Part shown: positions 1 to 64,000 of the stretch, in pieces | How the letters are laid out: each line of letters opens with the position of its first letter | Position numbering within the stretch: position 1 is the first letter of the stretch | Position numbers and translations under genes: made by a program | Assembly: GCA_002633005.1 (NCBI GenBank) | Contig: NMRA01000419.1 | Location: 280,770 to 344,769 of the forward strand | Length of the DNA stretch: 64,000 nucleotides | Reading direction: 5' to 3' | Source: Phoronis australis | Lineage: Eukaryota; Animalia; Phoronida | Notes under the pieces: generated by a model | Database searches by the model: none | The model's input: only the letters and a program-made list of their open reading frames with translations | What the model was told of the DNA's origin: nothing

Positions 1-1030
1 GATTTGAGTTATTAGTTTACGGATTAAACCTTACATGGGCCTTGATCTAGGCTACATGTATGTTGTCAATTATCGTCCTGTAACACAGATAACGACCTTA
101 TTGTGACAGTATCATTTATAAAAACTCTATCTTGGATTTACACCGCCGTACACAAAGGGCGTATACATTGATATATGTATTCCGCAGGTGTTTATACGGA
201 CATTTACGAATATCACTTCATATTACAATTACAAGTGTACCGTAAACGTCTGTTTCTAGATATCAATTCACCTACACTGCACCACACACTCAAAAATATT
301 TGATTATTAGACGCATAGATTCAAGGTGCTCGCAGAATATTTCCTTCTGACCTAATTCACCAATGTTTATCATTCTGTACCTTAGTTGAAGACCTGCTTC
401 TTTCACAAAGCAAAGCTGCAGGAGATTTTGTGATGTCAGCGGTTTCTATGATGGACGTTTGCTTCAATTTTGTGAAGATCCCATAACAGTTAAATGACTA
501 CAATCATAGCACTATGCCTCATAAATATCTACAAAATAAGATCCCATAAAAGCAAGTTTTCTGAGTTTAAACACTGTGACGAAGTACAGTGATCAGTGGG
601 TGACCCTACTGACGACACGAGCAGTAAACGCTAGCGGACGGTACGTGTACCTTATTGGAGACGAGTGCTTGAGGAGCCGCTTCCTGTATTCACCAGATTC
701 CAGCACCAGAGACAGTACCAGGGTAGTAAGTGTATACACTATTCAGTATCTTACAATACATACACTATATACTATGCATGTATAATCATTGGTAAACACT
801 ATGGAACGGTCTTCTGGTTTATAAATTCACTACAGAGTAAACATTTGTTCATTGAGGAATATTTCGGGTAATTAATTGCTGATAAGATTCGACGGCAATA
901 GCCTACCATGGGTAAAATCTCTGTTTACACACACAGAACCCTGACATCTTGTTTTCATAAACGAGACGTGCTAGTTTAGTATTCTCGGAAGCACTGCACA
1001 TCACGTTTTAGGAGAACACCAAGATGCAAC

Positions 1031-1151
1031 TATAAATGAGTTGAGCCAATGACTAGATGACCCAATGGTTGACAGGTGAATGAACCGGTACTACTTATGA
1101 TACGCGCACGAATATTTACAGGTGCGCAACTCGCCTGGTTACCGTAGTAAA
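1031..1151 (+). promoter_or_regulatory. Candidate tubulin promoter elements: TATA-like TATAAAT (~1031) and RFX X-box-like GTTACCGTAGTAAA (1138-1151)
   Basis: Motif matches 70-190 nt upstream of the ATG; the X-box match is imperfect and the TSS is unknown. Confidence 0.3.
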
Positions 1152-1222
1152 ACTTGCAGTACACAAGAGAAGCCTTGCCGAATTGACGCTTAAAAGGGAC
1201 TTGCAGCAAAGGCCTTGCGAAA

Positions 1223-13562
<12,340 letters not shown>

Positions 13563-13668
13563 TGTAGACAAATTTCTCGATAATTCACCAATCACTGAAT
13601 ACCGACACTTCCTAATGAATGACGTGTAAGACGTCAAAGTAAAATGTATCTATTATTAAAGCTTTGAG

Positions 13669-13674
13669 AATAAA
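13669..13674 (+). terminator. Polyadenylation signal of beta-tubulin
   Basis: AATAAA about 105 nt after the stop codon, with ATTAAA just upstream. Confidence 0.55.
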
Positions 13675-16600
13675 TAATAATAATCCGGGAATTTCTGAAT
13701 TAATTAAGGTTATGTAAGGCCCTAGAAAAATGTCCAAATGTGGAAAATTTCGGAGCATCGTATCTCAGAAATATCTGATCAAATTCATATGAAACTTTTA
13801 GTTGCTCTGCATTGTTTAACGTTCTCCAATACGCTGTTTAAAAATTGTTTTCTGCAGTTTTGCGCGAGGGGCTATCAAAACATAGTACTTTTTTCATGAA
13901 AACATATCAAAATTGAATTAAACGAAAACGAAAAGATAATTCAGAAAACTATAACAGCGTTTTTGAGAGTTCATCTTGAACATTTATGTCATGCTTTTGG
14001 TACCGTTGCTATCGATGTTCCTTTCTTTGTTAAATTTCATCACAAAGACAATGGTCACATGATTCAATTTATTTCTTTATTTTCTATTTATTAATGTAGT
14101 ATTTACAATGAGGGTAGCCCCATCAGTTCACACTGTTTTCCATGGGGGCCCTCAATTAACATGTGGGTGTTGTCCGACAAAAATCAAATTCTACGAGTTT
14201 CCATATTCAGAAAATGTATGCTCTTACTTAGTTAGCATCTAGTTTTTGTAGATATTTGACTAAATGAAAACATATCGATAAATTACTACATAGCTTTAAC
14301 ATCGCAGGCTCAAGATTAAAGAGCTCTCACCAGAGATCAATTCAACATTTCCTGAATATTCGCCCAACGCGCCCAACGCTAGGAAACGGTTGGAGTCAGG
14401 TTGAACCTGTTGTTCTACAGAATGAACACGCTGGAATTGTTCAACGATTTCCCTCCAGTTCTGAAATGTAGTAGGGGATAGATATGTGTTAGGTCAGAGG
14501 GCCGTAGGCACAGGTTCATGCCGAAATTGTTAAATAAAATTTCCATACCGACGAAGATGTCGCTTTGGGCGTATTTGTTTTATTTACACATCAGTTGACG
14601 TCAACGGCATTGATCTTACTTATAATTTCAGTCACTATAACTATAAAGTTCACTTTCATGACTAATCCAGATAAATCCTTATGTACATCTTCAGTTTCCA
14701 TGGGAGATAATCGAGCCCTTACCACGTGTCCAATACGCTGTTTGGTATTGTTTTGAACTGTTTTACTTGTGCATAAAGGAATTCATGATTTTAACTTGCT
14801 TAAAACATATAAAAGTGCAAAGTTCTTTTAACACGTTTTTACGACTTCGTCGTCAGTATTAATATCAAACGAATTTTGATAATTTTTAATACCGTGGTTT
14901 TGACGATCACTTGCTTGGCCACTAGCAGAATCAGGAGGTCGGAGGACCTTCCCGATCCGTTATTACTTGAGAGGGTTACGAGTGATCTCGAAATGCCGTT
15001 GAACATTGGAATGGTGTTTAGTAAACGATTGTTATCCTGTGGTAACTGTCAAAATAAAACCAAACGATAATCATGTTACTTGACCTATCGCATTTTTCAA
15101 AATGCAAGGAAAGCACACAAAGCCTGGCTAGTTCCGTCGGAGTTCAGGTTCAGCTGGTAATATTAACTGGAAGACATTACCAGGACTAGTAAGGTCTTCC
15201 TGAGATTGATCAATGAAGCTTCTTAGCTTTTTATCACATATCTTTAATGTCACCAAATTATACATCATTTTACCGTGTAGCGGTTGTTTACATTTGTTCA
15301 ATTTCCAAAAGTACATGAAGGGAATAAACATAGGTTGAAAATTTCAACCACGTAAAAAATCTGCCGTTCATTCCGAGATGTTTACCGGCTGCGACGGAGT
15401 CACAGGTACTCTGGTTAAGTTATAAATGTCAGTGACCGTATACAACAACTATTTAGTGCAAAAATAATATGTCTTGTGAATTGGCTTTATAACAATATTC
15501 ATTTTTGATAAATGAGAAGACCGATTTCACCATTTGAGATTTTATCGACCTAACTTTGACCGATAACTTGATAAAAGTAATTATGGAGTGAACTGCAGCT
15601 CCACGTTTGTTTAGTAGTCATTTGTCAAACGAACGATAGGTTAACGTAGCAGTTTGTCATACCAGCAAACTTGGCGGAGCATCGGAGATAAAAAGTTTAC
15701 ATGACGCCGAGATATTCTATACCGTTACGGTGCTCTCAATCCTTCGAGTTTGGCCCCATTGCCCCCTGAGAAATATTGAAAAATCACACAAAATTCCCCT
15801 CACGCTATCCAAAAATCCCCCTTAAGTTATTGAAAATTACCCTCGAGGTTTGAATGAGTTGTAACTCACACAGGTGACAATTTGAGAGAGTAGAGTGGTT
15901 ACTTGAGGCAACTAGAGCCTGCTACTTGAGGCAGAGCCTGCTACTTGAGGCAGAGTCTGTGATGGCTTGCAACAGGATGGGGGAGCTGTTGATGATGAAC
16001 AGGAGATTGAATTTTCTCCTCACCCCGAAATATTCCACACTTAGAAGGCACACGCACCTTTCCTCTTCGATGAACGAGGACCCTACGTTGTAATCAGTAA
16101 CATGAAAAGCCCATCATGTAAGTTCACTGTAGTCACGCATCGAGTACATGACCATGGCCATACAGACCGACAACAATCGTGCTTGTGTGAGCGTACGGAC
16201 GGGACCGGTTGTACTGTTATTATTGTAGACGACCTATAAACAGATCATGTGATTTGAGGTTTGTTTAATTTATCGGTGCTGGAAATCAGTGAGGCTGTCC
16301 CTGGTTTAACAGTACCGTATTAACAAAGTATGGCGTTCTTGCCGGGTAACAGCTGGATCCCCGCTTTTCAGGTAGACAGTTGTAATATCATGAACAACTG
16401 CCGCTCACGAGGCCATGTTCGATCTGGAGGAGAATGGCCAAACAAGACCACTGATGAGCCAATGCCACACGTTGAGTGTGGCCAGTGGAATAAGTGTCGC
16501 TTCCCTCAGTTTATTCAGGGTCGTGGGTTCGTAAGTCGGTCACTGGACACTGCTACACCCTTGATTCAGGTATCTAGCTCCTCAGCTCGCTTTTAATAAA

Positions 16601-16734
16601 GGATAAACATGATCACAGGTGATGGCAGTGCATTCATAGGCCCACCCGCTTAGCGGCCTGACACAACGTGTACTCGCAGATCGCTTGCAATTATTTTTAT
16701 AATCAATATTGTTTATACAATGTAACCCTTACTT

Positions 16735-16969
16735 CATGCGCGCACCCAGCCTTCAATATGGGGGGCTCGAATTCCTGACGTTGTGGACCTTTTGCTAACA
16801 AAAGAGCGGGTGGACTAAAAAGATAAAAAAACGGGAGCACCACTGCGCGTTTGAGATTATTTAGTCCCATTTTCTTGGACTTTTTGTCTCTCAGGGGCGG
16901 ACCTTCTTGCCCACTTCGTCAAATGGGGTGCTCGCTTGAGCTCCCCCCCCCACCCTGAGTGCGCGCATG
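16735..16969. mobile_element. MITE, copy 1 of a family also at 35366-35620 and ~38509-38740
   Basis: TIRs CATGCGCGCACCCAG / CTGAGTGCGCGCATG; internal GGACCTTTT..TAACAA and GGCGGACCTT segments shared between copies. Confidence 0.7.
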
Positions 16970-19275
16970 ATTTAAAGGGATGGGTCAATTTAACTCGTTT
17001 AGCCAAGTACCAGTGCAACTAGATCACTACAACGAATTACTGCTTTGTAATACTGGTCAGCTTTAAAATCGGAACAATTTGACTCTTTCTTACAAAGTAG
17101 TGGTAAAATCGGCAAGCATGACTGACGATTTAAAGGAGTTGATTGACTGCATTGGAAATGCAGGAATAGGTATGAAATAGTGAGAAGTTGTCTTAGCTTC
17201 ATCAGATTTTTATTTGAAAGAAATAACGGCGTGTAAAATAGTAGTTGTCACCGATTTTTTATGAAGTCAACGAAGAGTCCGTGTTTCGTTTTAAACCAAG
17301 GGAACTAACCAAACGACTTGAAGCATTCGGTGTAGGGTAGACTCGATCGAGACGATCGGGTGGTGAGTGGATACGCCGATCGACGTATTTTCTTCAAAGC
17401 ACATTCGTACCCCAATCGAGAAGGGCCCTGGTGGCAGCTTCAACTGCTGTTCTTCTCATGTCTTTGAAATTATACATCCTTTTATATTTACAAGCCCCTA
17501 CTCTGGGGGATCCGTTTATGGCATCTATATATGGTCATCTTTTTATTCACATCTTTTCCACTTATAGGGGCGCTCACGTGGGGAGACCCCAGTAATGGGA
17601 CCAAATGCTTCAATCTTCCTGTAAATAATGGGTTCCAAATTACTGAGCCAAAGATAATGTACGCGGGGCTTGCTCCCCGCGGAGATGTTCATTTCGGCGA
17701 GGTGTGAGCCAGCAAAATTGCTGTCACCGTTTAGACGGTAGTATTGTCTACTCGACGAGTGAATAGGAGGAAGGTGGCTCAGTTTGAACATCGAAACAGT
17801 CGACGGTACACCAGTGATGATATCAGATGCACCCTCTCTAAGACCATACTCTATTGTAGACCTAATGGAGATACCGGTACCGCGAAAATTACATGTCAGT
17901 GACAGACAGAAATACCCCATTAAACAATTGAAACCAATTAATCTAGACTCTCGAAGTAAAGCTTGCGTAAGCTAAATATCATTAGTATTTTGCTAAGTGC
18001 ACGAGCTCATAGCATGATCGCCAACATCACTAAATGAGGCAGAGTACGGTTTTCGGCCGATTCCCTTTCGCCGACATGCAGCGGTTCCCCATTTCTCCAA
18101 CGCCCAAGTTTTTATTCGTATACTGCGTTCTTGTCGGCTCCTGATCAACTGGTACTCTGAGGGAGAGCACGTGGCATACGGCGCATCAGGGAGGAGTTCA
18201 ATAACGCTAGTACTTCGCTAGAAAAGCAAGACCGCGCGGGATTCCTCGAGGCATCATCGTGCATTTCCAAAGGGAACACGTGATTTTGGTTAGATTTTCT
18301 CCGGCGAGACACCTAGCGCCTATATGGACTCTACTCAGATCACTAGGCGGTAAGATGCTAACGGGAAGTGATGTCGTTGCCAATTAAGTTATCTTTAGCG
18401 GAACTTGGGGGGCACAGAACAGTTCTCACAGGGGTTTTCCTATGAGAACACACGTCAATGGACTCGCTGTACCCTTCTTCACTCTGTCAATAACTGCACC
18501 GGCATGCAATTTTTTAGTCATTTCACATCACAAGCCCTACAGATGAGCACAGAAACTTCATTCTCTCTTGTATTTTTTACCCTTTCACTCCAACTGAAAA
18601 GCAAGCTAGACTAAGAAAAAGCGGCAAAAACACCCCGCAAAATCGGCACTTTTCACCCCAAAACCACCACTCATTCCCTGCAGATGTTCAACTAAAGCCA
18701 ACATTAGATTCTGAAAATAAATTTCCTACCGATTCCAAAAATGTGGTCCAAAAGTACTGTCAAGCAACTATTTTTTTGCAAATCTGGCTTGTTTGAGAGC
18801 CACCTGAAATCACAGCCAATTTCTCAGTCTTTACCCAGCAAAGCAGAATTGCAATAGGGTGCCGCCATCTTGAAGAAAAGTGCAACTACAGCCGAGCAAA
18901 TGGTCTTTTTTCATTCTCAATTTGTTCACAAATACAAACAAACCACATTCACATGACCTAACGCAATACCTAACTAAAAATGCTCTTAAGCCTGGCTTAC
19001 CCCTAGATTTTAATATTTTGGGACTGCAAATTGGCCGCGGTCGCAGCCTATCTGTTCAGTGCCACCATTCGCTGCTGCGTAGTGGAACCGCAGTGAATGA
19101 CCCTGGATGCAGAACTATGTCACGATCTTTGCTCCCAATCAGCTGTTTGGCTCAAGCAAACGTATTAATACAAGGGCTCACCTCGTGCCGGCAATCCGGT
19201 TGAATCCAGTTTTTGCGCGAATCTGAAGAATTTATACACGATGCATCTGTTATTACGCTATCTTAGTCTGAGACA

Positions 19276-22200
19276 ATGAAGGAGAAAGAGAGCGAACCGT
19301 TACCGATAGATCGTGGATGGGCGTGGATGGTTGCACTGGGTTCGTATTGTTATTTCAAGTCTGTTGAGTTCACGCGTACATTTGCTTCGAAGTAAACTAA
19401 CAGGGTTTACATGTATTTCTTTGTTAAACCCGCATGTCCAAAAATATTAATACAGCGAGTCCGTTGTTTTTGCGTTGCATAATTGTTGGAGAAATAGTAC
19501 ATGTGATCGGTAATTGCTTGTAAACTCAGAAATCAGCTGATAAGCTGTTTGTGGATAATATTCGTAAATATGTTTGACCATTGATATCCCTGCCGCGTCG
19601 TCAATGGTGTTTACTTAACATGGAGCGGCGTGAAAGCAAAACAACCGTTTAAATTTTCGAATTTCCTAAACAATGACTGAGGTAAATAATGTGCCACAGT
19701 GATGTGAACCAACTTGAAGCCAGTGTGTTGAAGTGGTCGCACGCATGATCAGGGGCGGATTCAGAATTTTTAGTTAGGGGGGCCAGGGCACAGGAATAAC
19801 CAGAATTCCGCCATATGAGCGTTCCCAGACTAAAACGTAGGGATGCAGGGGTCTCGAAATTTTGGGTTTGTGGACCTAATTACTAAAAAAAAAACGGTAA
19901 ACGGGGTTTGTTCAAGGCCTATGCTTTGTGCATTCGCCCCTGGGTGCGCGCAGATGCTACTCAGCAATTCGCAACCCGAACTCCCAAATGGTATCTGGAA
20001 GAATTTTAGGGGGGAGGGGCATGGTCCCCTTGCCCCCCGCTCCCTCCCCTAAATCCGCCACTGGCAATAACACTGAACTTAACTCAGAAATCGCATCTCT
20101 TATATGACTAACCTAAGGAACAGAATAAAGAGAGGCTGAAAACCCGTCACGTCTGTAAAATCAACAGTTTAGGTTAGATAACGTGTATCTCAGATTAGAA
20201 TTGATTTCTAGGTTTGAGAAGAACAGTTCAGGCCATTTTATTAGACCTTGTGATCCATGCTTGTCGCGGCTCGTGAGTTTACGTCGCCTATGGCTGTCAA
20301 GGGCAGGAATCCAGGGGCCTTGTCCGTGAAAAGTGGCGGCTTAAGTCAAGAAATGGTATCACGCTGCCTCTTCTTTATTACTGAAGACAATTATTGCAAT
20401 GCTATTGTTGCAACATAACGGCTTAGCAATAGTCCCTATTTTTGATTAATTAGTAGTTTTTGGTACATTCTTTGGCAATTTGTACTTTATCGCATTGACA
20501 GATTTAGTCATAGTTTTTGAAATTGTGGAGCGTCGTATTTTTTTACAACATAAGACCCCATGCAAATTATTGTAGAGAATTCCAATGCAAGGATAGAAAC
20601 ACAACAAGGTTGCATTAGAAGACCAAATTATCTAAAGGGCTTTAGTCGTGCCGTGAGTCGGGAGACGGGTTTACACGAGCACTCGGGTATATATGTATTG
20701 AATAGATACCACTGATGTGAATGACGGAAGAGATTTGGCGAACCACAGACAGTGATGTTGCTTGGTGTACATTATTAAACATCTTCAGTCAACGAATTGA
20801 CGTTTCACACTTCTAGCTTGTAGGCCTACACATGAAAAAGACATCCTACAAAGAGATCAAAACGTAGTGTGTGTGTGTTTAAAAAGCTTTACTTACTCAA
20901 TGAAAATGGTGTGACTTTTTAGTTGTTTGTAGTATTGCACGGTATGTTTAGCTCATGGCTGTCTTGAACTTTGCATCAACGACAAGGTTCAATGACAAGT
21001 GGTTACGAGATTAGTAGAACTTAATCCACAGTGCAAATTGTCACCCCCTGTCTGGTTAGGCAGCGTCTCAGAACACAAGGTGAAGGACGAGATAGCAGTA
21101 ATGATTAATGCTAAACAAAAGGCAGAGTATCATCGCCAGAGAGTTAACAATCCCGCAAATGCAAAAATGAAAGTAAATGAAATAAGTCAAAGACTGACTG
21201 CTTACAGCAACTATTACTCATTTCGACCACTTGTTGATAATAAACCTATTGTCAGCTCTCGGTCACTAAACATTTAATTAGAACGTGAAGCAGTCGTATA
21301 TGAAGACTTCGGACTAAAAGCCCGAGTTTCGAAATTTTTGACCCTTGTTATCTTGTTGATTAATAAAAGAGTCCCGTCTATAATGCTGTGTTTACCTACG
21401 GTGCCGGCAATACGCTTGAGCTCATTTCTCAGCCAAGAGTTGATCGAAATTGTACAATTTAAAACTTCAAACTGAGTCACGATTTTTATTTAAGTCAATG
21501 ATAATTCCAAATGGAAACTTCTGACAAAGAATGGCGTGTGTCACAAATCTCGAAAAACTCATGTAGAAAACAGTCAATGAAGCTATAACCGCATTGTTGT
21601 TGTAATTAATTGGTGACTTGAACAATGCCATAGGGAGTCTTTGAAATCAAGGACAGCATTTTTTAAAGATTAAGGAAAAGTAGTTTTTCGTAAAATGAAT
21701 ATAAAAATGTATGAGTCACAAACGTTTTTCTTCTTATTCCCAAACGTTGATTCATGTCTATCACGCTGTGAGATCGGTTATGTAGGACGTGTCGATAACT
21801 TTAACCTATATATAGTCAAGTATCAAAAATTTTGTTTTATATGATTGCCATAATATTTGTCCGTCAAAAGTGCCACGTTGTATCCTGACGGCGTCCGCGA
21901 TTCAAAATTTCTTTAAGTAGTTCCGGAAACACATACATGATATCAATTTGAGATATACAAGAACACTTTCTATTAAAAGATTAAACTAACTTTCAAATAC
22001 CTTAGAATTAAAGTCCTGACACTCTCCGCTTCCTCAAGCCCAGGCAAGACGGTGAGTATTTTCTTCAGATTACACGCGTGGCAAATACTCTCCGCGTGGG
22101 GTCTATCAAAGCTGAGAAAATCAGTCCTTCTTGCGACAATGCGGCAGCACGTTTGACACGCAAAATATTTTTCAGAGACCCTAGAAACTTTCTCGGAGAA

Positions 22201-25200
22201 AGTTGCTCATCGTATGGGCTCGCAACATTGCCTCGCTTGCCGACCAATGAGTCACGTGAAGCCATAATGGCAGCGCCATGTGATAACCCCCCCTGAATAC
22301 GAACATAATATTTTGCTTTTATAAGCATTGTGTTGTTTCCACAGTGCCGTTGTCAGCCGTGACGCGATGTGATATACCTGAAAGAGGCTCATAAATGCCC
22401 CTTTATTGTGCCTCGTGCCAAGCACTAACGAATTATCAATTCTTCCCGAAGCAGAACTTGCTTCTAAACTCATAAAGGAACACGTGGCTAGATAACGGGA
22501 AGCGGCTTCTATCAAAAGATATCTTCTGAGAGAAGGCAGGTTCACTGTAACCTATGAAACGCCAAGAGTTCTTAATCGATTACCTTTCTGCGCGTTGAAA
22601 TGTTCTTGTTCTACGCGTACTGTTGCTTAATAAATGCGTAGCATTGCGCTGAACAACTAATTCAGCTTGTTGATAAAGCAACAGTGCGCGTTGGATAAGA
22701 ACATAATGATAATCGTTTAAAAACCAATTTAATGCGTTGATAACTATTAGTGCGCGTTGATCAACTAATTCAACGGGCTGATCTGATTAAGCACTCCGGT
22801 GCGTTGGTAAAGCAATTAAACAGTGCGCGTTGAATAACAACAGGAAGACAAACACTTAAAAACCAACGCGTTGAATAACTTATTCTACGCGTTGACTAAG
22901 CAGCAGTGCACGTTGACGAACACACGCACGTTGCTCGTCAGTTTTTTGCTACATCTTTCGGGGAAATAATGGCAACTTCGTTGAAGTAAAATTACTCATT
23001 TAGTTTGCTGATAGTAACTTAAAAAACGTATATGAAATGAAACCGACGCCGGTAACTTGTTGATAATTGCGCACTATCTTGTGGAAAATGACCAGATGCT
23101 TGAAGAATCGGCCTCGGTCAAAAAAAGTTGGCCAATGTAGATGACTGTATTTCGGCGCTGGAAGACGACGAATATTTAAGACCAGAATAACTGGAAAGGG
23201 GCAGGTTTTGGAGCCAGTATAGTTCAGTTTATTCAAGGAAGAATGTAATTTTTAATGACATTGTTTTTCAGATTTTATTTCGCCAGTATTTTCCCACATC
23301 GTTCCAAATTTGTATATTTATGCAGTTCTGTGCCAAGGCTACATACTTTAACTGGAGCTTATAACACGACGCTCTCTAAAGCATAGTGTCGATTCACTGT
23401 ATAATCTCATTTTTTTATTTTAGGCGCATCTGGCAATTTAGTGTTGAGCGCTCTAGTCAACCGATCACTGGGAATTCTTTTCGTCGAAATTCTTCTGAAC
23501 TTCCCGGGAGATGTCTCCACTGTTGCCTGGGTACCTGCAATACACTTCTTTTGTTTCCTGGCAATAAGTGAGTATTAATCTTAAGTCGCATTCAAACTTG
23601 CACTTAGTCAAAACATAATCACGGGAAAATTAAAACAGAAACGGTAACTATTTCAAAAAGGAAGGTTTTTTCTGTTTTTTCCAAGGTGTTGAAAATTGAC
23701 CATTGTTTACACATTTGCGCACTAGGAAATTCTTGTCAGGATTACGTTATAACATATAGCTTTACGACGATATACATTTATTATCTTGATCNNNNNNNNN
23801 NNNNNNGGGGGGCGACGTGCCCCTCCCAAAAAAAAATTTTCAGGCGTCTGGGTAAAACCATGGCAACCGACATAGGCGTGGGGCCGGGGACAATCGAGGA
23901 AAGAAAGACTACGAAATACGGATAAGAGAAAAATTTCAAGAGAACATTTAACAACTCCGTATCAGTGCATGGTTTACCTTTTGAGGACTCTGGCCAGGAC
24001 ATTGTTGTTAGGGTCTCCGCTTTTGCAGCACAGGTCGTCTAAACGCACTTGAAAACGTGCACGTAATTATTCATACACATATTTCGAAAAATGGAGAAAA
24101 TTTGTAAAACGAAGCTTTTGCGGAGCGTATTAATTTACTGGATTTTTAATTCAATAAATCAATTTTGCGAATGCAAAACAATATTTTTCCAGAGGACCTG
24201 TCTGTCAAGAGATAACGGAGATAACTGTCGCTTTATTTTTATTTCTCAAAATTGTTTATCACTTGAGAAAAATTGGTGACCTGACAGATCTATTGATGCG
24301 CATTTCTTGATTTTTGAAAATATAGATAATTTCGTATTTAGGGGCCCCGCCCTTGAAGGAGGCCATCCATTGATGACATTCAAGTGGTCACCCTTTTTGT
24401 GTTTTTATTGATAAAATCTTAAGGCACCGCTCACGGAGAGAGGACCCAATATTGGAATCGATTACCTCTATTTTCCTGTTTTTTGTGAAATCGTGCCATC
24501 GGCTTTCATGTTGAAGAAGGTCGCTTCCTGTACCGTCTTGTGACCACACGACGGTGGAATGCACTGTCACTCTTTTCCAAGCTTAATGATGTTTAGCCTT
24601 TCATATTAAGGTGTCTCTCGTTGGAACATAGAGTAAATGTCCCTTTGTCCCTCTATACACTCCCAAATATTCGGCCGAGGGGACGTTGAGATTCCAAATT
24701 CATCAAAAAACACAAACCATTTGTGCACAACACTGCAGTACCAAGACGTTCTACTCAAACAACCAAAAAAATGTGAAAAGGTACAATAGGATTGACCGCC
24801 ATCGAAAGGGTGAAATTTTGAAGAACGTGAATACCACTATTTTTGAATTACACAGAAGGACTATTTCCGATGGTTAGTTATAAACTAATGTTATTGTATC
24901 ACAAGAGTAGTATTTCTTTTGAAGATGGTTACTATGAGTTGTTTGTAAGGAATTCCCACATGTGGAAAACAGTACTGTCGAGGCTACTGTTTGTGATAAC
25001 CGTGTACATGTCGAACCAGGGTACTCAAAGAACTCTCGCAATAATAAACAAAGATTTCGGCTTTTTTGTCCGTGGAGTTCATGTCTACCTCGTGAACCGT
25101 CATAGGTACGTCTAAAATGATCAAAATACCCCTTACTACGAATGCTCAATCTCCCATATTCCCCCGCTTACCCGTCAAAAGTCTGCGATCATGCATGCGG

Positions 25201-28200
25201 AAATTTCTTATAACATTCCGTTTTGATTAACAGATTCGTTAGTTTCAGATTTACTTGTTTATATATCTACGAAAGTCGATAGATTCATTGATGATTTTTG
25301 ACTATTAGAAGCTAACATTGTAAGAATTGATGACGTTTCTGTGAATTTAGTTGCAGCCTGAAGTTGGAAAAACTATAGTCCGATCACAAATAGTAAATTA
25401 CACCTAGGAACCAGTACACGTAGACAATTTTTGCCTATCTAAAATAACTCTCAAGACATTTGATGAAATTCGGACAATTCCCAAAAATATACTTACAATT
25501 CAAACGGCAGTAAAAGCATTTCTTTTCGACTTAGATATAAGATTTGTCGTTTAAACTCACAAACAGGAGATCAAAAAGGAATTAAGACATTAAATCAAGG
25601 TAAACGCATAAATTGCTTATGGAATCGATTGTTGGTTTCTGATTTTCATGTTTATGTACAAAAATCGACTGATTGTAGATTTTTTTGACTATTAGAAGCG
25701 AATCTTTTAAGAAATGACAATGCTTCAGTGAACTTAGTTGCAATGTACATTAAACTATTTTTGTCTATCTGAAATAAGTCTCAAGCATATTGTTGAATGC
25801 CGGACAGCTCTACAAAGTGTCCCAAAATGTTATCACAATTCAAATGACAATAAATTGCTTGCAGACTTAGGAATTAGGTTACTGGTTTAAATTCACAAAC
25901 CGTAGATCGAAAAAAGCTTTAAAAGTCCTTAAAAGTTTAATTTTACTTGTTTAATAAATAAAGTTAAACTCATTGCTTAGAAAGGTTGTCTTTGTACTTC
26001 CTTTTTATTAGTTTCCACTAGCATTGCACAATAAATTTTTGTTCTTCAAAAGTGAATTGTTTGCTTGCCCTGATTCCCTTGCATACTACACAAATGAAGC
26101 ACGTAATGACTGGCGCTTCATCGTTAAAACTACGATATAACCATGCAGTAGGTCCGCGCATAATCTCAGGGATACACGGCGTTGAGGTGTGTACATTTTT
26201 GGGGCAGACTCTGCATCATTTTCCCCAACCACTAGAAACTGAAATGCCGGTCGTGTTTCACCGAGGGATTTTGGAACAGCCCTAGAGGCACTATACCAGG
26301 GACCTCGGGATCTCATCTTTTCAATAAAATACATCAAAGAACGACCACAATGGAATAAGGTTTTCCCGAAACTGGATCACAATAAAACGAGTCTTGACCT
26401 TAGAGCCAGCGCAGACGGATGCGTGCGAGCTAAGCTGCCTGTCTCAAGTGGATCATAGTTGAGCTTACCAGCAACTAGCTTTAGCACATCGGAAATTTTG
26501 TATTTTTACATAGTTAGATCTCAGCTACAGTTACTTGAGGCAGCTCCTCGCTACCCGTCGGTGCACTGGTTCTAGGCCCATTCTTACTTTCCCTGAAACT
26601 TTGTTGCTTCACGGTTACTCAACTCTTGATGGCTGCATCCCCGGGATTGTCCCCCACCTAGGGCGGGAGTGGGAGATTCGGTACAAATATGGTGGCATCA
26701 GGAGCACGGGGGCGGGGGTGGTGGCGATAGGAGGGGGGGGGTAGTTTGGCGAAGTCGAAATGGTTTGTGCCCCCCCCCCCCAATAATGTTTGCCTTCCTA
26801 CGGGCCTGTATTGTTCGTTTTTATAGGTCGATTGTATACCTAAATGACGATGCTGATCAGTTCCTATATTTCCACGACTGATTTGTACATTTCAGGTCCA
26901 TTCGTAGGGTGTTTTTGCAACGTTTTCGGTTTTCGCAAGGCGGGTTTGTTGGGCGGACTTCTCTCAGCTGCTGCCATCATATTTGCCAGCTTAGTAGATC
27001 GTCTTGAACTCCTCTTGCTTTTGTTTGGCGCACTTTCAGGTGAGTGACTGTACTTGTCCAGTGCATTGCATGCCAAAGAGGTGTACGTGAAAGCATCGAC
27101 AAGGTCTCTGATATGACCTTGACCTTTTCAGAGAGTTCAAGTAATGTGACAAGCACAACGTTTACGAGAGTTTTTTCACCAGTATACTCAGTAGATGTGG
27201 TCTACTTGAAGGGTCCTCAGCACACCCACTCCCTTTCACCAGTATACTCAGTAGATGTGGTCTACTTGAAGGGTCCTCAGCACACCCACTCCCTTTCACC
27301 AGTATACTCAGTAGATGTGGTCTACTTGAAGGGTCCTCAGCACACCCACTCCCTTTCACGCACTCAACTTTAAAAGACTGATGAATGTTAATACTATGTC
27401 AGTTATAAGGGACATGGTGTTCGAGCTGAGATTTACAAAAGAAAGTCTACTGTACAAACCCATGAGCAATGCTGTTTTCATTTTCACGTCATCTAAAGAC
27501 GGTACCAAGCCGTATAACCATTGCAACGTAACATCCAATGGCAAAGGACGAGGTTGCTCAACTTAAAAATTAAGTTGCACCTTAGCTTCATGCCAAAGCA
27601 CCCCCGGCTGCACTAAACAGCCCCAAATAGGGATTCAACTACGTTCCTCAAATCTACTGTGTATTTTTGAACTTGTGAAAACATCGATTGCTCTTTTTTG
27701 TATTGTTTTAATTTCATTTACTGAGTCAACCTTTGACTTTGATTCAAATCGAGAGTAAACTCTACGTTGAATTGTCAATATGATCGAAAATAGTTAGGGA
27801 TCTTTTCATGCAACACTCCTAATTTAAGGACTGAGTCCCTATTTATTTTCAATACTCTCTGGGCTCAGTTTTTAGTTAATGCCACTAATCAAAGAGGAGG
27901 TCACAGTAAAGATGAAGTGATAGAAAAATATTGCATCTGTGAGTCCATAAAGATACAAATACCTGTATTCATTTTATTGTAATTGTAATAAGTATAATAA
28001 ATGACCTTATATCGCCTACCTCTGTCTCCTTTTCATCTCTGGTAACGAGCTTGCGACGCACGTATCATTTATCTATTATTCGGGACATATGTCGATCATA
28101 AATACCATAACCTGGCTTGGAACGAACTGACCTCGCCGTGACTACTAGCCAACTTATCGGGTCTGGTCTCCAGTTTGGGAAAGCGGAAAAATAATTACTT

Positions 28201-30141
28201 TTCTGAAGGCCTTAATTTCTTGAACCAAATTCTAATATTTTTTGAAAGGTTGGAAAATTGCAGCTTTGAGATAATAGTTGTTTGTTTTACGTTTACAATA
28301 CATCTTCACATTTCTGCTACTGGTAGAACTGCAATAGTGGCATTATTGGTTTTGCAGGAATTGGATTTAGCTTCGGCTTAACCTCAGGAACAGGGATATT
28401 GCCGCTCTACTTCAACAAGAGATGCTCCTTGGCGAATGGTTTGATTGGCATGGGCGCTGGACTGGGTGGAGTGATAGGGCCGGTACTTTTCAGATATCTC
28501 CTTGACTCGTATGGATTGAAGGGGTGTTTGCTCATTGTAGGAGGCCTGTGCTTGAACTCTCTTGTATTCACGTCACTATTTCGAGACATCAATACTTATA
28601 AGATGGAACAGACTTCATTGTTGTATGAACCAAAACGAGAATTGACAAAACCAGAACTTAAGTTTTCGTTTATTGACTTACAAATACATACTGCAGGCTC
28701 GCTAGTGTCGCATTATAGTGGAAAGTCTATTGAACATCCCAAAGAGCTACACACGATTGCCAAAAGAGGGTTCCATGCCAGTGACTTCCTTTTGACAGTC
28801 AACAATAAGAGGGGAGAACAATTTCCTAACCAAGCGTTGAAGACCCGATCCATGCAGACAGTTAACCAAGCGTTGAAGACCCGATCCATGCAGACAGTTA
28901 ACGGAAGTAGACTTTACCTGGGTCCACCTAAACGAAATTTGACGCATGCTTCCAGTATCAGATCAGACTCACCCTCTGTGGTTTCCCGTCCAAGTTCGTA
29001 CATGGGAAATTCTCTTCTTTCTCTTGCTACAATGACACTACAGCAGGTGCCAGAAGCAGGGATATATCATAAGAAAAACAATGCATTCAGTTGCTGCAGA
29101 AGAAACGACGATGAAGACAGTGAGAAGGGAAACATATTTGAATGGTCGCTGTTCAGGAATCCAGTATTTCTGTTACTAATGATACCTACCGGGTTTATTA
29201 CGTTATCAGGACCTATAATTGGCGTCATTCTTCCTTCCCATTGTATGGAACACGGCATCTCAGCGCAACAAGTTGCCTTAATGGCAGGAGTAGCTGTCAT
29301 TCCGGAGCCAATCACTCGTCTGTTGACTGGCTGGTTCGCCGACCTGAATCTTGTGCCAAGTATATACATCTTCATATTCAGCTGGATAATGACAGTAGTG
29401 ATGACATTTGTGTTACCCTTTCTCAAAACATTTCCCCTTCTAATGGCCTACTCCATCCTCCAGTCAACATTTAGTGGAATCATGTTTTGCATAAATCCAG
29501 TTGTACTGGTCCACATGATTGGAGGAGAGTCGTTGACGTCATCATTTTCCACGGGCCTGATGCTGCAGGGACTGTTTTTTCTCATTGCTCCTCCTGCTGC
29601 TGGTAAGTAAAAATGATTGAACTCGACTTTATCGTTGGCCTATTGACAGACAGAGCATAAATACGAGAGGGACTGATGGTTGCGCACATTTTCAACAAGG
29701 TGGTATTTGTACCCGGTCTTATTAAAATTGCTCAGCTCCTCTGGCTCAGCGTTGCCCTTCGATCCTGATGAGGTGGATCTTATAGATACTGTAGACTACA
29801 AAATGGTGTCTTTACCGCTCAGTTGTACTGTAAAAATCTTTGCTGATGTGTTAATATGGAATTCATCTTGCTCACAAAATTTTATCACATCTCTTTACAT
29901 AGGCATGCTGTATGACGCAACTGGCTCTTGGTATGCTGCTATATACCTCAGTGGAGGTGTATCTCTAGTGGCTTGCGCCACGTCAATTGTGGCTGCCTTA
30001 TTGCACAGAAGGAGGGTTCAAAGCAAGGCTTCAGAAGAGCTGGCTACATCATCAGACACAAACGAGGAAAGTGATAACTTGGAGCAAAAAGGAGATCCTA
30101 CAGAGGAAATAGTTGTCGAGGAGAAGCTGTCAGTCGTGTAA
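19276..30141 (+). CDS. SLC16 / monocarboxylate-transporter family MFS protein, 5 coding exons, 611 aa
   Basis: Exons 19276-19339 (MKEKESEPLPIDRGWAWMVAL, the MCT DGGWGW-type motif), 23424-23567, 26896-27039, 28358-29602 (YFNKR..LANG motif, large TM6-7 loop), 29903-30141 (GMLYDATGSW). All introns phase 1; total 1836 nt. Confidence 0.92.
19750..20063. mobile_element. hAT-like MITE (MCT intron 1)
   Basis: TIRs CAGGGGCGGATT / AATCCGCCACTG; inverted related copy near 11410-11598; no clean 8-bp TSD. Confidence 0.65.
22588..22935. repeat. Degenerate tandem array with a GTGCGCGTTGA core
   Basis: Repeated (T/A)GCGCGTTGA-like motifs at short irregular spacing. Confidence 0.6.
25230..25900. repeat. Old ~390-bp diverged direct duplication
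   Basis: TTTTTGACTATTAGAAGC...TTAGTTGCA...CTATCT.AAATAA.TCTCAAG...GACTTAG occurs twice. Confidence 0.6.
27174..27359. repeat. Perfect 60-bp tandem repeat, 3 copies (MCT intron 3)
   Basis: TTTCACCAGTATACTCAGTAGATGTGGTCTACTTGAAGGGTCCTCAGCACACCCACTCCC x3. Confidence 0.95.
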
Positions 30142-30898
30142 GCAGTTCAGAGGCTGGCCCGTTAGCTATGCAGTCTAAGAACTTTGTCTTCTGACATCTT
30201 TAGAGCTAGTGGAAGCAGATCCATGTTTCTTGGGTGTGAATACCTGACTTGTTTTTATACATCGATACGCGCAACAATGTACTCTTCACGTTTGTGCTTA
30301 TAAGAAGAGCATTAATTTTATGAGTATACAAACTTAAGACACCTCTCGTTATTGAATGAATATTTGAAATCTAAATTCTGCAAACTGTATACCGCAAAAG
30401 TTTTATCGCAGATAATACAAACCTCTGACATCAGAATTTAAAAGAAATATTTTTTGATTTTTATTACTGTTTTTTAATTAGTTAACGAGTTTCTTACACC
30501 AGCTGAAAGTTTAATAATCAAACATAGAGCATAAAGCAATGTAATGGTGCATTTCTCATCAAATCGGACTCTTGGGATACTATTCAGCTTCCAACTTGGA
30601 ATGTCCCAGTATTACTTCGTTCTGCCTACCACTGAAAAACCATGTTACACGACCGATGGCATGCAGTGCCACCTATCGTAGTACTGGGAAAGAAAGGTTG
30701 TATGCTCAGCTCTGGTTCTTTGTAAGCAAAATTTCAGTAGCAAACTCACAATTTGATGTATGTCTGGATAAACAATGTTATTAAGTTGGTCTTTATTGTC
30801 TTCTAATGAGTTACCTTGCAAACGGCATTTTATACTATATTTAGACTTGTTTATGTATCTTATTGTATTATATCAGATTATATTATCTTTTGTATATG

Positions 30899-30904
30899 AA
30901 TAAA
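30899..30904 (+). terminator. Probable polyadenylation signal of the MCT gene
   Basis: AATAAA followed by a GT/T-rich tract. Confidence 0.45.
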
Positions 30905-31824
30905 AATCATAGCTTTTGTTTGTGTCATTTGGTAACAAGGCAAGTTTATGTTTGCTAGTTGTGTAAGCTACTCAAGGGGAGCGCCAGGGGGTGCTTGTGT
31001 ACCTCGTCTTCACGCACGATACAACAGATAACGTAAAAAATGTCATTGTTTGCCTTTGCGGAACTTGATAGTATTTGTTTACGAAAGGGAATGACCATTT
31101 GATATTGATCGCTCTAAGTGGCCCAAATTTCATTTTTGACAATATTTTTACATGGAGAAAACATGTTATCCAAATAATGTGACGTGTACATGTACTTGGG
31201 TTGCAGATTCTTTTTGAAAAGTTTTTTTCTGTGTTGTCTTGTTGAAATCCGTCCGGTTATAGGTGTCAAGCCCGGCTATGGCCTGGGTGTGTAAAGCATG
31301 TGTGAAGCATGTGATATACAATGTTCATACCCGAGTTTGGCTTAATTGGATAAAGGGAAATTATTATTACCGCTGTATGATGTGGTAACACCGTTTTTTT
31401 TCGGTCTCTCTCATGTCTCAAGCCCCGACTATGCCACCATCACATCACTGAACTCGTTGTTTTTTAAGTTTTTTTTATTTCAGTCATCCGGACCCTGGCG
31501 TCACGTTTGCTTTTGAATAAACGAACCACCACTGAGGTGAATGCAAACCTGCTTCAATGCTTCGCAGTTCCCAACTCCACGTTGTTCTACAAAAAACGTA
31601 TTTTCAAAGGCTGAAAATGTTCGCTGACTTTCCGAAACATCATTGCGCGGATTAGTGTCTACTCGCTCTGAGCGTGCTGCCACGCATCATGACGTGCGTC
31701 GACGCAGTGACCGTTTTATGACCCCAGCATATGATATCTTTCCCAGAATATAACTGATTGTTCCTTTACCTATTCCGAGCATCTCCTTGAAAATCTCTCC
31801 ACATTATTTCGGATAAAAACATGT

Positions 31825-32737
31825 CAAAGGGGAATCAACTGGTTGGACTTCAAAACCACTTGTACGCACTTCAAAACCAGTGGGCTGAGCTGTAAAACCA
31901 AATGGCCGGGAATCAAACGTCGTCCAGACTTCAAAACACGATGGCCTCACTCAAAAACTAGTTAGCTGTACTCAAAACACAATGGCCCGTGCCAAAACTA
32001 TTTGGCCGGTGATCAAACACGACGGCACTGATTTTTCTCAGACTCTGTCTGAATGTCTCGGAGGATTCAAGTGCCATCTATTGTTTATTTTTCGTACCCG
32101 TTTTTTTTCTTTTGTTCAAAATCGGGGATTTGTTCGGGCATTAATGTGTGTTTGAGCACCGCCGGGCTAATCCGTTTTAGGTCCGGCCAATTAACCAAGT
32201 TTTTTGTGCGACCATCTGGTGTTGAGGTACCGGCCGACCTGTTTGAGGTATTAAACCGACCTGTTTGAGGTACCGACCGACCTGTTTGAGGTAGCGGCCG
32301 ACCTGTTTGAGGTACCGACCGACTTCGTTGAGGTACCGGCCGCCCTGTTTGAGGTCCGACCGTCCTGTTTGAGGCACCGACCGACCTCGTTGAGGTACCG
32401 GCCTACTTGTTTGAGGTACCGGCCGGCTTGTTTGAGGTCCGACCGACCTCTTTGAGGTACCGGCCGACCTGTTTGAGATACCGACAGACCTGTTTTAGGT
32501 ACAGGCCGACCTGTTTGAGGTACCGACAGACCTCGGCTGTTTGAGGTACCGACCGACCTGTTTGAGGTACCGACCGACCTCGTTGAGGTACCGGCCGACC
32601 TGTTTGAGGTCCGACCACCAATGAAGTGAGAACACTGGCTCGGCTGGCCATGGGGTTTTGCAGCCCAACCAGTTGGTTTTCAGTGAAGTCCGGGAAATTG
32701 GGTTTTAAGTCCTACCAATTGTTGAGTCCTCCCTTGA
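31825..32737. mobile_element. Foldback/MITE-like element with long degenerate TIRs and an internal 21-bp array
   Basis: Left end CAAAGGGGAATCAACTGGTTGGACTTCAAAACC resembles the reverse complement of the right end (CAAGGGAGGACTCAACAATTGGTAGGACTTAAAACC). Confidence 0.55.
32219..32616. repeat. 21-bp minisatellite, ~18 copies
   Basis: GTTTGAGGTACCGRCCGACCT unit. Confidence 0.92.
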
Positions 32738-34042
32738 AACTGACTCAACGTACATGTACCAGTGGCCGACATAAGATTAAAGGTCCAAACATGGCCTCCT
32801 TCCATGAATTACTGGATAAAATCACATAATAAAACAATTGCTGACAAACTCGACCAAAATGTTGGTTATAAAAATATGATAATGACCTATGGTTCGCTCG
32901 GTTTCATGATGTTTTGGGGCCTGGGGTATATAGCAATGCAAGGCAGTTCAGGGATGGAAACACGTTTTTACAACGGACACACATCCATACCACATTAGCC
33001 AAAAAGTCTGGCCGCGCACAAAACACTCTTACCTCGAAACCACAACGTACCACAGACAAACCGGCACTCGTACCACGGACAAATAAGGTAGTGTTAACTG
33101 ATTGTCAAAGGACGTAACCCTGTGGAAACTTGATCGTACCCGCACTTCAGTCACTTCCATTGAAAATTGTTCGTGGTAAAGGTTGCTGTCTGTGGTTGGA
33201 GTTTTAGTTCCAGTGGCGTTTATAGGATATCACGAGGGTCGAGAAACATTTTGTCTCGCTCAAAGCGCGATTGTAGATGGGCGTAGCGCTGAATGGGGGG
33301 AGGTCAGAAAGGGGCTTGCTCCCTTCGGCCCAGGGGACATTTTTGTTTTTGCCTCTGAAAACAAGCATTTTCCTTGATTTCTGAAGCATAATAAAAACAA
33401 CCTAAGAATATTTGTTAAAGTTCAAAATTCGTAGTCTAACATGGACTCGAACTCGTTATCTGCTGATCAGAGTGAGCGTGTCACCACGCTTCCAACTGAA
33501 AACGTACCGGTATGCTAAGAGACATACTTGTTTATGGTCCACAGCGTTCGCACGCGAACCTGCTTCTTTCCGTAATGTTCATTACACGCTTTATATGTTG
33601 TGCAACCAGTTCGCAGCAAACGTTGTTGTGTTAAAACAATATGAAGTTATCCAAAAGACCAAATTTAATTTCGTGTTGACATTCAATCACGCGCTTGCTT
33701 TGCAAATCGTCTAATTTTAAAGTTTGACAAAGAGAGAATTATGAGTGTTTGAGTGACTCACTAAGGTTTCGGTTAAGATTCACATATTACCAGCAGCCTC
33801 TGTTTCTTCATCGTAACTCCGGTTCTGTTTTTTTTTCTGAGAAAAATGAAGTAAACTTGTCCATTGCACACTTTAGCAGATGACGGAAAACGGAGTGGTA
33901 ATGCGCAGCGCCAGTGTTGGTCGCCTGTCATCAAGCGCATATCGACCGAGAGTGCTCACCGGTGAGTTCGCTGTTATTGCTACTATTAGCGCCGCGAAGT
34001 TGCGTGCGAATAAGCAACGGTTAACTACGAAGCGCGGATACA

Positions 34043-34923
34043 ATGGGAAAGGGCACCTTTTGCAGCGCAAATTCATCCACGAAAACACCAGAATTGCCAT
34101 TTTTACATTGCCTAACGATCCAGAGTAAGAATTATTTGTTATTCGATAAAATGACAAATTGTTGTTAATTTTGTGTGTTCTGTTCACGGTTGGAAGACAA
34201 ATAAAACGCCTTCCCGGTGCTGCTGTTGACTGCAGTGAGGCTGCCACAGGCCGCCGGCGGATCGATTAACCATGTGATTGTTGGCTTGTTTGATATACAT
34301 GTAGGCCGTCCATGTATTCCAAATCAAAATGTCAACATGTATCTCACCCCAACGATTTTAGGGATAATTTTAGAAAAACATACCCATGGCCATGGGTCAA
34401 TGTGACCGGTGACACGGCCACAATCACAGCCACAGGACCTCACATCTATTTATGAGTGAAGTTAGAGAATTTGTGGGTCTCGGTGAAAAATCGACATAAT
34501 TTAATGTGCCATTTGGCCCAAGTTAAGCAACACCAGTGCGTCAATGAAAACTTCTATGCGCCAATGATGTGGGGTGCAGCCTTAAAAATATCGACATTTC
34601 AGTCCTAGTTTTTTAGTTGACACCAAGACGGCTTTGTCTCTATCACAGGCACAGTACGACAGCACTACTGGAGTGTAGTGTAAGGTACCAGTCTTCTATG
34701 AGCCTTGTGAGTATTAGGCATGTTCCCGAGTCTCTCATGGGTTTCTTGTAGGTGCAAACGCTGGGAGCCGACCATATGAACAGAAATGCAATCTACTTGT
34801 CCAAAAACTGCAAGTTATGCTCTCGTCACCTCGAGGAGTCCATGTTCATGAATGCTCGTGTGTGTGAAGAAAAACCTGATACGGAATGCAGTGCCAACAA
34901 TATTTGATGTCCCGAATGCACCA
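34043..34923 (+). pseudogene. Decayed two-exon THAP zinc-finger coding sequence (THAP12/PRKRIR-like or DNA-transposase N-terminus)
   Basis: Exon 1 (~34043-34125) reads MGKGTFCSA..NSSTKTPELPF/FTLPNDPE. After the acceptor at 34751 it reads CKRW..RADHMNRNAIYLSKNCKLCSRHLEESMF../KKNLIRNAVPTIFDVPNAP. THAP P, W, CxxH and AVPTIF landmarks are present, with frameshifts and deletions. Confidence 0.8.
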
Positions 34924-35365
34924 CAAAATCTACGTAAAAATTCGCCGGGAATTATGTATATTACGGCTCTTGCATGTCTGATTATCGTCTCACAAGGCAC
35001 GTATTTTACTGGGACATCACGTGTAGAAAGGACAATTGGTCAAAAACTTATTTGCAGAGGTCATGTTGGTTTATTCCACCTTTGCTGTGCTATTAAAGAT
35101 TCAGAATCGGTTTGTTTTCTTGAAGACAAACATCTCTGTGAGTAAATTATTTTTCAGTTTCACTTATAACGCATTTCTTAGGCGAAAAGAGCTGTTGGTT
35201 TCTAGAGAATTAACAGAGAGTGAGAAGGTTGGTCAGATCATGTTGCCTGCTTTGTACGTTTTTGGAGATTGTGACTAATATAAGCCGCAGTTTTGGCTGG
35301 GTAACATATATGATCACGTGGTCAGGCTCTTTTTGGTTCAGTTTTGTATAAAGTTGTGTGCTTAG

Positions 35366-35620
35366 CATGCGCGCACCCAGTCTAAAATATAGGGGGAGGT
35401 TCGAATTTTTCGATATGCGGACCTTTTACTGACAAGGACTAAAAAAACCGGGCCACTAGGTTCAAGCCTACGAATTGTGCATCCGCGCAGAATTCCTGTG
35501 GACATTGTTGATTTTTTGTCTCGTTTACTCGGTCATTTTGTTTCGCTGAGGCGGACCTTTTTACCCTATTCGCCAAATTGGGGTGCTCATTCGAGTCTCC
35601 TCTCCCTGGGTGCGCCCATG
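35366..35620. mobile_element. MITE, copy 2 of the CATGCGCGCACCCAG family
   Basis: TIRs CATGCGCGCACCCAG / CTGGGTGCGCCCATG. Confidence 0.7.
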
Positions 35621-36090
35621 CGTAGCGGGCACAACCCAGAGTGTATTTTGTTTGTCATGGGACATTTAGTGATCAGTGACATGTATTGAATCATATAGAA
35701 TTGGTTTTTGTGGTAGGCCTACCTCGAAGGTATGAGCTAGCTCATTTTGGGGTCCTTTTTGGTTTCTGCCGAGCGCATTCGAGAATGCAATTTGTCTGCC
35801 ATGGGTCATTTGGTGTTCAGTACGGTAGGCCTACTATTGTCCGTTTAAATCAGTTTTGGCCAGTACCTCGAATATCTAATCTAGCTCATTTTTGGCAGGC
35901 AGACGTCCATTTCCGCATATATTGAGGTGGACTCTAAATGCTCCTATGGTCAGATGTCGGTACCTCGTTCATCGAGAAAAAACGGCAGAACTTCATTCAT
36001 TCTTTGTACATAAAAGGCCTCCGGCCCACAGTACACACCAAATATATATAGAGATACACTGGTGTATAAAATAACAATCAGAATGCTGAA

Positions 36091-37239
36091 TCATTTAGAA
36101 ACTAGCTCTTCCAAAAAAGTTTTCTTGGTGAATTTTGACAGATTAACCAAGAAAGTACTTGAAACGTTATTCATGTAATTTAAAAAAGATGTAGTATCGC
36201 AGTGTGACAGTTGTGGAATAAATTGGATCATCAAGTGATCATACAGAAAGCATCTTTTTAAGAAGTGAAATTCGTCTTCAATTTCACACAAATTAAATTT
36301 TTGCAATATTTGCACAGCCTTAGTTCTCTATCTATTCTTCGTGGCGCCACCTCGACTTCAAGAGTATGAGAAGAGCAACGTATTTTATAACTTTCAGATA
36401 TCGAGCAACATTTAAGTTCTTATGCAACTCCGCAAAAAGTAAAAGTTTACTGCTATTTCTAACTTTAGAATCCCATTCTTGGAAGGCGCAGTCTTTAACT
36501 CTCTGAGTAAATATTTTCAAAAATGCACCAATATCGCTATTGTTTTGTTGTGCCCAAGCGAAGCCAAAACCATATCCCTGTAGTAAATGTTTGATACAAG
36601 TGCCCAGGTTTCCTTACCACTGTCATCTAATGATTTCAACATGTTATAGCATTTTCTGGGATATCAATACTCTGGCATTTCTTGTAATCGTAACCAAAAA
36701 TTTACACACCATGTAAAGTACTTTTAAAACATACAAAGAATATCGACTAAGTTCACTCAGCACAGCGGCATTGGTAGCAAACTCTCAATATGTATTTTCA
36801 AAATATGTATGCTTTCTATGGAGCTGTACTGCTAAGATCCCTAAACCTCAGCACCTTACATTAGAATTGGTCTCACTATTTTATTGTTAGAGCCGTCACA
36901 ACATCTAAACCACTAATATATCTGTGAGAGCGAACAGTGCCAAGGACTATCTTTCTTGCCCTCACCATCTTTAGTCCACACAAGCCGTGAGGAGAAAATA
37001 ACGCCAAGGTAGTATAAGATGTATTTATTAAGTTAATTTCTGACGATTTAAAAAAAAAACATTTCTCACATCTCTTGAGTGGTCCGCCATTTTGGAAAAC
37101 CACGATATATTAGTTTTAAATATTTATATTCATTCCAACTCTGTCACAGAATTTTTCAAGAATTCTAATTTGTTTTTGCAGATTGTTGGGAGTAGAGGAA
37201 ATGGTTGCCATATCGTCAGCATACAATAAGTATGAATTG
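36091..37239 (-). mobile_element. Non-LTR retrotransposon ORF2 remnant, 3' part (RT YADD to C-terminal Cys/His motif)
   Basis: Minus-strand YLLYADDMATISSTPNNLQKQIRILEKFCDRVGMNIN near 37125-37235; KIFTQRVKDCAFQEW; NLCEIEDEFHFLKRCFLY. Many frameshifts. Confidence 0.85.
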
Positions 37240-37300
37240 TACCACAGTATTAGCGTCAAATGGCAAATACAACCGTGTAATAACCCATTTTGGCGGGAAA

Positions 37301-37371
37301 CCTAGGCGGGTTTCGAACCCGGGCCTCAAGAGTTTCGAGTCGCTCACTTTACCACTACACCACTCAGCGGC
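37301..37371 (-). mobile_element. tRNA-derived SINE head / tRNA-like Pol III promoter
   Basis: A box TGGTGTAGTGG and B box GGTTCGAAACC at tRNA-like spacing; anticodon and acceptor stems pair poorly. Confidence 0.6.
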
Positions 37372-37409
37372 TGAAGTCATCGAACGTGAAAAAAGAATAC
37401 TTAAAGTCC

Positions 37410-37661
37410 TAGAGCCCATTCCAACAAATCTGACTTAGCTAAGACAAATCTTAAATTTTTGTAAATTTTAAGACAAAACTTAAATTTGTCTCAAGACCGT
37501 TTCAAGGAAGAGATTTTAAGTATGAATTAAGTTTTTGATAAAAGTTTTGTCTTAATTTTAACTATCTTACCGGATGTGGAAGTTTCAAAGTATGGAAGTT
37601 AAGACAAATCTTAGACTTAAGTCAAAAATGAACTTAAGTCAGTTTCTTGGAACGGGGCCCT
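37410..37661. mobile_element. MITE with palindromic internal structure
   Basis: AGAGCCCATTCCAACAAATCTGACTTA ... TAAGTCAGTTTCTTGGAACGGGGCCCT inverted termini. Confidence 0.55.
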
Positions 37662-40600
37662 GGTCTCACGGCACGTTGTTAACCCTTATTACATGGCTAG
37701 ATGATGTTATAAGGATCCAAGAAGTACCTACCCCATAACTAATACAGAATCCGTAATCGAACAAAGCTTAAATAAACGCGCCGCTCACGANTTATAGCAT
37801 TTTCTGGGATATCAATACTCTGGCATTTCTTGTAATCGTAACCAATAATTTACACACCGTGTTTCAAAGTATGGAAGTTAAGACAAATCTTAGACTTAAG
37901 TCAAAAATGAACTTAAGTCAGTTTCTTGGAACGGGGCCCTGGTCTCACGGCACGTTGTTAACCCTTATTACATGGCTAGATGATGTTATAAGGATCCAAG
38001 AAGTACCTACCCCATAACTAATACAGAATCCGTAATCGAACAAAGCTTAAATAAACGCGCCGCTCACGATTAGCACCCGAAAAATACACCGCCATTTTGA
38101 ACTTACCGCGAACCCTGGAGTACAATTCATTCAGGAACCCACTAGGCTAAGAAAACGCCGTCAGTGCGACTGGAGCAGGGCCTGTTTCCAGCCGGCAAAC
38201 GGGGATAAAATGTTCAAATCATAAATGCCGTATACATTCAAATGTATTTTCAGACACTTGCATAAAATTACAGACTGGTTAGTCCTGCGTCATTCTGCCG
38301 CGGCAGCCGCCTTAGCTAGCCTCAGTGCCAGCTATCGTCAAACTCACAACTCGTTAGTAGGCCTATAAAGCTTTGCGCCAAGGCTACCCTTAGGCCTGCC
38401 TGGTCCCTGGCCACAGTGCTCGCTCAAACGAGGTTTATTTAAAACTTGGGGTCTTCTGGCGAACTGTGGAAAGTTGTTGGCTTTCAACAGAGGTTTGCCC
38501 AGACTTTGCATGAGCGCCTCAAGCCTAAAAAATGGGGGGCTAGAATTTTTGGGAATGTCTACCTTTTACTATAAGATTCACTGGGTGAGTTCAGAGCTAT
38601 GAATTGCAGACGTTAAATTTTGGTACTTCCTGTCTTCTAGTGGACTTTTGTCTCGTTTTCTACTTTTTTCGGAGTTCGTGCTTCTCTGACTGAGGCACAC
38701 CTTTTTGCATTTCTTCAAATAGGGGGCTCGTTCGAGCACATAAATACGACAAGTCCAATAAAAATGTTATTCTTTATTCATTGAGCCAAAATTATTCAAC
38801 CTTTTACCATAATAAGTAACTTAGAATGCACAGTACTTTACAACATTTATGCATTACAAACACTATCCAACAGCACAAGTTTCCATGATATGAAAGTGAA
38901 CATACATGTAACTATTACCATGGTGGGCGAATAGTGTTTCCTTACACCAGAATTTGACAAGCATGATTTGAAAAAATATGAAGTTGTAAGGAACAAGAAT
39001 TGGAGGGTTGAAGCTTCACAATACAACATAACTTATTTTTCAAATTAAGATTCTTCATGTTGTTGATTTGATAAGCTGAATGAAGAACAAAAACATGACT
39101 TGAAAGCAATTTAGACCTAAAATTTAGAAAAATATGAATCATTTTGTGACACCTAGTCAAGCCTTGAACAGCAGTTGACAATCAAACAAAAAACATTTCA
39201 AAACTATTTCAACTATTTTTTAGCTTACTGTAAGATCACCTGAATGGGAAATTCACAGTTGATAAAACAGTTCGAATATATCTTATGTTTTTGCACCAAA
39301 AAAACAAAAAAACTAAACAAAGTTCCTTTTTTGTAGCAACGTTTGTCAAAATGTATCAACGGTAAATCTTCACAAATTACAAAGTAACAGGTTCAACATG
39401 CCTTCCAGTTCAACAAAAGTCGCCATGTTGTCGGTGCCGCCAGAAATGGGTCCAACGGGAATTGTGAGCACATTTATCACGTAATAAGTAACAACTGCTA
39501 GGCTGAAATTTGGTGGGAATTGTGGAATCGTGCAGAATAGTAAGTAAAGATATGTCACCGTAAATTGATGGGAAAAACAATTTACACAAAGTTTTAAACT
39601 CGTATCTTATCCCGCTGTCCTCCAATATGGCCGACGCGATCCAAACAAAGTACGTGACCCAAATTTCGCCACAAAAATTGCAATAACTTTGCACTGTTTG
39701 CCCCGATTGCGATACTTTTTCGATTTTTACTGAGTAGAATCCATTACCTTTCCGATGATAGCAAAGTACTTTTTCAAAACGAAAAAAAAAATCAAAACGA
39801 AAAAAATTGATTCAGCTCATATTGATTCCTAGGTTCGACCGCCCTACGTAAGGAACTAAACACCAATGCTATTTTAACATAATAAGTACGCGTAACATTC
39901 CAAAAAAAATTCAACGACCACTAACTACAAACTATAAATACACTACATATGCAAACGAATCACGAGATATTACTAATAAAACAAAATAATAAAGACTTTT
40001 CGAGCAAGCGATAGCACATTCAGTTACAAGGAAAAAATGGCGGCGTTCAGAACAAGTTCCTGAACTGACGAGCAGGAAATGTGGGTACGGAAATAACCGA
40101 TGACAGCCGGTAATTGTAGGCTCACAGAGAAGGGTCAAATACTGTTCAAAACTCGCCTTTTGCACAAAAGGCGAAAATATTATAAAGAACGGGTATCGAA
40201 AATAAGATTTTATTTAGTAAATGTTTTCGGATATTGGAATCACATTGGCATTTTGAGACAAGGACTTTAAATGAGCACGCTAAACAATCGCATGTTCAGC
40301 AAAGGGTATTGTACCGACATTTATACACTATGAAAAATAAGACGCATGATTTCCATAAAAAACGATATCTTATTTCAGTGAAATTTTTCACTCGTGTTCT
40401 CTTCACTCGTAAATCACCGATCTTCAATTTGAGTGCGGGTATCGTGTCGTCGGGATCCTTTGACTTGAGCATTATAGTCAGTTACTAGTGGTAACCTACT
40501 TTAGTAGACGATATATTCCCGGTCGAAGCTTAGCGTCATAAAATGTGTGGCAAGCTATAACAGTTGCTAAACCTTAATTTATAGATTCACTTTACTTCTA

Positions 40601-40785
40601 TTTTGTTTAAATTTTCAATTGGTTTTGAGTAAAAGCATTATTTGACAAAAATAGCTCGGCTTTTCTTAAAATGTCACGACCTCCGACCCCGGGCCTCTAA
40701 CATAGAAATGAGTTACAAAGCCGAGGTGAGTCGACAAAGGTAGATCGATTCATTGCAGTGTTTTTCGTTCAGTATGTGGTATAAA

Positions 40786-40926
40786 TAGATTATTACATGC
40801 TCTCAGTAGTTATCCCCCTTATCTAGAGCCCTCGTGGATTTTGCAGAATTATCACCCTCGAGGATAACACCCCTTGGGCGATAATTCTCCAAAATACACT
40901 CGGGCTCTTCGCCATGTAATAATCTA
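40786..40926. mobile_element. Small hairpin MITE in TA context
   Basis: TAGATTATTACATG / CATGTAATAATCTA termini and an inner inverted pair AGAGCCC..GAATTATC.CCC / GGGCGATAATTC..GGGCTCT. Confidence 0.7.
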
Positions 40927-40929
40927 TAT

Positions 40930-41260
40930 ATATCAGGTGACTGTGGATCTATAAAACACCAGAACATGAGGAATCTTTCCACATCATAACCAGTTCATTT
41001 AAGAACAATGTAAACAGAACGGGACTAAGGATGCACCCCTGTCTAACGCCTGTATCACAACTTAAACTATCTGTATGTAGACCATGAATTCTTACACGTG
41101 ATTTCAAGGTCTTGTACAGCGATTTCGCCACCTTCAGAACATTTACTTGTTTTCCATTTGATATCAGGATATTAAACAGAATCATATGTTATGATTCAAA
41201 GCCGGCTTTGGCAAAGTCAATAAATACAAGTTAACACCTCCTTTTTTCATAAATGTTTTT
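40930..41260 (-). mobile_element. Non-LTR retrotransposon RT remnant, 5' part (domains 3-4)
   Basis: FIDFAKA ... KSLYKTLKSRVRIHG...TGVRQGCILSPVLFTLFLNELV. Confidence 0.88.
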
Positions 41261-42519
41261 GTACCGGGTCAATTAAAGGGAAAGGCAACCTGTTTCCATG
41301 TCATTTTTAACAAAAATAAGGTTCTTTGATTTACCCAGATATATTTTTTACTTAATCACAGCTTTTCGTAATTTAATTAATTATTCGTCCTTTACTCCCT
41401 AAGTGACGTTTGGGAAGCAAGAATTTCGCGCCAATTTCTTTTCATACATTATGACTGTGAGAGCTGAGAGTCAGTCATTGTTATACCTAGGCTGTGACAA
41501 GTTCGACTGTCGTTTTCTTTTTTACGAGTCAGTCGAAGGCAGCGCAGGCACGGCACGACGTAGCACTGTCTTAGGCGGACCCCATTATGAGCCAAGCTGC
41601 CTTCGGCAGCGCAGTCAGGCTCCGACGTTTTTTGCTTGCGATCTACTAATGCGTGATTTTAAACTGTCGTGATAAAATAAAATACAATATCACAAATGGA
41701 ACTGTAAACACACAAGTGTAGGCTACACACCTGTTGCCAGGTGCCGCAACTGCAGTGCTTGAAACCGACGGCCGGAGCCGGAGGCACTGGTGGGTCTCGC
41801 ATCAGTTGACGTTAAGTTTGCCGTCGTAGAGTCCCTCAGTACAAATCCGCTGGGTCGTGGATTGTGTATTAGGCTGGTTATTCATATTTTGCAGCTGGTC
41901 AACTGCATCGGTCAAAAGACCAATGATATTTGACAGCACGGTTCTCTCTGTGACATTGTCTGAAATAATTCTTGCTTCGCCTTTGACAGCAGAATTTACG
42001 CAAAGACAAAGGCGGGAGCTCAAACGCATGCGCACATGCGACACATTGGTTTCGTCCATATGCTAACCGTTAGAATTGAATTCAAGACGGGCGGGATAGA
42101 ATTCACGAGGTTATTAGTTTCACCCATAGACCGCAAGGTTAGACGAAACAGAATCAACTAAACAGCATTGAAGCCAGTAAACAGGATAGAGTATACAAAA
42201 CACCATTCGGAGTTCACGATAATGGAATCGACGAATGTAGATTGAATTGATGTACTAGCATTGAATACACAAGATAGGATTGAGTTGTCATTCCGTTCGG
42301 CATTGAGTTCATTAAATAGAATTGAATACACATTTTGATGTTTTTGCTTAAACGGCCGCCCACTCATACCCGCCCAGGTTCGCTCAGATGACACACAGTT
42401 GCCACTTCTATTTTTGTAACTAACTTTTGTCTAACTTTGCCAGGCCTTGAAGAATTGCCTCTGTAGCCCTTTAGGTGCCATTTTTCTTGTTTATTCCTAA
42501 TGGGAGAATCAAATCGACA

Positions 42520-43110
42520 AAATAACACTCTTGTAGTCTACGAGTGAGTCGTTGGGAGACGAACTGTGTGTCCTAAAAACCGCTGTGCGTTATTTTCTTC
42601 TTAATTTGCTTAATTTCAGTGTGGACATTCTCTACACTGATATCGTGTGTTCAAAAGATTGCAAGGACATGGGATTGTTGATGGTACGGGATAGGTATAG
42701 CTCCACCTGTAGGAGCGTGTGCTCATGAAAGGTGATTTTTGAAACATGACGGCGCAGTTGGACATCCCGTTGCTCCCAACTTGTTCGATTCATAGCCCCA
42801 CCAACAACAAGTTGGGAAGTTTACACCCCCGGCGGAGAACCAAAGGGACATAATAACACTCTTGTAGTCTACGAGTGAGTCGTTGGGACTCGGAGACGAA
42901 TTGTGTGTCCCCAAGAACCACTTTGCGTTACTTTCTTCTTCTTTCCCTTCAGTCTGCCGTATTCACATTCTAAAATTGTGGACTCCCTCAGGACTTTGCA
43001 AAGAAATGGGCACGTTGACTGTAAGCTAGGTATAGTCCTATCATTAAATAGGAGCAGGTGGATGTTTTGAAAAAACACTCGGCTCCCGCAAATGCATCGA
43101 TGTGCCCGTA
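42520..43110. repeat. ~330-bp diverged direct duplication
   Basis: AATAACACTCTTGTAGTCTACGAGTGAGTCGTTGGGA at ~42521 and ~42853, with downstream similarity. Confidence 0.65.
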
Positions 43111-43988
43111 CACTTCTTTATAATTCAGTGACTGTATGGATTGATTATGCTTTGCCTCTATGCTCACGGAATGGGTGTTATCTTTTCCCACACGTAAGGA
43201 ACCTCATTTGGCATTTCCATTTTTTGAATTTCCCAGCCGTTGACTGTAGGCTGCGTAGATGTAAGAGCCCTACCATATTACCGACGAGTGTGTGCTCATA
43301 TAGGCCTCAGTACTAAGCCCGACTTTGGCGAAAAAATGAACTCTGTTCCGATAATTAATGTCTCCAATTCATGCAAAGGGTACCAGTTATAGGCCTAACT
43401 CCTTGGTGTTTATACATTTTTGGCCAAGTCAACTGAATTAAAATTCAAATGAAGACTTTTCTGAGCCTGGACCGCTATATGTTGCGACAGATAACTCAAA
43501 ACACCCCCGGCACGGCGCTCCTCTCATCAGCAGCAGCCACCACCTCCAAAAGCCACTTCCGTTGCAAATTCCGACATGTACTGCCTCTAAAGCCACCGAC
43601 CCCCCCGCCCCCCCGGCACGCGCTGCCCCGAACACTGAGCTAGCCTTTAGTACCGATAATGTATGGGTTCCTTAGGAGGAGGGTTTTTGTGTCGGAACAT
43701 TTCACGCACAGCCCAAAGTGGCTGAACCGATCAGCGCTATCTTGAGGCTCGGGGACGAGGCTGGATAATCCCAACGGATAGATACCGTTTGGTGAAGATT
43801 CTTTTAATCTATCCATCATAACACAATTAAAAGATACATCGTGACATGGAATTCTTATTTAAGTCACACGATGCTTTTATATCAGTTCCGATTCATATTC
43901 GAAAGTGTTATATTTAGAAGGAAATGAATTTCCGGTTAAAAAGGAAGGAGAGCATTGTTATCGTAAAACGTTTTTTGAAGAGCAAGTT

Positions 43989-46900
43989 ATGAACTCTGAA
44001 GATACGTATGAAGGTAAATCTTAGTTCGAAATCGAAATAAAATATAACCTGTGCTTGTGTCTTTATTTTGGTCTTTTAGCCGTGCCTCTTAATTTATGAC
44101 AATAGCCATTTTCAATCGATTACAATCGACGTGAATTCTGAAAGTGAACAGGTGAAACAAATCCTAGCCACCAAGCTACTGCAGTGCAGGCTAGTAGTTG
44201 CCAAAGTTTTTATACTTGGGTTATGGTTGGAGACCCTCCTGTGTTCTTTGCCAACCGGTATTTATCACCGTAACTGGTAATAACGTTTGAGTTAAAATGT
44301 ACTGGCAGCCAGAAAGTCGAACAAGCTCAGACTTTTTTGTCAATAAAGTAAATGTCTTTGCGGTATCGTCCGGTTACCTATTTTCGTCGGGCTCCAAAGT
44401 TCGTCCGCCATCTTGTTTCGCGTGCAGCGCAACCACGCGGGACTTAGCGTTCCAATTTGGAGTGCTCGTCTTCACGTTAGGTACTAACCTCTCGGGAGAA
44501 ACACGTATCAAAGTAATGAGACAAAAATCGGTGAGTTTACCGATTGTTTTTTAAAACCACTTAAAAATCAGTAGATTTTACTAATACACTTTTTTGTGCG
44601 TTTTCAGAAGATGTTTTCGAATTTAAATTTTCTTCCGACGGGACACAAAACATGATCCAGGGTTTGTTTATGCAATGTATCTGTTTGTCCCAGGCACTAG
44701 TAGGATCTAGAAGGCCAAAGGAAAAATCCGCAGACAAATGCGATACGCTGGGTTCTTAACATTTTTGCCTCACGTTCACCATTAAACTGCATTGAAATGT
44801 TGTCCAATTGGCTTTTATTGGAAACCACAGTGCAGAGCTCAACATCAAAGCTTCAAATCGAGTTTATGTCAATAAAAACAGGCTGTTGCAATTTTCATTA
44901 CTTCGTTGGCCTTTTTCTGCATGTTTCTCAGTTTTTACAAAAGGGGGCAGCATATGACGAACTTAGGTGTCACAATAAAATGGCTGCCGAAGGCAGTGCA
45001 CATTTGAAATAACTCGGCACAAATTAAAGAAAACTTCCGAATCGATGAATGCGGTATATCTGTGAGAGTTAAATCGAATCCTATTCAGATCATAACTTTG
45101 AAGTGGAATAATTCGGTGAGTACAACAGCAAGTCGGTTTTATGCTTAGGCGGACGAACATTGGGTTCCCCAGTATATATCAATGCGTGTTGCGACCGATA
45201 GATGGCGCGCACGTGGTAATAAATAAAACAACACAGGAATACTTTAACAATAGAATACGTCTATTAATTTGCAGCGTTGTGATTTACAAACAATAGATTA
45301 CAATAAGTTGTGAGAATGACGACTAACTGATTGAGACAAGATATCCCTACTGGAGAAACTACTAGTCAACAATGCCACTAGTTCCCCGTAGCTACCGCAC
45401 TCATTAACACAAAACAAGTCACAACAGAACTAACCCTCCAGAACAATCACTAGCCGGTTCAAATTGACTAACAGGCTGAGACCAACGCCAGTGATAAGTG
45501 TCTGTACCTCAGTTGTCCTTTCTCCTTGACTTTTTGGTCACACGAAGTTGCTCGTCTGGCCCCGGCTTTGTCTCTGTAGTCTGAAGTTATCTTCCAGCTC
45601 TGGAGTCGTGCCCCGTAGTCTGAAGTTGTGATCTATGGTGGATCCAGTCTGCCCTGGTCTCGAGAGCCAGTGCTTTAAATACTAAACTAAGTGGCATCAC
45701 GCGATGGACCCACTCTGTATGTACATATATGTACATCTCCCTATAACGAGCTAAAAAGAACTAGCTAACTGACCATCCCCCTAGAAAATTCTTGCATAAC
45801 TGCCACTATTCCTGGGTTTTCATTATCAGAGCACTATTCCTGGATTTAACTACCACAGAGGTACAGCATATCTCCTGAAATTTCTTGCATGCACATGGAG
45901 GGCATAGCCTCATTATATTACTTCTTTTCATGTTCTTTGAATGCCTTTGATGGGCTCCTTTACTGTTGCAATTGAGTATTATTCAATCTTAGTACTAGTG
46001 TGCTTTACTTGGCCACTGTTGTAAATTGTGGCTACTTAGGTTCTACGGTGCTACTCACCCTCGTTCATTTCTTGACTTTAAACGCCCTGTGAAACACACG
46101 TCCTCTTCTGATGGAGGACGACAAACGAGAGAGCAGGTCCAGCAGGTCCCCAGTCATGTGGCATGTACTATACGACCAAAGACGGACAACATTGAAACTG
46201 GACAACAAATACCTATCTAGGTTCACGACATTCATCCCCTCCCTTAAAAATTACTAAATAAACTAATTGGAAAAAAAACTAATGAGGAGTGAATGTGAAC
46301 AGGAACTAAAAAAACTATAACTATTTCCCCCCTACCTAATAGTTAGTGGACAAACAGCCTCAATAATGAGACATGTTAGTACAAACTATGGCGTCCGGTA
46401 ACTATATCATAAAAAAGTGACTGGGGGCCCTAAACTAAGATTGAAAAATCTGAGGAAAAATGAGCCAATTCTTGGCAAAATGTCAAAACAACAAAAAAAA
46501 CCGAACAAAATGAGCTAATAATAAAAAAAACTGAACATCGAGTACCCTAATTGTCAACTAAACTAATAAAGAAATAGATTATCAACTTAACACAACAAAT
46601 AACAATAAGGTAGCATAGCTTGGTGAAACTGAGCAGACCTACCCGCGAATGAGTATCCCTGGATCCCTGATGTGACTGAAAAAAAACAAGAAATTTTTAG
46701 AGGAATGTCAAAGGTAGTAACTGGTAGCTTTTTGCTATTTCACGTGAACTATTAAACATTAACTACAAAGCTATGCTACTAAACAAAACAAAGCAACGCT
46801 GGATTCACTGTCGACGAGCCTACAGCTTATACAATCGGCCGGCATTCCTAGCGGTCTGACGAAGGACTTGTCAAACAGTCATGCCGCGTTGATTGGCCAC

Positions 46901-49900
46901 CACCTCAGCCACCTCTCCTACGAACTGAGGATAATTTGGACGTTCCTTCAACGACAAATGTGGCGCGTCGGTATCCAAAAGGAGACGGTCTTCAGGTACC
47001 TTTCGCAAGGCATCAACTTGTCATCTTGTGAAGGTGTTACAGTTGCCGGAGAACCCGAAATAGCAGTTCGGAAACTGTTGGCAAAAATTCACTACACTAG
47101 CGTTGGTATCCCTGGTAAAAGTGTGTAGGTGTATCCTTTGGGTTGACGGAAGAAGATCCACAACGATGTTAAACACGGTTCAGAAGCCCCAGTCGTAGTG
47201 GGAACCAGGGGAGGCCGAACGGACATGGAACACCAGAGTCTTGTCCTTCACACTTCCATTGCGACGAGTAAGGTTTGCAAAGTACGGGAGTAGATTTTCA
47301 ATGAAACAAGCCTGTTCACGTTCGTTACCCAAGGACTGTTCAAACCCTATTTCGCCAAGACCAACGACGGAAGTTTCCCTGAGAAGCTGAAAGAGTATTG
47401 TTTTGGCTGCCTCCGAGAAGTTATTGACTTGTTTTGGGTGCACGCCTACCACCGCTTTGAACCCTAGAGGAAGGGCCCTCACGTAATCCTTGATAGGACG
47501 ACGATGGTATTCTGCTGGATCACAAAAAACAATGATGCCACCCACCAGTTTCATAGGATGCGACAAAGCGGTGAGGAGTCGCATCAAGAAGGTCCGGTAT
47601 GGACAGAAAACGGCTGTTACAAATATTGCATTTTGAGCTGTAAGCTGCCGTCAAACGGTCAATATGGAAATGGGAGTCTATAGCAGACTCTAATGCTTGA
47701 GATGATGTAGCTGGCGGAAGTACAGGAGCCTTGAATGGTGCTCGAGCAGCACTTGCATAGGTCTTCACGGTAGAAGACGTGGTCAATTGACTCACAAATG
47801 GCAGAGCTAAGGACTGTACATCTTTTGAACCACAGTTGAATGACAGGACCCACACTGAATGGTTAGGTTCTGGTTTGTGCGCCATCAGATGCAGCATCAC
47901 AAACCAGTGCATGCACAGGCCAGGGTTAAGTAATCTTCCAGAAATCGACAAAGGGGTTACTGGCGTCAGCCACCCCAGTACCCAGCACGAGATCATTAAG
48001 TGTAACTTGTCTTCTATAGTTACACGGGGCAGCTTGGCAACGCTTCGGAGGGCCAGTCTCGCGAGGTCGAGATCTTCATAGTTGCTCATTACTCGTCCTT
48101 CAATCTGCCACAACAGAGACTTAAATGCTTCAAAACGGGCATGTTGCACCTCATTGGATGAAAGGCGACACACTGAGTCAACATCAAAAACTGCCGGCAG
48201 ATGATTTGTCAAGGCGTGTGACCGTAAGTGGCCCTCTCCAGCTGAAAAGCTACTGAGGGGACAAATCAGATCTCCCGGCTTTGGTTTACGATTGGAAGGT
48301 GAAGATGAAGGTGAGGATGCAGATGCCTCACTGGGACGATTAGATACAGGTGGCGAGTCTCGATCACCAGTAGAAAGAGCTACAGACTGGTCAACTGGTG
48401 ACTTAGCAGAGTCAGTAGATTCTATAGTTTCCATAGGTTCAGGAACATCTTCCTGAATTAAATCTGGATTACGTACAACAGTTATCTTTGGTAGGTCTGG
48501 ATTATTCTTCAGATGGACATCCACACATGAAAAAGAGGTTCTGGAACAAGAACAAAGATGTAATTAAGTCTTGCACCGCGGACACAAATAAACATCCATA
48601 TCATGAGCATCATCAGCTGTAATGTTGACACACTCACCGTGTACCCAATCATCACGAGTCACACTGAATCATAAGGCCACCATGTTCAGGCTGACGACAC
48701 ACGCAATATAACTGATCATTTGCGCTAGTGTCAAGGTTAACAATGTTAACTATTCTTTGAAGCCAAGCAGGTAAATCCGTATAACTAGTCTTACATAATT
48801 TCATGCGATCATGATGAATCACTGACACAGAATTCTTAACACGAATTCTATATAGAGCTGGTGAGATGACTTCAGTGATAATACCAGGTCCCCTCCAAGG
48901 AGATGATAACTTCTTACAATTACGCTTTGAAGAAGCTGAGTCAAAGATAAACACCAGATCGCCTGTTCGGAAAACACGTTTAAATATAGTAAGGTCATAA
49001 TCTTTCTTCATAGAAGATTGACTAGTTTGCAGTACACCACGTGCAGTTTCGTGCTCTTTCAAAATCTGGAAATGATAACCAAAATGCGCGAAAAATTCAT
49101 TTACTGCTGCCACAGCAGTAAATGAATTTTTCATGCGTAATGCTGCGGTAGCTGTAACTTCGGCAGTCTGGGAAGGAAGGGGAATACATTCCACCCACAA
49201 CACCACGTTTTAAAAATCTACTGCTCACAGCTATGTTTTTCTGCGAATTTCTGCGGCCTAGGTCTCCATTTATTTTTGGTCAGTTGACTTACTAGTAGTT
49301 AGTTTGCATATAGGACAAATCACTGCCGTAAGGGAGATATTTGCAGTTTTTCAGTGTATTTATATCCAATCTATTATTCATAGGTACCTGTTTCCATACA
49401 CATTGTTTTAGTATTTGTCTATTTTATCAGTGGGATAATAAATTGGTTGAACATTCCCATTACACTTCAGGGACATGCGCTGTTTGCCTTGCTTTCCACA
49501 AGCATTGTATTGCCTAGCCAGCTAGCTGTGTATCACTCAACGCCTAACAGATTGGAATTGATGAATAAAAAGTTGAAAATTTAGGGCAAATTCGCTTTTT
49601 AGTTCACTCAAACTCTCATAAGTAGTTTACAAGAAAATGTGGTATCCCATCCGCTTTTGTATGTCATTTTCAAAACAATATGCTCAAATTTTTGGTTTGT
49701 TAAAAAGACGTATGTGAAACAAAATTTGCTTCCAATATGAGTTCCCTGATAATTAAATACTACAAAAGTACTAATGAACTTCAACCATATCTAGTATGGT
49801 TGTGAGTTGTGCACAAACTTGTGAAAAAGATCAGTGAATGGAAGATAAAATCATGAAAGTTTTGAAACATCTAGTTGAGGTAACAAAATACAGAAAAAAA

Positions 49901-52900
49901 AATGAATTAAATACTCAAGTAAGCAAATTGCTGTATTTGATTCAATTTTTCTGTATTTAGTGAATGGAAGAATCGATGAAAAACAATTGGCGAATAGACG
50001 GTGCTCTATTTGATGGGGCTCAAAGTACAGCCATTTTGACATTGCTAGGTTGTGCTAGTAAGGTCAATAGTATATTCGCAAAACACTGTCCTTCATGTGG
50101 CAGGATATTGAGAGGTCTTGTGTCATCTCAGTTATATTTACATGAAACTTGCTCTACGATGCACTACCTGGGCTCAGTTCAGAATCTCAAAATGTGTTCT
50201 TCAGTTAACCAAAATTAAGAAGGTCAAGATTATAAATCTTTGAGAAAATGAGACACTCTGCCTTCGAGAGGCCATTGTTGAATGCTTGATGAAAGGCTCA
50301 TCTTCATGTTTTTGTGCGACTTCCGGTTGTGTCTATTAAAGTTGCATAATTGCCTCTTTGAACTGCTCGTCAGCAGGCAATTGCTCTATGGCTAACTGGA
50401 TCAGGCACAAAATGACCATGCTGGAGGCCTGCGTTCTTCTACAGCTTAAACCAGGCTTGTTATAGCATTCAGGACTTTGTAGCTTTGAGCCCGAGAATGT
50501 CAAACTGCATAAGTATCGTTGGTCATCTCTGTCTTTGTTTGACAACAGTATCCCTATTAATAATAAATAAAGGCCAACAACTAGTAAAAATGTTGTTGTT
50601 GAGCTTTCCAGGATATTCATATTAATACTTGAAGATGATCTGCTGGACAACATCTACCTTGGTCATGTGGAACACTAGAAGTTGTAGTGGGACCTATGGT
50701 CACATGGTCACATGGGATCTTGTTTGTCTGGTGACATTGTCAACACTCTTTCCATGCAAATGAAAATTTAAATCTTGCGCCACCTAGCATGTTGAGAGGT
50801 TTGTTTTAGGGCTTAGGTGTAGAAAAAATCCTGTACCCCCTTGTTGTACGAGATCAGAACTACTTTTTAGTCACAGTGTGGTAAGAGTGAGTGACTTAGT
50901 GAGTCGCTTAAAAATGATCATCAAAATAGGGCAAGACTTCCTGTGATCACACTAACTGGATTTGTTGCACAGAACAATGTTCACCTAATCAGTGTATGAC
51001 TATGTTTTAGATGATGGTGGGTCTACACCTGTCCAAGATGAACGCGAATATCCAGACTTCACTCAAGCCTACAGTCAGCATGACCAAGGAGAAGAAAATC
51101 CTCCAGATTTCACTCAAGCATACAGTCAGCGTGACATAGGAGAAGAAGATGAACGTCCAGACTTCACTCAAGCGTACAGTCAGCAGCCTGAGCGTGATGA
51201 AGAAAGTCGGGAAAACTTTACTCAAGCTTACAGTCAACAGGTAATGGGTTTGCTAAGAACCACTAAAAATGTGTTCCTGGAAATCCCTTGCTTAAGTAAG
51301 CCAAGTACTTTGTGATCAGGGCACGTGATGTTTTATTTTTGAGACTTAAGGTCTACCTCATTGACCCACGAGGCCAGAAAATTCTCCAGTGATAAAAAAT
51401 ATTTCTCCTGTGTTTTGACTCAGGCAGGTACTCAAGGCTTAGAAAGTGTGTTTTGCAAAAATTCACTACAATATGGATTGTAACCTTGTTGCGTATTGTT
51501 GAGCTGGCCCAGGAGTTCACTCTGGTGTCCAAAATGCTTTTCCCAATTTCCCAGGGTGTCCATACCCTAGGCCTGAAAAGCCCAGTTGTTTCCTGGGCAA
51601 CTGACCCTGAAAATCAAGTCACCCTCCTGGAGCTAAGTTAGATTGTCCTGTTTTTTAAATAGCCTCTTTTTCAAGGCTGAAAATTCTCATTTTGCATTGG
51701 CACAGCTGACAAACTTGCTGCCAAACATTGATCAAAATCTCAATTTTATTCAGTTGATAGATGTCGGCAGCTATTCCACCTACTCTTTCGCGAGTGACTA
51801 GTCCTATCATACCAAGAAAATGTGCTTTGTAGATTCCTTGCAATGTTCACGATACACAAATTGTCACCTGTGGATCACGAACTTACCTAAAGTTTAATTG
51901 TGTTGTTTTAAATAATATCAGCACAATTATAGTTGTTGTTTTGTGTGAGATTTGCTTACGCATTAATGTTGTGTGTTAGATAAACTGCAGGCTATGATAA
52001 AAATTCATGTATTCAAATGCAATGATTTTTGTATGATTTTTCGTGGTTGGTTTCAGTCTCAAGAAAATGACGAGGAAGAAGGATTAATTGAGAGTGATAG
52101 CGAAGGTGAAGATGCGGCTGACACTGAAGACAGGGAAGAAGAGGTCACTGTTGAAGACAAAGATAAGGAAGAGGAATCTGATGATGGGGAGATAGTGTCA
52201 GAGGATGACGAGAGTGATAATGAATCGGACAAAGAGGATGAACAACACTCAGGAGAAGGTGAAATGGATTTATCTGACAATGACAGTGTGAATGATTCTG
52301 GTGGAGGCCGACAATCACCTGATGGACCTGCTAGTCCTGAGATGGACGAAGGGCCAGCCAGTCCTCAATCAGATACTGAGCCAGCATCGCCTGATGATGA
52401 CATAGGGCAATCTGGTCCTGCCTCTCCCAGTCCTGATTCCGACCAAGGCCCAGCATCACCTGATGGATCAGAATCAGGCAATCTGCACTTGACAGCTCCT
52501 GATGCACCAGACTCACCAGCCAGTAATCCTGCATCTCCAGTCAATGAGGACGATTCCAATGCTCGTGCATATTCCAGCGAAGACAACGGTCCCCAATCAC
52601 CTGACACACCCAGTCATGACACACCTGATTCACCTGTACAAGGTCAGGAAGAGCCCATTGCACCAGAAGAACCAGCTTCACCAGATGCTGAACTGGAAAA
52701 CCCACATTCCCCTGAGGAGGAACATGAAGGACCAAAGTCTCCAAACGTGAATCTTGAACAACCGGCTTCTCCTATTTCAGAGCAGGTTAAGCCAGAGTCG
52801 CCAGGCCAGGAGGCAGAAGAGCCTATGTCGCCAGGCTCTCCACTGGGTCCCGAGTCGCCTAAGTCTCCAGGCGAAGAAGGACCTGCCTCCCCAGTGTCAC

Positions 52901-55900
52901 CAGAATTTGAGGAGATTGAAACTGTGGCTGAAGAAGTCCACTCTTCAGTACCATCTCCAGGAAGAGTTGATGATGATGATGATGATGATAAGGAAGATGA
53001 TTCCTCTCCTAATGAAGTCACTGGCATGACAGAAAGTGTGGCTGAGGAAGTGGTGGGAGGGAAGGAGTCAGAGGATGAGGAACAGATGGTAGCTGAAAGG
53101 ATGATCTCTGCTGATGTTGCAGGTTGGTAATATTCACTGTGGTCGCTAGGAGCATAACATTTAGAGCCTTGTCACACGAAGGCAGTTCCCTGCACAATCT
53201 TGAAAACGGCACTAAAACTTCAGTGGGAACCGGATAAGCATTATACAATCTAAGCAAGAACCCCGTGGCCTGTCACATTAGAGGCATTTTTTGACCAAAG
53301 TACTTTCTTTCTGTCCATCCCTACCAGTAGCCGGTTTCATCAAAATATTAAGACAAGTGTGACAGGGCCTTGAACATTATGCTGAGAAATAGTTGTCATG
53401 TTGAAAGACATGTCAAATACCTCGCTATGGTACTTTGCGTTACTATGTAACCACTGTTGTGAGGTGATGTTGCTTGATTTGTCATGTAATGTTATTTCTT
53501 AAGTCACCCAGACAACAGGTGGTGCTGTTGGTGAATGACCTGACTAAATACCGGCTGCATAGTTCATAAAGCCATAACCATGTAATGGAAGTTAACGAGC
53601 AGACAATGGCTCAGTACATCAAAGATGAAAAGACATGTTAATCTAAGAGACAAAGAGGTGCAAGTTGCAGTCAGTCAGTAGATTTAGGTCGCAGTTGTAA
53701 TGTGACACAATAAAGACACAATATTTACATATTTAGTTTGGACACATTTGCAGCTTCCATTTGTTCTGATAACTCCTAACTATTGTTTTTAGCTCTGGCA
53801 AGTTGTTGACAGAAATCTCTGTCATCACTGCCACCTTGTGGTCACTGTCTATTTTCGTCTTTCTTTTCAGCACCAAGCCATGAAAGTGACAAGGAATCTG
53901 TAGATGAGAACGCTAGTGATGCTGAGAGTGAGAAGGGGTACTGACACGTTTTGTTTCTCTTAAATTTTGTGCTGTTTTTTGGCAATCTGAACTGTAGGAA
54001 CGTAATACTTGAGTACGGTGGTTGCTCTGCAATTGCATTGTGATGTGTAGAATTGGTAAATCGCATCACATGGTAAACTGCCTTCTTGACCCTTTATCAG
54101 CTTCTGTTCAGCACACATTTACAAAGTCATGTAACCAACATGTTGCTTTCTTTACAGGAGTGCTGTTGGAGAACTTATTGCCATTTACAAAGTCATGTAA
54201 CCAACATGTTGCTTTCTTTACAGGAGTGCTGTTGGAGAACTTATCGCTGACATTTTTGGATCAAGTGATGAAGAGGAAGAATTTGAGGTGCTTTTTGTAA
54301 AAAATGTGTCATAGGGCTCATAATTTGACCTTGTCTCCTTTGAGGAATTGAGAGCCTGTGTTGCAGTTGCTCACTGTTGATAGCTCAGTAGTCATTCTAC
54401 TTCGCTGAGTCATAAAAAAATACATGACGGACTACATCAACATGGAACCTTTTATTCAAAAGTTGAAACTTTCACCTTTAAGGGTGTAATGAAGTGTATG
54501 ACGAAATAAGAAAGCTATTTCCAGACATCAAGTATTTCAAGCGTGTTCATTTCTCTAATCTTAAGATTATTGTGTACTGTGCATTTTCACTAATTTCTAA
54601 CTAACTGGATTTTATTTTTAGTCGATTATGTTTGTTGTGCAGTTGTAAATACATTGGTAAATTTTTTCGGTACCCTAGGGATTCAATGAAGCAGACGTGC
54701 AGGAAGGCAAGACCAAGGCAAAGAGAGCTGTGATTGGCTCAGATGATGAACAGGAAGCTGGTGAGAAAGAGGCTGCACCAGTGGCAGACGATCAAGTTAT
54801 TCCAGACTTGTCTGATGAGGAAGATGATGACAAAGTCAACAGAGAGTAAGTAGGGGATGGGTGATGTGTAAACAGAGAGTAAGTAGGGGATGGGTGATGT
54901 GTAAACAGACAGTAAGTAGGGGACGGGTGATGTGTAAACAGACAGTAAGTAGGGGACGGGTGATGTGTAAACAGACAGTAAGTAGGGGATGGGTAATGTG
55001 TTACAGATATGAATCAAAGTAGAGAGTAACAGGACAACCCAAAAGAAATCAGTCAAATGATAGGAATCCATCATCATGATAGCTTCCTAAAAGGGAAACA
55101 CTAAATTTACTGGGCAGGTGTAGTAGCCGTCCGTCATGGCTGGCAATTTAGTGGAAAGTTGACATTAGTGGAATCGCTATTCTATTTTTAGAATATTGCC
55201 ATGATAACTGGTCACTTTTGCAGTAAGTAAAATTATCTATCATGATGGAGAAACACTGTTTTGTCTGATTACTGTTAGTGCACCTTGTAATTCATTGTTT
55301 CTTTGATCGGGGCGACATTTCAGGTCATTTTTACATATGAGCTGTTGAGCACTCGATCTTATTACTGGGGTTAAAGTCATACAGAGTAGAAATTGCTTTA
55401 CGGTTTTTTCAAACTTGATTCATGATTTCTCACATTTTTTGAGGATGGTAGTGGCACTACCTAGGATGGTTTGGGGAAATATTTCTATGTGCAGGGGTGA
55501 TGTCCTGTATGGTGGCTGTGTGTTGGAATACTTCTTCTAACATTTTATTCCTGCTTACAGTACACGACTAAAGTTATCAGACAAAACACCGTTTTCCCGT
55601 CATAACAGCAAATTCTGTTAACAGCAAAAATGACTGATAGTAACCATCAAGAGGGGTATCTTCTAATCGCAGAATGGTTGAGTCACCTTACTAACGTTCC
55701 TGTTAATTCCACGTCATTCTCTGTCGTGATGATAGATTACTCCGAGGGTCGTGACGGGAAATTCCGTGTCATTTTGTTTGAATACTTTAGGCTTGTACTG
55801 TAACTATGGCTTTTCACAAATGCAGGCTGTATGAGATTCCCCCATCTAGCTAATAGTAAACTTTCCATTAGGTCTTATCCAGCCAGGCAGAGAAAATTTT

Positions 55901-58900
55901 TTTTTGGAATAATGCGTGGTATGAGTTATCTGAAGGTCGGAGTGCTCACACTAAAACACTCATTCCGCAGAACTTTGAACAAACATGTGACTAGTGCAAG
56001 TTTTACCATATGTCTGTCATAATTATTAAGACATGAAGAAATGTAATGACCTGATGGGGTCGTACTGCTCAGGTTTGCATGAACACTGTCCTATAGGTGG
56101 CTCTCAAGTTAGCATCCAATAGCAACATCATGTGGAACGGTGTATAACTCAGGCTTCAGAATAACATTGTATCTTTATGTTCCAGGGACTTTGTGTCCGA
56201 CTTTGACCTAATGATGCAACGAAAGAAGGAGGAAATGGGAAAGAGACGGCGCAAGCGGAAAGACGTTGACATCATCAACGACAATGATGACCTCATCGTT
56301 GACCTAATTAGGAGGATGAAAGAGGCAGCTGAGGTAGAGTGCAGACCAGTCACTTACATTGACATGTGATGATTTTACTAGTTAGATAATTATACTATCA
56401 ATAAAATTAGCATTATGTAGAAACTTGTCTACAAGTATGTACATTTAGCCAAATATCTACAAACTATTGAATTTGGCAGCAAAAGTTTACATTTTCTGAA
56501 AGTAGAAATTCCATAGAATTCAATTTTTGACTTAATACCAATCTATCATTAATTGGTGTTGGGAATGTGCTTATGTCATGAAATTAAGTAATAAGGAAAT
56601 GTACCTTCATAGCAAAACAACAAAATCAATGACATGATGAGCAAATTTTATATAAAATGTTAAAGGTAAAAATCACAAAACAGCTGTTAAGTTTTTTAAA
56701 TTATCATTTTGTTTTTGTTTTATGCAATTTAAGTTGTTTTCATAAAAATTATGATTGTGAAACTGTTGCATCAGTAGATATTTTCAATGTTTTATGAGCT
56801 GCCATGTCTTAATATTTCAGAAACATGTATTTAACACTGAAATCATCCATGTCCCAATCTTCATGATCAAGAAAAATAATTTTCAGCTTGAATTTTGGTG
56901 TCCCAAATTTTAGAGACTGTCTCAATCTAGAGAATTTTTACCGTAATCCTGAGGTTATGGTGACCATGTGTCAAATGTTTTCCAAGCCGAACTTAAATGT
57001 TTCGTTTAAAGAAAGCATTGTCCACTTATGTTTGAAGTCAAAGGAACACAAGATGTGTGTCAGTGAATGTTTTTGAAGAAAATCAATTATTTTTCCTTTG
57101 GTACTGTTAAACGTGGGCATGCATGTTTTTACTTTCCTATTTTTTTTCTTAATTTTTAATATCCATGTTTCATTTTCTGACTACATTTAATAAATGTTTT
57201 CACATGCTTTCAACAGGAAGACAGAGAACTGAACAAAGTGAGAAAACCTGCCTTAAAGAAATTAGCCATGCTGCCTGAGGTGAAATCACAGCTTATTAAG
57301 TAAGTTTCTAAACCTTGTTATGGAGAACATTTTGCTGGCTTGTGGCCTTTTTGTTTCTATGAACGCATCATCTGACTTCAGATGGCACTAGTTCACTGCA
57401 GCTGGAGTGTGTAGTTGATAGCAATTTTGTTGTTGATCAATTCTTTAGTTGCTGCTGCAATCCAGGTGGAACAATTTACTTGTCATTCTTTTCATTTCAG
57501 ATCTGGTATACACATAGCCTTTCTAGAGTGTGGCATCCTAACAGCAATAACAGTAAGTTGAAGCAGAATACTGAGGCAATTGTGTTTGGCTTGTTGACAA
57601 TGTTTTTCACTTTTTCGTTGCCTCCTTTGTCTGAATGAAAAACAAACATTCAGCCGTTTTAAATTTTTATGCCTCCTTTACCTGTTGTTGCTGTCTGTAG
57701 CTTTAGATCGGTTTGTGAAAAATTTGTTCCTTTTCTTTTAAGCGTTTTGCGGACTTGTATAAACCTGTCTTCCATGATAAAACTAACTTTTGCTTAAGAA
57801 CCTTAATTTGCAGCTATGAACTCAAAATTTTCCTTACTTAAGTAAATTATGCCAAGGTGCTTTCAGGTGCCTGTTTCTTTTTAAAGTCTATAGCCAAAAG
57901 CTGATTTTATGTCTTTTGGCTTTTAGTCTGCTTCCAAATAGGCTACAGATTTCTGTCTTCTTGCTTTGAGTTGTAGACAGGTTTTCTGACTTTTAGCCGT
58001 AGCTTGATTTTTTTGGTCTCAAGTAATAAAATAGTTCAGATCATACTGAAGCTTGCCTTGAAAAAAAGCAGATGGTGTGACTGTATTATGTGCAAGTTGG
58101 CGATATATATGTATGTATGTATTACTGGTTACCAGTAGGTTATAATGACTTTCAGTGTATTACACGCAAGTACTGGTTACCAGTAGGTTATTATGTCTTT
58201 CGCTGTATTACATGCAAGTACTAGTTACCAGTAGGTTATAATGTCTTTCACTGTATTACACGCAAGTACTGGTTACCAGTAGGTTATAATGTGTTTCACT
58301 GTATTACATGCAAGTACTGGTCACCAGTAGTTTATAATGTCTTTCACTGTGTTACACGCAAGTTCATGACTCTAGACACTAATTATGTCTTTCATTGTAT
58401 TACATTCATTGTGCTTGTTTATGACATCTTGTCACTCCATTGCAGGAATGGTTGGCACCTCTTCCTGACAAAAGCCTTCCTCATTTGCAGATCAGAGAAT
58501 TTTTACTTAAAATACTGGGAGAGGTAAGAAACAGTTAAGGGCTCATCCAGCAAAATCCGTATGGGGGGACGGCGGTAGAAATAAAAATTCATGGGTGGTG
58601 GTTTCCAGAAAAAAGCTCAAATTATGGGTGGTCATTCTAAGAAGTGAAGCATTAAAACTGGATGGTATTTTTTGACCTGTCAATGTTGACTGGTTGGTAT
58701 TTTCATCCAAACACATCTTAAAAGAAAAAACAACTCATCAAACATTCACTTGGCAAATACCCTATCACATCCCAAAACATCAAACAAGCCCATGTTGCCT
58801 GTGTACAGAGTGCAATATGTACTCTAAGCCATTAATCAAGTCGTGAGCAACTTGATTATGAACACATGTTCAACTCCAGTCATATTAGAATGAAACTGGT

Positions 58901-61900
58901 GTTAACACACATAAGAAAATTGATGATTTTTAAATAAAAATTATGATGAGTAAGATAGACAAGTTCTAATATTCACTTGACATAGCAGTATAAAAGAGTT
59001 CGTGGAGACTGTTTGAGATTCATAGACCCATGAAATTGAAAAAACCTTTATTGAAATTACAGACACATGGTGAACAGAGACACCTAGTGGCTACCAAAAG
59101 TATTGCTCACAGGTGTCTTTGAAAAGCAAGTTTCTGGTAACTGATATGAGTAGTGATCTCACATGGAATTTTTCTGCACCCACAAAAACTTTGTGGTCGG
59201 TCCGTCTGTCATTATCCTTTCTTGTCCATCAATTATCTCAGGGCTGTTCCAGCAAAATCTGTGTGGGAGGGGGGGGAAGGCAACTGAAATAAAAATTTAT
59301 GGGTGGTTGCGTTTGATTTAAATTCAAAATGGCTGGTGGTCGTACTTCAAAAAAATAAAAATTTACAGGTCGTTGTTGTTTCATTGGGCCATAAATGTTT
59401 GATGGTGGGTAATTTTAGTAAATTTTATAAACAATCCGCACAGAATCAAAAACTGAAACAAAAATGCAACTTGCAAAAAGCTCCAACTTTTTCACTCCCT
59501 CCGATCTCCTCATCGGCATGCCCATAACACCATTTAACCACAGGTGCTCGAATTTCTCGATGGCTAATAACCATATATAAGAAACATATGTTTTCTTAGT
59601 TATGAATGACATTAGTGGTGATGGAGGAACAGATAAACTCATGTGCCTGTGCAGTCAACCACAAGAACAAAAAAAATTACAGGTGGTTGCATTTCAAACT
59701 TATAAAAAATTACGGGTGGTAGGCTGAAGAAATAAATGAAAAATATGGGTGGTGGGTGAGAAAAAAAGGTGCCTTGCCCCCTCCCATACAGATTTTAAGA
59801 ACGGCTTGGTGGATCATGATGAAATTTGGTATATACTAGGTACTTGGCAAGGATGCGGCTGCACCAGTCGATTTCCGGGCGGGTTTGGCAACCATGGTAC
59901 CCCATGTTGGCCGCTTAAGTTTTCGACAAGCCATTCCTTGTATGTTATCACAAAAGCTGCTTCACTGATCACTGACAATGAAAGTTGAAATAGAAGTATA
60001 TCGCAAGAATGTGCCGGCACCAATCAATTTTTGGACGCTGGATATAACTACTGTGGCACTCCGTTAGTTTTTGACAAGACAGGTTGATTATCTCAAAAAG
60101 TGCTAGACACAACTGGAAATTTGGCTCAAAAATATATAGCAGGGATGGATGCATTGACAGAAGTCATTTTCATTTTGATTCGACCACCGTCTTGGCTAAT
60201 TTAGTTTTTGACAATATTGGACAAGACAACTAGTTCTTGTCTGTCAATCATCTAAGTTCTGTACAGGTCATCCTGGATGCAATTTGTTTGCAAGTGTTGG
60301 ATTTTATATTTTAACCTATTAATTAAACAATTATGGGTCATGGGTTGGAGAAATAAATAAAAAATATGGACGGTGGGTATGAAATAAAAGTGCCTCCCCT
60401 CCTCCCATACAGATTTTGCTGGAACAGCCCTTACTGTGTAGTCTTGACTTGAGCTTTGATACACAAGTGTTTCTGTAACCCCTAGTTCATTATTATTATG
60501 ATTATGATTATTATTTTGATTATTATTATTAGTGGAAAGGGGCCATTGCCTGGACAGCTGAAATGAGGGATATGGATGGATGTTGTATTTGCCTCTCTTG
60601 ATGATTGGCTGTCCCTTGGCATAAGCCAGACGTCCGGAGGTTACCTGGTAACTGTGTGTGTGATAAAATATTCTTGAACTGTACGCAGTAGTACTGTGAT
60701 TGTTGAATGTGAACACAAAGTTGATTTTCTGCTTATTGGATGCTCTGACTGTTTTGTTGCAGTTTCCATCCATTGGTAGTGATGCCCTCAAGACAAGTGG
60801 AGTGGGTAAGGCTGTCATGTACGTGTACAAGCACCCACGCGAGGTGAAGAGTAACAGAGACAAGGCGGGAAAACTAATCAGTAAGCTATTGGCTAGATGT
60901 CGTTGAAAAAGCCTGCAACTTTTCTAAAACAAAGAATTCGTTTATCAGTGTGTTGTAACTAGGCCATGACAGTGTGTTAATGAACATTTACAATTGCTGC
61001 ATTCCATTCATTTTCAGTGAAGACTTGTTACTAATAAGCTGCTTTGCTACATTTGATTGTTTAATCTTTGTGGAGAAAAATATATTTGTTATGTCCTTAA
61101 TATATCTAGACTGAGTAAATGTGCAGACAAGCTGTGTAGCCAGTATTCTATCCACTTTTTAAACTTACGTTTTACAGATGAATGGTCAAGGCCAATATTT
61201 GACAAGATGTGTATCCACTTTTTAAACTTATGTTTTACAGATGAATGGTCAAGGCCAATATTTGACAAGATGTGTATCCACTTTTTAAACTTATGTTTTA
61301 CAGATGAATGGTCAAGGCCAATATTTGACCTCACATCAAACTACAAATTGTTATCCAAAGAAGAGCGTGAAAAACGAGACTACGATCAGTTGCCTAAGAA
61401 AAGAAGGATGAGGTAGGTACATTGTGGACGTGTGTCACAAATTAAGGTGGAATGTGACAAAAGATTCGCTTAGACTGAGTTAAAGTTAGTGTTGTACAAA
61501 TATTATGTATGCTGATATTAGTTAAAGTATTGTACAAACATTATCTCTGCTGAATATTAATTAAAGCATCCAATTCACTATGTTCTAATTGTTCTTGACT
61601 AGAAACGATTGTTGTCTTTTATAAAGTCAGTGTTTCCTGTTTTATCAGTCTCCCACTTGTTTATACATGTGCTATTATTATGTGATCAGGTTGTATGGAT
61701 TGTTACCAAGGAGATCAAGGTTATAGTTATTTTGCCTTTGGTGGACATTGACGGGTTAACACTGTCTTTGAACACTTGACCGCACATCATGCTCTGATTT
61801 AGATACAACGTAAAGGTTACCTGTCTTAGCATTTAAAATGCCTGCACAGTTTACACTGTCCTTTACTGCAAAGTATCTGAAATGCAACGCGAGGATTCTC

Positions 61901-62252
61901 TAAAAGTGTCCTATCAGAAGATAGTGTTAATCTGTTGTCCAGTATGTTTGTGTTCGTTCCTCTTGTTAATATTTATTTACTGTTATCAACATTTTGTCTC
62001 TAGTCTTTCTACATGAATTAATCATCGTACAATATTTAATGTTAATGAAATCATAATTATGTGTTTTTGTTAATTAATTCCGGGGATGTGAGTTAATGGT
62101 TTTGTTGTTTAGTTTTTCCTGTATTACTTAAAAGTGACTCACTTGTGCAAGTATTTAATACTAATTGCTAGTCTTTACTATCTGGTTTTCAGCAGTGACG
62201 GTGGTGCCACACCAAGGCGAGATATTGACAAAGAATTGACTGGTGAAAAAAG
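43989..62252 (+). CDS. IWS1: IWS1/Spn1 transcription elongation factor (SPT6-interacting), 13 exons in window, 3' end beyond window
   Basis: Exons 43989-44013 (MNSEDTYE, less certain), 51011-51240 ([12 protein letters not shown], cf. human DDGGATPVQDER), 52057-53122, 53871-53937, 54224-54287 ([16 protein letters not shown]), 54679-54845, 56186-56333 ([14 protein letters not shown]), 57217-57299, 57501-57552, 58446-58523 ([12 protein letters not shown]), 60763-60880 ([19 protein letters not shown]), 61304-61412 (NEWSRPIF), 62193-62252 (GGATPRRD). Phases are consistent; ~755 codons. Confidence 0.93.
45187..46230 (-). repeat. 3' LTR (1044 bp)
   Basis: Minus strand begins TGTCGTGAAC and ends GGTCGCAACA (imperfect inverted TG...CA termini). 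It is directly preceded by the PPT AAGGGAGGGGATGAA (46231-46245). TATA-like TATTTAAAG at 45673-45681. No second LTR is available to confirm the boundaries. Confidence 0.8.
46820..48540 (-). pseudogene. Retrotransposon ORF3: S/P-rich linker, C2H2-like zinc finger, helical region and complete TatD-family metallo-nuclease domain
   Basis: TatD motifs in order: [70 protein letters not shown]. One frameshift near 47565; in-frame TGAs at 47180, 47021 and 46871. Confidence 0.9.
48564..49206 (-). pseudogene. Gypsy integrase remnant with GPY/F-type C-terminal region and terminal PHD finger
   Basis: [26 protein letters not shown], then an internal deletion, then [32 protein letters not shown]. This is followed by [19 protein letters not shown](C)[29 protein letters not shown], with one 2-nt frameshift near 48653. 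Confidence 0.88.
54116..54247. repeat. 66-bp tandem duplication containing the IWS1 exon 5 acceptor
   Basis: CATTTACAAAGTCATGTAACCAACATGTTGCTTTCTTTACAG|GAGTGCTGTTGGAGAACTTATYGC x2. Confidence 0.95.
54838..55001. repeat. 33-bp minisatellite, 5 copies, each containing the exon 6 donor GTAAGT
   Basis: AACAGA(G/C)A|GTAAGTAGGGGAYGGGTGATGTGTA x5. Confidence 0.95.
58123..58405. repeat. 48-bp minisatellite, ~5.5 copies, ending ~40 nt upstream of IWS1 exon 10
   Basis: TACTGGTTACCAGTAGGTTATAATGTCTTTCACTGTATTACACGCAAG unit with internal hairpin TACTGGT-T-ACCAGTA. Confidence 0.92.
58538..60431. mobile_element. Nested or composite MITE cluster in IWS1 intron 10
   Basis: AGGGCT(C/G)..CCAGCAAAATC left ends at 58538 and 59240; CCTCCCATACAGATTTT right ends near 59780 and 60400-60431; outer ends flanked by TA. 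Confidence 0.65.
61149..61329. repeat. 63-bp tandem triplication containing the IWS1 exon 12 acceptor
   Basis: TATCCACTTTTTAAACTTAYGTTTTACAG|ATGAATGGTCAAGGCCAATATTTGAC x3; acceptor exon starts at 61178, 61241, 61304. Confidence 0.95.
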
Positions 62253-62976
62253 GTAAGCCAACAGGTCAAACCATTTATAGCTTGCAATGTCATGAAAGTG
62301 TGATGCCATTTTTTACTTTCTGGATTACTTTCCCTCCCTTTGTATTGTTTCGTAAAGTATTTTAAATTGACTTTAATTTGATTTGACTCCGGTTGACATT
62401 GTTGTCTTTAATTTTTCATGCAGGCAGTCACTTTCCTTGGAATTTTTTTATTTTTGTACTATTCCCTTTAAATAAAGTTAATCTTTGCAAAACTGCTAAA
62501 ATCAGCCAAGGAATTTTGTGATGAATGGCATCTCATGAAATGAAAAGCCTAGCATGTTGAATCTCTTGCGTTGCCACGCATGTTTCATAGATGCGAGAAC
62601 ATTCAAGACTTGGCGAGGTATCTCCATGTATTTACAAGCAAAGCATGTTATCATACCAGCTACATCGAGTCTTGCATCTACGAAAGTCGGCTCAGATCTC
62701 ATGTCTGACTACTGCAACTTAATGATATCTTGTGAATATGATAGTAAAACATCTGGCTCCTTGGAACACTTAACGAGAGCTGTTGTTGTCAGCTGTTTAG
62801 TTCATTGACCCTTGTAAATAAATGCACAGTAAGTTGGACATGCAGAAGTCAAAGTTCAGCAGTCTAGTTTTTCTAGTCGGTGCAGGCAAGCCTTCAGATA
62901 AGTCGGATTTCGCCATACTCTGATGAAAACTGGGTCAGAAGTGGTTAAAATAAGTTTACTTATTCTCTTCATATGG

Positions 62977-63994
62977 TTTTTATGCGCCCACATATTTATA
63001 TGTGGACGCATTATGCCGTCATCTCCGTCCGTCCGTCCGGCGTCTGCTGCTCTATCTCCAAAACCCTTCGACATACGTTCATGAAATTTGGCACATATGT
63101 TCCATTCATGAATGGGACGGCATGTGCGAACTTTCGGACGGATCCGACTACCGGTGTGCCCCCTAGTGGCAATTTTAGTTTTTTACGCTTACCTTTGTAT
63201 CTTCAAAAGTCCTGAACGGATTTTCATGAAATTTGGTATGTAGGCACCTATTAGTGAGATGACGCTATCCTACTGTTTTCAGATGGATTCGACGTAGTTT
63301 GCGCCACCTAGTGGCCATTTTTACTGTTTTCGAGTCTGTATTTTTGCGTCCACCCCTCTATCAACCAAACCGCTCAAAGGATGATTGTGAAAATTGGCGT
63401 GTATGTGCTTACTATAAGGAAGACAGCTGACAATGATTTTCAGACGATTTGGACTACTGTGGCGCCTCCTAGTGGCAGTTTTTTTTTTTTGCGCCCATGG
63501 CTGTATCTCCCAAACCGTTTGCAGGATCTTTACTAAATTTAGCAAGTGTATTTATGTGATGTTGACAACGGACGATGACGACTTTAGGATGATTCTGATT
63601 ACCGGTATGCCTCTAGTGGCAATTTTAGTATTTTACATTGACCTCTGTATTTTCTTCAGGTGTGTACTTTGTGTTACTTCGTGACTATGAAGGAAAAGTT
63701 CCAAGTAGAAATTTGTTTCTGGCATTCTAATGCTGTGCTAATCTCGTATATTGGTAAATTTGTTTTTAATTCTATGTTTCTGTGGTGCTTTAAGCAACTG
63801 GTGTATAGGATGTGCTTATATTATGAAGATTACTCACATTTTGCCCCTAGCCTATTGAGGAGACAATGACCATGCCTTTCCATTTTGCAAAGTATGCCCT
63901 CTACTGGCCACTTTATGGTACCAATAAACAACCCTAGAAGGATACCGTATGCGGTGCAATCGTGGGCGCATTTCAACGCGCATTCCCACATTTT
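62977..63994 (+). mobile_element. Non-autonomous Helentron-associated element (HINE/DINE-1/pearl-like) with internal ~150-bp tandem repeats
   Basis: T-run, subTIR ATGCGCCCAC (62982) forming a hairpin with GTGGACGCAT, (CCGT)n microsatellite, ~4 diverged repeats with ATGAAATTTGG and CTAGTGGC cores, and 3' subTIR GTGGGCGCAT (63962-63971) before a T-run. Confidence 0.75.
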
Positions 63995-64000
63995 CTTATT

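Follow-up and report, generated by a model that had tools for sequence, protein, structure and literature searches.

The window, a 64-kb stretch of DNA, contains on its minus strand what is left of the 3' end of a decayed Gypsy LTR retrotransposon, in which an integrase/PHD remnant, a third ORF (ORF3), a polypurine tract and one LTR are retained, while gag, reverse transcriptase (RT) and a 5' LTR were not found within these 64 kb. The remnant of the 3' part of pol (48564..49209, minus strand) comprises, of the integrase, part of the core and the SH3-like C-terminal domain, together with a disrupted PHD finger (Pfam matches to Integrase_p58_C, E 4e-6, as well as SH3_Tf2-1 and PHD_5). It is 5'-truncated (kept only from about 49200), carries an internal deletion and is frame-shifted near 48655, the shift breaking the PHD finger; a tblastn comparison of the window with the intact pol of a relative from metagenomic data (locus L104) matched residues 1212-1244, 1373-1501 and 1504-1537. 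The first-pass annotation had described a Gypsy element carrying a TatD nuclease in place of env, a layout which proved to be real, although the copy in the window lacks most of such an element.

The stop at the end of pol (48566-48564, minus strand) is directly followed by a splice acceptor (48541..48566, minus strand); the acceptor, a pyrimidine tract with its terminal AG at 48541, is recognized by sequence and by RNA read ends. The last stop of ORF3 is located at 46822-46820 (minus strand), yielding about 573 codons counted from 48540. These coordinates bear out the previously proposed frame of roughly 570 codons between the pol stop and the polypurine tract/LTR, with one frame break and three TGAs. 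An ORF of 347 aa (47520-48563) encodes a zinc-finger-like stretch and the motif DSHFH (47678), and an overlapping frame (47650-46820) provides GEIG, FHVR, LHTF and DTDAP. The TatD nuclease domain (46820..47690, minus strand; Group II, HxH) accordingly has its frame break near 47565 and is interrupted by TGAs at 47182-47180, 47023-47021 and 46873-46871. With stops read as X, the frame 47650-46820 matched the Pfam model TatD_DNase (PF01026) with 96.2 bits (E 2.7e-27; cut-off 27), and the domain scored 235 bits against the family profile; with the bacterial NCBIfam models its scores fell short of their cut-offs. All six metal ligands are present, split over the two frames, in agreement with the initial assignment of a TatD domain with intact ligands. 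The DTD noted earlier in place of ETD was likewise found, but the first acidic residue of this motif is not a metal ligand according to the accessible part of PMC10085689; within the family this position is E in 146 and D in 1 of 150 members.

The six ligands (H,H,E,H,H,D) are intact in 123 of the 141 family members covering all six sites, and TatD is the only Pfam family common to the members. A structural model of the homologue P0018 matched TatD structures (E 3e-15, target TM 0.82), consistent with a TIM-barrel fold; an Atlas search with P0019 gave no usable match. A DEDDy exonuclease domain is absent from ORF3, Pfam and fold both giving TatD. Since a strong hydrophobic 19-mer occurs in only 4 of 150 members, the remaining 146 being devoid of a transmembrane segment, the ORF3 product is predicted to be a soluble nuclease rather than a membrane protein.

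The TatD domain is preceded by an N-terminal module (47830..48290, minus strand; family profile match, E 3e-14) consisting of a basic cluster, a C2H2-like finger and a helical domain with a conserved H-W motif at its end. The family finger follows the pattern C-x1-5-C...H-x3-5-H-[LIMFV]-P in 71 of 79 long members. The finger of the window copy has only one of the two cysteines, i.e., the C2H2-like motif originally noticed ahead of TatD is present as a finger-like stretch lacking one Cys. A basic cluster ahead of the finger is found in 37 of 77 members. For the L104 homologue of the N-terminal domain a fold was predicted with confidence (pLDDT 87), but the domain matched nothing in Pfam and, by Foldseek, nothing in PDB or BFVD; structure comparison with 48,161 chains gave a best Z of 3.4 (rmsd 4.4, 79 aligned), which does not imply newness of the fold.

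Downstream of ORF3, a 3' untranslated region (46246..46819, minus strand), through which sense RNA depth runs on, is followed by the polypurine tract (46231..46245, minus strand). The LTR starts at 46230 and has two candidate ends, 46017 and 45187, both ending in CA. In the short reading (46017..46230, minus strand) it is a 214-bp TG...CA element, in which an ATG (46068) and the splice donor GTGAGT (46058) are located; the adjoining sequence (45187..46016, minus strand) would then represent a decayed primer-binding site plus leader, or else belong to a longer LTR of 1044 bp or partly to another repeat. Summed contig depth reaches 2400-7500 between 45170 and 45871, where RNA is mostly of the opposite strand. 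The LTR/leader DNA had no blastn match in the 19 metagenome loci described below, and an Rfam search of 43000-51000 gave none either.

Relatives were sought in metagenomes, where 80 motif matches were reduced to 20 by tblastn and to 19 loci after removal of L108, which looks like an ordinary bacterial gene; genomic context refers to these 19 loci, not to the 150 protein clusters. Locus L104 contains open reading frames for gag (513 aa), pol (1537 aa; protease, RT, RNase H, integrase, PHD) and ORF3 (907 aa, TatD). The order pol-PHD-ORF3(TatD) recurs in L117, L118, L086 and L125, and L134 has the same parts permuted. In all five family loci with at least 2.9 kb upstream, the TatD gene is located behind pol. 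Within pol, the order protease, RT, RNase H, integrase is found in L104, L117, L118, L134 and L086, and gag precedes pol in L104, L118 and L134, with a zinc knuckle and, in two cases, a PNMA-like capsid match. A polypurine tract followed by a TG-starting LTR is shared by the window, L104, L134 and L086. Neither the window nor the relatives showed an element bearing two separate LTRs plus target-site duplications; the sequences of L104 and L134 look as though their two LTRs had been collapsed, the ends of L134 overlapping by 179 nt. Of the gag-pol-PHD-TatD copies between paired LTRs that were originally to be sought by tBLASTn, the metagenome loci display the layout, with paired LTRs not seen. 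The family comprises at least 150 protein clusters, the best 150 profile matches all scoring at least 277 bits, and 47 members belong to a single Dreissena cluster, in which several accessions carry identical proteins. No relative was found on viral contigs, where two motif matches failed in tblastn, and a GTDB scan with a generic motif retrieved bacterial TatD only, which served as outgroup. Gag, pol-PHD and ORF3(TatD) are almost certainly the layout of the element family.

Five loci in line, a sixth permuted and at least 150 clusters demonstrate that TatD is not confined to the copy in the window. A single retrocopy event of a host TATDN gene, or carriage as neutral cargo, is conceivable insofar as the window copy is dead and constraint in close pairs is weak, but is highly improbable considering that the same slot is occupied in six loci whose pol is only about 50-55 % identical to that of L104, that at least 150 clusters exist, that ligands and splice sites are conserved, and that the N-terminal domain is absent from all 15 tick TATDN2-like proteins. 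Synonymous sites are close to saturation when families of 55-75 % protein identity are compared, and two close pairs yielded dN/dS values of 0.44 and 0.70; the value near 1 considered as a refutation by the first-pass annotation was not found. For the best-supported rows, comparison of the window copy with its relatives placed 23 of 35 listed differences at third codon positions, an excess which is uneven (21 of 26 in one row set, 3 of 10 in the other). The sequence comparisons support purifying selection having acted on the TatD gene.

Three RNA runs, chosen by species label, contained reads from copies other than that in the window, and these copies are transcribed in sense direction. Reads with loose ends at the acceptor behind the pol stop numbered 20, 28 and 6, and in two of the three runs (X5, X6) acceptor-side reads join the LTR donor; sense RNA depth drops upstream of the acceptor, as it does downstream of the donor. 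The join of ORF3 acceptor to LTR donor is well supported, and since reads break off at the acceptor and come from the LTR donor, ORF3 is made from spliced RNA as env is, with a linear or circular form both fitting the short reads. An acceptor-like pyrimidine tract is present in all six relatives (weak in L118), and stop and acceptor separate pol from TatD in all of them, on which grounds a Pol-TatD fusion by read-through was rejected. Back-splicing of the 3' LTR donor to the upstream acceptor, generating a circular ORF3 RNA instead of a linear env-type message, would be indistinguishable in short reads, because the donor is present in both LTRs. It could also accommodate the absence of AATAAA before the donor in the window copy and a 1044-bp LTR, whose promoter near 45683 would place the donor upstream of the start site. 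Nevertheless, it is regarded as improbable: the LTR of L104 is short, ending about 255 bp from its own start and 23 bp behind a similar donor, and is followed by a TGG resembling a primer site, a pattern repeated in the window at 46017. Furthermore, an ATG follows within 8 nt of the acceptor in five of six relatives, as in a linear message. The TGG-starting sequences represent putative primer-binding sites, not assigned to a tRNA. Read across the junction of the window copy, the LTR ATG does not share the frame of ORF3.

The family profile scored tick TATDN2-like proteins with 205-235 bits, 86 bacterial TatD proteins with 101-159 bits, human TATDN3 with 70 bits and TATDN1 with 62-65 bits. Of the 91 rows of a phylogenetic tree (quick search without bootstrap), all 29 bacterial ones were separated by a branch (support 100) from the element proteins and 13 tick proteins. 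The latter are TATDN2-like, represent the only host rows and were in part assigned to hosts from sequence similarity only. The three non-bacterial groups are not separated in their mutual order, and the element branches are long. With respect to the originally suggested tree against TATDN1/2/3 and bacterial TatD, this tree covered element, tick TATDN2-like and bacterial proteins, of which the element proteins stand apart from bacteria; TATDN1 and TATDN3 are represented in the profile scores only. ORF3 shares with animal TATDN2 the Group II HxH, the ligand set, a long N-terminal extension and the top family-profile score among the groups tested, and differs in being element-borne and multi-copy, in its long branches and in the preceding domain, which tick TATDN2-like proteins lack. 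Judged from sequence relationships, the TatD of the element was probably captured from host TATDN2. Proteins labelled 'Sedimenticola' fall inside the element clade, and their bacterial origin was rejected.

The env genes of errantiviruses and retroviruses are expressed from a spliced subgenomic RNA. Like them, ORF3 lies behind pol and is expressed by joining a 5' donor to an acceptor close to the end of pol (PMC5408684, PMC5718144, as far as accessible); unlike them, it encodes a predicted soluble nuclease, and its donor is apparently inside the LTR. The Juno and Vesta elements of bdelloid rotifers resemble the TatD family in having an enzyme with intact catalytic residues, of undemonstrated function, in a Gypsy-type env slot, the enzyme being a DEDDy exonuclease or GDSL esterase instead of a TIM-barrel TatD (accessible text of PMC5408684, with no mention of TatD). 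In contrast to Juno/Vesta, the family described here adds the finger/helical domain, is far larger and has junction reads. TatD is viewed as a variant of the enzyme-type ORF3 already known from rotifers, to which RNA evidence for the splicing of ORF3 is added here. Among the papers listed by searches of the accessible literature on TatD or TATDN2 with retrotransposons, no description of this layout was found, though an entry in a repeat library (Repbase, Dfam) may exist; the accessible part of PMC6238403 mentions neither PHD nor nucleases, and that of PMC6962438 holds just a TATDN2 label in a Hox cluster.

As to function, RNA substrates appear as likely as DNA ones, since TATDN2 is the closer kin. 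In R-loops, the RNA strand is degraded by human TATDN2 (PMC10711561), loss of TATDN2 kills fish germ cells (PMC12709183), and R-loops formed by active LTR elements impede transcription (PMC12448915), each according to the accessible text; TatD enzymes also cut DNA (PMC10085689, in part). By analogy, an action of the ORF3 nuclease on R-loops or RNA-DNA hybrids is tentatively proposed, at slightly less than an even chance. The ORF3 protein would be made apart from Gag-Pol, enter the nucleus via the basic cluster before the finger and be directed by the finger/helical domain to nucleic acid or chromatin; TatD would then degrade the RNA strand of the element's hybrids, which may avert stalled element transcription or DNA-damage death of the germ cell. 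The RNase H already carried by pol counts against such a role. Two other roles have to be weighed, the first of which corresponds to the DNA-centred proposal of the first-pass annotation. Action on element cDNA or integration intermediates (3'-end trimming, RNA-primer removal or nicking of abasic sites arising from host base damage) would agree with the intact ligands, the ability of TATDN1 and TATDN3 to act as AP endonucleases and as 3'-exonucleases (PMC10085689, in part) and the gain of second RNase H domains in some Gypsy lineages (PMC9040795, in part). It is unlikely in view of the RNA-cutting activity of the closest host kin and of the separate spliced message outside Pol, so that packaging is not guaranteed. 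Anti-silencing, by destroying or masking the RNAs through which the host silences the element, whether small, antisense or nascent, is about as doubtful; kinship with an RNA nuclease and separate expression speak for it, as does a similar discussion of the rotifer DEDDy ORF3s (PMC5408684, in part), but nothing in the window separates it from the R-loop role. As a whole, a Gypsy family with spliced ORF3, whose TATDN2-derived TatD degrades the RNA strand of the element's R-loops in the nucleus, represents the best explanation, with evenly balanced prospects of being correct.

Accessory enzymes of LTR retrotransposons hint at host barriers met by the elements; to our knowledge, none has a shown function. 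The present gene is intact in more than 100 lineages, has a well-studied host cousin and encodes a small soluble catalytic domain, by which the function of an env-slot nuclease becomes testable, and ORF3 additionally brings an unnamed N-terminal domain with a confidently predicted fold. One may speculate, with somewhat more doubt than confidence, that an old, widespread clade of animal LTR elements captured TATDN2, fused it to a new finger/helical targeting fold and makes an R-loop-clearing, germline-protecting enzyme from env-type RNA, many host or symbiont TatD annotations in bivalve data then being a transposon gene. Where invertebrate genomes or symbiont bins have multi-copy TatD/TATDN2-like annotations, these may likewise represent transposon genes.

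On its minus strand the window carries the remnant of a Gypsy element, comprising (i) the 3' end of pol (~49200 to 48564), encoding part of the integrase core, the C-terminal integrase domain and a disrupted PHD finger, (ii) directly behind the pol stop, the first frame of ORF3 (47520–48563, 347 aa), (iii) an overlapping second ORF3 frame with three TGA stops (47650–46820), (iv) a polypurine tract (46245–46231), and (v) downstream of the latter an LTR starting at 46230. The second ORF3 frame matches Pfam TatD_DNase (E 2.7e-27, stops read as X) as well as TatD proteins of solved structure; the TatD gene that the first-pass annotation had placed behind pol is thus real. Since neither gag nor RT nor a second LTR was found anywhere in the 64-kb window, the element is a dead copy truncated at its 5' side. 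Relative to the window, every listed first-mate-plus RNA read has a different sequence within two of the three TGA codons and at the D codon of DTD (canonical ETD), and other copies vary in length against the window near 47565 and 48530; therefore, the stop codons, DTD and length defects look private to this copy.

Homologs with ~35 % identity were retrieved among short (15 matches) and long proteins (8 matches), the latter sharing a layout in which a disordered start is followed by a C2H2-like finger, a helical domain and, at the C-terminus, TatD. In a database of 1.84 billion representatives at least 150 protein clusters match the family profile, the best 150 all with at least 277 bits; among these best 150, all six metal-ligand sites are kept in 123 of the 141 clusters covering them. 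A motif scan of metagenome contigs yielded 80 loci, 19 of which were assigned to the family, and pol lies upstream of ORF3 in all five loci with at least 2.9 kb of upstream sequence (L086, L104, L117, L118, L125). With these clusters and loci, TatD ORF3 proves to be a family trait rather than a one-off copy. Pol is also present, in permuted order, in locus L134. Locus L104 is open throughout, encoding gag, pol with a terminal PHD finger and a 907-aa ORF3. Since the pol proteins of family loci share about 50–55 % identity with that of L104, the TatD capture is, judging from sequence, old. Named members stem from Dreissena polymorpha and Ostrea edulis, and several members labelled as bacterial bins presumably represent host DNA. 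The gag start matches a helix-hairpin-helix in L104 (9556–11094), L118 (31–1767) and L134 (4120–4938); two of these three gags match a PNMA-like capsid, and pol ends in a PHD finger. In locus L158, a protease piece immediately upstream of ORF3 (2046–2426) resembles an internally deleted element.

In the predicted structure of a homolog, a disordered linker connects an N-terminal domain to the TatD barrel. Modelled alone, the N-terminal domain reached a pLDDT of 87 and had no clear structural match in PDB, BFVD and 48,161 chains. Among proteins of a second group, 14 of 16 carry it, versus none of 15 from ticks. This second group (P0024, P0192–P0207, P0216, P0223, P0224) shares the helical domain and has its own TatD branch. 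In the O. edulis proteins P0072 and P0267 the N-terminal H-W motif occurs twice, which suggests a doubled domain.

The TatD domain of ORF3 displays the Group II HxH motif described for TATDN2, TATDN3, YcfH and YjjV (PMC10085689). Family profile scores decrease from tick TATDN2-like proteins (205–235) via bacteria (101–159) to TATDN3 (70) and TATDN1 (62–65). A fast maximum-likelihood tree was built from four groups only, with 33 element, 16 second-group, 13 tick TATDN2-like and 29 bacterial rows (91 in total; 22 of the bacterial rows drawn randomly from the loci of the bacterial motif scan), and places the window sequence inside the element clade (support 99). The bacterial rows form one side of a branch (support 100), with no order among the other three groups.

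Selection was assessed with 91 pairs from 14 loci, 14 pairs having at least 90 codons and 55 % identity. The 12 distant pairs show pS of 0.68–0.88 versus pN of 0.17–0.32, and the two close pairs dN/dS of 0.44 and 0.70. Third codon positions account for 23 of the 35 printed TatD-frame differences between the window and read copies (p 9e-5; most rows unprinted), their share being uneven between the two tables (21/26 versus 3/10).

Three RNA runs of one study with the same species label (X5, X6, X7) provided reads 80–95 % identical to the window, which cover ORF3 mostly on one strand; assuming a library of the common type, this is the sense strand. Summed DNA contig depth (element 165–417, flanks 38–49) fits several copies, without a copy number being derivable. 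In the three runs, 20, 28 and 6 RNA reads, respectively, end abruptly at an AG acceptor that follows the pol stop. The loose ends from X5 and X6 place once in the window (46059–46081, 3 mismatches, none expected by chance) and stop exactly at a GTGAGT donor within the LTR. Back-splicing could also produce such donor-acceptor junction reads, and is rated improbable. A pyrimidine tract plus AG is found behind the pol stop in six of six relatives (weak in L118), with an ATG at most 8 nt from the acceptor in five of them. In the window, L104, L134, L086 and L141, a GT(A/G)AGT is located 170–240 nt from the LTR start; it is absent within 400 nt of like LTR starts in L101, L110 and L147. The LTR ATG of the window copy, 10 nt upstream of the donor, is in another reading frame than ORF3. 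Beyond the acceptor, an ATG in frame with ORF3 first occurs at 48434, and a motif that relatives conserve lies upstream of it. The simplest reading is that ORF3 is read from an env-type message. The six acceptor-end reads of X7 (48534–48541) carry a different upstream sequence without placement, representing either a second donor or another copy. A further RNA joint (46665–48478; 10 reads each in X5 and X6) skips nearly the whole of ORF3 and has 28 nt of other sequence at the junction; absent from the listings for X7 and the DNA run X1, it reflects either an ORF3-deleted copy or another splice.

ORF3 is separate from Pol and not a membrane protein, and 37 of 77 members have a basic cluster ahead of the finger. 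ORF3 enzymes in the env slot are already known from rotifer elements as DEDDy and GDSL (PMC5408684); no TatD ORF3 was found described in the papers searched, and repeat libraries may contain an entry. Human TATDN2 attacks R-loops by degrading their RNA strand (PMC10711561), fish germ cells without TATDN2 die (PMC12709183), and active LTR elements of Drosophila form R-loops hindering their own transcription (PMC12448915). Because of these reports, the most likely role, by analogy, is that the element's own TATDN2-like enzyme would clear RNA-DNA hybrids at element loci, which would sustain element transcription and germ-cell survival. Processing of element cDNA by the nuclease, or action against host silencing, is a less likely yet serious alternative.

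Adjoining the retrotransposon is a very high-copy element of ~810 bp (44363–45176; summed depth 38,000–112,000), which is TA-bounded with imperfect inverted ends and looks like a non-autonomous DNA transposon. The stretch 45187–45870, with a copy number far above the rest of the element, RNA mostly from the other strand and many deletion variants, may be an LTR of another family. At a short hairpin-like repeated sequence (49885–49958), reads and one contig change strand. Two acidic Pro/Ser-rich open frames on the plus strand (50989–51315, 108 aa, with a repeated motif; 51967–53130, 387 aa) are probably host gene exons. Tandem arrays are located at 9485–9864 (19 bp unit), 32213–32643 (21 bp), 54802–55034 (33 bp) and 58075–58452 (48 bp).

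Follow-up and report, generated by a model that had tools for sequence, protein, structure and literature searches.

A dead Ty3/Gypsy relic in the first intron of IWS1 in Phoronis australis, and a predicted H3K4me2/3-reading PHD finger at the integrase tip of its relatives

Does the integrase remnant with a terminal PHD finger that lies in a 64,000-nucleotide stretch of Phoronis australis DNA (contig NMRA01000419.1, hereafter the window) come from a family of retrotransposons that reads methylated H3K4, and could such reading guide new copies to active genes? The original prediction answered yes to both parts and pictured PHD-guided integration into the chromatin of active promoters. The reading we favor is narrower in what it takes from this locus: the copy in the window is a dead relic, antisense in the first intron of IWS1, and the PHD-tipped integrase of its family is a predicted H3K4me2/3 reader that would, in intact relatives, tether integration to the 5' chromatin of active genes. 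We put the probability of this reading at roughly 55%. Coordinates of the features discussed are collected in Table 1.

Table 1. Features of the relic and of the host gene around it, in window coordinates.
Feature	Position	Strand	Evidence
IWS1 exon 1 end, ATG to splice donor	43990..44011	+	loose ends of spliced reads map with 1 mismatch; joint 44011 to 51009
IWS1 intron 1, 6,997 nt, holds the whole relic antisense	44012..51008	+	GT..AG joint
IWS1 exon 2, taken for exon 1 in the original prediction	51009..51237	+	joints at 51009 and 51237
ORF3 TatD-like nuclease remnant	46820..47650	-	Pfam TatD_DNase 31.7 bits; read-through with X = P0060
ORF3 N-terminal remnant, ends with first TatD motif DSHFH	47520..48563	-	347-aa open frame; no Pfam family; tblastn P0056
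pol stop codon, 2 residues past the finger's last Cys	48564..48566	-	reading frames; relatives stop 1-19 residues past the finger
PHD finger (C4HC3), H3K4me2/3-reader type, Tyr/Met/Trp cage residues present	48573..48705	-	Pfam PF00628 31.2 bits, residues 169-212 of P0001; PHF2 match E 7e-11
Frameshift inside the PHD finger, at relatives' fourth zinc-ligand Cys	48654..48657	-	two reading frames; four-letter step translated as X; alignment A3
Integrase C-terminal SH3-like (GPY/F) domain	48658..49053	-	tblastn P0003 residues 1347-1479; Integrase_p58_C 27.2 bits, SH3_Tf2-1 18.1 bits
Integrase core fragment, element 5'-truncated before it	49051..49209	-	tblastn P0003 residues 1190-1226 = 49197-49051; ORF limit 49209

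The finger in the window is indeed a PHD, one of the PHF2/PHF8/CFP1/BPTF subclass, and its match is far above chance. Translated with X at the frame break, it scores 31.2 bits against PF00628 (E 2.2e-07), clear of the Pfam gathering threshold of 24 bits. A phmmer search of solved structures in the PDB matched it to PHF2 (7e-11), PHF8 (9e-10) and CFP1 (9e-10), with further matches to Spp1, BPTF, DIDO1, Pps, KDM7A, TAF3 and ING4. On the minus strand one frame ends in stops and the adjoining frame continues to the pol stop codon. The shift, of one base, falls exactly at the position of the relatives' fourth zinc ligand, so that seven of the eight ligands are readable and the copy is a broken (pseudogene) member of its class. 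A C4HC3 finger interrupted by a single frame break, as originally proposed, is therefore what these scores and reading frames describe.

The integrase that carries the finger is a stump. Compared by tblastn with the full-length relative P0003, the window keeps only residues 1190-1226 and 1347-1509, and nothing further was found upstream of 49209. About 120 residues are deleted between the core fragment and the SH3-like domain, which are now directly joined. None of the three catalytic DDE positions survives: two were lost with the 5' truncation and one with the internal deletion. The stretch just before the PHD, at 27.2 bits, lies at the edge of the Integrase_p58_C cut-off of 27 bits. The idea that the integrase ends in a PHD consequently stands in one respect, as the finger directly follows the integrase C-terminal domain, and falls in another, as the integrase has no catalytic core. 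Gag, protease and reverse transcriptase are likewise absent from the window copy when it is set against the full-length relative, only the integrase tail being kept. No direct repeats of at least 60 nt occur in 38000-64000 of the window, and blastn (word 9) of 49210-51000 against 40000-47200 gave a best value of only E 0.13. As no LTR was found by either search, the LTR end formerly placed about 1.2 kb from IWS1 exon 1 has no reproducible basis; a lone decayed 3' LTR may lie below 46820. An 815-nt transcribed repeat at 44364-45176 was considered as a solo LTR and dropped, being 1.6 kb away from the ORF3 stop and devoid of TG..CA ends. The element in the window is a dead, 5'-truncated, frameshifted Ty3/Gypsy relic that has lost everything needed for activity.

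Downstream of pol the relic retains a decayed copy of a third open reading frame, which spans 46820-48563. Its N-terminal part is homologous by tblastn to the linker of an Acanthaster model (P0056) in which integrase, PHD and TatD are joined. The TatD remnant lies in a different frame and is crossed by three in-frame TGA codons (47180-47182, 47021-47023 and 46871-46873). It scores 31.7 bits against PF01026, whose threshold is 27, compared with 117.4 and 123.9 bits in intact relatives, and it keeps the His, Glu and Asp metal-binding motifs, the columns of which are invariant in the TatD alignment (A1). It should be considered whether the stretch is instead a domesticated host gene, built from integrase tail, PHD and TatD and functioning at this locus. 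The Acanthaster model, a public gene model that fuses these same three parts, lends the idea some appeal, as do the few RNA reads that fall on the stretch. Those reads reach a depth of at most 2, however, and many of them carry fixed mismatches or continue into sequence absent from the window, so that they come from other copies; the point at which they stop matching the window is 49198. The deleted catalytic core, the frameshift in the finger, the further frame change and the three stops in the TatD part all argue against a working gene, and in the intact relatives gag and pol are enclosed between LTRs. We therefore regard domestication as very improbable.

The same RNA evidence, drawn from three raw-read runs (X1, X2 and X3) chosen by species label, corrects the model of the surrounding gene. 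The GT..AG joint from 44011 to 51009 is supported by 15 reads in X1, 13 in X2 and none in X3. Because reads splice across this joint, the open reading frame near 50989, previously called IWS1 exon 1, is exon 2. Identity of the gene as IWS1 rests on the exon at 60700-60903 (PDB IWS1 match E 8.7e-14; Pfam Med26 34.9 bits). Since the ATG-bearing exon ends at 44011 and is spliced to 51009, the relic lies inside intron 1 rather than ahead of the promoter, with at least 2.8 kb between it and exon 1; the picture of an element sitting beside a housekeeping promoter needs correcting in its details. The position of this single relic is compatible with the targeting idea and carries almost no weight.

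The family to which the relic belongs is better seen in its intact relatives, which are organized as LTR-gag-pol(PR-RT-RH-IN-PHD)-ORF3-LTR, with ORF3 ending in a TatD-like nuclease. In the intact relative L084 the Ty3/Gypsy pol order of protease, reverse transcriptase, RNase H and integrase holds, with gag upstream, whereas the window copy has the integrase tail alone. The L084 gag has a capsid domain and a zinc knuckle (Pfam), the L084 finger scores 29.8 bits against PF00628, and the LTRs of this element pair positions 1-300 with 13175-13474; in a second relative, L093, positions 1-216 pair with 11972-12187. PF00628 occurs together with rve and/or RVT domains in 50 of 58 longer homologues, and 47 of the 58 match the C4HC3 pattern C-x-C-x(7-14)-C-x2-C-x4-H-x2-C-x(8-25)-C-x2-C near the C-terminus. 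Named hosts of the homologues are Mytilus, Pecten, Pinctada, Saccostrea, Diadema and Acanthaster, the rest coming from metagenomes. All eight zinc-ligand columns are invariant across 14 loci, and in 14 of 14 related loci a mere 1-19 residues separate the finger from the pol stop, in agreement with the proposal that it occupies the position of the chromodomain in chromoviruses. PHD-less relatives had no reader domain in the integrase tail (10 of 10 checked). A scan of viral contigs with an alignment of integrase and PHD (A2) returned 29 pattern matches, none of which was confirmed. The PHD is thus the last pol domain in a large marine-invertebrate clade, in which the cage residues are conserved and a TatD ORF3 is carried. 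We found no published description of this clade, the literature retrieved being confined to generalities and to other types of element, though the supplementary tables of preprint 10.1101/2021.11.30.470311 may list it; PMC5890265 (de Mendoza 2018) contains neither 'PHD' nor 'chromodomain' and is no source for PHD-bearing elements.

Whether the finger could read methylated H3K4 can be judged from its cage residues. The cage of the PHF2 PHD is formed by Y7, Y14, M20 and W29, according to the available text of PMC9898751. In the phmmer alignment the Tyr, Met and Trp of the window finger fall on Y7, M20 and W29: Tyr precedes Cys1, Met lies three positions ahead of Cys3, and Trp two positions ahead of the His ligand. 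Among the 47 relatives with a complete finger, the first position is Tyr in 37, Phe in 8 and His in 2 (Tyr or Phe in 45/47), and both Met and Trp are kept in all 47. Loss of these residues across the family had been set beforehand as a possible refutation; they are conserved, and the proposed Tyr/Met/Trp cage survives. At the position equivalent to PHF2 Y14 the window finger has Glu, and the 47 relatives have Asp (27), Trp (8), Tyr (6), Cys (3), Glu (2) or His (1). By alignment CFP1 also has Asp there, together with a loop length equal to that of the window finger, so that the reader subclass is still open to the finger despite the missing fourth cage residue. As far as sequence can tell, the window finger is a CFP1-like three-residue arrangement and not the full PHF2/8 cage.

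Comparisons of profile and fold point in the same direction. A profile of 14 relatives matched the solved structures of PHF2 (2.5e-18), CFP1 (4.1e-18) and BPTF (1.7e-17). For fold we used an AlphaFold model of the tail of L084, an intact relative rather than the window copy; through most of the finger its pLDDT is about 84. Its top Foldseek matches include H3K4me3-bound BPTF (2f6j; rmsd 1.5 Å, 51 columns, 45-47% identity), with further superpositions on PHF2 (3kqi, 1.7 Å over 50 columns) and Pps (5wle, 1.4 Å over 53), and remaining matches to DIDO, PHF8, KIAA1718, AL1, PHF13 and H3K4me3-bound DmCfp1. The closest solved relatives by sequence and fold together (PHF2, PHF8, KDM7A, CFP1/Spp1, BPTF, DIDO1 and Pps) are all H3K4me2/3 readers; with the alignment of the cage to PHF2, this upholds the assignment of the finger to the H3K4me3-reader type. 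These cellular fingers share the C4HC3 spacing of the family finger. They sit on a demethylase, COMPASS or NURF, whereas the family finger sits on a retrotransposon integrase. Most members of the family lack the fourth cage residue that PHF2/8 and BPTF possess, and the histone binding of the family is predicted.

The methylation-state preference of a PHD cannot be read from its sequence. A real finger might read something else, such as H3K4me2/me1 at enhancers or along gene bodies, a methylated protein other than a histone, or some factor of the host, and serve tethering or another step of the life cycle with no promoter targeting. The sea-urchin RAG2L PHD, for example, prefers H3K4me2 (as given in the available text of PMC7204232), and the PHF2 PHD has a ligand that is not a histone, methylated VRK1, in addition to H3, its E22 contacting R2 of either partner (available text of PMC9898751). 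The window finger keeps three of the four PHF2 cage positions and aligns Gln with E22, and the sole insertion seen is intronic and away from the promoter. The identity of the nearest solved relatives, every one an H3K4me2/3 reader, weighs on the other side, as does CFP1, which with the same three-residue cage and loop length binds H3K4me3 with a Kd of 1.3 µM versus 373 µM for me0, a preference of about 290-fold (available text of PMC5603731). On this balance we consider a different ligand unlikely, though it retains an appreciable chance.

ORF3 is a reading frame separate from pol in an intact relative. A metagenome scan with the TatD alignment (A1) and a generic TatD motif gave 80 loci (L001-L080) at 27-37% identity, many on long contigs, which we took for ordinary cellular tatD genes. 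Querying the ESM Atlas with the first 550 residues of the L084 ORF3 gave no usable match, and a literature search returned no relevant description of TatD in retrotransposons. The closest precedent comes from bdelloid rotifers, whose LTR retrotransposons Juno and Vesta have an ORF3 that encodes a DEDDy 3'-5' exonuclease or a GDSL esterase, thereby placing a nuclease gene at the env position of errantiviruses (PMC5408684, available text). The nuclease of the present family is TatD (PF01026) and not DEDDy, and the term TatD does not occur in the available text of PMC5408684. All 11 PHD-bearing loci with at least 2 kb of downstream DNA carry the TatD ORF3 as well. This constant pairing would fit a finger with no role in integration, one that acts after integration or in trans by keeping element proteins on active chromatin, favoring the element's own transcription or hindering its silencing, or that acts with the TatD nuclease; for other epigenetic domains borne by transposable elements, the role suggested is an effect on local chromatin rather than on targeting (preprint 10.64898/2026.05.21.726589, available text). 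The finger, however, is covalently the last part of the integrase, a few residues from the pol stop and at the site that serves targeting in the chromoviral chromodomain, and ORF3 lies in its own frame. Because a TatD ORF is also present at locus L097, which lacks the PHD, the two are separable, and we judge a role outside integration to be improbable.

Chromoviruses, as Gao et al. reportedly set out in 2008, form a group within Ty3/Gypsy whose integrase carries a chromodomain at its C-terminus (available text of PMC6673714 and of preprint 10.1101/2021.11.30.470311). They share with the PHD family a histone-mark reader as the last integrase domain, right after the SH3-like/GPY/F domain, and the proposed logic, in which nucleosomes bearing the mark are where the reader anchors the integration complex. 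In the PHD family this reader is a PHD finger, in chromoviruses a chromodomain; Pfam gave no Chromo match in the window copy or in the L084 pol, and the family is an analogue of the chromoviruses, not a member. Its predicted mark is H3K4me2/3, of active 5' chromatin, instead of the H3K9me of heterochromatin, so that the predicted targets are opposite to those of chromoviruses. Targeting has been demonstrated for chromoviruses and is only predicted for the PHD family.

Capture of PHDs by transposons, retrotransposons included, is already published. Grau-Bove et al. describe PHDs that occur together with domains of reverse transcriptase and integrase, as well as cnidarian retrotransposons with a PYGO-type PHD that reads H3K4me (preprint 10.1101/2021.11.30.470311, available text). 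The present family differs from those cases in protein position, element class and PHD subtype, having a CFP1/PHF2-type finger that ends a Ty3/Gypsy integrase in a bivalve and echinoderm clade with a TatD ORF3. RAG2 and RAG2-like proteins likewise bring a PHD that binds methylated H3K4 into a DDE transposase/recombinase machine, including transposons of sea urchin and mollusc. The RAG2L finger, however, sits on a separate accessory subunit, has a different Cys/His pattern and belongs to a cut-and-paste DNA transposon, whereas the present family are retrotransposons (both points from the available text of PMC7204232).

If tethering to 5' chromatin is the correct reading, the finger would bind H3K4me2/3 tails and dock the integrase-cDNA complex on marked nucleosomes, as the chromodomain of chromoviruses does, and the insertion of new copies would be expected to favor first introns or the vicinity of transcription start sites. 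Chromoviruses provide the precedent for reader-guided integration (summarized in PMC6673714 and in section 10 of preprint 10.1101/2021.11.30.470311, available texts). A fuller version, in which the clade mirrors the chromoviruses by docking its CFP1/PHF2-type tip on H3K4me3 and so reaching 5' ends and first introns, with the ORF3 TatD in the same pathway, for example processing nucleic-acid intermediates, is a tentative proposal that we think possible but doubtful. Against the proposed reading weigh Glu at the Y14 position, Gln at the E22 position and the sole insertion seen, which is no closer to exon 1 than the distance given above. Grau-Bove et al. explain the rarity of Bromo-TE fusions by the cost to the host of targeting active promoters (preprint 10.1101/2021.11.30.470311, available text), and such a cost also counts against the proposed mechanism.

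The copy in the window, a dead fragment, itself adds little. What has been gained is a corrected gene model, in which intron 1 of IWS1 holds the relic, a tally of cage residues across the family and independent evidence for a TatD ORF3 in the PHD-bearing clade. Retroviruses reach promoters through host adaptor proteins. If the finger does steer integration, the clade would be a naturally occurring case of a retroelement that seeks out the chromatin of active promoters by reading a histone mark directly, a choice opposite to that of chromoviruses and by a mechanism different from that of retroviruses. It would then provide a small natural system in which to ask how mobile DNA weighs entry into open chromatin against harm to the genes of its host.

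The integrase tail of the relic, read as P0001 (a 214-residue read-through of the window copy with an X placed at the frame break), ends in a PHD finger that scores 31.2 bits in Pfam against a gathering score of 24. An Integrase_p58_C domain precedes it (27.2, threshold 27), together with a weak SH3_Tf2-1 match. The finger is split over two minus-strand frames, the first running into stops and the next continuing to the pol stop codon. Alignment with its relatives (A3) puts a one-base frame change exactly at their fourth zinc-ligand cysteine, so that seven of the eight C4HC3 ligands are readable in the window copy. The original prediction of a PHD finger carrying a single frameshift was correct and lies far above chance, with a best phmmer match in the PDB of E 7e-11.

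Features of the retrotransposon relic in the window
Feature	Position	Strand	Remarks
PHD finger	48573-48705	minus	Pfam PF00628, residues 169-212 of P0001
pol stop codon	48564-48566	minus	end of second frame
ORF3 N-terminal remnant	47520-48563	minus	347-aa open frame after pol stop
ORF3 TatD remnant	46820-47650	minus	different frame, three in-frame TGA codons

That best match is PHF2, and the other nearest solved proteins are PHF8, CFP1, Spp1 and BPTF, with further matches to DIDO1, Pps, KDM7A, EBS, TAF3 and ING4. A profile built from 14 intact relatives gave PHF2 (2.5e-18), CFP1 (4.1e-18) and BPTF (1.7e-17), then KDM7A, PHF8 and DIDO1. The last 164 pol residues of L084, an intact PHD-bearing relative, were modeled with AlphaFold (mean pLDDT 74, about 84 across most of the finger), and the top Foldseek match of the model was BPTF with H3K4me3 (rmsd 1.5 A, 51 columns, 45-47% identity). 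Pps, DIDO with H3K4me3 and PHF8 were the other best matches; PHF2 with H3K4me3 aligned at 1.7 A over 50 columns, and KIAA1718, AL1, PHF13 and Drosophila Cfp1 with H3K4me3 were also matched.

Horton et al. 2022 (PMC9898751) describe the PHF2 cage as Y7, Y14, M20 and W29, with no change in PHF8 or KIAA1718, and that of ING2 as three residues, W-M-Y. In the HMMER alignment, the columns of Y7, M20 and W29 are filled in the window copy by the Tyr preceding Cys1, a Met three residues ahead of Cys3 and a Trp two residues ahead of the His ligand, with Glu at the Y14 position; the Glu through which PHF2 contacts R2 is replaced by Gln. CFP1 shares with the window finger a Cys2-Cys3 loop one residue shorter than that of PHF2, and has Asp where the window finger has Glu at the Y14 position. 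According to Brown et al. 2017 (PMC5603731), its finger binds H3K4me3 at 1.3 uM, and me2, me1 and me0 at 9.1, 64 and 373 uM. Judged by sequence and predicted fold, with PHF2, CFP1 and BPTF nearest and Tyr, Met and Trp at cage columns, the proposed label of an H3K4me3-reader type is well founded.

A homologue search returned 58 longer proteins (E 1.7e-51 to 3e-9), 50 of which combine PF00628 with integrase, often with protease, RT and RNase H domains too. Named sources of the PHD-bearing proteins are Mytilus, Pecten, Pinctada, Saccostrea, Diadema and Acanthaster; some PHD-less homologues come from Ptychodera, Gigantopelta, Mytilus edulis and Crassostrea, and most of the remainder are metagenomic. 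The C4HC3 pattern is complete in 47 of the 58, and in 46 of these 47 it lies at most 39 residues from the C-terminus. Cage Met and Trp are present in all 47, the residue preceding Cys1 is Tyr in 37, Phe in 8 and His in 2, and the Y14 position holds Asp (27), Trp (8), Tyr (6), Cys (3), Glu (2) or His (1). The cage on which the original prediction relied is conserved across the family, with Tyr or Phe in 45 of 47, and these comparisons establish the identity, position and subclass of the domain.

A scan of genome contigs yielded 27 related loci, every one in a record whose title names a bacterial MAG; 14 of them have the finger, whose end lies 1-19 residues ahead of the pol stop. No reader domain was found in the tails of 10 PHD-less relatives, and the finger is therefore a clade-specific addition. 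The MAG titles (Sedimenticola, SUP05, Nitrospinota, Gammaproteobacteria, Spongiibacteraceae) sit over Gypsy pol genes, and these bins evidently contain host-animal contigs with invertebrate-type Gypsy pol. One locus, L090, holds at 1-11388 a head-to-tail repeat of a 7,761-nt unit whose PHD fingers, at 2777 and 10538, are identical; this is either two tandem elements with an LTR in common or an assembly that is circular or mis-joined.

The intact relatives define the element's organization. L084 spans 14,735 nt with direct repeats at both ends (1-300 = 13175-13474, 1031-1187 = 14203-14359), a 763-aa gag with capsid and zinc-knuckle matches, and an 1813-aa pol in the order aspartyl protease, RVT_1, RNase H, Integrase_H2C2, rve, SH3 and PHD. 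Its third frame, ORF3 (10704-13169, 821 aa), ends 6 nt before the 3' repeat, and the last 265 residues form a TatD-family nuclease (117 bits). L086, a second intact relative, has the same layout with ORF3 at 6894-9674; between pol and the 3' LTR, the ORF3 of intact relatives measures 821-926 aa. A same-strand TatD-like ORF follows the finger in all 11 PHD-bearing loci with at least 2 kb of downstream DNA, a count that leaves aside three contigs ending 170-1064 nt past the finger; among PHD-less loci a TatD match, a weaker one, occurs in 1 of 13 (L097). We found no paper describing a TatD ORF3 in any retrotransposon, and the nearest precedent is the DEDDy exonuclease ORF3 attributed to the rotifer elements Juno and Vesta (PMC5408684).

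The window copy itself is defunct and belongs to an element type already known, and the interest lies in the family. Against P0003, the protein of a full-length relative, residues 1190-1226 of the integrase core match at 49197-49051, and residues 1347-1509, covering tail and finger, at 49053-48570; no gag, protease, RT or RNase H match to P0003 was found throughout the 64 kb. Truncation on the 5' side of the core, together with an internal deletion of about 120 residues, has removed every residue of the catalytic triad. Beside the deletion junction, 43 nt at 49090-49132 match their own reverse complement at 93% identity, which possibly records the way the deletion came about. Of the proposed integrase ending in a PHD finger, the finger stands and an intact integrase does not, only a core fragment and tail; nor is the proposed LTR borne out, as no LTR pair is detectable in the window. 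RNA reads over the relic, at 47436-47903 and 49142-49198, are of low depth and show fixed mismatches or run on into sequence absent from the window, and other family copies must therefore be transcribed in the same species. By library strandedness, these reads lie on the element's sense strand.

The neighboring plus-strand gene was rightly named IWS1 (exon 60700-60903: human IWS1 in the PDB at 8.7e-14, Pfam Med26 34.9 bits), but the relic is not next to its first exon or promoter. In three RNA runs under the same species label, a GT..AG joint from 44011 to 51009 is supported by 15, 13 and 0 reads and a second, from 51237 to 52054, by 14, 9 and 2, so the supposed exon 1 at about 50989 is exon 2. 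The upstream exon has its ATG at 43990 and ends at 44011, and no RNA reads fall in 43152-43919. The whole relic lies antisense within the 6,997-nt intron 1, with 2.8 kb from the exon-1 donor to the ORF3 end (46820), 4.6 kb to the finger, and 1.8 kb from the truncated integrase end (49209) to the exon-2 acceptor. Insertion guided by H3K4me3 would fit loosely with a first-intron site a few kilobases from a TSS; such a site would also be nothing unusual for an old intronic fragment of any kind, and the case is a single anecdote, weaker than claimed.

Other repeats share this gene. An 815-nt stretch of intron 1 (44364-45176) has RNA depth of 40-80 on both strands, against 10-18 for IWS1 exons, with many variant letters, many different loose ends at sharp borders, and ends that are not TG..CA; this pattern suggests a dispersed repeat of high copy number, with transcripts arising at many loci. 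At 61149-61337, a 63-nt sequence stands three times in tandem (98% and 89% identity), each copy with a polypyrimidine/AG acceptor-like end and then ..DEWSRPIFD.., a coding motif of the IWS1 C-terminus; the start of an exon has apparently been triplicated. Tandem repeats also occur in IWS1 introns at 54802-55034 (33 nt, 6 copies), beginning directly at the end of an acidic exon, and at 58075-58452 (48 nt, 6 copies).

PHD fingers in transposable elements are already in print, in Chlamys Penelope-like elements (PMC8557442) and in Ginger1, whose Gypsy-integrase-like transposase occurs with Ulp1 and PHD (PMC2836005). A 172-genome survey reports PHD and Chromo reader domains together with those of reverse transcriptase and integrase, including cnidarian retrotransposons with PYGO-type, H3K4me-reading fingers (10.1101/2021.11.30.470311). 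In contrast to the latter, in the present clade, which occurs in bivalves and echinoderms, the Ty3/Gypsy integrase is tipped with a finger of the CFP1/PHF2 type; we found no paper on this combination, which the survey's supplementary tables may list.

Several points count against a targeting role. The fourth cage residue is missing, Gln occupies the position of PHF2's R2-contacting Glu, and PHD specificity varies between fingers: that of sea-urchin RAG2L is reported to prefer me2 (PMC7204232), and that of PHF2 also to bind VRK1 (PMC9898751). Elements that insert into active promoters should impose a cost, as Grau-Bove et al. argue for the rarity of Bromo-TE fusions (10.1101/2021.11.30.470311), which also weighs against H3K4me-guided targeting. 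The best-supported reading of the finger's role draws on chromoviruses, where an integrase-terminal chromodomain is reported to direct integration to heterochromatin (Gao et al. 2008, via PMC6673714; 10.1101/2021.11.30.470311, section 10). By this analogy we infer both binding and any effect on target choice: in intact family members the finger likely binds H3K4me2/3 tails, and once bound would anchor the integration complex on chromatin at the 5' ends of active genes.
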